Part shown: positions 1-64,000 of the stretch, in pieces
How positions within the stretch are numbered: position 1 is the first letter of the stretch
How the letters are laid out: each line of letters starts with the position of its first letter
Origin: Marsupella aquatica
Lineage: Eukaryota > Plantae > Marchantiophyta
DNA: 64,000 nt
Direction of reading: 5' to 3'
Assembly (NCBI GenBank): GCA_973895155.1
Contig: OZ316891.1
Span: 9,177,875 to 9,241,874 of the forward strand
Translations under genes and position numbers: made by a program
The notes under the pieces: model-generated
What the model was told of the DNA's origin: nothing
Seen by the model: only the letters and a program-made list of their open reading frames with translations
Databases searched by the model: none

Positions 1-3000
1 CAATCTTTATATTCAAGTGAACTATCACAAAGTCATGTCTCTAATGGGCTTGGCCTACACAGATTTACAAGTAGTGAGAGTGTAATCATTTGGATGAGGA
101 GACCAACGTGAAATCTTTGGTCTTTGGACAATTCCACATAAAGGACGGCACCACTATTAGACTTTTCCTTGGGTGTCTGCTTTCTTACTCAAGTCAGAAA
201 AAGTTGGTGTCAACCTAAATCAGTGACTCCTCCTAACATATACTAAAATGTACTTCAAGGATGCAAGGAGCTTCATTCATGTTGCTAAAGGTGGTTCTGA
301 GCAAGGAATTTATTACATAGCATGTTCATCCTGGTACATGCCTTTTTGTTTGTTTGTTTGTCTTGTAGTGATATATAATTCATTTGATGACAAAAGAAGT
401 AAGTACTTGTAAAGTATATGCCAAAAAATTAATATCTATTAATTAAAAATTAGTGACATAACACATAAAACCATAAAGTAAACCTGTAAAGAAAAGTACA
501 TTATGACCAAACAAATAGAAAGGTACTAAAGAGTTGTGCACATATAGTACTTGCTTCTAGGTAATGATAATCAACTTAATTAAAACATACATTTTGTAAA
601 GAAAACTAGATGTGCACTTCAAATTCATTTATCTCACTTTCATGAAAAAAGAGTGAGAAAAAAAGAAGAATTCACTAAAGAGTGATTTAAAATAAATAAA
701 TAAATATTTATGAGGGGAGCCAAATACATTCAAAATAAAAAAAAATTCACTAAAGAGGGATTCAAAATGAAAAATTTAACATTTATGAGGGGAGTCAAAT
801 ATATTCAAAATACTTTAAGTTCACTAAAAGTAAAAGGGGTCCAATAGTTAATTCAAAATAAACTTAATACCCAATGATTCACCTTGTTAAGACACATTAA
901 AATAACTTAATACCTAATGATTCACGACACATTAAAATAAAAATACTGTACACAAAATCTGAATAAGACAAAATATTAAAGGTGAATTCCCCATATATTG
1001 GAGCTTCATATTGTTCACCACATCGCAGCTTGATTCATGTTGCTAAAGATGGTTCTGAGCAAGCAGTTGACGAAAACCTAAGTGAGAAAACAAAAGATCC
1101 TTCCATAGACTCAGTTTTGGATGGCAAGGACATACAACACTTGCTTTGCACAACTTGGCGTCACTAGGACGAAAAAGGCCTAGTCAACCATCCAGGGGCA
1201 TTAACAACACTGATAATGGCACTGACAAAATATTGGAACCCGTTGTGCAACAACCCGCAGCATTTGCTGTAGGCAACTTGGCTTGCGAAGATGCCAGTAG
1301 AAAGATGACGGAGAAAAGTATCAACCATCCAGTGCTGTTAGTGGACCTAACACTGGCATTGACAGAAGATAAGAATCCTGTTTTACAGCAATTGGCACCT
1401 TTCGCCTGGAGCAACTTGGCAAATGGTGATAGATAGATGATTGCTAAAATCATAGACCATTTCGGTGCACTGGAGGCACTACTGGATTCTCTAACCAAGT
1501 CGACCAACCCTGCTTCATAGAAAGAAGCAATGACATTGGGCATCCTTGCCTCTCGCTAAAATAAGGCGAAGTCCAATATTCTAGTCATCGGGTGACACTT
1601 GAGGGGCTAGTGCTTCCTTCACTCAATCATGACAAGATCGGTATGAGACTTGACTTGGATTGGACCTCGTGGAGCTCAGAAAAATAATGGAGACGGGGAG
1701 ATGCTGACGAGGGGTTTCCTCTCAGAATTGCAAGGAATGAAATGGTAGCAGACGTTATTGCTACTACCTGCAGCAGACTCGTGAGAAGCTTTGCTCTGTG
1801 AACAGCTTGTAAAGTTTGCCAGTGTTTGGTCCTTCCTCGATACTCTTCTGACTGCTTGGTACTGCAATCCATTCATTGGATAGACTCAATCAGTCAGTCA
1901 CACATTGGGCTTAGGATCTAGGGATTCGGTCTATGTTAGTAGTGCTTATATTAGACTACAAAACCATGTCAATGCTCACCAAGGTCTGTCCTCCCGGTCG
2001 ATCCGACTCAATACGTACACATGCATGAAAACGAGTTTGATCAGAACTGAAAGGAATAAATTTGGGTGTGAAACTCATCCAGGATGAGATTGGTAGCCTG
2101 ATCTAAGGACTCCATGCAGATCAATACAAAAATTACACATTAAGGGCTATCTCAAGATCAACCTCATTGGAGTGGCATCATTTGTGCTGTGAAGAAACTT
2201 TTAGCTCAACACAGCCACTGACAGTAGTTTAACTGAGGGTCTAGCTCACCCATCAGAACTGAATTCCTTATCGATGTGCTGCACCCCGGCTGGCCCAATG
2301 ACTCCGTGGCTTGATCTACGACCGTTTGGACTCTGCCAAGAAGTACGAGCCGAACTACAGATTACCCAGGAATGGGCTTGCTACTAGAATTATTGCTATT
2401 ATGGTTTAGGGTACCGAACTACTGAGGGGTTTGTTTTTTGTGTTCCTACTCAGTGTTCTCTGCATTGTTTCTCCCATTTGGATGAAAACGATGAAATTGC
2501 CTTGGTTTGGCTCGTCTTTGTTTTGCGCAGAGATTGCATTTAACTCCGGCCACTCATTAGTATAAGGATACTTTGGTATCTTGTAATGCAGACTGTCCAT
2601 GCCATTCGAGCAATACAAGTTATACAGAGCTATCAAAATCCCATCTTCGCCAACTCACTCCACCACTCGAGAGCCATGAACACCAGTCGAGACTTATACA
2701 AAACTTGAGTCAGTAGTAAGTTGCTGGTCAAGAATCTAGAAAGCAGGTGAAGGAGGGGAGAACAGAGCGAAGAAGTTGAGGGTTACCAAGAAGAACGAGG
2801 CAGGAGGAGAAGCCGCCAAGGCAAAGAAGACGGACAGTAGGTTGACATTGATATGATCCTCATGGCCTCATTTTGTCTCAGCAACTCCCGCAATCATCAG
2901 CCAGCTCGTGCTCTCCGCTCGTGACGCTGGCACCACAACATCGTTCTCGCCCTCCTTCATCTACGAGGAATACAAGTAATCATCACATCAAACCCACATT

Positions 3001-5928
3001 AATATTGCCTCTGCAAGTAATCAACCACTATAAATCTCCAAAGGTGTAGGGGGTTTGCTTACTGTTTACATACACATTTGCTTAAATATAGTGTAACGAT
3101 ACAATAACACACTATATTACAGTGGTTGCTTACTGGGTTTGGTCAAGATAGTGTTACAGTAGACCAACCCAATAACCTTTGGAGATGCTCTAATACTCTT
3201 ACAAAAATCAAGTAAATAACCACTACAATATAATTGCAATCTCCTGCAAGTAATCAACCACTGTAATATTGCAATACCCTGCAAGTAGTCAACCACCATA
3301 ATATTCAGCAAAGTATTATTATACAACTTTGACAAAATTTTAAATACCTTGCTGAATATAAAAAACAATGTTTTAACAAAATTGGATTTTTAAATACCTT
3401 TAGTATAAGTTTTTTTTGTAATTATTAGCCCAACAAGATCAAAACTAACCTTCATTTGTTCGCACCCTGTTCTAATAATTCAACAAGTGATTCCCCAGGG
3501 TGCATAACAAGTGGGGGATCCAGTCTTTGGACCCAATCTTGACCGTTAGTTAAGGAACTTAACATTTGGTCAGCATTAGGTCAAGCCAAAAATACCTTGA
3601 TGCCCCCCCTCGCGTCATGCTGGGGTGAGTCAACTAGGCACAATGGTACGGAAGGGTAATTATTAGCCTCCTATGTTATGGGGACAGGATAGGATAGTGA
3701 TAGTAATCAGGGGGGAGGGAGGCACAAGGAGGGAGAGCCGGGGGGGGGGGGGGGTGGGGGAGGTTGTACAGTTAAAGGCAAAAACCAAGCACTTTCAATT
3801 GATGAAAGAAATTGCAGCCAAAACTTGTATTGCCAACGTTCTTGCCACAAGTGTCACACATTTCTCTCTATCCTTTTGCACCTTGCACCCTCTACTTTTG
3901 AGTGGACTTCTACAACATTCAATAACACACATTTTCCATGCACATTTTGTGCCATGACAACATTTTGGGCAGAGAATGTTTTTTCACAGGACAAACATTC
4001 TATGACAACAAGACCTCCACAAGAATAACAAGATTTGCACCAACAATAGCTGCAACAATGACAACACTTATAATGACAACATGGCTACCATGACACCTTT
4101 GTAACCACTGGCATTGCCTTCATATCAGAGGGTGAGGAAGGGAGAGTGGGAGGAGAGAAAAGGGAGGGAGGACTCGAGGAAGGGGAAAAAAGAAAAGATA
4201 CTCTCCCTCCAAGTAGCAGCGCACAATGGACCCAGATCCACCCCGTCTTGCTCTTCCTCAGCTCTCCCAACAGCATCACTTTCACAACATTAACAAAATG
4301 ACAACATTTCCGGGGCAACAACCACCTAAAATAATTGTACCTTTGTCTATGAACAAACAAAGAATTTTGTTGTTTGTTCCACACATAGAAGTACCATTTT
4401 TGTGTTTAAAGCCAGAATTGCCCATGAGTAAGTGTTGTAACTGGCTTGCAGGCAGTTAAGCCTCCATTTCATACATATATGTTTCTGTATTTATCCATAC
4501 AAATCTTATAATCTTATAATTTTATCACAAGCAATCAGGTGCATAACACATGAAACCCTCTCCAGACAGTTTGGATCTGATTTACCTTGTGTTGTATGGA
4601 GAAGGAGCATCCATTGTCTTCTGTATTTTTATATTAATCCTACAATATTACGCGCACCTATGGCACATAACACAACCCTTTCCAGACAGGTTGGATCAGA
4701 ATCCATTGCCTTTTGTATTTCTTTATATAATCTTACACTATGAGAGCATCCCCACCCATCCTCCAGCAAGGCCTGTTGGCTACTGACATTGTTTTCCGGA
4801 GCAACAATATTTTTCATTCTCACACCTGTTCCTGTTATCCCAATATTTTTTCCAGATAGGTCAAGGGAGGAAATACAGACTGGAAAATTGAACATTTTTG
4901 GCGAGTACAAAGTTTTCCCCGGGCTTGACAAACTGCATCGACACTGGTGACATTCCCAGATGTATTGCATGAATTAGACACCAAATTTATTGTTCATGGG
5001 TACTCTCCACTATACATGCTGCAACCATTGTATGCTTTGGGACAGGAGCATGCCCAAATGCCAGCCACTGATGCAAGACAATTTTGTTTTGTTTTGGCAA
5101 GGGCTACTATCCTGGCCTACATAGGCTTCCCTTGAGAGTCAGTTCCCCAGGAGCATGCTCAAATGGCGTGCATGGCAGTTTTTGGTTTGGGAGAGCATTT
5201 TTAGTCTGGCCTGCATCTGCATTCCACAAGAGTCAATTTGCCAGCACTCAGCTGCTAAACCAATGCAGATAACAAGAGTTTGGATCAGAATCCATTGCCA
5301 CACCAGAGTGAAACTCGGGTAAGAGTCAGCTTATTTTTTAAGGATTAAAACTTTTTCCCCAGAGTGGCAAATGTCCAGTGTGTGAACGAGAAGATGCTCA
5401 AAATATTCCTTATCTGAGTATTTTCCTGACCGTTAGATCTCCCTAGATTTAAGGATGACGGTTATATTCTGGCTAGTGGGACCTATGATTAGGTGGGACA
5501 CTGGCTAATGAGACAGCAAAAGCAAAATATTAGTTAATTTTCGCCAAAAGTGGCGATTGCTTTTTGGGGAGCTGGAATTTGGCGGATTTTTGCCATTAAA
5601 AAAAATTCGCTGGTAAGAGTGTTTGGTAGAGGATTGAACCCGATAGAAAAATACCTTATGTTCATGAAAAATGAAAAGAAGCTCGTTGTTGAAAGCTCGG
5701 CCAAACAGTAGGAGCATACCTTTGCTTTGAAGGCAAGAGGCTGAACAGCCGTCTGTACCCACTAGCCTTATCTGATTTTCATCTTCCCTCCTCTTGTTCG
5801 GATCCTCGTAAGTTCGTTCGAGAGCTAGAGTACATTCTTCAGGCCCGTGAACCAGTTCGTTCCCCAGCTCCATCTTTGTTGAAAGAAAGGCATTGTGGTG
5901 GGCAATCCAACCAGCCGGGAGGGAAAGG

Positions 5929-6567
5929 ATGGAGAGTGTCAGCGCCATGGCTGTGTCGACATCATCCATCACTAACATTTCAGCTCTTTTGTGCAGCTGC
6001 AGGAGCTCAGCAAGGTCCAGCTTCGTGAGGACTCAACCCACAACAACCTCCCTTCTCTTCGTGGCTCCTACACCGGGAGCTCTCTTGCACCGGAGAACTG
6101 TGAAGAGCAGCTTTCCCCGAGCCATCTCCAATTCCGGGCCAGTGGTAGGGAGTAGAAGAAGAGTGGGCTTAAATGTGATCACCTCCCAGGCGAAGTCGGA
6201 GGACGTGGACAGTATTGGGGCAGTGGGAGTTGGAGCCATTGCTGGAGGTCTGGTTGCCAATCCAGTGGTGTGGTGGTCTCTCTACACGTTGAAGACCACT
6301 GGGTGCGGACTCCCACCTGGGCCGGGGGGCTCTATTGGTGCAATTGAAGGAGTGAGCTATCTTGTGATCTTGGGAGTCATTGGATGGTCTATCTACACGA
6401 AGGTCAAGACTGGGTCTGGGTTGCCACAGGGCCCATTCGGCCTTCTCGGTGCTGTTGAGGGCATTTCTTACCTCTCACTGTTGGCCGTTGTGGTTGTCTT
6501 TGGCCTCCAAGCTTTGGATTTCGGTTTCATTCCCGGCCCTCTTCCGGGAAAGGAGTGCTTTGGCTGA
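5929..6567 (+). CDS. Intronless gene for a probable plastid-targeted membrane protein of unknown function, with an internally duplicated TGxGLPxGPxGxxGAxEGxSYL motif
   Basis: Open ORF from ATG 5929 (alternative 5947). Ser/Thr/Arg-rich transit-peptide-like N-terminus, then hydrophobic helices with TGCGLPPGPGGSIGAIEGVSYL and TGSGLPQGPFGLLGAVEGISYL. Resembles, from memory, a conserved green-plant family (Arabidopsis AT3G50685-like). Confidence 0.85.
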   Translation: MESVSAMAVSTSSITNISALLCSCRSSARSSFVRTQPTTTSLLFVAPTPGALLHRRTVKSSFPRAISNSGPVVGSRRRVGLNVITSQAKSEDVDSIGAVGVGAIAGGLVANPVVWWSLYTLKTTGCGLPPGPGGSIGAIEGVSYLVILGVIGWSIYTKVKTGSGLPQGPFGLLGAVEGISYLSLLAVVVVFGLQALDFGFIPGPLPGKECFG

Positions 6568-8845
6568 TGGAATCAAAGGTTTCTGTAGCTCATCGGCAGC
6601 TCATGACACATTGACATGATTGAAGAAGAGTGTTGCCGTTCAGTGGGACAGCTGATCAGAAACGTCGCAACATGAATTGCTGAGGTTAAGTAGGAATTAG
6701 ATCAGTTAGATTTATGTCGTCAGGACGTGTATTTTTAGCCATCGACGGGCAGTTAGCTAATTTGTCTTGTTTCCTCATTGTAGGACATGAATATGGTTTG
6801 TGAATATTTGGCTTTCATATCTTATTTTTGCGTCAGAGTCCTCCGCTAAAGTGTCATCAGCAGAGACGCTTGTCGCTTTGAAGAATTGCTCGAGGAGTTG
6901 AAATGCAGGGCTATTTTTCTCGCAGTTGTGTAAAATTCTTTGGAATGTCATTCAAATTACTTGTCACGTGATGTGTTGTTTCCATCGAACAGGCAGGCAT
7001 GCAGGCAGGTTACCTCTTCCTTTGTAGTACTGGGCACTAGAGGATATCGAAGGGATACCGAGGTAGCCAGTCTGGTACAATAGTATAGTTTGCGATGACG
7101 TGCCCTGGTGAGTTGACACGATTTACCTCGCCCTGCCCGTTTTGTTGCTAAAACATTTCTTATCGAGACTCGTTCAGGACTCAGGTGCTCGAGAATCCCA
7201 GGGTTCTCGAGCATTCTCTTAACATGTTGAAGCAGGGGTTTTCAGGGCATGGTGGGTTTTGTGGCCTGGTTCACGGGTTTTGGGACCGTAGGATCTCGGT
7301 TTGATGATGGAACAGATAATGCCCCAACTAGCTGGGTACCTGATTGCTGCTTCATTCTGAAAAGACCTAGGATAGCATATTGAGTAGAAGATAAGAAGAT
7401 GATAAATCTGAGTAGGGCTAGAAGATCTGGTATGGTCGGTTCTTAAAGCATGAAGCAAGTAAGGCGCCCATGATGGTCTCTGTCTTCATGCATTGTTATT
7501 CGAAGAAATGTTGGCTCGAAGTTAGAACCTCGACAAATCTGTCAGTTCATTTCGCTGAGCGTAAGTGGGGATTTATTCTAAAAATATGTCTGGAGTTACA
7601 AGAATTCCGTAAGTCCATAATGTCAGGGAAGTTACAAGGATCCCCTTTCTCTATATTAGAAATGGAAGCCTTATTGCCCAGCTTATTACGAGCTCGCGAG
7701 ATTGATTCGTCTCAAACTTCACTGGAGTGCCATGCTGTACTCCTTTTAGTTCTTTCTTTTGTGGGTGAAACGGACTTCCTCCTTTACCACGAAGTAAACC
7801 TGTGGGAAACCATTATGTGAAAATTAAATGCCCATGTTCTGGCAAGCAGGGCACATTCGTATGACTAGACTCTAAGAATCTGACAGAGTATATTGCCGAA
7901 CGGATTTCCAGATGAACCTATTCGTTGAATTCACTGTTTCTGTGAAACTATAATTTGCCTCACTATTATCACAGGGGATTGTTCAGCAGTCTCTGTGACG
8001 ATAAGCTGCGGAACTGAGTCGATCTAAAGGTGCGTTCTTCGTATCATCTCATGACTACATTAGTTAAAGATAAGAAAAACTTCAAGCTATCAACGTATGC
8101 CCGTTCGAGTGGCTGGTACCCCGCGCATAGGGCTGGGGTTTACGTCACTCAATGGTTTACTTGGACTATCCAAAACCGAGACAAGTCTCTCTTTCTAGAA
8201 ATACCAGGGAGCCCTCGTTTTTCTCTTCACGGGCGGGGTCCTATGGGTGCACATACAAAGTCAACGACATTCATGCACGAAATCTCGAATTCACGCACCC
8301 TTTTCTGCACAAAATAACAGAAGAAAAATGCTGAAAGTAACGTCATTCCGTCCGCCTCTAAAGTTCGTACCACCTTTGTGTTTTATCAGCACGGACTCTC
8401 TTCACTGGGCATAACAAACCACAAAAGAATGTCTGGAGTCCACAACCAGCATAACTTTCGTTTTGATTCTTTCCACCAGTAGCAACGAAGTGAGATAACG
8501 GCAGCGTAAAGGAAAGAAATGGTTTCTGCATTACCTAATCAGATACACACTCCTGTTTCCAACGGGGTTGAAGCGCCATTCCCATCAGGAAAGTACATCT
8601 GTGCCGTCCTTTCCGTCAAGTCACTTCGGAGGCCCTATCTCCCTCCTCTTCATGAAACATGAAATGAGATATCCCAGTGCGAATTCAAATGCAAAGTGAT
8701 AGGCAAGAGACTGTACAGCGTAACTTAAACCTGAAACCTATGAATGTACACCGTAATATGGAACACAAAATTGAAGTGCATTGCCTCACCTTCCCACAGC
8801 AGGCAAGCAACCCAGTAAAGTAAATTGATCATAAATAGAATTGAT

Positions 8846-11800
8846 TTAAGAATTCCTATGTTGGCGAAGGTTTCTATTGAATTGGGGTTGCATGAGCCGG
8901 GCATAAAGACCAAGCTTGGTCATAAGAGTATCATGGCTGCCTTCCTCAACTATTTGTCCATCGTGAAGTAAGGCCACTACATCCACTCGTCGCATGAGGG
9001 CAAGACGGTGAGCGACCACAATAGTAGTTCTGCTGCCCATAATTAGCTGATCTAAAGCTTCCTGCACCACCTTGTTTGAGTCGGCTTCTACAGCTGTGGA
9101 GGCTTCATCGATGAGGAGAATAGGTGGATTTTTAAGCACCACTCTGGCGATCGCGATTCGGAGCCTTTGTCCAGGAGATAGCTGCAGACCCCTCATTCCA
9201 ATATGGGTGTCATAACCATGAGGCAGGCTGCAGATGAAGTGGTGAGCATTGGCAATTCTGGCAGCTTCAGTCATCTCCGTCTCAGTCGCATTAGGTCTTG
9301 CGTACATTATATTCTCTCTAATGGTTGTAGAGAAAAGAACAGGCTCCTGTTCGACAAGCCCCATATGGCTCCGGAGCCACCTAACGTTCAAAAGTTTCAA
9401 GTCTTTGCCATCCAACAAAATGCGGCCAAACTGAGGTTCATAAAACCGCTCCATGAGAGAAAGTATCGTGGTCTTCCCGGATCCAGCTGTCCCGACAATG
9501 GCCACAGTTTGACCAGCCTCCACCTTCAAGTTGAAGTTGTGCAAGATGACAATTTCAGGCTTTGTAGGGTACATGAATTCGACATCTTGAAACTCCAGGC
9601 GCCCAGCAACAAGGTTCGGTTTTGCACCTACGTGATCATCACTCTCCACCCTAGGCTTTCTGTCAATGATGGCAAAGACGGGTACAATGGATTGCCGGCG
9701 TTTCAGGATCAAAGGAGCCAGCCCGAAGGCTTCAATCATCACAAACGTTACAAAAGAATAAACAAGGTAGCCTCGAAGGGGACGAGGGAAAGCAATTTCG
9801 TTGAATTGCGGATGCCTTTTGAGCAGCCCCGTACTGTACCATAGAATAATTGCGTTCGAAGCAAAGAGAAAGAACTGAGAAATTCCAAAAACAAATCCAC
9901 TTGCGTGGCCTCGGACAAAGCTGCGCCAGAGTGGCACCCTCATTTGCTGCTTAAAGAGTTGCAGCACCTTCCCATCAGCAGAAAATGAAAACACGTTGTG
10001 GATATTTGCAACTGCTTCTTCCAGCACTCGACGAGCTTTACTGTGGGCTTCCCTGATGTCTCCGGAGAAACCCATCATCCACAATTGCTGAAACAGGGTA
10101 GTTGTGCGAAAATTCACTCCAATTAGGTTTCATACGGGTGGGATGGTACTAAAGTCACATGAAACGTGCTATCAAATATAACTGAAAGAGGCCCATCTTC
10201 AAAATATGACCGCGGTGAGAAGACGATTCATGGAGAAATAGCATAGACAAATGAATATGAAAACAAGAAGTCGAGTTCGTGACAGAACAGAAGCAATTAG
10301 TCGACTGAATTCGAAGGGAAAGGTGATGAAAAAACGAAATCTTTGAGAGTAAAGGTTCATACCTGGGTAACAGCGGCAAATGTGAGAGGGGGGAAAGTTG
10401 CTAGTCCAAGAACCGCAAGTCGCCAATCGAGTAACATGCCCACAACCAGTACAACAAGTATAGATGTACAGTCCTGTATCAAGACTGACAACCTGTTGCT
10501 AAAAGCAGCTCGAACATACGTGGCGTCATTTGCTAGACGCACTGAAAGCACTTCAATGCTGTTATCCTCCTTGTCAAACCAACCGACTTCATTGCGGAGG
10601 ATTGCTGACAAATGTAGACAAGGAAATGGCAGCAATCAGGTTATGTCATCAAAAGTTCGCTTTACGATGCATCTGGATAATAACAAATGGATGGATATGC
10701 CATCACAAGTTTCTTAAACTTTGGAAGTTGTTTCCACAGATATTCGCAAATCTACTGCATCCAGTAGCTGTTACCTTAGTGTTATATCAGTCGAATGCTT
10801 CAGACATCTCTAAGGCAAAAAGTCTGTTTCAGCACATTGAAGGAGAGAGGGATACACAAACAGCTTGTGTCAACACTTGAACGCTAAACACTCGATCAAG
10901 GGCCAGTAAGCTGGATACATACCCGAGAACATCAATCTCCGCACTCGCTCTGTCATCTTCTCACCCATAATGCCAAAGTAGAAGTGCTGGAGGAAGTTGA
11001 CGACCACTGTAACAAATCCCATGCCCATTATTATCAGGGACCACTTACTTATCCTCCTTTCCATTTGTTCTCCACCTGAATTATAGTAGGCGTCTACGAG
11101 CTCGGAGATGATGAATCCAAAGAGCGGGTTAAAGGAACCAAAAAGAGCTGCCCCCACACTGCCTAGCAGAGCGCAGAACCACTCTGGAGAACTGAGCCTC
11201 GCCAGTCGGGATAGTGATGGCTTCTTTGACATAACGACTTCAGGAGACTCGTGTTTCTCTTCAAATTCAACAAGTTCTGAAATTGTCCTCGCGTAGTTTT
11301 TTGAGTGTGACCGCTCCCTCCTTGGATCAGAAGTCAGCAAAGGAGAAACAGGAGACTCGGGATCAGATATGTTAGAAGATTGTCGGTAGTGATTGCGAGG
11401 GATAATATCCAAGGGGGCAAGTGGTGGTACTTCAAGATGGTTTTTGAAGCCAGGTCCATCAAGAATATTTTTAAAAGACGGTGCGTCAAGACTCTTGAAC
11501 GATTGTGCCTCAAGAGGTCTGAAAGATGAATGATCAAGACTCTTGGCAGCAAATGTCTCGAGAGTTTGGTGGATCAATGGTGGATCATGACTGTGAGGAG
11601 CGAGGGGTTCCACATTCTCTTGCCACCTTATCGGAGGAGCTGCCTGTCCCAATTGCCTATCTAACGACTCAGATGAGAAGTCTCCACTATCATGCTTCCT
11701 CCCAGGAGGTGGACTGGGATTTGGGGGCGACTCAATTAACTTGGCAAAGTCGGGCAATCTCACTCCATTCTGTCTTACTAATGAAGGGGACCTGCAAAGC

Positions 11801-14800
11801 CGTGGTGGTGAATTTCGAGGTATAGCCGGGGGCGATGGTTGGGCATCTGATCCTGGAAAGTGACTACTTTCATACCTCCGAGACCTGCCACAAGGGACAA
11901 GAGATAGTAAATACCTCAGAAGGCACTGGTCACTATTTCTTCGAGCACGAAAGAATAACACCAGGAAAGTACGATGCTCATCTGCTCAAAAGTTACTTCG
12001 ACTTTCAAGGTCAGACTGTTTACAAGACAAGCTTTGCGAATCTCGACCCTGACTCATAACCATGAACGCAATGTTGAAGACAAGTAGAATTAGAGTGGCG
12101 GAAAATCAGCATATACCGTATTTTTGTGAAGATATCGTTTCAAAGTTCTAACTCTCATGCTGCAATTTTCAAGACTACAGAACCGCCAAGATTCGAAATG
12201 TTTGGTAGATTGGTACCTTCTGGCGGGTTTGGCAGTCTCTTGGAACCGAATAAGGTCTGCATATGATCCATCTACCCGTATCAACTCCTCGTGAGTTCCA
12301 TGCTCCACAAGAAGGCCCTCTTGAAGCACAGCAATGATATCTGCATTGCGAATGCTGGAGAGCCGATGTGCAATCACAACAGTAGATCGCCCTAACATGA
12401 GAATGTCAAGAGCTTCTTGCACACTCCTTTCAGCATCAGCATCCAGGCTACTTGTGGCTTCGTCAAGAAGAAGGATAGGAGGATTCTTGAGCACCGCTCT
12501 TGCAATTGCAAGCTTCAGCATCTTTTCTTCCGAAAGAACCAAACCTCCACTACCAACCTGCCGGCAAGACAGTAACACACATGTATGCAAGACTCCACTC
12601 AGAAAAATCTTTCCTCTTCCCTTGATGAGTAGCTATAATGTTATCCACTATTCATACCAAGAAATGACATTACTAACAGAGAACTCCTTACTAGGTACGA
12701 ATTAAAACGGAGTACGATCCAGGCCATTCTGACTTTGCACCGAGCAGTTTGTTAGCAGAGCGCCTGTGATGGCTTCTGTGTTCCTTCACTAGAGGCCTGA
12801 AGAGTAGGATGAGTCCCTCTGGATGACACATGGGTTACCTTATTGAAACTACACTTTACATGCAGATCATGATAATGATAAAAGTGCTACCTTTGTCTCG
12901 TATCCCTCTGGTAGGGAACTGATAAATGTGTGTGCATGTGCCATTTTTGCAGCTTCTTCAATCTCGTCCAGGCTTGCTCGACGCCCATATAAAATGTTCT
13001 CGCGTATACTGGTGGCAAACAAAGCTGCTTCCTGACTAACCAGGCCAATCTGACTCCTTAGCCACTCAATTTTAAGATTCTTGATGTTCTCTCCGTCCAG
13101 TAGAACCTCACCTGATAATGATGCAGGATAACTGTTAAATATACCACAATTTGAAGTCTTCTCGAACTCAATCTAGCCCGACCTTCGAGATCGTCAACAT
13201 CAATGTCAGGATGAATATGAGCATTCAACAGTTGCTCTGCTAACAACCTGAGGACGTTGCCGGAACTTTCTGAATAATTAATATCAAGGAAATTGGCATC
13301 CCTGAACTTGGCTACCAAGGTTTAGCAACACACCTAAAGTTGGGTCATAGAAGCGCTCGATTAATGAAATAACACTGCTTTTCCCTGAACCATTGCTACC
13401 GACAAGAGCCACTGTCTTCCTTGCAGGAATCGTCAGATACAATCCACTTAAGATAGGTACATCAGGGCTTGAAGGGTAGCTGAAGTAGACGTTGCGCAGC
13501 TCTATGCTTCCCTGAACATGTGCGAGAGTTTTTGCTTCTATTTGGGTACCATCCATGGCTGTTGGTAGTATACGACTTATCATTTCATAGAGTCTATGGG
13601 CTGCTATGCGGCCCTGATCAAAGGCCTGAAAATTTGTTGCTGCCTGATTTAAACCTCTGCAGAAAATCCGACATCGACTTTTAAAAAATCGACACACCCC
13701 GACAAAAACGAGAACCAGCGCAAAGAACACTCTTTGGTGGAACAATATAAAATATGTTACATCACTATATACTGAATTAATATAACTATTTGTGCTAGAA
13801 ATTCTCTATGATCTGATCCTTTGAGATCTGCAACGCATGAAATCCAACAAAAACAAAAGTGAGGCAAATTGCTGTTGTGAAGAAACAGGACTACCGACAG
13901 CATTACGGGGTGGCTGAACAAGGCGCTTACAGGCCACTCAAAATGATTGCAAAGACTGCTGCAATGACTTCACCACCCGTAGCGTTACGTCTTGCAACAA
14001 GGATTCGCCCAACCCAGAATTGGAGCGAACAGGAGCAGAGGGCAATTCCATAAATAAAGCCAAGTCCGACGCCTTGCACAAGGCTGATAAGGACTCCATA
14101 TCTAAGGGTAGCCTGTAGAGCGTTTGCATACGAATACTTCACGGTTGTCTCGTTTGCAAATGAATAGACAGTTCTGATGTAAGAGATGGCCTGCAAAGCC
14201 AAACAAAAATGATCCAACGATAATCAGATGGAAAATCAGAAACAACACATTTACCCAAATCGTTTCGTGCTGAACAATGTTACAATGTCAAGGACAGATT
14301 CTCTGGTCGAAAGAGTACCTGTTCAGCAATGGCAGCTGCTTCAGCATAAGCTTCTTGGACCATTTCCGCAAGTCGATTCAAGAACAGGTTTGAGATGCCA
14401 CCTGCGGCCACAATAAGGGGTGCAGTCGCTAAGGTCAGCAGTGAAATCTGCCAACAATTGACAAATCCCACCGCAAAACCTGCTATGCACGTAGCCATGT
14501 TGTGCACATAGTTCCCCACCTGACATTGATGACAAGAATATCCGAGTTTTTCAACTTCAAACAGGGATCGAGTACTTAATATAGACAGACAAGAGTGAGA
14601 AAGGTAAGGATGTGATTCAAGATGACTACAGAAACTGTGGATGCGGTGGAAAGGATCCCTATTTCTCCTCTACACATGAGACACATCTCTCGCCCCTCAG
14701 GAGCCGGGACGTACACTTCAAGAGTTCAAACTAAACGCATGGTGCTTGAAATTTTGCGATAGCTGAAGACTTGGCGAGGCGAAACTAAAAACAGTTGGAC

Positions 14801-17048
14801 TGGCTTCTTCAAAGCTTTCGAGGCAAGTAAACCCCAGTCTCGACTATTTTTCGAATCACCCACAGGCATGCAGGGAGAAATTCTATCTACCAGAGAAGTA
14901 GGAGTGTACCTTCTCACTGACAACATATTGAACAAGAAGAGCATCATTTGAGACCTGGCTGACAACACCTCCTCTGCTGCTATAAGTGTCAAAAAATGCC
15001 ATGTCTTGCTTTAGCAAAATCTGGACATACTTGGATCTGATAACAGCGGCTTGACGCTCCCCAGTGAAAATCCAGCAGGAAATTTCTGCATAGTGGCAAG
15101 AAGTGATCAGTCGGCAAGCGTGTCCTGGTCAGAATAGATTGTACATCCAACTACTCCGTCAATTTCTCCTCCATCAAAAGCCAACTCTAGAAATATGGAA
15201 TTGATTCAAACGACACGAATGTTAAGTTCTAAAGATTCATTACGAGGAAAACCCAAAAACGAATTGGGAGAGTCTGCTCAAGAACTCACCTATCCAACCT
15301 GCCAGTAAAACACCTCCAGAGATGTACACAATGTAAAGCGCATACTGCCAACCAGAGTAAGAAAATGTCAACCCTTCGTTGACAGCCAGAATTTCAAGAG
15401 GATACGTGCTATCTTACGACCCAATGTATTATTACCTATACACATGAAAGCTAGGGTCTGTTTACACAAGATAGTCTAAGCTGTAACTCAATTAATAAGA
15501 TGATTCAAAGCCAATATTCACCGGCTACCTCAGACCCGCTTCTGCTTTTTCTTTCAGAATAAATTGTGCCGTCTATTTGACACTTAGGATAGCCACGTGA
15601 TGAAACAGATAAAAATATGGCTACCGGGAAAACTGCTTCCCTGGAGGGGTATGAAGAGAAGATCAGATGAGCCATTTCTTTGTGGTATTTCCTACGCACT
15701 ACTTTCGAGAATTTGCATGCCATTCCAGAAATTCATCGCCTGTCTCACTGGAAGACGTGATTACCAAGTCTCGATATCAATAGGGGCAATACATCACAAA
15801 GCAGTGGATAACAAATGTGGCTCATTTGAATTTCCAATTCAACTCCACTACATTTGTCTGCTTTTGCTTGGATGTGCTTCACCATGTAGTTCAGCTTGGA
15901 AAGTTCGAGTAACCCACAAAATGGTAGCCCTCCAAAAAGAGACTGCTTGTGGGCAACATTCCTAATACGTTTATCCTCCCACGTTGTTAGCGGTTGCAAA
16001 AATTGACTTGGAACATTTATTGCCTGTTCACTGATCATCCCCGGAGTCGCTTCCGGAGTGAGAAAACTGAGTATACGATGGACTTTAACAACCAACCTGT
16101 TTTTCCTTCCTCACGAGCCTTCTTCTCTAGAGGATAACTAAATTTCTATCTCTCATCCAGTACTTGGCAGTTCTAGTCGCAGTTTTGAGTTGGAAGCATC
16201 CCATTTGATGTCGCCCTTCTCTTTGCGAACTGTCCCATCGTCACTATCCAGTGGGTGAGCGTTCAGCTGAACGAATGCAGGACAACAGGCCCACTCATGC
16301 AACGACAATCCACAGCTGTACCGAGGTGGGCCGACAAATAGTGTTTATCGACGAGGCATCAATAAGTGTAGTGCAAAACAGTAAAAACTTCCGATATCGC
16401 ACATGGATAAAATTGCTCCTTCAGTGATTTTAGAGATTAATTTATTTTTGACAACCCACCCCCACAAGACAACAAGCACGGACATGGTGATCATGAACTT
16501 GCAATGTCACCAGCCCTACTCACACGCATTGAACAAGGACATATCCAAATGTGAGCGAAAGCGACCATAAGTGTAACCGTGAAGTAGAGCCCTTCGCTCC
16601 ACCAGAGCAGAGCACATTTGGGTACAAAATTCTACGACTAAACACTTGAGCATACCTTGGAGGCCTCTTTGGTGAGGTAGTCGACTGGCGTGGAAGATCC
16701 AGGTGCGTCTTGACGATAGGTGCCAAACAAGTTGACGATTTTGCCGAAATAGTGGATGTAGAGAGGCAATGCCACGCCATGGGCAGCAGCGGCAGTAAAG
16801 CCAAGCACCATGAGGACCCAATCCAACTTTGTGGCATAAGCAAAAAGACGTAAAAATGGAACAGCAGCTTGTGGTTGTTCCAATCCATCTAAATCTTCCC
16901 CAAGAGGCTCGTCGTCTAAGTGTATCTGTTCCAGTCCAAAGTCCAAATAAGGCGACGGTGATTCTGGTGGTTCGGAAACTTCAGACACGGGAGTTAGAGG
17001 CTGTACGTGTGGAGGTGACCACCCAAACAACCCCCTGGATATCATCAT
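8846..17048 (-). CDS. ABCB20: Full-size ABCB (PGP/MDR) transporter, ABCB6/ABCB20 clade; 11 exons, about 1471 aa
   Basis: Diagnostic N-terminus [34 protein letters not shown]. Two NBDs with Walker A GSNGSGKS and GTAGSGKT, Walker B ILLLDEA and ILLIDEA. GT-AG exons: 17048-16656, 15344-15290, 15085-14910, 14519-14319, 14190-13931, 13656-13334, 13111-12891, 12557-12217, 11884-10923, 10604-10363, 10087-8846. Phases join into one 4416-nt frame. Confidence 0.93.
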
Positions 17049-19373
17049 CTTCGCGGACTGTGTGAGCGCTCGAAATGCTATCCACAGCTACTTCCGTCCT
17101 CTCTACTGGTTTTTGCGAGAAAGGCATGGTATTCGAATCTGAGATAGTCGTATGTCGAGTCCCATCTCTCGGAATCGCCACACCCAGTAGACACTTTGCA
17201 ATTGGACATTCCGACTTGTACGGATTTCCTATCTTCCACAAATAAACACATGGGATCGGATATAAGTCTTCATATTGATCCCTGGGATCGATAAGCAAGA
17301 GTAGACTACCCGTTTAATGTCCAATCTGTCGGCCGGAAAAAGAGAGGAAACCTGGTCCTGACGCCTCTTTGAGGGCCCGCAATAGAGGTCTCCAGCACAG
17401 AGGAAGGAGGCTTTCTCTTCACACCTTGGACATTCTCCGCTGTTAAGCTTTCCTGTTCTCTCTAACCAACGCCTTTCACCTGTAACTAAAAGTGGTCTAA
17501 AATGGGTATCTCTAGAGGAACAAGTTTCGAAAGCTTCTTCTAGAATAAGCCAACTTTCGCTTGTTAAGTTACCAACATCAGCAAGTCCTCTAACGTTGGT
17601 GATTTTTTCCTGTAAAATACTCGCTTATCCGCTCTGCTGCGTCTCCTCCCTTCGCCCATAGCTGCTGACGACAACACGGAGAGTCCAGAGAACTAGGAAA
17701 CCTTGTGACAACAACAAACCACAGGCTTGCGAGCTTATCAGGTCACGCGCCTAGGTTCTGAAAGTGTTGGTCTCTCCAAAACGAGCTCGGTCGTCCCTCT
17801 CCTAGAAAGCTGAGAGTTGATCAGCTCCCAGGGATCAACATTTGTCATCGCTGGTAGTACAACTAAGCTGAAAAGGAGAGAATGATGCGTGTGCAGATCT
17901 CCTCCTACACTACAGACTGGCCTTGTACCCGTGGCCAAACACTACCGATCACTCATTTCCCGTTGCGCTGAATGATTCACATGAAACAACCATCCGTACT
18001 TTCCTCACTCCCTCCCTGCCTGTCTGTCTGCTTTTATTCGGTCCTATGAGCACCTGCTGCATTCTATCCTTCGGTTCAACAAGCTCGCATTCCTTCCCGA
18101 CTGTCATCCGCCCTCCAATTGAAAACGACCAAACGATAAAAGATCACCCTGACCATTTGTATCTCTCGTCTCATCCTCTCCAATGCATCCTCATCCGCCC
18201 TGTCAGCTGGTCGCAATAGCGAACGCGTTCACGTATCTCTTCTAACTCTCGCTCGTTACCTCCCTCCCCGTCCTCACTCTTCCATCATTTCCATTTCCCC
18301 TGCTTGCTCTGCTCCGCCCAACTATTCCGTCCTCCATGCCGTGCGCCGGGTGAGTGATTCGGAGCTTCCCCGCCTCGCTGCGTACGCCTCTGACCCCTGT
18401 TTCAAACTCGCGAACCTGGGTTATTAGTCCTCGCCTACTACTCTACTCTTCGTCGTTCCAACCTCAGACGGACCTCCGATGCAACTCCCGGCTCCAGCAG
18501 TGACGAGCGACCGAGCGAGCTAGCTCCAACAATGTGCTTGTTTGAGTGTAAATCCTGAAGAAGCCATCGACAAGAAACAAAGCGCATTGCAACCGTGCAC
18601 TGTACAATATACTAGTACATTATGGTGCACCCTTCACTCAAACCACTGAGCAATCTGTCGGTCAGTCAGCCAGCTAGCAACGAAGCCAGCCAGCAACAAG
18701 CAAGTAAGGCAGACGGACAGACAGACAGACTCAGAGGAGGGAAAAATTCCTTCCGTACTCAGGACTACTTCTCCTCCACCACCTCCGACCACACCTTATT
18801 ATTAACACTCCATCAGCAGCTGCTGAGACGAGAGACACTCTCTCCTCCTCCTCCTCCTCCTCGTTCATCCATCCACCAACATCATTGCTTTGGTGAAGCA
18901 AGCTTCATCATCGAGAGCTTCATCCTCCAAGCTTCAAAATTCTGGGGCGAAATTCGCAGAGGCAACACAATCGTTCACCGACAAAAAACTATTCCTCCAG
19001 CACCAGCTACCGAGGAGTCGATCCCCACACAATTCACCCGCGCCGACTCGAGCTACAGAGAGCGAGAACAGGATAGACAGAGACGAAAAGAAAATCTCGT
19101 GTTTCTTCCTTCTGCTTCTTCTCCTCCTCCATCATGATTGTCTCATGGCGGGGGAATGGAAAGCCTGGACCTCTACAGGACTACTCTCCCTGCACTACAC
19201 CTGCACTACACCTGCACTAGTGTAGTGTTCTCGTCAGGACTACTACCACTACTCCCGTACTGCACTACTGCCATCCCCGTTCACGTAATAAATAAGTATT
19301 TTAAAAAAAATAATTAAATTGTCTCGGGCAAAGTTTTGCTAGAATGTACTGTACCTATGGAGCACGTAACAAA

Positions 19374-19866
19374 AAGCCCGGATGGACCTAGATGTTGTCC
19401 CTGCCTATCCCCATGGATTGCGCAATGCAATTGTCACTTTTACACTGAAAAGAAAAAAGAGCCCGGATAGACCTAGACGTTGTCCCTGCCTGTCCCCATG
19501 GATTGCGTAAGGTAATCATCACTTTTACACCAAAAAGAAAGTAGAACCGGTTATGGATCCCAGTTGATGACTCTAACTACCTTGGAGAAAAAGTAATCAA
19601 GATGTCATGGTGATCGTGAGTAGATGTCATGGTGATCCTGGGTAACGACATGATGTTTTGATATCTTTTAGGTTCAAGGTCATAGAAATAAGTTTATAAT
19701 GCAATTGAAACTGGTTGCAAATGGTTAGGAGACCATTTACAGGTCACATTTCAATCAAAAATGTAAACAGTGTTCTCTGAATCAGTTTGAATTTTCTAAG
19801 CAAGTTCATCCCAACTTTGCCTGTTTATCTGGGTTTCATAGACAAAGTGTAGGTCCATCCTAGCTT
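19374..19866. mobile_element. MITE-like dispersed repeat, copy 1, with terminal inverted repeat AAGCCCGGATGGAC and a tandem duplication of its first ~85 bp
   Basis: Starts aagcccggatggacct and ends aggtccatcctagctt. Colinear with 55795-56370 (shared gtcatggtgatcctg, ggagaccatttacaggtcacattt, gtttcatagacaaagtg). Confidence 0.7.
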
Positions 19867-22800
19867 TGGTTTCATGGAGCACCAGTTAGCATAATAAATG
19901 GATAGTTATTTTTTAAATTGCTTTTAAGGAAAGTAATGCTAGCGTGTACCTATGGAGCAGGTTACTTTTGACCAGAAAAGTGTGGATTTCATACGACTAG
20001 TGTTCTTTTGGGTTCTATCCAAGAAATTTGTCAAACACCTAGGTGTATTTATGGGGGCTTCAGTTTTGGGTCCTTGTGGACAAAATTTCTGGTTTCTCTG
20101 GCCTATTCTAGAAATTTGTCAAACGCTCAGGCACTTGGGTATATGGTAGTGGGTCCGTGTGGAAAGGACTTTGTCATGTAACTGTTAGAAAGATTCTATG
20201 CATCCTGTGCAAACACTGACTTTTCAATATACATCTAGTTTTTATAATTAAAAAATAGAAAGAGAAGAATAATATTCTGAACTTGAGAGTTATGTACCGA
20301 AATGAAACATGGCAACTAATAAGATACTACTGTGGGGACTGTGCTTTGTTTGTTTGTTAGGTCAGGGACAAGTCAACAAGTTACTCGTCCTGCTGATGCT
20401 ATTCTTCGCCGAAGACCTCTCTATTTCTCTCCCAATCCCTCTCCGCTATCTACTCTGCTAACGTAACTGACTGCGCACCTACAGGACGGTATGACGTAGC
20501 TGGGGGAGTAGCTAGGTCCTATCCTAGCCGGAGGTACAGAACAGTCATGACGAGCTGCCGTGATACCCCGACGTTGCTTGCCCTTTTCGTCGCCTCACAA
20601 GTACCCACCCACCGCTTGAAGCAGGGCAATTTTTAAGGTTTTCTCGTTTCAGCCAGGGTGGCCAGTGTCACCTTTTGAACTTGAGAAGGAAGAAGATGCT
20701 AAGAATGTTTGTTTGGTATAATTTCCAAAATTACCTTTTGACTCTTTGATCTCCCTATATCTAAGAATGAACGTTTGATCTGTTTCGAAAACACTAAGCC
20801 CTCCCCAAGGTTTTCTTTGTAGTTTGGAAGACCATTACCAGGCCAGTGTTCTGGGAGGGTTTGTTAAACCGTCTCTGTGCCCAAAGGTGTCCGAGGGCAG
20901 GACAGTTACTTTTGGACCACATTTTTACTTTGTTAAGAACATGATTCATTAATTATGGAGACCTGGGTCCACTAGGTTTGAAAATGGTCAGTGGTTGTTT
21001 AATACCTGGACACCCTGTTCTATAGTTCACAAACCATTGAATGCACTCTTAACTATCTGAGGAAAACCAAACCCATGTTAAGAGTAAAGTTATCTAAACC
21101 CCTCCTATGAAGGCATTGTTGCAAGTTGAAGCACCTTGGGTAGGTCCTGCCCCGGGCTTTATTCAGGACAATGTCCTTGTTAGAGTGCTTTACCTAACAC
21201 ATCAAAACCCAAAGGAATTAGGGGACATGGCTTTGAGTCTTTGCTTATTTATGTGCTTGTGAGACACATTAGGCAGGCTTTACAAGAAAAACGGGAATGA
21301 CAATTCCTCTTTTCCCTGGTAGGTACAAATGGACTGAATCTTCCCACTGACTTTTCGCTTTTGGCTTTAGAACAGGAGGGGCAGCTATCTGCTTTGAGCA
21401 ACCACCAGTCTTACATGGCAAAGTGGACTGAAGACTGAACCACTTCACCATAAAAGATTCAACACGCAGATCCCCTCTGGGTGGCAATACAAGAAAAACA
21501 GGAACGATATTTTCTCCTATTCCCTCGTTAGGTTACATCTGGACTGTGCATTCCAGTGACTAGTTGCTTTTGATTTTGGAAGGAGAGTGGCAGCCGTATA
21601 CTTTAAGCAACCACCTGCCATCCTACTTGGCACTCTGTCTGCCAATACTGGTGATTGGTGGCAACAACAAAAAGGCAACAATTGTTTAGATAGACAAATA
21701 TTTTGCAATATATGAGCAGTGAGACAAGATAGCCTCATGTGGCGGCGGCCAACTTGGTTCCCACGCAACCATCTGAAGAGAAAAACGGCCTGAACTCTTA
21801 CTCTCTATCAAGGGCAATGTCCTCAATGATCTGCAGTTTTCCAAAGAAAACTATGAAGTTGTCCTTGCACATACCCAGGGTTTGCACTTGCAGGCAAAGC
21901 ACTCAGATTGAGGTGACTGTCTTTCTAAGAGCGCTTCCGCAATGCAACTGTATTAAGGCATCTCAAACTCCTGATTCTGGCTCCCAAACTCCTGGTTTTG
22001 GCTCCCCGTATGATCACACAGGTTTTCCCAAGAACTAGAAAAGTGGACTTGCAAATACATGGTTTACCACTTAAAACCAAGTGGGAAACTCATACTTTCC
22101 AGCTGGGGGGTCTTTTTTGGCAGCCCCTATACGGTTTGAGATGCCCTAAGAGGGCACCTCAAATGATAAATAAATAAAAATGCTTTTGGTCAGGCCGATA
22201 CTTGACTTAAATTGTGCTTGCCCAGGCCTTTTTGCACATGGCAGGCCAACTCGCTACACTTCCCTCCGCTCCCTCTCTCTGTCTCCCCCCCCCCCCTCCT
22301 CTTGGTTACAAATGCCCAAAAACCACATCCCAGCTGTAGTTCCGCCCACAATTTGTTGTGATCATTAGCCAGACTACAAAAGAGAAGTAGAAGTTGGAGA
22401 CTCCCTAGTGCCTACTTGTCTGCAACACAGCCGGTGGACTGGTGAAGGGTCACTTGTGTTTGACTATATTAGTTCTATTTTAGGCAGCATAATTATGCAA
22501 CGGCCTGTCTAGCCCTGTCGGTACGGGAATCTGGTGGCATGGTCAAGTGCTTGCTCGTGTGAATTGTGTGGCGTGGAGAAAGTAGGGGTTTCAAAGTCCT
22601 GGTTGCATAATAAAAGACAAATAAACGAATCTCAAATGGGGAAACCGCCTTTGAAATCATTTTTTAAGCACACAATAAACTTTTCACAAAACTTAGGAGT
22701 GGGCGGAGTGGTAAAAGTGAGCAAGGCAGGCAGCGGGGGTTCTTAATGAGCTTCAGACTGTCGGTTGTGCTGATTTCAAAGTAGGTTTCAAACCAGTCGA

Positions 22801-23303
22801 TACATTTCGAAAATTGTTCACTTCAACTTACTGCCAACATGGAGTAGTCAGATTTAGGGTCACCTTACACTACTTGGGTGCACTTGTGACTCTTTCGCCA
22901 GAGTAAATAAGAGGAGACATTTTATGTTCTAAGGATACCCTCAATCTTTTGAGATGAAGCTCAATAAATGCAAATTCTTGAAACGAATGAGTCAAAGTTC
23001 GGGACCTCATAAGTTTGGACCACCTTTGCAGGTGGTTATAAATTCTAGACAAAACAAGCACTTGGTATCAGCTTTTACTTGGGCTTTTACCATGAGATGA
23101 GGATAGGTCAACATCACACTTGAATGGGTCCCAGAATTTTTGTAAACCAAACTGCAGCCGTTTTTTCTCAATATAGTGTACACATTTAGTCTTAGACACA
23201 ATAAAAATAAGACAATGGACCCAACAAACACAAGACAAGCATGTGTTACTAACATATACTTGGGCCCACTCTTTAGCATGACTGCATGAGGATAGGTCGG
23301 CAT

Positions 23304-23551
23304 CGTTAAGGATCGTGGGGTGATTCTTATAGTAGCTGGCCTACCAGATCTTGCCACATAAGCAGATTTATATTTGGTAAATTTGCACCGTATTTTTGGG
23401 TATATTTGTATACAGGTATAAGATGACAAGGCAGCAGGTGCACGTACCCTAACTAATCTCAGCCATTGAAATTGACGGTCAGATATTAGGCACAGGGAAC
23501 TTTCGATCTGGTCCATTCGATTGAGTCAATCAATGGCCACAATCCTTAACG
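23304..23551. mobile_element. ~250-bp MITE with 10-bp TIR CGTTAAGGAT, copy 1
   Basis: Begins cgttaaggat, ends atccttaacg. A diverged copy in the opposite orientation lies at 24870-25131. Confidence 0.65.
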
Positions 23552-24670
23552 TATGTTTATGGCCGCCCCCTGCTCCTTAATGGGGTATTTGAGCTTCTGT
23601 ATGCCTCCCCGCATACGCGGGTCGATATACGTTCGCTCTAATATCCCATTAAGAAGCATGACGAGACCGTAAACATATACATAATAGAATGGGTCCCCAG
23701 AATTGTTGTAAAAAATTCCGCAGCCGTTTGTATTCATTATAGGGTCCAGATTCTCTATTAGAGACAAACTACAATTAATACGATGTTGTAAAGCTACCCT
23801 TAAAGGAGTACGGTCTGTCCTCCCCAATGACCAGAGTCCATTACAGATTTCAGAAGGCTTTCCACCTCTACTTTTAGAGCCCTGTCCTTTCTGGACAGTG
23901 TTGACTGACGACAATTTTACGTAACTTACTGTAGCTGCATTAAATTCCCAATTGGCTCCGTGGTTCCCGACGTGCAGTTGGCTCGCCCAGTCGCCCCACC
24001 GCAAAATAATGATGAGAACTCCGTCTCTCCCAGACTCCCAGTCTTCCTGCGATCCCGCGATTTCCCGACACAATCAATAATTTATCAATAACAATAATAA
24101 TCCCTCACGTATCCGGTATCCCTTTGGACGGAGAAACGAACCAGTCTCGTCGCCCGTGGTCGTCGCTCTTCTAGTAGTCCAGCCAGTAGTCCAGTCAGTC
24201 GATTGACTCATACTCTCTTTTAGTCTCGTACCCTTTTCGCCCGGCCGGGACGGACCGGGGCCACCGGTCCCTGAGCACTCTGGCCACGCCTGACATTTCG
24301 TCCGACTGGGATGGACGGGATTCGGACTCAGTCGTCGTTTATGGCCCTATGGCCTTTATGGGAGTTAGCATTTATGGGGACTCCGTTTCTGGCGAGGAAT
24401 GAGGAATTTCCGTTTTGGGGGGCGTTTTACGAAACTCGGTTCGTCTTTTCTTTTCCTCAACCTATATTCCACAGTGCCAAACAAAAGAAACCGGAGCCCA
24501 CCTGGGAGACACGATCGCAAGGGCATGAGACCCAATACGATGTCTCAAACCTGCTCAACCCTGTTTTTCAAGGGTGTCCCAAGACTGTGAGAAGTGGTTC
24601 TTGAATGTAAATGTTTATGGTCTCTCATCGTGCCCTTTAATGGGGTATTAGGGCGACTGTATGTGGACCC

Positions 24671-24846
24671 CTTAAATCACAACTGCCCTTCAAAAGCTAC
24701 GGGTTACCTATAGTTACCATTAAAATGAGATTTTTCCTGAAATTGTGGAGCAAATTAACATACTAGAGGAGAACAATGATTGAAATGTGGAAAAAGGGAG
24801 GAGGTCTTGGACACTTCTCCTTATATAGGGCAAGTTGTGATTTAAG
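24671..24846. mobile_element. Small foldback/MITE-like element
   Basis: Inverted ends cttaaatcacaactgccc and gggcaagttgtgatttaag. Confidence 0.5.
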
Positions 24847-24869
24847 TGACACAGAGCGGCCCTTAACAA

Positions 24870-25131
24870 CGTTAAGGATCATAGGACTTCTATCAATTTT
24901 TTGATCAAACAGATCAGATCAACAGCGTCCCACTACCAAGATTCGACGGCCAACCATACTGGGCTGAATGGCTGCGATTACAGTACATACGTGCGACCTC
25001 TTGACAAGATCCAGACCAGACCGTACAAATACACCCCAAAATAAGCTACAAAATTATGAAATATAAAAGTTGCTTACATGGCAAGATCTTGTAGGTCAGC
25101 TGCAATAAAAATCACCCCATGATCCTTAACG
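24870..25131. mobile_element. ~260-bp MITE with TIR CGTTAAGGAT, copy 2 (inverted relative to copy 1)
   Basis: Reverse complement of ~25020-25131 aligns with 23304-23415 (cgttaaggatc.tggggtgatt.ttat...agatcttgcca). Confidence 0.65.
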
Positions 25132-28054
25132 AGAATCGGAACTGTGGATATGGGAAACTAGTGCACATGCGTTATTTTCTTTGACTGGGGTGACGATAGC
25201 GAATGTTTGAGCCCTCTCCAATGCAACAACCTTCCTTTGTCTAAAGAATGTTGTGAAGACAAAATCGGGGATAAAGCCTCCATTTTACATGAAAGATTGC
25301 CCAGGCCCCTAGGAATGGTCAAAGACAGGGCATTTGAGGGTGAAGAAAATGGAATAGATATATATATTGATCATCTAAAAAGGTAAATTTTTTATATTTC
25401 AATTTGTTTCTCATTGATCATAATGAAATTAGTACGTATCGGCATTTTGTATGAGGCAATTTTCATTCGAGAAATTGTCACGTATGGTTTGGAGGGCAGC
25501 ATCGACTGACCCTACTATCTTCAATATGAGGGGCCCCGGATTGACCATGATTGAGCCGAAGACCTCTGAAACAAGCAGGAATAACTGATCTCCTTCTCTA
25601 GGTACCTCATATCATGAGCCTCCTTACTGAGTTGAGCAGCCCTGGTAGTAGCATGAAGACCAGATTGACTTGCGGCCAATCAAGAACACCATCCCCCATG
25701 GTATAACTATTGCTGCATAGTAAAATGGCACCTTAAGTCCCAAACAATGTGAGCCACCACATCATGTTCTCTCAGAGTAGTGACCACACCTAAGTATGTC
25801 CAGGGACTTCCACAAACGCAGGTGGGTAGCTCCCACAAAATGGCCCCCAACCAGTCAAATTTATCAACCGGACATGAGAGTAAAGACAAATTAAACTGGC
25901 ATTGGGGGCACGTTAAATCGTTAATACTTGGACCAAAAACGTAGAAAGACTGTATTGACGAATTGTGGTGACCTGGATCCACCACGTTCGGAAAAATGGA
26001 CAGTGACACAGTTCAGAGTTGGTGGTCAACAACTGTACAGTTAGGGAGATTGCTGCCGCCAAACTTGGGGACAAATGCCTGGCCCGGCCAGATTGTGAGG
26101 GGGTCCTCTGAGCATATCAAGGGCGGTCCTAGCTGTGAGTATTCGTGATTCCATCCCAGTCAACCAGTCAAAGGCTTTGGATTGATCCCACGCTCGAGAT
26201 TAAATGCCGTCAGCGCAGCGCACATGCGAACTTTGCGTTCCGGGATTTGTGCTAAACTTTACAGTCAGCTCAAATCCAAGAAAACAGTGGAGTAACTTAC
26301 TCCTGAGATCCTCAACTTTTTACTGTCCTCAAATGTTCTGTACTATACTCTGTTTGCCGCTCCCCATTTTAACTCTACCATTGTGGAAAGTGGTGCTCTC
26401 ATAATATCAATGCACTGTCGTGATTTTCCGCTTGTGATTTTCGATGGAGAAAAGACACTGTTCAGATTTGGATCGGGAAATCATGAAAATTGTGAAAGTT
26501 AGTTTTTACCTTTACTAGAGATAGGAAGAATATAAAAATTTGTAGGCATTTAAATGCATTAATGGCCACCTATGAGTGCACTATGTGCAAACAATAGTCT
26601 CTCTAAACTCCAACTAAGACCTCATTTTATGGCCACTGAGGGCAGTCTTCCATCAGCCCTCAAGCCCCTTAGCAAGCATTGCCCAGTGCTCTCCAAAATA
26701 ATATGGAGACAATTTCAGCAGCTAGTCACTTCAGGGCAACCTTCAACTTAAAGGGTAGAGTGCAAGGGCTCATGGGCCTCCCCCTTTCTTTTGCTTTGGC
26801 AACCCTCAAGGTTACCTATGTCATCGGGAAAATGAGTTATTGAGTGAATGGACTATGCTATTTGGACTACTTGAATTAGAACCAGATTTGGAGTTTAAGC
26901 TTAACTCTGGTTGAGGGAAAAAGGTTTGGGTGAAGTTTGGGGTTTGTGCTTAAGACAAAAGAATAATTAAGATGGTAGAAGTTTTGCCTAGTTGAATGAC
27001 TTTATGGTTAAATTTTTTGGGAGTGGCACATGGCGAGCTGTGTGCACTCGGGCTCATAAGGGGCAGTTTTAAAGTTTGAAGCGTGCGCTGCACAATGTGT
27101 GGGGAGTTGGATGAGTTGCTAACAAGGAGAAGGAGGAAGATCAATGCACAGAAAGCGATGAGGAAAGGAAATTTGGGGGGGGGGTAGAGGATGGGAAGAA
27201 CTTGATGACATCTGGGCAGTGAAGTTTCAGGTGAAAGGAAGAGAAATATTTTTTGTATGTGTATGAGGAGTGTGCGCTGTGTGGGGAACAGGGGATTCTT
27301 TAGCCTGAATGGAAGGAAAGACATCTGACGGAAGGCAATGGTGACTTGAAGAAATTCTCTTCACAGGAGTTGAATGAGGTAGTCGACTAGCAAAAGGAGA
27401 AGCAAGTGCAGAGGTTAGCAAGGAGATGCGGCTGAAGTGTTTTGAGATGGATGTGCCTTGGAAGTGTGGATGCAAAAAGAATGTATGTGATGAAAGAGTA
27501 CTATGAAGTGTTGCAAGTGAATTTTTGTGTAAAAACTGGGCTATGCTTGAGGACAATGTGAAAGTTTGATTTTTCTTGTCAAGGTCAATCTGAAGAAGAG
27601 TTGCCACAAAGATGTCCTCATTGTTTCACTGTGCTCCTTTGATTCCATCCTTTGTTGGAGTCAATGATCTGGAAGGTTGTAAACTGGCTCTGGGTGAGTT
27701 TCAAGAATTCAATGGATCATTGTGCATTGAATTTCTGACTTGACCATCTCTTGCTTTGCTCGTCAATTGCTTTGCTCGTCAATTGTTTTTCAATTTGCTT
27801 TCATTGCAATTGAGTGTTGGTCCTTAGTTTGGCAGATTTGATGTTCTCTCACAGCAACAATAGAGTCTCCAAATGCTGCTGCCCAGCTTGAGGATGCTTG
27901 CAATCCAGAATGCACGCAGTCAAACTCTGCACCCCTCATTCTTGCATCTGCAGTTCTTCAATTTGATCCAACACATGCACTTGTTTTCACCAGCAATTGC
28001 AGCCTGTAATTTCCCAAACTTGAGAAGCTTCTTGTTGCAACACCCACCTGCTCT

Positions 28055-28350
28055 AAGACACGTCCAACAATGATTGAACAACTCTCTGATCGTGCAGCTC
28101 ACTCCAGGTCGAGCTATGGTTTTGAGCTTTTGTATCTAGGCATTAGCATCCAGGCTGCACTTCTGAAGCCTGAGAAGCTTCTCATTGCAGTAACTTATTG
28201 AGAAAAGGTCAGACACTTCCAACAATGACTGAACAACTCTTTGATCTTGCAGCTCAATCCAGGTCAAGAGCCATGGTTTTGAGCTTTGTATCCAGGCATC
28301 AGCATTGAAGGCTGCATTTTTTAACCCTGAGAAGCTTCTCATTGCGGCAA
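28055..28350. repeat. Diverged tandem duplication, unit about 155 bp
   Basis: agacac.tccaacaatga.tgaacaactct.tgatc.tgcagctca.tccaggtc...cctgagaagcttctcattgc occurs twice. Confidence 0.7.
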
Positions 28351-28793
28351 CTTCTTGAGAAACAGTCAAGGGCTTGACAGCAATTTGATTCCGGAGCTCA
28401 CTCATGCTCCAATAAACTTGAGTGCAAGATGGGAGTTTTGCACTAATTCTCGTGGTAGTCCTCTTAATCCAAGGACAACACAAATTCCTTGTCTCTTGAA
28501 CAGGACTAGTTACATCATCCCATTCAGTCTGCATGCTTCCATGTCAAGTAATGCAGGTTGTTATCCAAGGTGTCCAATTGTAATGAAGAATGGTTTCTTC
28601 AAAACCAACAAAAATTACAACAATGCGCTAGTCTCTCGTCAGCAGTATCCAATTCACCATTGTTGGGGTTTCAGCTCAAACGTGGCTAGGTTAACTAGAG
28701 TAACATAACTGGAGTTGATATTAGATATCTAGCCTCTTCATGAAGTGATAAACCTCTTTGTACCCAATGGAGAGAGAACACTTAGTAGTAGTG

Positions 28794-28796
<3 letters not shown>

Positions 28797-28848
<52 letters not shown>
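28797..28848. repeat. Compound (TG)n(AG)n microsatellite
   Basis: Directly visible. Confidence 0.95.
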
Positions 28849-30852
28849 GGAGATCATCAAATGATGATATGTACATTTTGTATTTAATTACAGTGAAACT
28901 CTAGTTGCAACCGTGGATGTAGCCCTGACACGATGAACCACATATCTTGGTGTCAGTGTCCTTGTGTGCTGAAAGTCTTGGAGATGTCAAGTTGCTTTCT
29001 GTTTCAATCCTACAACCAATAGGTTTCAGAAAAGTATTTTGTAAGGTTGGGTCTAGACGGAAATAATTGGAGGTGTCCTCAATTCAAATAGGGGCCACTT
29101 CGGATTGAGGATGATGGTCCCTTTGGGGGCTGATGGAATAGGGCTCTAATGCCTTACCAGAACTTAGATATATTTAAAATGTCATTTTTTTTATAATTCT
29201 TGGTATTTTATGTAGAATAACGTACAGTCCAGATCTGGATGGGGCACTATGAAACTTGTCCTCTACTTTTACAAAAAGTAGGAAACCTCCTGTAGGTTTA
29301 AGTCTTTCTAACTCATGGGCAATAATAGCCTCTCAAAACTTAAACCACATCCCTCTTTCTTGGGGAGTTATGGCTCATCACAATGTGCTCTTAGGGAGTT
29401 TCAATTCTTGGGGAGTTATTGCTCATCACAATGTGCTGTTAGGGAGTTTCTATACACCTAATGGGAGGTTCTTTTTCAGAAATACTGCCATATGGGATCT
29501 AGAAATTTTGAATAGTTTAAACGTATTTTCTACCTTGAAATGGAGAAAAAGTAGATGCAAGGATGGAGTACAATGTGTGAGGGCTTTTAAGACCCAAAAG
29601 TGTCACGTTTACATAACTGAAGGATAGTAATTGAGTCCAAAGTAATGTTTATGCTTCATTAGGCTTCATTTTCAAAAATGGAAGCAATGGCATTAAGGAA
29701 AACAGAAAAAGAATCCCAGATGAACCACAATGCTTGACCAAAGATTCCAATAGACAGGATGGATCAGTTTCAAATGCTATTCAAACTCAAATAATATACT
29801 TCCTTTCATTGTTTGACAAAGGCACGAAGTACTTTTGCCCCCAGCTGAGGCAATATCCCAACAATGTTTCCCTTTAAAATCCTGACACGCTAAGGGACTC
29901 CCTCACTAACCAGTTAGAGCACTGGTTTATTGTGAGGATTCTCGTGCTGAAAAAGCAATAAAGCAACATGTATGTTTGGATCTGCGTACCCGTCAAGTGT
30001 TCTTGTGTATTCTATATCCTCGCCTGCTCCAATTCCATATTTATTAGTGGTTGTACCAAATTAACACATGGGTCTCTAATGTTCCCCCCGAAAAAATAGA
30101 AACAGAAAATCCCGTGGACTATAAAGTTTAACTAAATGCAGAGATTGGCACTTCCAATGTTTCATTGTAAAATGTTTACTAAACTCTTTCTTTGTGAAAT
30201 GTTTACCTTTTTGGGTGCCCAAAGGGCGTGGTTCACCACTTTCCCCCTGTGGAACAATATGGTGGTGTACTCAACCACCAACTTTGAAAATGATCTTGAG
30301 AAACCCCTTAAATATCATCCCAAAGCTTTATCTTTTGAATTTCCTTTAGAGAAGCTCTCGTCTATGGTCCAGTACATAGGTTTAGCAACCCTTGACCTTC
30401 CATTGCCCGTTCCAATGATTGCTGTGGAATGTGCCTGATTGGAAATGTGTTTGAGCTGCAATTGTCCCTTATTTGATTTTTTTCTTTTCAACAGCAATTT
30501 ACCCAGGCAAAGTTGATGCTTGGATGGACCACAATGCCTGACCATGTAATCCTAACAGGCTTTGAGACCCAATAGTTCCACTATTTATACCAAGAAAATA
30601 TATTACTTAGTTATAAACGGTGTTTGAAATGGTCCATCCAAACTGTTTATCTAATGTTGTAGTTCATCCTGGGTTTTTTGGCAATGCAGGTATAGTTCAT
30701 TTCACTCCACAATCAAATGGATTCAATTTAGGAAAAACACTACAACGACAAAGCCATGTATAAATATATACACATACTTTTTACAGAAAAAGGCCAAATA
30801 GAGTACAAAAGAATAAACAAGAGAGGTCCAAGTGGACAAAACCAAACGCAAA

Positions 30853-30994
30853 CGAAGTGAGCAAAAGGAAACCCTAAAAACCAAGAAAGAGGAACTAAAA
30901 GAAGTGAGCAAAAGGAAACCCTAAAAACCAAGAAAGAGGAACTAAAAGAAGTGAGCAAAAGGAAACCCCTAAAAACCAAGAAAGAGGAACTAAA
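30853..30994. repeat. Three near-perfect ~47-bp tandem repeats in the 3' UTR region of the non-LTR element
   Basis: gaagtgagcaaaaggaaaccctaaaaaccaagaaagaggaactaaaa x3. Confidence 0.9.
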
Positions 30995-31047
30995 ACTACC
31001 GCAAATGGACCGAGGTCCTCATCATACCTAGCAAATGTGGCAACAAG

Positions 31048-33760
31048 CTAGTGGTCTACATCAAGTGTCGAAACTAGATCGGCAAGTGGGACAGGAATGT
31101 CCTCTAGGGGGGCTAGCTGCTGCGGAGTCACACTAGCACCCACTATCAGAGATCGACGATAGACGGCCCGAGCTTGAGCACGCTGTAAGGTGACTGAAAT
31201 GCGTTGGTGAAAGTGCGTGGTCAAAACAGATAGCGGGGGCCCGGTGGGACCCATCCGGCCGTGAACATCCCGAGCAGCTTGGCGAAGAAGCCCGTCGAAC
31301 TAATGATGGAGACGCCCAAATATCTCAAGAGCAAGGGGCAGGAAGCTATCAAATGAAGCTCGTGCAGCATATTTGGCCTCCTTCGTTGTTGCTGCTCGTG
31401 ATGCTGCTACCCCTGCCATTGTTGCCGCTGTCCCAATGATGTCTTGGCGCAATGGGTTTGCCACCACTACATCTGCCAAAGTACGGTGACCTTCACGGAC
31501 CATGGTAAGATCCACCTGTAACCGCTGTGATGGAGGACCAGGTAACTTGAGCACCACCTCCCGCCGTGCGCAGACCAAAGAGCTAGAGAGAACCTGAGCA
31601 GTCGCATCTCTCACAGCGTCGCGAACAAAAAATGTTTTGCCGCCCAAACTGCATCGAAGAAGATGGACACCTGTGGCATCACAAGGCTTCCCACAAGTGC
31701 AGGTAGGAGGTAAACCAGCAAGAAGTGGGTGGGGCAAGCCCATACGAAGATGCATGGCTGTCGCAAACTCCGCTGAAGACATCCGCAGGTGAGGAATGAC
31801 TGGATTGGCCTGAAGCCAGCCTCCTGCGCCCTTCCCTCTGGAAGAAAGAATCCGAGCTCAGTCCGTGTCAGGTGCCTCAGTGAGGATGCTGGAGAGGGTG
31901 AAAGCGTGCATACGCCCAGCAAGGTTTGCCTGAAGACGAATGGGGTCCAAGGATAAAAACTCCTAGAATGAAGGTAACGCAGCTCGAACAGGATCGGGTA
32001 ATGATGACCGCACCGTGCGCAAATGAACCTGAAATGGGAGGGAACCCTCCTCGACCTCCATGAGAGACGAAAGTAAAAAAGGTCGATCCTCAGTAAGGAA
32101 ACGATCTGCCAACAATGAGAAGGCGGCCGCCCACGCGCCCAAGAAGGCCAAAGGTGCAAGGCGCTCAGTGGAAGTAAGCCCAAAACCACCGTGAGAAATA
32201 GGAAGACTGAGCTGTCGATGAAGCCACGGAGATGAGAGCAAAGTACCTGGCCCTAAAAGAGAGGCCAAAGTCTCACGAATGGAGACATCAAACGCTCGGA
32301 AGCTGTAGATAAAGATCCTCGGTAGGGGGATGTGTCCGAGCCAAATAGGACGCACGAGGGTGGATGCATCTCAACAACAACCCAAATGCTGCCTGAGAGT
32401 CTGCTAACTTAGGGAGCATAGGAGTAGGGGCTAAGGCAGCCTGGAGAGCTTCAGCAATGAAAGATGAGCAAAAGGAGGCGGTACCGACTGGGGAGCCAAG
32501 GACCCGAAGACTGTCGGCTGGACGTAAGAACCCAGGGGGAAGCGCAAGATCATAGGGTAACCCAGCTGGACTCCATGCACGACTCTTCACCGGCTGAACC
32601 CGTAAACCGAGGCCCAACAAATGGGTGGAAAGGGTGGCGAGGGCAGAAGTAACAGCAACAGGTGGACCAATGATGTGGGTGTCATCTGAAAGGGAGGGGA
32701 AGATACACTGGGGGTGGGCCGTGGAGGCTTCCCTTAAAGCAGTAAAATGGGCAATGGCAAAAAGAGGCCCACCCAAAGGGTCACCCTGACGTGTACCTTC
32801 TGTAGAAGAAAGAGTGGTATACACTCTTGTAGAGGTGTGATGACTATAGAAGAGGGGGGCCTCGAACCCATAGAAACAACGGACAAAGGGGATAAGGGAC
32901 TGGATGTCTGGATCCGCTGCCCTCAAAGCACAAAAAATTGTTGCCCAATAAACCGTATTGAAAGCATTGGAGACATCAGCCTGGAGGACAAGTGGAGGTC
33001 CAAGGTAGTACGAATACCCGCAATAACTGTCTCACAACCGCCAGGAACGCCCACTGCAAACTGATGTGGAGAGAGATGATCCGATAGTGCAGAGCGATAC
33101 TGCGATGAAAGTGTGCGAGACACCAGACAAAGAAAAACCTCTCCAATAGCTATGGGCCGAACACCCGGTGAAGACTTAGCCATGGCCAATAAACGAGAAG
33201 CACTCAAAAGCCGAGAGACTGGAGGAGGCAAACGGCCGACAACAATACACTGGCAAAAGGAGAAGAAAACTGGAAAACCAGACTGAGGATCCTCAGGGGG
33301 AATAAATCATGAAAATGCTCAAAGACATAGCCAGAGGGGCCACCAACCGCGCAACGCGGAGCATGGAGGAAAGCATAGGTGAAGTGGTCCCTACTAAACT
33401 GAAGATCCTCCTCAGGCTCAAAATCCTCCACGAACAAAGGGAGCTGATCATAAGGCTGCGGATGGAGATCCTGAAGGGCCGTCAAGGTGACCTCGCCAGG
33501 GGGGCTGGTGTGGTGGGAGAAAAGGCCTGGACCGCACGACGATATTCACCAGCCTGGGCTAAACGACAAGAGCGACAAAGGCGTCTATGCTCTGGAGAAT
33601 GAGAGTGGCGAGCTGGGTCAGACAAAGCACGGGTAGTAAAGGAACGGGCTCGAAGAAAGTACTCTTCCTGAAGCTGTTCCCAATCTCCCCGCAGAAAATG
33701 ATGGATACGAGAGGCAGTCTCACGGTGACCCACGCGACGTGACTAGGGAGGGTAAGAGTC
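31048..33760 (-). mobile_element. Decayed, 5'-truncated non-LTR retrotransposon with RT, CCHC knuckle and restriction-like endonuclease (CRE-like)
   Basis: Frameshifted ORF pieces: GVRPIAIGE, HQFAVGVPGGCE, GTRQGDPLGG, SLSDDTHIIG (RT); GGFGL; CTCGKPCDATGVHLLRC; VDLTM..LADVVV..KEAKY..PLALEIFG and QRISVTLQRAQA (endonuclease and C-terminus). No TSD found. Confidence 0.85.
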
Positions 33761-35139
33761 CACTGTATAAACTTTATATCATCGTCCACAAGCCAAAGTA
33801 TAGGCAATGCGACCCAAATGTTTCCTTTGCCATATACCATGAAGGAAAGTATGCACTAGTACGACAATGTTTCCCTTTTGTCCCTCTCAAGAAAGGAATT
33901 TTACTGCAGTAAAAGGCCCAACTAAGACGAAGGAGCACCATGCTTTACTTATTTTTCACCTCCCAAGAACTCATTTTTACTGCAGTAAAGTCCCAAGTGA
34001 GGGGAAGGGGAACAATGCTTTACTTCTATTTTCCACTCTCGAGAATGCAGTATTACTGCATTAAATGACATCATGTTGCTTCACTTCTTGACAGGGCTTG
34101 ATACGGTAATCTAAAATTGGTTGACTTTGTTTTTCATCTTTCAGTTTTTGTTTTTTAGCACATGAAGACATACTCTATGGTCATTTGAGATGAAGTTGTA
34201 GACAAAGATCTCGAACTTTCGAGAGAAGCCTTTCTGTTGGGTCCAGTATCTCATATTCTAACTACATTTACTGAATCAACTTGCCTTAGTCACAACAAAT
34301 ATACTATTCTGTCGTTGCTACTTCAAAGTGTTCAGTAACTATTAGTGGTACGTGTCACCGTCTAAAAGTCTCCCCCAAGCGTCAGGATAGATAATGATTA
34401 CCAGTTATGACATATCATAGAGCATTTAATGTGGGCAGTTCAAAAGCTCCTAGCTTGGGGGACGCTGCCAGATTAATTTAAGGTCTCAAATTCTTATCAT
34501 CGTTTTTTTCTCTCTGACACAAAGAGATCAGTAAAGTGGAGAAACCTTATTTAGGCGAGTCACCCATAGTTAGCATAAACCGTGGGTGACCATCGTTTAA
34601 CCAGACTACACTTTAAGGAATAGTGAGCGAGTGTGCCCTGACATACTTCGAAAACTTTCAGCTAGCCAGAATTTTGGTCATGGAAAACTGAAAGCCAGAA
34701 ACATTTTTAAGAAGAGAATTGATGCATTTGATTGGAGTAGTTCAGGTTCTGGCAAGAATAGTGGTGCTATTGGCAAGAGTCTACAAAAGGTCCCTCTCCA
34801 TGTCCAGCTCCCTCTGCTCCTAGACAATTAGCTTAGTGTGGGAAACCTCCCACAAAGAAACACCATTTGAGACTACATCTCAGATATGTTGAGTGAAGTT
34901 GAGGGCTTCAAGGAAGATCGGGGTGTACATCCAGAGTATATCTTGAACCCAAGAGGAAGGTGAGTGAGGCAAAGGTCTCTCTCTCACATGCTAGGAAAGT
35001 AGAAAGTCAGGCACTACATAGTTTCCACACTAAGCAAAATACCCTCACATACATTACTTTGTAGAACAAGCAGAGCTCTCCAATGATCAGATTCTCTCGA
35101 ATGATCAGATGAGTATCTTAGTTATAAAGCACCAACTAC

Positions 35140-37719
35140 AAGCTAGAGTTGGGGCCTAGGCTTCTAGGGTAAAGCCTCTAGACTATAACTCTATGGCTCA
35201 TCATGTTGATGGGAAAACTCATGAGTATGATGCATGTCAAATGGCCTACACACTTGCAGCATAGCCTCATCAACAACACTATGGTCATGATTTCTATTTA
35301 CATTAAAGAATGTACTATATGGCCCCACCATAACATATGCGCATAGAAAGAAGAATGTGCATAGAAAAGAGTACGGTATGTTATGTATGATTATTAAAGT
35401 GATGACATGCATGATGATTTTTTTTATCATTTTATTAACCTTCAAAGAATGTGAATAAGGAATATATTTTGGTGACATTTTTATTGTCCTCCCCGCTATA
35501 CACATTCAACGAACATGTAGTCGGGGCTAGTAAGGAAATATGTGAAAGAGCATTGATATCTAGAGTTGGCTTGAAGAGCCATCTGTGCAATAGCATAGGA
35601 AATTTTGTAGTGGATGATTGATGAGAGACTACACATTTGGTGCCAAAGGCTCTCCTTGGTTTTTAGGAATTGAATTTTATCAATTCAATCTCCTTCTTTG
35701 AAGGAATTGTTGTGAATGAAGGATTCAGCAAAATCCCCTCAACATATTCCATTGTTGTTAAGAATTGTACAAATATCAAAATTTTGTTTGTATTACAAAA
35801 TATTGGTTACAACCATGCAAAGTAGGAGCAACTTCGCTTATCCACCTATAACATTACTTACAGAGTTCCCCTAAACCCTGCCTTTGCTTGCTGCACGGAT
35901 TACATTGATATGCAATCTAGGCTAACCTGTGCTAATGGTCACCTTCCCAACCTCTATTTGCTATGTTCATGTCCTGATGCCTTTCACTGTGGGCTCTCAT
36001 ATACATTTGCCTCCTGGGTAAAAACTTAAAAGTCATGATCACAAGTGCCTCAAATGTAGTTGTAAACTTGGGTCAACGCAGATCAAATCTTTTTCTAAAC
36101 CAACTCCACTTTTGCTTCATGCCCCCAATACCCCACTCAACCCTCACTCTATACCCAAAGTGCATTTTGTTTATTAAAACATGTTTAGTGGCCTGCTGGT
36201 AGACAAAGTGATTGGACCTCTGCTTTATTGAATCCTCTCATGATGTATTTCTTCCTAACTGTGTAGCCTGAATTACCAAGATTTAGACTGACCTTGAACA
36301 TCAACAACAAGTCCTTGTCCCCACCCAAGAATGCGTTACAATGGTATGAGCTAGGGTATCCTCTATCAATGGAAACCAACAGGCTATAGTGGTCTACAAC
36401 CACAAATTAACTCGTACCATACACTGTCGTTTGTCAATGGAACCATTAATTTAGTGTGGTGCAGGTTCTCAAATGGCCTACACACTTGCAGTAGAGTGCC
36501 ATCAACAAAACCAATACAACCGCTGTGGAATGCGGCTGCCCTATCCTCTTTGCTCTTTGAGAGATGACCACCTGATTTCATCCTGGAGTGCTTCATTGAT
36601 ACAACTAGCCACAAAGACGGCATCATCACACAAGACCGATTGTGACCAATTCCACATAGATGCATCGTAGATTATGTTGTCGTGTTTCAGGTGCATGATG
36701 AAACTTAAAACTCTCTGTTCAGGTGTGAGTTTGCATGGACAACTAGACATTTTATGAGCTTCTCTTGTGGATCTAGAATGGGAGACAATTGTAGGCCCTA
36801 CCATATTACAAGTAAAGTTAGTCAAGTCCCCAAAATGTGGATGGTTGACAATTTCCTGCCACGCTGATCACAAATGGGTTCATTGCAGTTCACAGTAGTC
36901 TGAATTTCACGAGACAACTAAGTAGGCTGAAAAGAATTAACCATTGCAACATATGTAATCAGCCCTTACTTGATGAATGCCAATTGTATAATTATCCAGT
37001 ACCTCAGTTTTGTCATCCTCACTGCTGCTACTACTCAAGCAATATTGATTAGAGGAAATGGTAAATCCAACACCTTCAACCTCCAACATCTGTTCCCTAA
37101 GTATACAAGTGCAACTGTTTCAATCACCGGGCAATTTGGCCTTCAAACAAAATTGAGCTTGCTGCTGGAAAGACAAATATTGTGAAAGGAGGCAAGACCT
37201 TTCCTACTTTGCTCTTCAGTCAAGCATAGCTGATCAATGGAGGCTCATATCTGACAAGTATAAGATTTAATTGTACAGCGTACCATCAACCTGAGCCACT
37301 TTTCTGTCCAAACAACACATCAATGTTGGCTCAGCCAGTTCTCATCGGAGCTTGATGCTGGGCGCAGGGCTTGACAACTTCTAATCCTAACAGTAACCAC
37401 AACCGGGACCACAACGACCAAACATCCATGCATTGGACACATATTTTTCTATGTAACTCAACCACAATTTCTTAATCGGCAAAATCATCGGTGACTTTTA
37501 GGATACTAAATATCTGCCCATGGTTTTGTAAAATATGGCCAAGAATATGGATAACTTTACAAGAAAGCTTGAAAGCCCATTCTTTGAATGTTAATAGGAA
37601 TGAGAACAAATATCTGCACGCATGATACATACATTTCATTGTTATTCCATGTGCAAATTTGGGTGGGCCTAGAGTCATGGTCTAGAGGCCTCACTGTAGA
37701 AGCCACCTCAATCTAGCTT
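35140..37719. repeat. Diverged inverted pair of a dispersed repeat bracketing the Harbinger relic; a third copy starts at 53791
   Basis: aagctagagttgggg...gcctctagac.at.actcta at 35140 (+), its reverse complement ending at 37719, and again at 53791 (+). All three share a downstream ttcaaagaatg motif. Confidence 0.55.
36040..36825 (-). pseudogene. PIF/Harbinger (DDE_Tnp_4-type) transposase relic
   Basis: Fragments LTPEQRVLSFIMHLKHDN, GCIGFVDGTL, VVDH..RGYPSSYH and MHFGYRVRVEWGIGGMKQKW (~36100-36165), broken by frameshifts and stops. Confidence 0.75.
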
Positions 37720-39302
37720 TTGTTTGCAATTTATTAGTAAGAGGTCTTTATAGGTGTTTTTATATATTGTAAATTACAAGTTCCTGGGTAAAGTCTTTGA
37801 GTTATCCATTGGAAGTAATAGTTCTGAATTGAATTTGATCATGTATTTGAAAGAGCATATAAGGAGCCCAGGTCCCCATCACAAAGCATTGTGGTGAGGA
37901 CAAACAGAAAAAGGGTGTGTGAAATTCTTTATTGGGCTAAATATTGTTTTACTTGGTTGAGGATGACCTTTAGAGACATTGTGATCTGGTCAACATATCT
38001 GAGAAGGCCGGTAACGGGATGTCGAGGGTTCATACTGTTCTAAATTTTCTCATGGCAGCAAACAGTGGCAGGACCTAAGCTACCATTTGAGTGTCATCTT
38101 GATCATTAGTTCAAAACCAGGGGAATTAAGAGCATATGTTAATATGTTTGTTTTTGAGTACAAGTGTCATTTCATGAGTTTAATATTGTGGGCAATCTAT
38201 GACCCAAGATGTTATTCTCATTGTATCTAACTATAACTCCTAGTTTTTAACAAATCACCAAAAAATGTTTTCAGGATTCAAGAGAACTATGATGGGAAGT
38301 GAGTGGGAAAGCCTCCAGGGTAGGTATGCTACCCAGGTCTGCTACCCACCTAGGCAAATGAACAGTGGCCAATTAGGGCAGGGCCTCTTTCACAGTAGCA
38401 ACTTTGGTTTAAGTTTGTCAAAGAGTAAGGTGGAAAATGATGCATAGAACAGGGAAGGGGTTTACAACCAATACAAGCTGCCCACCAGTCATTGAGGGTA
38501 GCAAACAGATTTCACCCAATGTAGTTTCATTGGTGCATAGCTTTGGGGCAAACTAAGACACAACGGCAATTGGGGGTTGTGGCTGCTATGGCAGTGTGGC
38601 AAGTGGATTCTGATCACAGGAAGACAACATGACAAACTTGATTACCCTGAGTTAAATCTATGTCAACTTAATGCTGTCCAAGATTAGTGGGCCACCGTAC
38701 GCTGCCCGTCCCTAAGCCCAATGCAGCCTGCCCGACCAAAGCAACGAATGTCGGTTTGTGTTCTGGCATGGATGACGGAACCTTTCCGTCCCCGTCTGTC
38801 TTTTCAAAATCTGGGTGGGAGTGCCCAGCCAACCCTGCGGTCTCCCACTCTCGTTCCCACTGTCGACCCTGCACTTCTATTTCACACACACCAAGGAGCG
38901 CACGAACATTGGGGTCGCACAAGAAAGCGCAGGAGTGCACGAACATTCCCTTTTGGTCAGATCCTTCAATCCTGACATTGCAATCTGCCTCATCTTTATA
39001 GTGAAATCATTCATACACACATAGAAGTCCGGAACCAACACATCGACATTGCCTGCTCAGGTATACTTTATGTGCTTCCGCATTTTAGGGTTGTAGTTCA
39101 TGTTCTGCATGCATTGAGTTCTGGATGCATCTTTTAGGCTTACAGTTTATGTTCTGCAACATGTTTAAACAGGACTATAGAGATTCCGACATTGACATGG
39201 ACATTTCGGATTTCCCGCAGATAATGTTGCCTCGCTCAGTGCATTTCTAGTTTGAAGTTTGCGTTTTGCCTTTTCTGTTATTCATAGGCTTGGCTCATTC
39301 CA

Positions 39303-39872
39303 ATGAGCCAACATGCATGGGAAGATCTGCAGAACCCTCGGCTTGGGAAATTCTCATTTGCAGACCTTGCTTGGAGCCCTCACGATGAGGCTATCATCCC
39401 GTGGAACCGTTTGTCAGATTTCAAGGATGGTGAGGGTAGAAGGGATCCCAAAGTTGAAACCTCTTTCCATATTAGATCTTCAAGGAAATCACCTTTAGAA
39501 AACATAGACTGGGTCAAATACAAAATATTTGGGTGTTCCTATGGGCCCCAAGAAGAAGACTCGCAGACTATAATTGTTCCTCCATTGCTAGGAACAAAAC
39601 CAAAATCAGGTGTTGGCAATATACCCCGACTACGGAAAATAGCATTCAACAATCATGCAAAGCGTGGCTGTCAATGCCACTTCACTGCCCACAGGATGAG
39701 ATCCAATCCTCATGTGTACAAAATCTCCTACAAATTCAGGTACGGACTGAATGGGGGCATTGTTATAATTAAAACCAGAAATTGTTCTATTCCAAGCATG
39801 CTAGTCTTTGTATGCTATACCGAATTGGTATGTGATGGTTTGCATTCTGCCTCGTATGCGAACCTATCTTAG
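39303..39872 (+). pseudogene. N-terminal fragment of a MULE/SWIM-type transposase-related protein (putative Zn-binding DNA-binding domain)
   Basis: FADLAW..AIIPWNRLSDFKDGE..TSFHI..GCSYGP..KRGCQCHF resembles, from memory, the N-terminus of plant SWIM-finger MULE-derived proteins (AT4G13970-like). No catalytic domain follows. Confidence 0.65.
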
Positions 39873-40020
39873 TGTCACTTGGATTGCATTGTGCGGGTTT
39901 GCGTTTTGCCTCGTATGCAAACCTCATTGTCACACTTGGATTGCTTTGTACGGGTTTGCGTTTTGCCTCGTATGCGAACCTCACTATCATGCTTGGATTG
40001 TATTGTACGGGTTTGCATTC
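39820..40020. repeat. ~57-bp tandem repeat, about 3.5 copies, inside the MULE
   Basis: ttggattg..ttgt.cgggtttgc.tt.tgcctcgtatgc.aacct is repeated. Confidence 0.85.
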
Positions 40021-41597
40021 TGTATTGCAGAGAGCATTGCAACCAAAGAGGGCAATTTGTGCATGGCAATTGGGATCCACAATTGCCCCCCCCCACGGGG
40101 ACGGAAAGGTTCCGTCATCCATGCCAGAACACAAACCGACGTTTGTTGCTTTGGTCGGGCTGGCTGCATTGGGCTTAGGGACGGGCAGCGTACGGTGGCC
40201 CACTAATCTTGGACAACATTAAATTGACGTAGATTTAACTCAAGGTAACTTGATTCACTTCTACGAGTCACACTATTTAGCATTTAATGTTGTCCTGTAG
40301 CTCAATAAACATTGACCTTTGGGGGAGTATGTGAGTTAAAGCTCCTGTGCAATGAAAAAATTCCCTAGCATCACGTTTCTGAACCCCACTTTTTTGTTTT
40401 GTTTTGGGGGAGGGAGGGGTCTTGTGTGGTAAGAGCCGCGGTACAAGCACTAGCGGGCAAAAGAGGTTTGACCCGAGGACCTGTGCCTTCCCACTCTCAC
40501 GTGCGATTGTATGTTTGGAGCATGTTCTGTGAGGACGCGTTAGCTAGCAATAAACCTATGAAGACAATACTAGGTTTGCATTCAAATATTTTTTGAAATC
40601 CTTGGTCGTTGCAGTCTTGGCCGGCCCTAAACCATGCGGTGAAAATGACGGTCAAGTTCCTTGCGCTCATAGTCTGGGTAGACTATGGTCGCAGTACACG
40701 ATGATGCCATGAACTAGATTCATGGTGTCAATAGCAGAGAATACAAGGAATACATATATTTTCTGTACAAAAATGTAAAATGGGTCTATTGGGTAAGAAA
40801 TAGACTTTGGGAGTTGGTTGGGGCAGAAAGAGCAAGATGGGGGGTTGATTAAGCATATACCCCAGGGCCGTGGTTTGCCCTACACATGAATCCCTCCTGT
40901 AGTTTTTGCTTGGTATTGATGTGGGTGGCTATGAGCCGTAACCTCTGCCAGCCTGGCCCTGAGGTTATGTAATGTTGCACCTAGTGCCTAACCAGTCTGG
41001 AATGTTATCAAATTTCAGACACATTTTTCAAATCAAGAATAGAGCAAAACTACACTCAGTGGTTACGCTGCTTAATCCATGGTCACTCAAGGGCAATGGC
41101 TCTAACCCCCTTGGACTCGTTGCCCTTGCGGATTCCACACCATAACCCCTTGGACCAGGGTTTATTGTACACATGATTGATGATATCCAAGCCTATTGGA
41201 TTTATAAGATCTTTGGCTCACAAGCATACTGTTTAAAACTCGATTAGTTTATTTTGGAATTTTCACTTTTAGGATGGGATTCAAATGGAAGTCTGGGGTA
41301 CATTTTACGGTATTGTGTTTCTCATCTTCTCACCAAACATCTAAATATGAGGGTGGGTGTACGGTATGGGTGGCTGGCTGGGAGGTCAGATTCATAACAT
41401 GCAACTGATGGAATTATCAGCTATGCTACGGCAGGGACAAATCACAGACAATGGGGCAATAAATGCGCTTTCAGGTGCCAGCTGCCCCCCTCTGCATAAT
41501 TATGCAGTCATGGGAATCCCATCCCCTGTCGTACATCACCTCTGGGGTTGGGACAGGTTAAAGAAGGCAGTGGGGCAGAGCACTGTACTGTCCAGGT

Positions 41598-41731
41598 AAC
41601 TCTCTCTAAGTGCACACAATCCAGTTGTCTCTCTTGAGTGCACACTGTCCACTTATCTCTCTAAGTGCACATTTTCCAGTTATCTCTCTCTAAGAGCACA
41701 CTGTCCACTCAGCTCTCGATAAGTGCACACT
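41598..41731. repeat. ~28-bp tandem repeat, 5 copies, core ctctaagtgcacac..tcca
   Basis: Directly visible. Scattered inverted tgcacttat motifs follow to ~42005. Confidence 0.75.
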
Positions 41732-44141
41732 CACGAGAAGAAGGATCCTGTGTGCAATCAACCAGGTTTTGCATTCCTTGATCAGAAAATCCCCCAATGA
41801 TTGCACTTATGGATAAGTGGCCCGTCCATCACTGAGCAGTCTTTACACAAATTACACAACCCTGCCCTACTTTGGTGTCCAGGTCCATAAATACATTTTA
41901 GTCTCCACTACTAAAAGGTGTGCACTTATCAGGGTATGCAATCTGATGGGATGGTGTGCTTATTAATGTGCCCACATTTCTTTGTAGAGTAAAAACTGCA
42001 CTTATTGAGGGCTTTGCTCTTATACAGCTGCCGTTTGGTGAAATGATTTGAGACCTGTTTGCGCTGAGAAAAGATGATTTGTTTTTTGCAAACTCAGTGT
42101 GAAATCAAAAGGAATGAACAGGATCATTGCAGTGTACCACTTTTTGCGCTTATGGAGCGTGCGCTTAGAGAGAGTAAACTCTTGTACAGTAGAGCTTGTT
42201 TTGGTCACGGAATACGCTGTAGAGAATACGGTTTCCTGGTAAGAACAGTCTGACGTGGGGATCGTACTCATCACGTGCGGGTAAAACGTTTCCCACTCTC
42301 TTTCTTTGTTTTTTCTCGAAAAGGGAGACCTCCTCGAAAAGGAAAGGTTTACTGCGATGACAGAACACGGGTTTCCCACTTTCGGCCTTGCTCTGAGCGG
42401 GCCAGGTCAAATTTAGGCAGAGTTCAACCCATGACTTCTTTTTCCCTTTTTTAGTTGTCTTCTTGAACGGTACAATTTTTATTCAGGGTGACTTGGAGTC
42501 TAGAGTCCAACTCAAAGCTTTTCCCCTTTTTTGGTTGGCTTTTTGAACGGTAAACTCTCATTCCAGGGCTGTCTTCTAGACTATACTTCTGGAATCACAC
42601 AAAATGCCTGCAAAAAAGAGAGTGTTTACTATATTCAAGCAAACTAGAGTGCCACTTCTTGTATAAAAGATAAGATTCCAAAACACTGCCAAAGAGCGAA
42701 AAGGTCTATACTGGGAGACAAGATCCCACAGGCAGGGAGGCTAATAAACGAGGGGAAAGTTGGAACAAAACCCAGGAAGACCAAAGGTCCAAAGAGCCAA
42801 AGTTGGTTCCTTCATGCTAACCAAAATTTGGGAACTTTTGGATTACATGAGGAAGTGATCCAAAATTCTAGACAAAACATGCACTTTGCATAAGCATCTA
42901 CGTGGGTCCACTGCTTGCCATGTAGGATCTATAGACACCACATTTGATAGGGCCCCAATTCTTGTATAGCCAACTGCAGCCATTTTCACACATATGATCC
43001 CGACATAATCTCATAGGAAGTAAAAAGAAGCAATTAGCTCTTCAATTTGCAGATAGGTAGACCCTAGGTTTGTGTGACTTTTGTTTTCCTTGTGCTGCCT
43101 GATCTTTTTGGCATCTTTTCTTGTTTCCCCTTCTTTGGGTTTTTGGCCTGTGGGATCATGTCTCCCGGTTCAGCGCCCCTGAAATATACAATTAGCCCCA
43201 ATGTCTTGTAAAGTCCTCAAAGGAAAATAAATGAGAGGTGGAATTCAATTCTTGCCTTGCCCAATAAAAACTGAGATTTATTATATTGAGGTACTTAGTC
43301 TATACAAACTGAAATTTACTCCTATTGCACCAAACACCTTAAATTTTCTGTTTCTTCATTTTTTTTAAAAGTTCTTTTGTCCGAATCTCATTGTACTCTG
43401 GAGTGTCAGTTCCACAAGACCAAATTATCTTTGCTCAACATGCTACAAGAGAATAGTGTACACTCATGAAACTATGTCAACCACTGCAAGTGGATTTGGA
43501 ATTTGGAATTTTTATTTTATTTCTTAAACAGGAAATCTATGAAACCCCATAGAAAGGGAACAGTCAGTCACAACATTTGAACTTTAAACCTATGAGTCTG
43601 TGCTCAAGTGAGTTACCACACAGCCATGTCTCTCTGGGCTTGGAATTTTGAATGAATTTCTGCATTGTTCCCATATTACAATTTTCAGGTTTCCTCCAAG
43701 TATACTTCATTGGGATGAACTGGGTGATTAAACAATCCTCAAATTTGACACAAGCCAAAGTGGAACACTATTCAACTTCAAGCCCCTTACCTGTAAGCTA
43801 GGGTTTGTTACCCTCTGGCTTACTTTCTCTTGTGTAATGCCTAGCCTTTGTTCTTTGTGTTTTATTCTCAAATACAAATTGTTTACCAGAGAAGAAGTGT
43901 AAAAATTTCCTTCCGAGAGCTATCATTGCTCTTCGAATGGGGGGTTAGGATGTCGCCATCCAAATCTCCACCTGCAGGAAATTGAGGAAGTGGATTTGTT
44001 TACCAGACACTACAAAACAGTTTAATGCAACAAAGGAGGAACAGGTCACAAGACTAAGAGAAATTTGCAACTTTCTCACACAATTGATGTGTGCGATCCT
44101 GAATAGATTGATGTCTCAAAATGATGTGTAGAGGAAGGGTG

Positions 44142-44473
44142 TGTCACACCATTTAGAGTGGTAGTAAAGTATATCGTACTATCTAGGTATAGAGGTTTTG
44201 TATGTGTGCTACATGATTACTATGTTTAGTTTGAGTTGGTGTGAGGGATAGTTATCCCCTTGTGTTGGCTCAAAGGCCTCATCTTTCAATGTTGAGCCTT
44301 TGAGCATGAGCTTGGTGGCTATGGTGTGGCTGACCAGGTTGTGTGCATGTAACGTGGATTCCTTGAAGCACAAGGTGCGTTGGGCTTGACATACATGTGT
44401 GATCGCATCGGATGGGATCGTTGTTGGATTAGCACCGATCGTTGTTCGATTTGCACTATTGAAGAAGATTACA
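44142..44473 (+). repeat. Repeat block A1 (3' part of the LTR, ending ATTACA)
   Basis: Matches 52936-53264 with 2 mismatches by eye, both CpG transitions. Confidence 0.92.
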
Positions 44474-44485
44474 TTGAAAGATGAG
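44471..44485 (+). promoter_or_regulatory. Putative self-priming primer-binding site
   Basis: ACATTGAAAGATGAG is the exact reverse complement of CTCATCTTTCAATGT at 44278-44292 inside the LTR. No TGG-starting tRNA PBS is present. Confidence 0.75.
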
Positions 44486-45130
44486 CTTCAAATTTTGATG
44501 TACGGATCGTGCAAACAGAAGTTCAATTTCGTTGAGGTTTTGTTGTTGACGATTCGTGGTATCTCGGATCGAGTTTTGTTGTTGAACGGATCGCTGGTAT
44601 CTCGATCTGTTACAAGTTGGTGTTGAGAAAGCTCGAGTGGATGCGGAGCTTTGAGTTGTTGAGTTGCGCGTTTGGAGTTGCGATTTGCATTGATCGACAT
44701 TGCAGCATTTTGGAGGACTGAATGTGCGGTCGATGATCAGAAGTTGCCGTCGATTGTTATGCGCGGATTGCTAAGAGTATTCGCTGCGGTTTTGTGAAGG
44801 CAAGTTGGTCGGACTTGTGATTGTTTGTGATTCTGGTTGGGGATGGTTCCAATCGGGTGTTGATAGTTAAAGTTGTATCTTGCGGATTTGAGATTCGTCA
44901 AGCTTAATGTTGACGGATAGTGCATTTCTTTGAAGAAAGCGACGTTGGATGTTGACGAATTGTGTCCCCTACGGCGACATAGCACACCGCGGAGAGGTGA
45001 CGGAGTGCACCGCGGAGAGGCGAGGTGCGGCGGCGACCTAGGGCACAAGGAAAACGACAAAGTGAGTGAACAATGACTTTGTCCGGGAATTGCGACGGGG
45101 TTTTCGCAGCAATAGGGTTGTGAAGGTCTT

Positions 45131-45494
45131 CCACGGAACACCGTTCCGTTGAGAGGGCATATTGGAGATTGGTTGACCACGGAACACCGTTCCATCGTGG
45201 TAGTTTTGGGAAGATTGGTCTTCCACGGAACACTATTCCGTCGTGAGTGCATATTGGAGAACGATCGGGTACAGATTACCATTTTATTGTGATAATTTTG
45301 GGAAGATTGGTTTTCCACGGAACACTGTTCCGCCAATTAGCTTGGCTATTGGTGATGGAGGGTTGCGGAACACTGTCCCGCAACTAAGCAATTGATGGAA
45401 CACCGTTCCGTCAATTGTCTTGGAGATTGGTGGTGGTGCATTACGGAACACCGTTCCGCGATTGAGTGATGAGTATCCACGGAGCACCGTTTCG
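45131..45494 (+). repeat. Array of 8 short palindromes cGGAAC-acc-GTTCCg in the retroelement leader
   Basis: Cores at 45135, 45181, 45227, 45319, 45367, 45397, 45445 and 45481. Confidence 0.88.
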
Positions 45495-45739
45495 CCAATC
45501 GGTTGATTATTGATAATGGTGAGTTGATGGTGACCATTTAGGGAAAATTGGTCATCACGGAGTCCTCTGGTGATACGGGGCAACCCGAGGGACGACGGTC
45601 TGGTTTCACTCAGAGTGGAGTGCAATTTCGGTCGACGACATTGTTAGTGGTTACAAGTGGGGTTTCAGATAGTGATTCTGACGAGGAGTTAGTAGCCAGT
45701 TCTCCTCAACATCAAGTGACTGTTCCATTGTTGTGGGAT

Positions 45740-46930
45740 ATGGAAGAGATGTATGGGGCTACAAAAGGACCGAGGAGATACTCTGGTGCAGTTGGCACGA
45801 TTGATTTGGATGATTTCATCCAAGAGTTTGATACGTGGTGTGATATGCAGACAATGCGTAATGCCACATTGTTCACACCTTTCATGGCTTGGAAAGGGTT
45901 GTTTCAGTATTTGGAGGGGCCACCCATGGATGACTACCATGAGTTTTGAAAGGCTCATTTAGTGGATATTGAGGCATGGAGACAACATTGGTCACCAAAC
46001 TATGTGTCCATCACTTATGGCACAAGTGCGGTTGCCCAACCCATTGCTACAGTTGCGGCTTCTTCTAGCAGCACTAGCCAGAGTGGCACTCCATCAGCAT
46101 CCACCGCTACTCCTACCGGTGTGATTGTGGCTGGGAGTGGAGTTGCGCCAACATTTAACCCTGTGATGAAGTTCTTTGAAGTATTGAAGCAGAACTACCA
46201 GGGTGTGAGAACCGATAAGTTGAAGCGTCTTCAGGAGTTCCAGCGCAAGACTGGAGAGAGCCTACGTGAGGCATACACTCGTATGCGAAGATTGATTACG
46301 GTCATACAAGGAGTGACAGAGGCCCAAGCGGTCCAATTTTGGTATGCAATTCTGGATAGGGAGTTGCATCGTAGAGTGAGAGATGCCACTCTATTGAGGG
46401 ATTCAGATCCCACATTGGCTATAGTTTTTGCACTTGCTGAGCGCATTGAGCTCAATATGGTGAATGAGAAGGTGGTGACTTCTGGATTTGCCAAGGAAGC
46501 ACCAAAGGTTGCATCGACGACCACACCGCAACCTACTGTACGTAAGAGCCAGAGAGAGAAGCCTACAACACGGGAATCTACTAGTCAGAGACCTGTGCCT
46601 TCTTATGCTGGACAACAATCAGGATGTTGGACTTGTGGTGGGGATCATGCACAAAGATATTGCCTAGATAATAGGGGGCAAGGAGGGGCATCTACACCTG
46701 ATCAACGACAGTGTGATCATTGTGGAGTTTCTGGACACACCAAAGATAGGTGTTTTGTACTTCATCCTGAACTACGACGGGGAGGACCACGTGCGTATGA
46801 TCAGGGAAGAGGAGGTAGAGGTGGTGGACGTGGTCGAGGCATGCCACATGCAGACAGGGAGGTGATGTTGCTCCTATCGTTACCACAGATCCTAAGGATG
46901 CAAAGATTGCTCAATTGGAGCAACAACTAG
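45740..46930 (+). pseudogene. gag: Gag with two zinc knuckles and an RGG-rich tail; one internal stop at 45947
   Basis: FQRKTGESLREAYTRM (MHR-like), CWTCGGDHAQRYC, CDHCGVSGHTKDRC, GRGGRGGGRGRG. Overlaps the pol frame at 46819-46930. Confidence 0.85.
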
Positions 46931-48351
46931 CTGCAATGGCTAGTTCTCAAGTTAGACCTACTGCTACTGATGGGGCTTCTACATCCTATGGAGCTTCAAC
47001 CTCTTATGGAGCTGATGGAGATCTTGCCACCATGGGATTTATGTGTGGCACTGCGCATGTTGATGCATCAGCAGCTTTGACTCGAGGAACAGTTAAAGTC
47101 CTTGAGCCACAAGGAGCAGTGGTAGAGTTGGATCCTCAGAGAGGTGATATTCATCGTCAAACGAAGCTTCCCCAATCATTTACATTGTTAGAGGCAGTTC
47201 AAACTACCTCTATGAATCCGGTTCGGACTAACCCAAGTGGGGGTAAGTTGGCGGATTCAAGTGATGTTGTGGCAGGGATGACAAGTACCCTGTTGGGGGC
47301 GGCCGCTACTATAGTGCGCACGCCATTATTTTCAGCTACGGATATGTTGACATTGGGAGTTAGTCCAGCAGAGGTGTTCAGATTGGCGGCCACATTATGT
47401 GAGGACACTCCAGCTGTTGCTTCACGTGCAGAAGCAACGCCCAATTCTGAAGCAGTGGAGTTGAATCCACCTATTGCCAGTAATGAAACATGGCATGCAG
47501 CAGCGGCAAGGTTGATAGATTTACCAGCGTGCCCTGCTTATGAGAGGACTAGGTTTAAACCTAGCATCATATCGTTGGATAATCGGAGTGGTATCTTCCG
47601 ATTAGTTGGGCCTTCTGGAGCAATATACGAGCCAGAGCGAGTGTTACTGGATACTGGTGCCCAGCCCTTGATGTTGGGTAAGTCTACGATAAGAGGATTG
47701 GGATTGCGTCCTGATGACTTGGAGGAGTGTCCCTTTCCCATTCAGACTTCATTGGGAGAACCTACACCCACACAACATATCACTCGACGAGCACTTGAAC
47801 TTAGGATTCAGGAGGATCATTCAAAGGATAACTCACGGATCCAGGCTCGAGCTATTTTGACTAAGGCTGAGTCATATGATGTCTTGGTGGGATGTACAGT
47901 TCTCTATCCTATGGGATTTGTTCTTGATTTTTGGAATGAATCGGTGTCGTATCGACCCGATTGGCAATCTGGAGATGCTCGATTGAGCCAATTGCCAGTG
48001 CGATTTAGTGGACTTGTTGGAGGCCCCAAATCTGCACCATTATCTTTGGCAGCATTCAATAGTTTGATTACTGGGGCTGATGATTTGATTGAGGGTAACG
48101 CACATGCAGTAGATGTCCCTACGGTGGAGGAGGCACATGAGGAACACTTCATGCATGGATTGCCCATTGATAGTGTTGTGACACCAGTATGGGGTACTGG
48201 ACAGGCCTTGCCACAAAGTGCAGCCCGATTGATACATGATGCATGGCATCATGCTTTTACACCGCAATCAAGAGCAGAGCAGTCAACTGCAAATGGACCG
48301 GTGACTCTTTCACCACTGGATACTACTCCTATTGCATGGCAATATCCACAT

Positions 48352-49290
48352 GAGGGTATTTGTTTGTTGGATTTATTTGGTGGAATTAGCACTGGATTGG
48401 CTGCCATTCTTCAAGCCGACATTCCTGTGCGCTGTTATTTGTATGTGGAGACTGATGAGACAACACGTAGAGTCTCATTACATCATGTGGCATTGTTGGT
48501 TGAACGTTACCCACAATTGTTGCTAGTGGATGTCGTTCATGGTTATCAACATGCATTGCCAGCTGATATTTCATTGGTGGGGGCGGATCATTTGGATCAC
48601 GTTGGCCCCATTGATTTGGTGATTGCGGGTTGGCCATGTCAGGGTCAATCTAGAGCTGGAGTTGGACATGGACTTCATGATCCAAGATCTGCATTGTTTT
48701 GGGACATGTTATGGGTGTTGCGTCATCTTCAGTTGCATCAGACACATTCCCCTACCTACATTTTGGAGAATGTGCCATTATTGGGTGATGATCGTCATCG
48801 ACTTGTTGCCAACGTTCATCAAGTTAAGTCTTGGATTGGACCTGCTGTGTTATTGGATGCTGCACGTGTGGGTTCTCGTGCACATCGTCCACGCTTGTGG
48901 TGGACTAATTTGTTGCCTTGTGAGGTGTTGAAGCGAGCATTTGATAGCATTCCTCGCTCAGCACCCTTGGTGGTGGATGATATTTTGGATCCAGGGCGTC
49001 GTGCACAAGGTGTGACCCAGCCTGACAGACCTCCATTGGCAGTGGTCAATGTAGTTGGTCGCCCACGTTGTGCATTACCCACTTTTGTGAGTTATTCTGC
49101 TTCATATGCATTCAGAGCAGGTGGGTCTGGACTTGTCTGGGATACAACTCTACAGCAGTTAGTGGAACTTACTACTGATGAAAGAGAGCGTGCTATGGGA
49201 TTTTTGACTGGCACCACTACGGTTGCCTCTATGTCAGAGAGTTCACGCCGCCAAGTCCTTGGTCAAGCCATGGATTTGAATTGCTTGACT
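48352..49290 (+). other. C5-cytosine DNA methyltransferase domain within Pol
   Basis: Motif I LDLFGGIS, II YVETD, III ADI, IV AGWPCQGQS (catalytic PC), V DPRSALF, VI ILENV, VII LDAA, VIII AHRPRLWW, IX ERERAMGF, X LGQAM, in canonical order with no stop inside. Confidence 0.92.
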
Positions 49291-52200
49291 TGGATTATCA
49301 GCTTGGGATTAGCTGAATAATTGCGGATGCACTCTTTTGGTGTTACTGATCGTCCGTTGGTGAGCTTGCGGTCTACTGAGACAGTAGCGACCACAGCTGG
49401 GGGCGAGCAGACAGCCCATGGACCTATGGCAGGATTGGCCAAGGCAGGACAGATTGTTGAGCAGGTTGGGACTGCTCAAATTGTTGCTAAATAGCAACCA
49501 CTAACTATCTCTTCAACCCCAAAGGAAGACATCATAGCTTTGATGGAGAGTTGGGAGCCACAAATTGGCCCTAAGTTGACAGGGGGTGAGAGACGTCGAA
49601 TGCATCAATTCTTGAAGAGTTATTGGAATTGTTTTGCATTTAGCATGAAGGATTTGGGAAAATTGAAGGGCCCTGGTATTCAGATTGAATTGGCTAGTGA
49701 TGCGCCAATCTTTCGACGACCATACCGATATAGTGATATGGAGAGGGCGTTGATTTGGAGTAGAACTCAAGATTTGTTGGAAGCTGGTTTGGTGAAGATT
49801 TCATACGGAGAGTATGCATCTGCCACAGTGATGCCAGCCAAGAAGGATGTACATGGCAATTACACGGATAGGCGAATGTGCGGTGATTGCCGGCCTATTA
49901 ATCGTCAGACAAAATCTGATCGATATGCCATGCCTACACCGGAGGAGATCTTTGATGCAGTGGGGCATGCAAGGATTTTTAGTTCGTTGGACCTCAGGGC
50001 GGGGTACCATCAGTTGCCAATTAGGCATTCTGACAGGTCCAAGACAACATTTTGGGGGATTGATTCTTATGGCAAAGATCGTTTGTATCAGTGGTTGTTC
50101 TTACCATTTGGGTTGAAGAATGCACCAGCTGAGTTCCAGAGAGTCATGGATCGAGTCCTTGCAGGTTTGGATTTTGTCAGATATTATATTGATGATATTT
50201 TGGTTTATTCTTCTACTGTGGAAGAACATCAGAGACATTTGCAGATTGTGTTTGAGAGATTGAGGGAACATGGATTGAAGCTCCATCCCGGCAAGTGTAA
50301 GTTCTTTCAAGAGAAGATTGAGTATTTGGGCCACACTATCTACCCAGGAGGATTGGGTGTGCAACAGACTAAGGTGGAGCGGGAGGTGGAGGCCATTACA
50401 TAGATTCCTCGTCCTACTGATGTGAGCAGAGTTCGTGCATTCTTGGGATTGGCGAGCTACTATAGGAGGTATGTTAAAGGATTTAGCCAGCTTGCTAAAC
50501 CTTTAACTATACTCACTAAGTTGGATCAGGAGTGGATTTGGGGAGACGACCAGGAGCATGCTTTCCAAGAATTGAAGGAAAGACTGGCGTCAACACCTAT
50601 TTTGAGAAGACCCATTTCAGGGCAACCATTTTAGCTTCACACTGATTGGAGTGGAGTAGGACTTGGAGCAGTGTTGACTCAGAAGGATGATGAGGGGAAT
50701 GAGTTTGTTGTGGCGTATGCCAGTAGATCCAACAATTCAGTAGAGGCTAAGTATAGCTCTTATGAGGGAGAGTGTTTGGCAGCAGTGTGGGCTGTGGCAC
50801 ATTTCCGTTGCTATTTGTTTGGTAATTTGTTCACCTTGATCACTGATCATCAACCTCTCAAGTGGTTAATGGAGTCTGATAAGCTTAGAGGGAAGCTTGC
50901 ACAATGGGCATTGTTGTTGCAGGAGTATGATTTTCAGGTTGTGCATAGACCTGGAAAAGTGAATTTGGATGCGGATGGGTTGAGCCGCAATCCATGTACC
51001 AGTCAAGAGGATGAGACTGGAGCCCGATGGCATGATGAGACGGATAAGGAGATGGTGCCAGGATGGCATGCGTCTGCTTTCCTTTGTTGGGTGCCAGTAT
51101 GTAGTGGATATGTAGACTCTACTTCATTGGATAGAGTAGATGATGAGTCTTCTGATATGGATGTTAGTGATGTAGTTTTTGGACAGCAAGATATTCACAA
51201 CAATGTGAGAGTGTTGGAATATTTGCGTGTTGGCTCCATTGGTGGCAATGTTGATGCTAAGGAGCGTGATAGGATTCTACAACGAGCCAAGAGATTTCGA
51301 TGTGAAGGAAACCATCTTTTGAGGATACTACGTGATGGGAAGGTGTTGGTTGTACCAAAACCGTCACAACGAGTACATTTGGTGCAACATGCGCACGAAG
51401 AGTTAGGGCACTTTGGTGTAAAGCGCACTTATAGCTTGCTGTAGACACAATATTGGTGGCGTGGTATGCACACTGATGTCCAACAATTGATAGCTAAGTG
51501 TGTGGTTTGTGATCAAGTGCGAGCATTGTTCAATGCTCCCACTCCCTAGTTGCATCCGCTACCGATCATGGGTTTGGGATATCGATAGAGTTTGGATTTT
51601 GCTGGTCCATTGCCTCTTACCCAACGTCACAATCGGTATGTTTTGGTTATGGTGGAGCACTTCTCCAAGTGGATTGAACTAGTGGCATTGCCAGATAAAG
51701 CTAGTGGAGGAGTGGCTACCACATTTTTGGATCAAGTACTCAGTCACTTTGGAGCACCAGCTGAGGTGTTGACTGACCAGGGCACGGAATTCCGTGGAGA
51801 TTTTGAGAGTTTGTGTGCGCAAGCTCTGATTGATCATCGTACTACTTCTCACGATCATCCTGAGGCAGATGGATTGGCTGAGAGAGTTGTACAAACTGTG
51901 AAGAGAGGATTGCGTAAGTATGGCTTGCAGGTTGGTCATTTGGGAGACTAGGATCTCCAACTACCTTGGTTAGCTATGGGCTACCGTTTCAGTCGACAAG
52001 CATCACTTGCATCCTTTTCACCTTATTTCTTACTCTATGGTAGAGAACCAGATTTGCCAGCGGCTATTCGTCGTGATGTTGCAACTATTGTGGATTTGGA
52101 TGATCCAGATGTTTGGGTCAAGGTTTGTTCAGACAGGGCACGAGTTTTTGAGAGAGTCATGCCCATGGCCTTTGACAACCTTGCTATTGCCCAACATCGT

Positions 52201-52491
52201 GATACTTTGCGGTATGCTACTATTCGTGGAGGAGGTTATCGCACGAGGATTAGAAGATTTCATCCTGGCGATTATGTTTATTTGCAGCAGACAGCACCAA
52301 CAACGCTTGATGTGACCGCAGGGCGGACAATCTTATGTGTGTGTGAAGTGTTGCCTTCTGGAGTCCTTATATTGGAAGGACGTGATGGTATGGTTTGGAA
52401 GGATCATGTGCGTAACTGTGCGCCATGTCATCTTCCAAACATTGATGGTACTGTGGATCCAAGCTTGGCACATGTTCGTGCTGGCTTGAAG

Positions 52492-52626
52492 TGTATGTTG
52501 TGTGGGTCTGCTCAGGGAGCAGCTACTATGTTGATTTGTGATCGGTGTTCTAGAGGATGGCACATGTCGTGTTTGACACCACCCTTGCACATGATTCCTA
52601 GTGGATCATGGTTGTGTCCTCAATGT
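52492..52626 (+). other. PHD finger (C4HC3) at the integrase C-terminus
   Basis: CMLC..MLICDRCSRGWHMSCLTPPL..IPSGSWLCPQC. Confidence 0.92.
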
Positions 52627-52796
52627 CGGTGATGCCGACTAGTTATCATTTGTGTTCTCGTGGAAGATATAGATTGCAGATAGGTGATCGATGGGGCTCA
52701 TTTGCACCCGGCCTCCTGATCTTCACACCTAAAAAGGTGTATATCAACCTTGTAGAACTCATGGCTAGCTAGAGTTAGGGGACCTCACTTCCAGCT

Positions 52797-52806
52797 AGGG
52801 GGGCGA
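52797..52806 (+). promoter_or_regulatory. Polypurine tract
   Basis: AGGGGGGCGA lies one base before the TGT that starts block B1. Confidence 0.7.
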
Positions 52807-52807
52807 T

Positions 52808-53402
52808 TGTGGGTTTTGGGCATGTATGGACATGGGTTCCATTTGTAGATCATTCTCTTAGGTTTGTGTCGTTAGATTGTGACTATGCTTGGATATGTGG
52901 GACAAGCGATGTATGTTGTGTATGCGCACGACAGTTGTCACACCATTTAGAGTGGTAGTAAAGTATATCGTACTATCTAGGTATAGAGGTTTTGTATGTG
53001 TGCTACATGATTACTATGTTTAGTTTGAGTTGGTGTGAGGGATAGTTATCCCCTTGTGTTGGCTCAAAGGCCTCATCTTTCAATGTTGAGCCTTTGAGCA
53101 TGAGCTTGGTGGCTATGGTGTGGCTGACCAGGTTGTGTGCATGTAACGTGGATTCCTTGAAGCACAAGGTGCGTTGGGCTTGACATACATGTGTGATCGC
53201 ATCGGATGGGATCGTTGTTGGATTAGCACCGATTGTTGTTCAATTTGCACTATTGAAGAAGATTATTGTGGGTTTTGGGCATGTATGGACATGGGTTCCA
53301 TTTGTAGATCATTCTCTTAGGTTTGTGTCGTTAGATTGTGACTATGCTTGGATATGTGTGACAAGCGATGTATGTTGTGTAGCGATGTGTATGCGCACGA
53401 CA
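52808..53402 (+). repeat. Right-end repeats: B1 (52808-52933), GT, A2 (52936-53264), AT, B2 (53267-53402)
   Basis: B1 and B2 differ by one substitution and a 10-bp indel (agcgatgtgt). A2 matches A1. Confidence 0.92.
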
Positions 53403-55794
53403 GGTGCAACAGCCATCGTCGATGCAACGAGAGAGAACACTGTTGCGGGGGAAGGATTTTGGCAGGACATGACCACATTGCACAACTCAAATTTATAGCA
53501 ATCAAGTAGAGGAGATCCCAACAAGAAACTGATACTTCCAGATTATGGCATAGCCATAGGGGGTCTCATAGGGGGGTCTCATAACTCAAAATATGATGGA
53601 CCTGAAAGTCCCAACGAGAAAGTGATACCTACATTATGGCATTAGGGGGTCTCAAACCTCAAAATTTGATGGCCCTTAACCTGATATTTAAGGTTCTAGG
53701 CAAGAAAACCTATGAACTGCCAAATTCACGATCCATAGCATTTTGCCAGAAAGACGGTCATATGCCATTTATATAACTAGTTGCAATGAGAAGCTAGAGT
53801 TGGGGTCGAGGTTTCGAGAATGAAGCCTCTAGACCATGACTCTAGGGCCCCACCAAAATACATGTAGATGGAAAGAAAGATGAGATATAATAAATGTCAA
53901 AATGATGCATGATTTTTGTTATCATTTCTACTAATATTCAAAGAATGGATATTCAGGCTCGTGAGCATAAGGTACCATAGAGGTAACTTATAAATTATTA
54001 TTTCTTACATAACACTATAAGAAAGCTATGGCCATTTGTTTATGGCCAAAAGACACGATCCGTAGAGAGAAGCTTTGAGACTCCCTATAATGAAGGGATA
54101 ATTGGACAAAACCTCATATATTCAGATTATGGAGGGAGAAGTTGAGCTATATAGAGTATCCAAGGGACATTAGTTGGCCTGTACTTCTCATGCTACTGTA
54201 ATATTCTATACACAAAATAGTGATGTCCCCAACGTTGGTCCGAAAGCCTGGGTTTGTGTTGCAAATATTCTTCTTTTGTCTGATTAGGTCATGGTCTAGC
54301 TGCGTCTTTCTGTCGATAAGACAAGGGAGCAGGGTTCAATAGAAGTACAGAAACGTTTGGGGTAACATTACCATTGGAGCAAACAGGAAAGTAATTCCTT
54401 GAAGTACCATACTTTTTTCTCATCAGAGGAAAAAACACGAAATATCTTTTGCTCAATGCAAAGATCTGTTGTGCTTAGACCAGCTGAGGCATAACATCGA
54501 AGGGAGTGTAGTTCTTGGTTTACTTATGCCATCTTTGATGGCACAAAGTCATCTTAACTTACTTCTAGACTTTATTGGTCCTGCTGGTAATCACACATCA
54601 AAATGTGGTAGGGTGCACTCACTGATTAGATAAAATAATCAGGTTTATTATGGTATGGAGTGATGAGGTAGACAATAGATGTAATATTTTGATGTGCAAT
54701 TACCAGGACCCCTTCATTGGGTGGCCACTTTGATTTTTCTAGCCAGAAAGTTTTCTCAGAATACTATTCCCAGTATTTTGCTATTTACCCAGCCAAAGCA
54801 TGTGCCCGTAGCCTATTTCAAAAGAAAACACTCATTTATGAGGCATTTTGCCTCACATACAGTTTTCCAGGCTGCCGTGCCTGGCATAGTATTCCTCCCC
54901 AATTTCTGAACTGCCCAAATATTTTTCCAGCCACCAGTTATGGAGAGTCACTTTTTTGTGTTGAGCACTAACTTTTTTATGGACCCCCATGGGAAGTGCT
55001 TTCCAAATTCCCAGGCTCCACATGCGATTCCATCAGCATTCTTCTTCACAAACAGGGGAGTTTATGTTTGCAGCAATACACAAACACAACCGGGTATGTT
55101 TGGCTCGAGGCCAGCAAAAATGGCTTGTAAACCATAAGAACATGCCCCTTAAAAGCAAACAACAAGGTAAAAAAACTAATGGCAAAGATAAGTAGTCAAG
55201 TTATTGAGCAAAACTGTTGGATAATTAAATTGAAACCAACTGCAAATGGTAAGGACACATTTACAGGTAATCTTTCAGTCAGAACTGTAAATAGTGTTAT
55301 CTGAGTCAGTTTAAATGTTTTGGGTAAGTACTTCCAAGCTTTGTCAGTCAATCTGGCCTTCATAGCCAAAGTCCATCCGGGCTTTAGTTTCAGAGAAGCA
55401 GGAGGCATGAAAAAACACAAGCCCTAATGTGTCATATTAACACAATGATAATTCATCTAATAAAATTTACCCCTCCGCATTCCATGATGAATAACTTAAC
55501 CAAAATGGCCAAAACTTTACTCTCAGGGTGATGGAAATGTAGCTTACCTACACCTCTAGAACATACTCAAAACTAAAGAGAATTTGTATTTATGAACATC
55601 AATTTATTACAATTCAAGTCAAATTTTGTGAAAGGTGGTCCATGATTGTGGGTTTTCAAAGACCAGCATTGTGGTCCATGGGAGCATCAGTTTGTTAGTG
55701 CCAATGTAACTGAAAGTATAATTTTATTTAGAGCCAACCTGATCATCATTGAATTCTCGCAAAATTTGTGACTTTACTCGATTAAAGGAAACAA

Positions 55795-56370
55795 AAGCCC
55801 GGATGGACCGAGACATTGTCCCTGCCCATCCCCATGGACTGCATAAAGAGATTGTTGCTTTTACATTGAAAAGAAAAAGGACAGCTCATGGACAGCAGCT
55901 GACAAAATTGACTACCTTGGGAAGAAAGTAGTCAACTAGACGTCATGGTGATCCTGAGTAATGCCATGTCATCTTGACATTTTTCAGGTTGAAGGTTGTC
56001 AAGTCATCAGGTTACCAAGGAAACAGATTTGATAATGTAATTGAAACCAAGTGCAAACGATAAGGATAAGGAGACCATTTACAGGTCACATTTAAGTGAA
56101 AAAATGTAAACAATGTTAGCCAAGATAGTTAAAATGTTCTGAGCAAGTCTATCCAAACTTTGTCACTCCATCCCATCGGAGTGAGAGATATGCTTAGTAG
56201 ACCCCCTTCTGGAAAAAGTTTGCTTAATCAACCCCCTCCATACTTTTCCCCAATCTGGACTGTTGGTGGACCTTTAGATCTCAGATCTGAACCATTGATA
56301 GACCTGGGGGTCGATCAAGCAAATACCTCCATAGGGGTTTCATAGACAAAGTGGAGTTCCATCCTGGTTT
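55795..56370. mobile_element. MITE-like dispersed repeat, copy 2 (same family as 19374-19866)
   Basis: aagcccggatggacc...gttccatcctggttt, colinear with copy 1. A further isolated TIR (aagtccatccgggcttt) lies at ~55369-55385. Confidence 0.7.
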
Positions 56371-56390
56371 AATATCCGATTAATTAATGC

Positions 56391-56560
56391 ATACACACAC
56401 ACACACGAAATTTAGCTCATCGAATGATTGATTTTACACACACACACACGTAATTTAGCTCATTGAGTGATTGATTTGAGAGAGAGAGAGAGAGAGAGAG
56501 AATGAATGAATGAATGAGATTTCTACAGGACCTTTGAAACCAAGACGAGACGAGACGAGA
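56391..56560. repeat. Simple-repeat cluster: (AC)n duplication, (AG)n, (AATG)n, (GAGAC)n
   Basis: Directly visible. Confidence 0.85.
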
Positions 56561-58447
56561 CTTCACGAATACGATACCTCCATTTGTTCATCGGCCTTCC
56601 CTCTCTTTTGTATTAGAGTTCACTTGTGAGAAGTTACTACGGAATCCGTTCGAAACGAGAAGAGAGATTGCAGAACTGTGAAGATTGGGCCGAAATTGCT
56701 ACGCCCAATTCATGGTGAAGCGCCATCTAAAAGCATCGTAGACATACAACACTTTCTCGTGGGCCCGTCCGTTAGTTGTATGATTCCAATTCATTTCTCG
56801 TGGGCCCATCTGTTACTTTGTATGATTTTAGTTCGTTTCTTGTGGGCATAAATGTTACTTGTAGGATTCCAATTTCGAGGGATCACAAGAAAGGCATACC
56901 GGCGAGAGACCGACCTAAAGTATTTCGGAAGAACGTGATTGCTGAGGAGGGAGGGAGAGGGCAGGTTTTAGATGGCTCTGGGAGCTCTACGGATGCGGCA
57001 AGGGGGACATGGAAAGATGTACTGATTGTACATCATGTGATTGGCCGAAGCTGGAGCTCTCGATTGCTTGCTGCGAGGTAGGCAGCTAGAGGAGATTGTC
57101 GATCCGTGCAAGCCATCCTCACCTCTGCTGCTTATTCTGCTTCCGCATCTGATTCGAGTCAGGAGCGCCACTGAGGTCAGGTTCTTCAACTCACTCCGCT
57201 CTCTCCTTAAATATTTTGTTTTGCCAACTTTTGTCGGCTGAACCCATGAGGAGCGTCAGAGTGCCAGCTTCGGATTTCTGCAGAATCATAGGACAATTGT
57301 ATGAATTGAAAGGCAGTTGGGACTGAAATGAACCGTTGGATCAGCACTACGTAAACTGAAAAGATCGAAAGGATCCTGATGAGAAGAAAGGTTTAGTCAG
57401 CTTGTGATCTAACTTGGTTCTAGGGATTAGCTCTTTCTACAGAGTTTGAACTATCTACTTATCTGGTCTCTAATTGTCCATTGCTAAAACTTCCAAGAGC
57501 TGAATCAATTGTAAGAGAACAATAATTTGGTCAGCTCGTGGCCTGACTCGTTGTTACGTCTAGGCTCTGCATTTTGGCTCGCTATGCAGAATTGGATTGT
57601 CCATTTGTCTCGTAACGAATTGTCGATTGTGCTGTGAAATTACAGTAGCTATGTCAGTCGCAGAATGAATACGTGTACTAAGTCCGAGACATCGAATCTA
57701 CGCGGCGAAACTTGGAATCGGCGTTTGTTATAGTTTTTCCTGTTTAGCGAGCCTAGGGTTTAAGGTTCTTTAGTTCGAGCTTACGTACTCTATCCCTTTT
57801 TAGTTCATTCTTAGACATGTATGCTTCATATTCAGACATTTCTAGATCTGAGTCCCCCTGATAGGATTGCTGCTTATCATCACCGCTACCAGCATTCAAG
57901 GTCTCAAATTCTTCTAACGCTATTCTGTCTTTCGACCAAAATCAGCTCATTTCCCGGAAGTGCGAGGGATTGTTGAATTATAGTTAGATAAGTCGATCGG
58001 TCTGCCACGTTTTCGCGTCTCTAGAATGAAGACAATTCCCTTATCAGGCAATCAGCGGAAATCTCATTCCACGTGAGGACTGGATGCCTGTGCAGACCAA
58101 ACCATGTCTCTTACCCTGGATTTGGTCGGATGTATTCATCAGGCATCTCCCAACGGAGAAAGGCAATAGAATGGTTGGAAACCTAATCAAATACCAAAGA
58201 CAGAAATAAAACTCCTGGGACCACTGTAATAGTTCACTAAAAACGCAAGTAGTTACTGAGATTGACTCCTGTACTGTTCCGACACTCCATGAACACTCTG
58301 TGAAAATCACAAGTAGCTGACATGGAACTTTATCCATCCAGGTGTCAAGTTTCTGGTAAATTTTTGTAAGTGCCTGCAAACTGTAGAATGTCACGCCCTT
58401 CCCTTCCGGGTGGGTAACTTCGGAGCAGCAGGAGCGAATCGCTGACG

Positions 58448-61400
58448 ATGGCTGAGCAGAGTGGTAGTCGGAGTGTTCTCTTCTCCACTTTCAATCAAGA
58501 TCACAGGTGTGCTTGCGAACTCTGTTGTTTTTGCAAGGTTTCAGTCATTATCGATTTTGCCGCTGCTGGAGGATGCATAACTGCGAAGACAATGAATAAT
58601 TACTTGTCCTGGCTTGATTAGGGGTTTGGTTACTTTCGAGTTCCTCTGTTCCAGATATCTGATGATGATTCTCGTGATTACCATTTCTTTCAGCTGCTTG
58701 GCAATGTGTACGCGGGAAGGGTACAAGATCTTCAATTGTGATTCATGCACCTGCTGCTATCAACGCTGTAAGCGATCATGCTCATCTTACTCTCTATAAA
58801 AACTGATTGAGGCTTGACCTTTTTCGATAATTAATTTAATTGATTGACTGAGTTGCTCTCATTTAGTTGTGGCCCCAATGTTGATAGCACAAGGTTTAGA
58901 GTCTTTGCTTAGAGAAATTTTGGTGATTTTGGGCAGCGGACGGGGCCATAAGCATCGCGGAAATGCTGTTCAGCACCAGCATTGTTGCAGTTGTTGGCGC
59001 AGGGGAGCAGGTAATCTGAACTAGGTTCCTGAAAGCTCCTTAAATCTGAACTAAACCCTTTTCTCTCCCCAGCTGATGCCAAATTTATTAAATGGACGGC
59101 CGATGTGGTATTATTGTGCTATGTTAGAAGGCTTCTTACAGTCACTGGATGCAGCCAGCTTTATCTCCTCGAAGACTGAACGTGTATAATACTACGACGG
59201 AAGCAAGCATAGCGGAGCTCAACTTCGTCTCATCAATTCTTGCAGTACGCATGAATAGAAAGAGGTGACAATGGCTGACCTAAATTTTTCCAAATCTGAG
59301 ATGCGATCAAATATGGTGGAACACTTAGCAAGGATTTCTGACATTTCTTTTCTTGTCAGTTACTAGTTGCTTGGTTTTTGTTTGGCCCTTTATTGATTCT
59401 TCTTGTGATTGTTGCAAAGAAAGGCTCATCGTAGTTTTGGAGAGGAAGACATTCATCCACGATTTGGCTCGCCTGACAGTCCTCGAGACCATTGATACTG
59501 TCTCCAACCTGAAAGGTCCGTCCCATCGGCGAAATGATGGCCTTCATGCATGCTTATATGCTTAATGAATCCATAAACTCATGCAACATGAATTGCTTTA
59601 ACAGGCAGTTTTCCATTGTAGTATTTATTTGATGGAAGGTCAAACTTTTGATTATGAGGTCGGCGTGGTCCCTGCATTAATCGGTTTTTATTAGCTTTTA
59701 TCATTGTCTCTAGATTTTTTGACGTGACTGGAAGATTGCCTCTAGATTTAAGGGTATGAGATACTTTGGAAAAATTTATGGGAAGTCAAACAGTACAACA
59801 TTAAAACAATTGAAAGGTTACATGTTATGACACACCCAGTATAGTGGTGCCCGTCTCCAGGCAAGGCCTTCGAAAGCGTACTCTGAGGTGTCCCTGATCT
59901 CATGTTGAAACAGGTTTGTGCGCATTTTCGCCAAATCATGATAACTGCTACTTGGCTTTGCCAGCGAGTACAACCTCGGGAGCTGTACTTGTCTATGATG
60001 CCCTTGATCTCCACGCTCTCTGTCAGGTGAGGAAAGTGCTTTTGGCCATTCAAATTTTTTGTGAACGAAAGGATAGGGTTCCGTATCGTTTGGACTCATG
60101 TACGGTGCGGAAAGATCTAGAAGAGTTACACACAGAATTCAGTGCCTTGCAACCAGTAGTATGTATGTCACCTTTCTGGAATCATCTGGGGTGTGAGAGC
60201 TCACATCTTCACAATATGTTTGAGAAAGCAGATCCAGGCACATCGGGCCCCATTAGCAGCAATGGCACTCTCTGCTGACGGGTTTCTTCTTGCAACTGCA
60301 TCAGAGCAGGGAACAGTCATTCGTGTTCATGTCATCCCTCAGGCATCAAAGGTATGGCTGTGGTGATTTTGGAAGGGTCTTGACTAATGCTCTTTTGCAA
60401 CATGAGTCTTTTACACGATGTACTCCGACAACTGGTCATGTTGCTGGAGTTGCAAATCTCCTGATCAAGTGGTCCGCCAGCTTCTGGAGATATTGACACA
60501 AGAATAGGGGTCCTGTGCAGGCTTTCACCTTTCGAAGGGGCAGCTATCCAAGCGCAATCTATTCTCTTTCATTTGGTCCCCCGTCTCAATACCCACAACT
60601 ACTGGCTGCCAACAGCGCATCTGGGACAGTACATATATTCAGGCTAGACACCATGGAAAGACTGCGGTACTTGGAAATGCCTAATCCTATTGAAGTTCTG
60701 CCAGTTACTGTGCTCAGTTTAGTTTCAACGGAACAAGGGTCTCCCATGTTCTCCATAGCTTAGTCTTAAATGAGTACCCTAGTAATACTTTCAAATATAG
60801 CGAGATGGAGATGGCCCTCTTCTGATGTTGCCTGTGTAAATGAGGGGCTTAGTGTGTAGTCTGTTGGTTTGTCATCATGAAGTAGATGTTGAACAGATTT
60901 CTTTGTCGTTAATACCCAGAGAAAATTCAGCTTCCAGCTAACTGGTATACATTGATACTGTTCTCAGCAACCGCTCGGCCTCGGGTTTACTTTCAGCAGT
61001 GATCCCAGATTCCATGACTGACATGGTTGACTCAGAGCGCTGCTTTATCACGATACACAATGGGTTTCCTCCAGGGGTTAGAAGGTATGCTTTGTCAATA
61101 GTAGAGTGAAATATAAAGAGGAAGGTTGTTTTTCCCGCACATTTTGCTTCCCTACGGAGTCTTGACCAGTTGGGATCTTGCTACTGTCCTACTTCTTAAT
61201 GTGGGCTTTTTATGTGGTAACTCATAGATTGGTTACTTGTTTGTAGCTACTGCGCAATAGCAGCCCATCCTGAAGAAGTTGGAGATGATGGACAACCAAT
61301 CACACCAAGATCCAGCAATAAGTATGTTGTTTTGTTTGACGAGGGCTGGTGTAAATTTTGGACTGCTTAAAATTTTGGCTTCTTTCAGTAGATTGCTTTA

Positions 61401-61600
61401 TCAGATGTCAGACGAATGTTGGTCATCATCATTCTGTTGTTGATGCTTGCAGGGCAAGGGTTCTCGTGGTGACATCAAATGGATACTTCCATGAATATTG
61501 GGTGACTGTGGGTTCTGGGCGCGAAGGTTCCTGCACACTGGAGAAAGAGTGTGCCCTGTTGACGAGTTCTTCCGACCAAATATTTGCTCATTTTGTTTGA
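58448..61600 (+). CDS. ATG18b: Autophagy-related PROPPIN WD40 protein, ATG18b-type; 11 exons, about 375 aa
   Basis: Motifs FNQD, EMLFSTSIVAVVGAGEQPALSPRRL, AHRAPL, LATASEQGTVIRV, FRRG. Exons: 58448-58506, 58694-58767, 58937-59010, 59155-59264, 59424-59515, 59914-60026, 60232-60351, 60521-60666, 60968-61084, 61247-61321, 61453-61600. Total 1128 nt, in frame. Confidence 0.92.
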
Positions 61601-63018
61601 CCTGTCGCAAACCAATGACAGTACCTCAATGCACATGGGTCGGGGTATCTGAGGTTTATATGGCATGTATATAACATTCTCTGTGTATATTATCAGCAAC
61701 AGGTGCGTTGGTGGTGCGAAATGGCCAGCCGGTAGAGCACAAACAACTGTAGAAAGGGCAGCAAGTTTCTAAATGGAAACCTCGGCCACTTGTGTACATT
61801 TACATATACACAAATCAATAGGATCTGTAGTGCATGGTAAGGTTTAATATTTCCTTGAATGGAGAATACAAGGAAACTCCCGCTTCGAGGAGATGGGACT
61901 AGTAGGCTATGATATATCCCTAGGTTGGGAGGCCGGAATTCCCCTTCCAATCCCAGTGTGGGGTCCTCCCACTCCTGGCTACTTGATTGTTACCAACTTC
62001 GAAAAATTAATGAAATCTCTTGCGTAGTCATCTTTCTTCATTCAAGCAAAACTTCTGCCACTCTAATTCCATGGGAGTGGACTTGTACTTCTAAATATTT
62101 GTTAAATATTTGTTATTCCAACCCTAGTCTCCATTGTACACGCCTTGTGACTATTTAAAGCTATTCCAGTTCCAGGAACAAGAATTTCATTGTTGTCAAT
62201 GGAAAGATGTAGTGTGGAGAGTTTGGCCGATGGATTGCAGCTCGGGTAAAGAGCTTTTGGTAAATTGTTTAAGTTTGGGGCCAACAGAAAATTAGTTTGT
62301 GCAAAATTATGCAGTCATAGAAATGCTATGGGCACAATTCACCCTGTGATTGTAAATTGGTTCGTGCTCATGCAATGCAGAAAAGGTTGATTGTGGATCG
62401 GAAGTCTACCTTGAGAAAGTAGGGTGTCATTAACCCTGAGCCTTATTCTCGATCTGCCAAACTTAACTTGAGCATCACTCACGCTATCGGGCAGCTTCCT
62501 AATCCTCCTCAGTCCCTTGGTGGGGTTTTGCGGCCAATTACATAATTCCGTGCAGGCAAGCACTTCCGACTCCTGGTCGATGAAAAGCAACGGTGAGGCT
62601 AGGAATTTCAACCTCACTTTACAGATCTTAGTAGAAAAGGGATAATAGACCCCTCACTAAATAAATGAGTATTTGGTAGCAATACAAAATACATTTGTCA
62701 CCTCCATCCTTAGCGGACATCAAATGGACGTCCACAGGTCAAACCGCCGGTCCCTGCTTCTCCTTTTTGTAATGTGGAGTACACGAATTGAAGGTCAACT
62801 CTCGTTGAACAAGACCTCTCAGAAATCCTACTATAGTCCCAGTAGGATCTTTGTTCCTCTGTTTGATGAACATTGCCTGAACTTAGATTCGACGCTGTTT
62901 GACCACAACCTTCAAAAGACTTACATCTGTCATGTTGCAAACCGTCCAACGCTGGCAATCATCCAGAGACCCCCAGGAAAAGACACGATCTATCAATTAT
63001 GTTTTGACACAGAAATTG

Positions 63019-64000
63019 TTAAATTCCACTTGTGCCCCGTTTCACCTTCGGCTGATCCCTCTCTAACCAGTCTGGACCATAGATAGCAACATTGGTCCGC
63101 CCATATCTTCTGTCCTTGATCTGAAAAAGTATCAGCACAATAGTAAGTAAGTATTCAAGCAAATCGCAACGCCTCCGGGATTCATAAACAAAAAAGAAAC
63201 TACATGATGAACAAGAACCTTGAGACAGAACAAACCTTAATAAGTGCGCCACACGAATCAGGCATCTCATTCTTGGATTTTAGCGGATACTCCACAACCT
63301 GGACAACCACAAGATTCTAGGAGAGGTAAGCATGTGCCAGTCAAAGGACACTTAGTATGATGTTGATTTGTTTAATCTTACTTGTCCCTGATGTGTCAGA
63401 TCAAGTGAAGTGCGTATCACTGCGAGGAAACTTTGTTCATGATTCTTCTAACGGCACAGTGAAAAAGTCACGCTACACAGAAAGACACAATACTAGACAT
63501 GCCTCCCTTACACCACCGCCATCCTTCAATGGAACCCCTGAGATTGAAACAAACTCACCATAAACGTGTCTTCTTTCAATAGCGGTGATGCAGAAAGCTG
63601 CGCCATCAGCTGTGTGTACGAGACTGCTTCATATGGGGGGGTCACACTGACATAATCAAATGGACCACCAAAAACTTCGGCTGCAGTATACAAAACAGAT
63701 GCAAAGGGTCAAAGGTGGACCATTTGAATCTGCGTTAGTCCGGCCAGCTGTACTGGTTATTGACACTAATTGTAGCCTCTTGGCCATTCGCGTACTACAA
63801 AAAGTTTGATTTACGGTGATGGGACCTATTGCTCTTGTGTTGTTAGACCACCCTGCAACGAAAGAACTGGATCCTAATTGGATGATGACATTGTTGGAAA
63901 ACAAATTCTTACCCCCGCGTTTTGAGGCTTGTTCAAGCAAGGTCTCGACCTTGGATGTATGTATTACTGTTTGATTGTGACAGTTTGTGTCCTCAAGATT
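63019..64000 (-). CDS. RsmD: 3' part of an RsmD-like (plastid 16S rRNA m2G) methyltransferase; gene continues beyond the window
   Basis: Exons >64000-63913 (NLEDT..VIHTSKVETLLE), 63680-63559 (GPFDYVSVTPPY), 63298-63236 (VVEYP) and 63120-63019 (IKDRRYGRTNVAIYGPDW). GT-AG junctions are in phase. The last-exon end is uncertain. Confidence 0.8.

Follow-up and report, generated by a model that had tools for sequence, protein, structure and literature searches.

Does a liverwort genome hold a Ty3/gypsy retrotransposon encoding its own C5-cytosine DNA methyltransferase (DNMT) and, if so, how would the enzyme be expressed and the element inserted? The question arises from a locus of Marsupella aquatica within the window, i.e., the whole stretch of 64,000 nucleotides analysed, where a preliminary description had placed a non-permuted C5-methyltransferase (C5-MTase) between the protease and the reverse transcriptase of a Gypsy element, a placement borne out by domain and motif calls. 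The element spans positions 44142–53402, all features being given on the + strand; its gag, protease (PR), reverse transcriptase (RT), RNase H (RH) and DDE integrase (IN) follow each other in Gypsy order, the complete series reading gag-PR-DNMT-RT-RH-IN-PHD. Beyond ~46-nt tandem repeats in the 5′ untranslated region (45125–45460), gag (45740–46900) is recognised by a weak Retrotrans_gag match and zinc-knuckle-like motifs, and its frame differs from that of the PR to PHD part, with the shift at ~46790–46900. One common frame then holds PR (47560–47994; DTG at 47650; PF13650 at E 0.0085, short of the curated threshold), the DNMT (approximately 48340–49317), RT and RH (49561–51030), IN with its H2C2 zinc finger and rve core (51190–52290) and a C-terminal PHD finger with the terminal stop (52486–52632; PF00628, E 3.2e-11), so that the frame earlier proposed for the DNMT together with PR, RT, RH and IN was correctly read. 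Pfam searches of the element open reading frames (ORFs) gave no chromodomain of the chromovirus (Tcn1) kind at the integrase C-terminus, where the PHD finger is found instead, and a tyrosine recombinase had no match in the seven element ORFs scanned, the rve integrase being found. The copy in the window carries eight premature stops and a frameshift, including a stop in gag (45947) and six that break RT-RH-IN (50401, 50632, 51442, 51547, 51586 and 51949), and is itself dead and decayed; the retrotransposon family to which it belongs is common in liverworts and has its own DNA cytosine methyltransferase.

As announced from the letters, the C5-MTase domain has no internal stop (48340–49317) and displays its motifs in canonical order, namely DLFGG (48370), VETD (48445), PADI (48559), WPCQ (48631, catalytic Cys codon at 48637), ENV (48766), RPR (48886), ERAMGF (49186) and GQAMD (49261), where we take WPCQ to be motif IV and the Glu-Asn pair to be motif VI. 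The profile check proposed at that stage returned a PF00145 match (Pfam, E 1.5e-9), and the top PDB match is DNMT3A both by sequence (E 1.3e-10) and by fold (E 6.6e-16). By these comparisons the element DNMT is DNMT3-like, intronless and non-permuted, with the catalytic residues kept. Motif order together with the lack of BAH and chromo matches rules out DRM, MET1 and CMT, as the preliminary description had argued. A retrocopy or passenger fragment of a host DNMT3 is likewise ruled out by the identity of the domain, 36% to an element protein of Klebsormidium nitens (GAQ93235.1, where PR is followed by the DNMT; E 1e-56) versus 22% to DNMT3A, and by the fixed place of the DNMT in related elements. 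Sister copies carry the domain and it does not evolve neutrally: between the window element and its near family, dN/dS is ~0.16 for the DNMT, 0.10 for RT and 0.31 for the linker, the DNMT value coming from 33 pairs with pS near saturation at loci chosen by DNMT motifs. At the sequence level, the domain is thus under purifying selection. Of the element as first described, the Gypsy retrotransposon with its C5-MTase stands; that description did not recognise the enzyme as DNMT3-like, nor did it mention a PHD finger, A-B-A-B ends or a self-priming signal.

Named relatives of the DNMT occur in Marchantia, Riccia, Sphagnum, Closterium, Klebsormidium and Mesostigma, and their presence in these bryophytes and algae places the window DNMT with KnitGypsy-Dnmt3. 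The latter is described in K. nitens as having the common Gypsy domain set plus an intronless, non-permuted DNMT3-like domain likewise under purifying selection, and a DIRS-like repeat arrangement A-coding-B-A-B that the window element matches (de Mendoza et al., 2018; PMC5890265). Algal precedents for DNMT-bearing retrotransposons, mentioned in the preliminary description, exist (PMC5890265), while the present host, a liverwort, belongs to the land plants; literature searches found no land-plant report of such a retrotransposon. Self-priming, the polypurine tract, the palindromic joint and the 4-bp target-site duplications described below are absent from the available text of that report. Retrotransposon-borne methyltransferases are likewise known from SymbioDIRS-Dnmt3 and SymbioLINE-Dnmt (PMC5890265) as well as from EpiLTRs and DAM-LTRs (bioRxiv 10.64898/2026.05.21.726589), which differ in belonging to tyrosine recombinase, LINE or chromovirus classes and in carrying other DNMT or DAM clades; in yeast, de novo CG methylation is known for the SymbioDIRS enzymes (PMC5890265). 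In a FastTree phylogeny of element DNMTs with phage enzymes as outgroup, all 50 element DNMTs group together against the latter with a support of 100, the deep nodes aside. Viral contigs contained no relative matching the window's own patterns, and broader patterns retrieved only phage methylases (29–44% identity; one short segment at 62%); a phage origin of the element DNMT is not indicated by these sequences.

The preliminary description had also put the DNMT in one continuous ORF with RT, and this part has to be abandoned, as two in-frame stops separate them, i.e., TAA at 49318 and TAG at 49492. The first is decay because relatives carry a sense codon there; the second is conserved family-wide, and P0001 and P0268, the nearest proteins, both terminate exactly at its residue. 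The DNMT is the last domain of a Gag-PR-DNMT ORF whose closing stop is conserved and probably leaky, the sequence TAG CAA CCA (49492–49500) being a predicted readthrough signal. An in-frame stop-CAR-YY ahead of RT is present in the window element and in 34 of the 38 closer loci, 20–27 codons before RT in 30 of 34 near-family and 4 of 4 intermediate loci, against a background of 2 in 385 premature stops; the stop itself is kept in two more of the 34 near-family loci, which are mostly a single family drawn from few samples. The near-family context is CAA-CCC rather than CAR-YYA, with TAA in 8 of 30 copies. In the locus L072, a single stop (TAG CAG TTA) separates two ORFs of the same frame, 1369 and 1047 codons long. 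UAG-CARYYA is described as the type I readthrough motif of plant viruses, where in tobamoviruses it likewise stands ahead of the polymerase domain (PMC5382211); here the junction is that of a retrotransposon gag-pol, after PR and DNMT, and one family reads CAA-CCC. On this conserved context, RT-RH-IN-PHD would very probably be made by readthrough of the leaky UAG.

The ends of the element are arranged as A-internal-B-A-B between 4-bp target-site duplications (TSDs; GGTG at 44138–44141 and 53403–53406), with TG...CA termini reading GGTG-TGTC...GACA-GGTG. Repeat A1 (44142–44471) is 330 bp long, begins with TGTCA and differs from A2 (52936–53265) at two positions; B1 (52806–52933) ends in GACA, and B2 (53265–53402) forms the right end of the element, also GACA. 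Two complete flanking LTRs are thus not what is found. The B1/A2 joint (52930–52939), GACA-GT-TGTC, is a palindrome bringing together both integration termini around a 2-nt spacer; the B/A joint has the palindromic form GACA-NN-TGTC, with GC as spacer in 6 of 15 joints. Exact 4-bp TSDs were found for six of nine distinct insertions, and the same layout exists in L063/067, L079, L081, L083 and L099; its recurrence in two other families with TSDs rules out that the ends were rearranged just once or assembled wrongly.

Priming signals indicate which of these repeats make up an LTR. The primer-binding site (PBS) after A1 (44471–44485) is a perfect complement of 44278–44292 inside A1, the predicted self-primer and transcription start region, and none of 1500 control positions equals this 15-nt pairing. 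Pairing of 12–15 nt, with different sequences, recurs in four diverged families, three of which have a TATA box ~31 nt upstream; the window copy has no clear TATA box, and pairing of at least 10 nt at the expected place persists in just 10 of 23 copies. A tRNA-type PBS is ruled out, no TGG following A in any family. Given the polypurine-tract-like run (52795–52805) that abuts B1 and the self-pairing sequence after A, B+A is read as the actual LTR, whose integrated form is likely a permuted one. The element would, with high likelihood, prime itself in a Tf1-like manner from a predicted start inside A1. In the self-priming Gypsy elements Tf1/Sushi and plant Tcn1, the PBS pairs with the 5′ end of the RNA itself and no tRNA is used, over 11 nt in Tf1 (PMC7175516, PMC6317226); the window element differs by its split and permuted LTR, its integrase ending in a PHD finger and its DNMT.

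Taken as a whole, the best explanation, to which we give a probability of about 0.6, is a decayed member of a streptophyte Ty3/gypsy lineage with a Gag-PR-DNMT first ORF, a readthrough pol and a packaged enzyme. The first ORF would encode Gag, protease and DNMT3-like methyltransferase; reading through the leaky UAG would add RT-RH-integrase-PHD; and the enzyme, which would enter the particle in amounts like those of Gag, would likely methylate new cDNA, as already proposed for element DNMTs (PMC5890265). That an active enzyme methylates cDNA inside the particle is an even bet. CpG and CHG depletion as a mark of self-methylation was indistinct from the window background, CpG observed/expected ratios being 0.43–0.66 in element coding regions versus 0.54 for the window. 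As for insertion, the transcript would start inside A1 and prime itself at the PBS after A1, the linear cDNA [B-A]-int-[B-A] would be joined end to end, and the integrase would cut the internal palindrome, yielding an insertion as A-int-B-A-B, a route we hold to be slightly better than an even chance. Integrase cleavage of palindromic LTR-LTR junctions has a precedent in foamy virus, whose integrase cuts the end-to-end junction of 2-LTR circles (PMC1180852); here, by contrast, the palindrome is built into the LTR itself and integrase is predicted to use it. The full combination is put forward as somewhat less likely than not; in it, a Gypsy lineage of ancient origin among green plants, and abundant today in peat mosses as well as liverworts, has a DNMT3-like enzyme at Gag stoichiometry before a leaky stop and inserts not from linear cDNA ends but by a cut at the internal palindrome of end-joined, self-primed cDNA.

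Regarding the enzyme, the same architecture may serve a DNMT whose substrate is the genome of the host, or the copy once integrated, by self-silencing or PHD-guided marking of insertion sites, instead of particle cDNA. The PHD finger ending the integrase fits this unlikely reading, as do the insertion-site chromatin effects and the host-beneficial slowing of transposition listed in the Discussion of PMC5890265 and the de novo CHH methylation performed by moss host DNMT3 (PMC10952607), but the Gag-PR fusion would put the enzyme in the particle and the conserved stop separates DNMT from PHD. It is more doubtful still that the domain persists for binding nucleic acid or as a structural module, with catalysis a minor matter. 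For this speak the lack of activity in yeast of the Klebsormidium Gypsy DNMT, a result its authors call inconclusive (PMC5890265), a motif IV reading WECQ instead of WPCQ in 56 of 137 distant representatives, and a within-family dN/dS of 0.33–0.56. However, RT gives similar within-family values (0.39–0.49), so these figures reflect post-insertion decay, and both locus families preserve the catalytic Cys together with the Glu-Asn of motif VI. Finally, a single PR-DNMT-RT-RH-IN polyprotein, with both post-DNMT stops as decay, agrees with the common frame of all domains, with the uninterrupted DNMT-RT of the distant family L079–L110 (a stop between the two in 0 of 23) and of some Closterium proteins, and with the DNMT placed in the Pol ORF with RT in KnitGypsy-Dnmt3 (PMC5890265); the Gag-PR-DNMT/stop layout is thus not universal. 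For the window lineage this is nevertheless very improbable, the stop at 49492 being conserved in position and context and ending the closest proteins.

Regarding the ends, the A-B-A-B repeats could replicate as in DIRS/Ngaro elements, the RNA extending into B2 and the ends being copied from the internal B-A joint, with no permuted LTR product. The repeat order does equal that of DIRS-type elements (PMC5890265, Figure 4 legend), and this route would explain a single orientation, the reversed order A-B-A-int-B being seen at none of 23 left ends, as well as the precise A2/B2 joint. The 0/23 count also speaks against a plain circle cut equally well at either of two sites, which predicts both orders, and the joint itself shows no indel, which may argue against sloppy end-joining, small indels clustering in a simple repeat 7–18 nt before it. 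Against DIRS-style replication, B-A has the marks of an ordinary LTR, with a polypurine tract abutting B1 and a self-priming PBS right behind A1, in which case B2 would not be copied from the RNA; moreover, DIRS/Ngaro elements use a tyrosine recombinase, whereas the window element has a DDE integrase and 4-bp TSDs with no tyrosine recombinase found. DIRS-style replication is rated as rather unlikely, end-joined cDNA cut at the internal palindrome being preferred.

Methyltransferase-bearing retrotransposons are hereby extended from algae to land plants, including the model Marchantia, where genetics can address the benefit that such an enzyme brings to the element encoding it. From the readthrough layout, each particle is expected to contain many enzyme molecules, and the anatomy of polypurine tract, PBS and palindrome offers a testable route to DIRS-like split repeats in an integrase element. 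LTR finders expecting two full LTRs likely miss or mis-annotate such elements, and, with gene predictors already entering the first ORF among host genes under the name ‘DNA methyltransferase’, counts of bryophyte DNMTs can be inflated. If the full combination is true, a retrotransposon with a DDE integrase would here insert through a circular intermediate as its normal route and arrive pre-methylated.

The Ty3/gypsy element at 44142-53402 shows the order gag-PR-DNMT-RT-RH-IN-PHD, and translation together with a Pfam scan recovered its protease (PR), C5-cytosine methyltransferase (C5-MTase), reverse transcriptase (RT), RNase H (RH), integrase (IN) and PHD finger in a single frame, 46819-52635. 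As stated in the preliminary description, the C5-MTase motifs follow the canonical order and the domain (ca. 48340-49317) contains no stop codon. The best solved-structure match of this DNMT is DNMT3A, both by sequence (E 1.3e-10) and by fold (Foldseek E 6.6e-16, using an AlphaFold model with a pLDDT of 66.7). The window copy itself is dead, with nine stops in the frame, i.e., at 49318, 49492, 50401, 50632, 51442, 51547, 51586, 51949 and the terminal 52630, as well as one stop and a frameshift in gag. Despite this, the two ~330-bp repeats, A1 and A2, differ at only 2/330 bases; the copy probably moved in trans from a parent that was itself defective, or else its repeats were homogenised.

The DNMT had also been described as part of one continuous polyprotein with PR, RT, RH and IN; the shared frame stands but the continuous reading frame does not, as a conserved stop, TAG 49492, separates DNMT from RT and close proteins end there. 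Most close protein matches terminate 58-145 residues past the DNMT, and the C-termini of two of them, P0001 and P0268, correspond exactly to this TAG, the context of which is TAG CAA CCA in the window. The RT start could be placed in 61 of 80 metagenome loci with related elements, and stop contexts were counted on these 61. An in-frame stop followed by CAR-YY, 20-27 codons upstream of RT, was present in 30/34 near-family loci, which largely represent one Sphagnum-like family, and such a stop also precedes RT in 4/4 intermediate loci; the remaining near-family loci either retain the stop with a changed next codon (two) or are frameshifted (two). In the distant family, it was found at 0/23 loci and DNMT runs continuously into RT. 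As a background, just 2/385 premature stops exhibited the CAR-YY context. In one locus, L072, a lone stop (TAG CAG TTA) separates in-frame ORFs of 1369 and 1047 codons. Respective to the type I readthrough motif of tobamoviruses, UAG-CARYYA (PMC5382211), the near family differs in having CAA-CCC where the viral motif has CAR-YYA, and 8/30 of its stops are TAA. From sequence, Gag-PR-DNMT would be the major product, and Pol would be obtained via readthrough. The TAA at 49318 is read as decay, as P0001 carries an amino acid at this position and other copies show repeated mutations of the same site.

In four sequencing runs containing the family, the DNMT and RT had similar summed contig depths, which greatly exceeded the depth of flank contigs (40,000-67,000 vs 59 for the flank in run X1, such depth being no copy number), which shows that the domain is a family feature and not one lacking from sister copies. 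Named DNMT relatives belong to Calypogeia, Marchantia polymorpha, M. paleacea, Riccia and Sphagnum (identity ≤72%), and remoter ones to Closterium, Klebsormidium nitens (GAQ93235.1, 36%), Mesostigma and Chromochloris; 222 of the 50%-identity protein representatives reach E ≤ 1e-30. One protein assigned to a Candidatus Obscuribacterales MAG (P0156) shares 50% identity with the element DNMT and likely comes from plant DNA in the bin. Using FastTree, the window DNMT groups with proteins of Calypogeia, Marchantia and Sphagnum in a clade of nine rows (support 100), and all 50 element DNMTs are set apart from four phage enzymes, this tree and that of RT-RH comprising no host DNMT3 sequences. The midpoint-rooted RT-RH tree splits elements that carry the DNMT ahead of RT (17 rows) from those in which it lies between RH and IN (21 rows). 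The order RT-RH-DNMT-IN-PHD is the most frequent one in distant relatives, being complete in 30/137 new representatives (P0040-P0062 and many of P0364-P0500), and the presence of a Chromochloris zofingiensis protein in this group suggests that chlorophyte Gypsy-DNMT elements exist with the DNMT at another position.

Between the window and the near family, median Nei-Gojobori dN/dS was 0.16 for DNMT (33 pairs), 0.10 for RT (19 pairs), 0.18 for PR (14 unsaturated of 23 pairs) and 0.31 for the PR-DNMT linker (25 of 29 pairs); inside families, it reached 0.56 and 0.33 for DNMT, and 0.49 and 0.39 for RT. These figures are supportive of constraint rather than exact, since pS is ~0.67, i.e., near saturation, and loci were picked by DNMT motifs. 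The catalytic Cys is retained within what we take to be motif IV, namely WPCQ in 34 and WECQ in 21 of 81 rows. WECQ replaces WPCQ, keeping this Cys, in the distant family L079-L110 and in 56/137 representatives.

Regarding its ends, the element is organised as A-internal-B-A-B, B1 and B2 being shorter repeats, with TG...CA termini and a GGTG duplication. The complete layout also occurs in L063/L067 (one insertion), L079, L081, L083 and L099, with an almost complete version in L096, while the 3' B-A-B is present in L039, L046, L090 and L092/L094. Four-bp target-site duplications (TSDs) are exact in 6/9 distinct insertions, one having a mismatch and two an unresolved right end. The B|A joint reads GACA-NN-TGTC, and the spacers in 15 joints, after removal of three pattern matches outside joints, are GC (6), AC (4), GT (3), AT (1) and TC (1), consistent with a GACAGCTGTC palindrome worn by deamination. 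Single-B ends (A-internal-B) were found in seven loci (L037, L049, L053, L059, L062, L080, L110), including L037 with an exact TSD, and could originate from cutting at both sites, 1-LTR circles, B-B recombination or assembly collapse. No B was found ahead of the left A in 23 left ends, 3-4 of which lie too close to the contig end to judge. The whole L072 contig reads internal-PPT-B-GT-A-PBS-5'UTR with similar ends, which points either to repeats collapsed during assembly or to a 1-LTR circle. The A|B joint and B start (window 53260-53290) appear in far more contigs than adjacent repeat sequence, which suggests strong conservation across subfamilies.

A G-rich tract adjoins B1 in all families examined. 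No tRNA-like primer-binding site (PBS) occurs in the bases directly after A1; these are perfectly complementary to a site within A over 15 nt in the window, 12 in L108, 15 in L079 and ~15 in L072, with pairing sequences differing among the four. In each of three control tests, 0/1500 positions matched equally, and pairing of at least 10 nt persists at the expected place in 10/23 copies. Three families have a TATA box ~31 nt upstream of the pairing site, but the window shows no clear one; the predicted 5' RNA fold, with boundaries chosen by us, includes the pairing (z -3.5). Tf1 primes by the same kind of pairing over 11 nt (PMC7175516), compared with 15 nt in the window. The PPT-like tract before B1 and the self-pairing PBS after A1 argue that B-NN-A would be the true LTR, in which case ordinary strand transfers would yield a [B-A]-internal-[B-A] cDNA. 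The A2|B2 joint matches a head-to-tail join of the predicted cDNA ends to within ~1 nt. The cDNA ends may be joined before integrase makes a staggered cut at the internal palindrome, foamy virus providing a precedent for cutting at such a junction (PMC1180852); of the two possible cut sites, only the left one would be used in this reading, and no indels were found at the A2|B2 joint.

Elsewhere in the window, a multi-exon ABCB (MDR-type) transporter gene lies on the minus strand (17048-8849; per-exon identity of 82-98% to Calypogeia fissa CAM6125754.1), which places the host among leafy liverworts close to Calypogeia. A second RT fragment, also on the minus strand (32288-33028; PF00078, E 1.9e-7), is probably a LINE remnant, the region around it being A-rich and strand-biased. 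Terminal inverted repeats of 154 nt (95%) flanking 1.3 kb with internal 57-nt repeats (38642-40248) look like a non-autonomous DNA transposon; an inverted repeat pair of 67 nt (85%), spaced 1.7 kb, lies at 23303-25132 and a PROPPIN (ATG18-like) exon fragment at 59898-60275 on the plus strand (PF21032, E 2.2e-8).

In the literature, KnitGypsy-Dnmt3 has DIRS-like repeats, a DNMT in Pol and Ka/Ks < 0.2, with no activity in yeast and cDNA methylation proposed (PMC5890265); the window element differs in bearing its DNMT on the Gag side of the stop. Marchantia is absent from the main text of that paper, and in the accessible text of PMC12344493 and bioRxiv 10.64898/2026.05.21.726589 streptophytes are mentioned just via this work. 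The element is not reported in the accessible portions of PMC6317226, PMC10952607, PMC11982613 and bioRxiv 10.1101/2021.11.30.470311. The search found no literature describing copies from land plants, or readthrough or self-priming for this lineage; some may exist in subscription journals, Repbase and bioRxiv supplements, which lay outside its scope. A DNMT carried in a Gypsy element is already published; the novelty lies in the land-plant range, the Gag-side DNMT with predicted readthrough and the proposed mechanistic reading of the split repeats.
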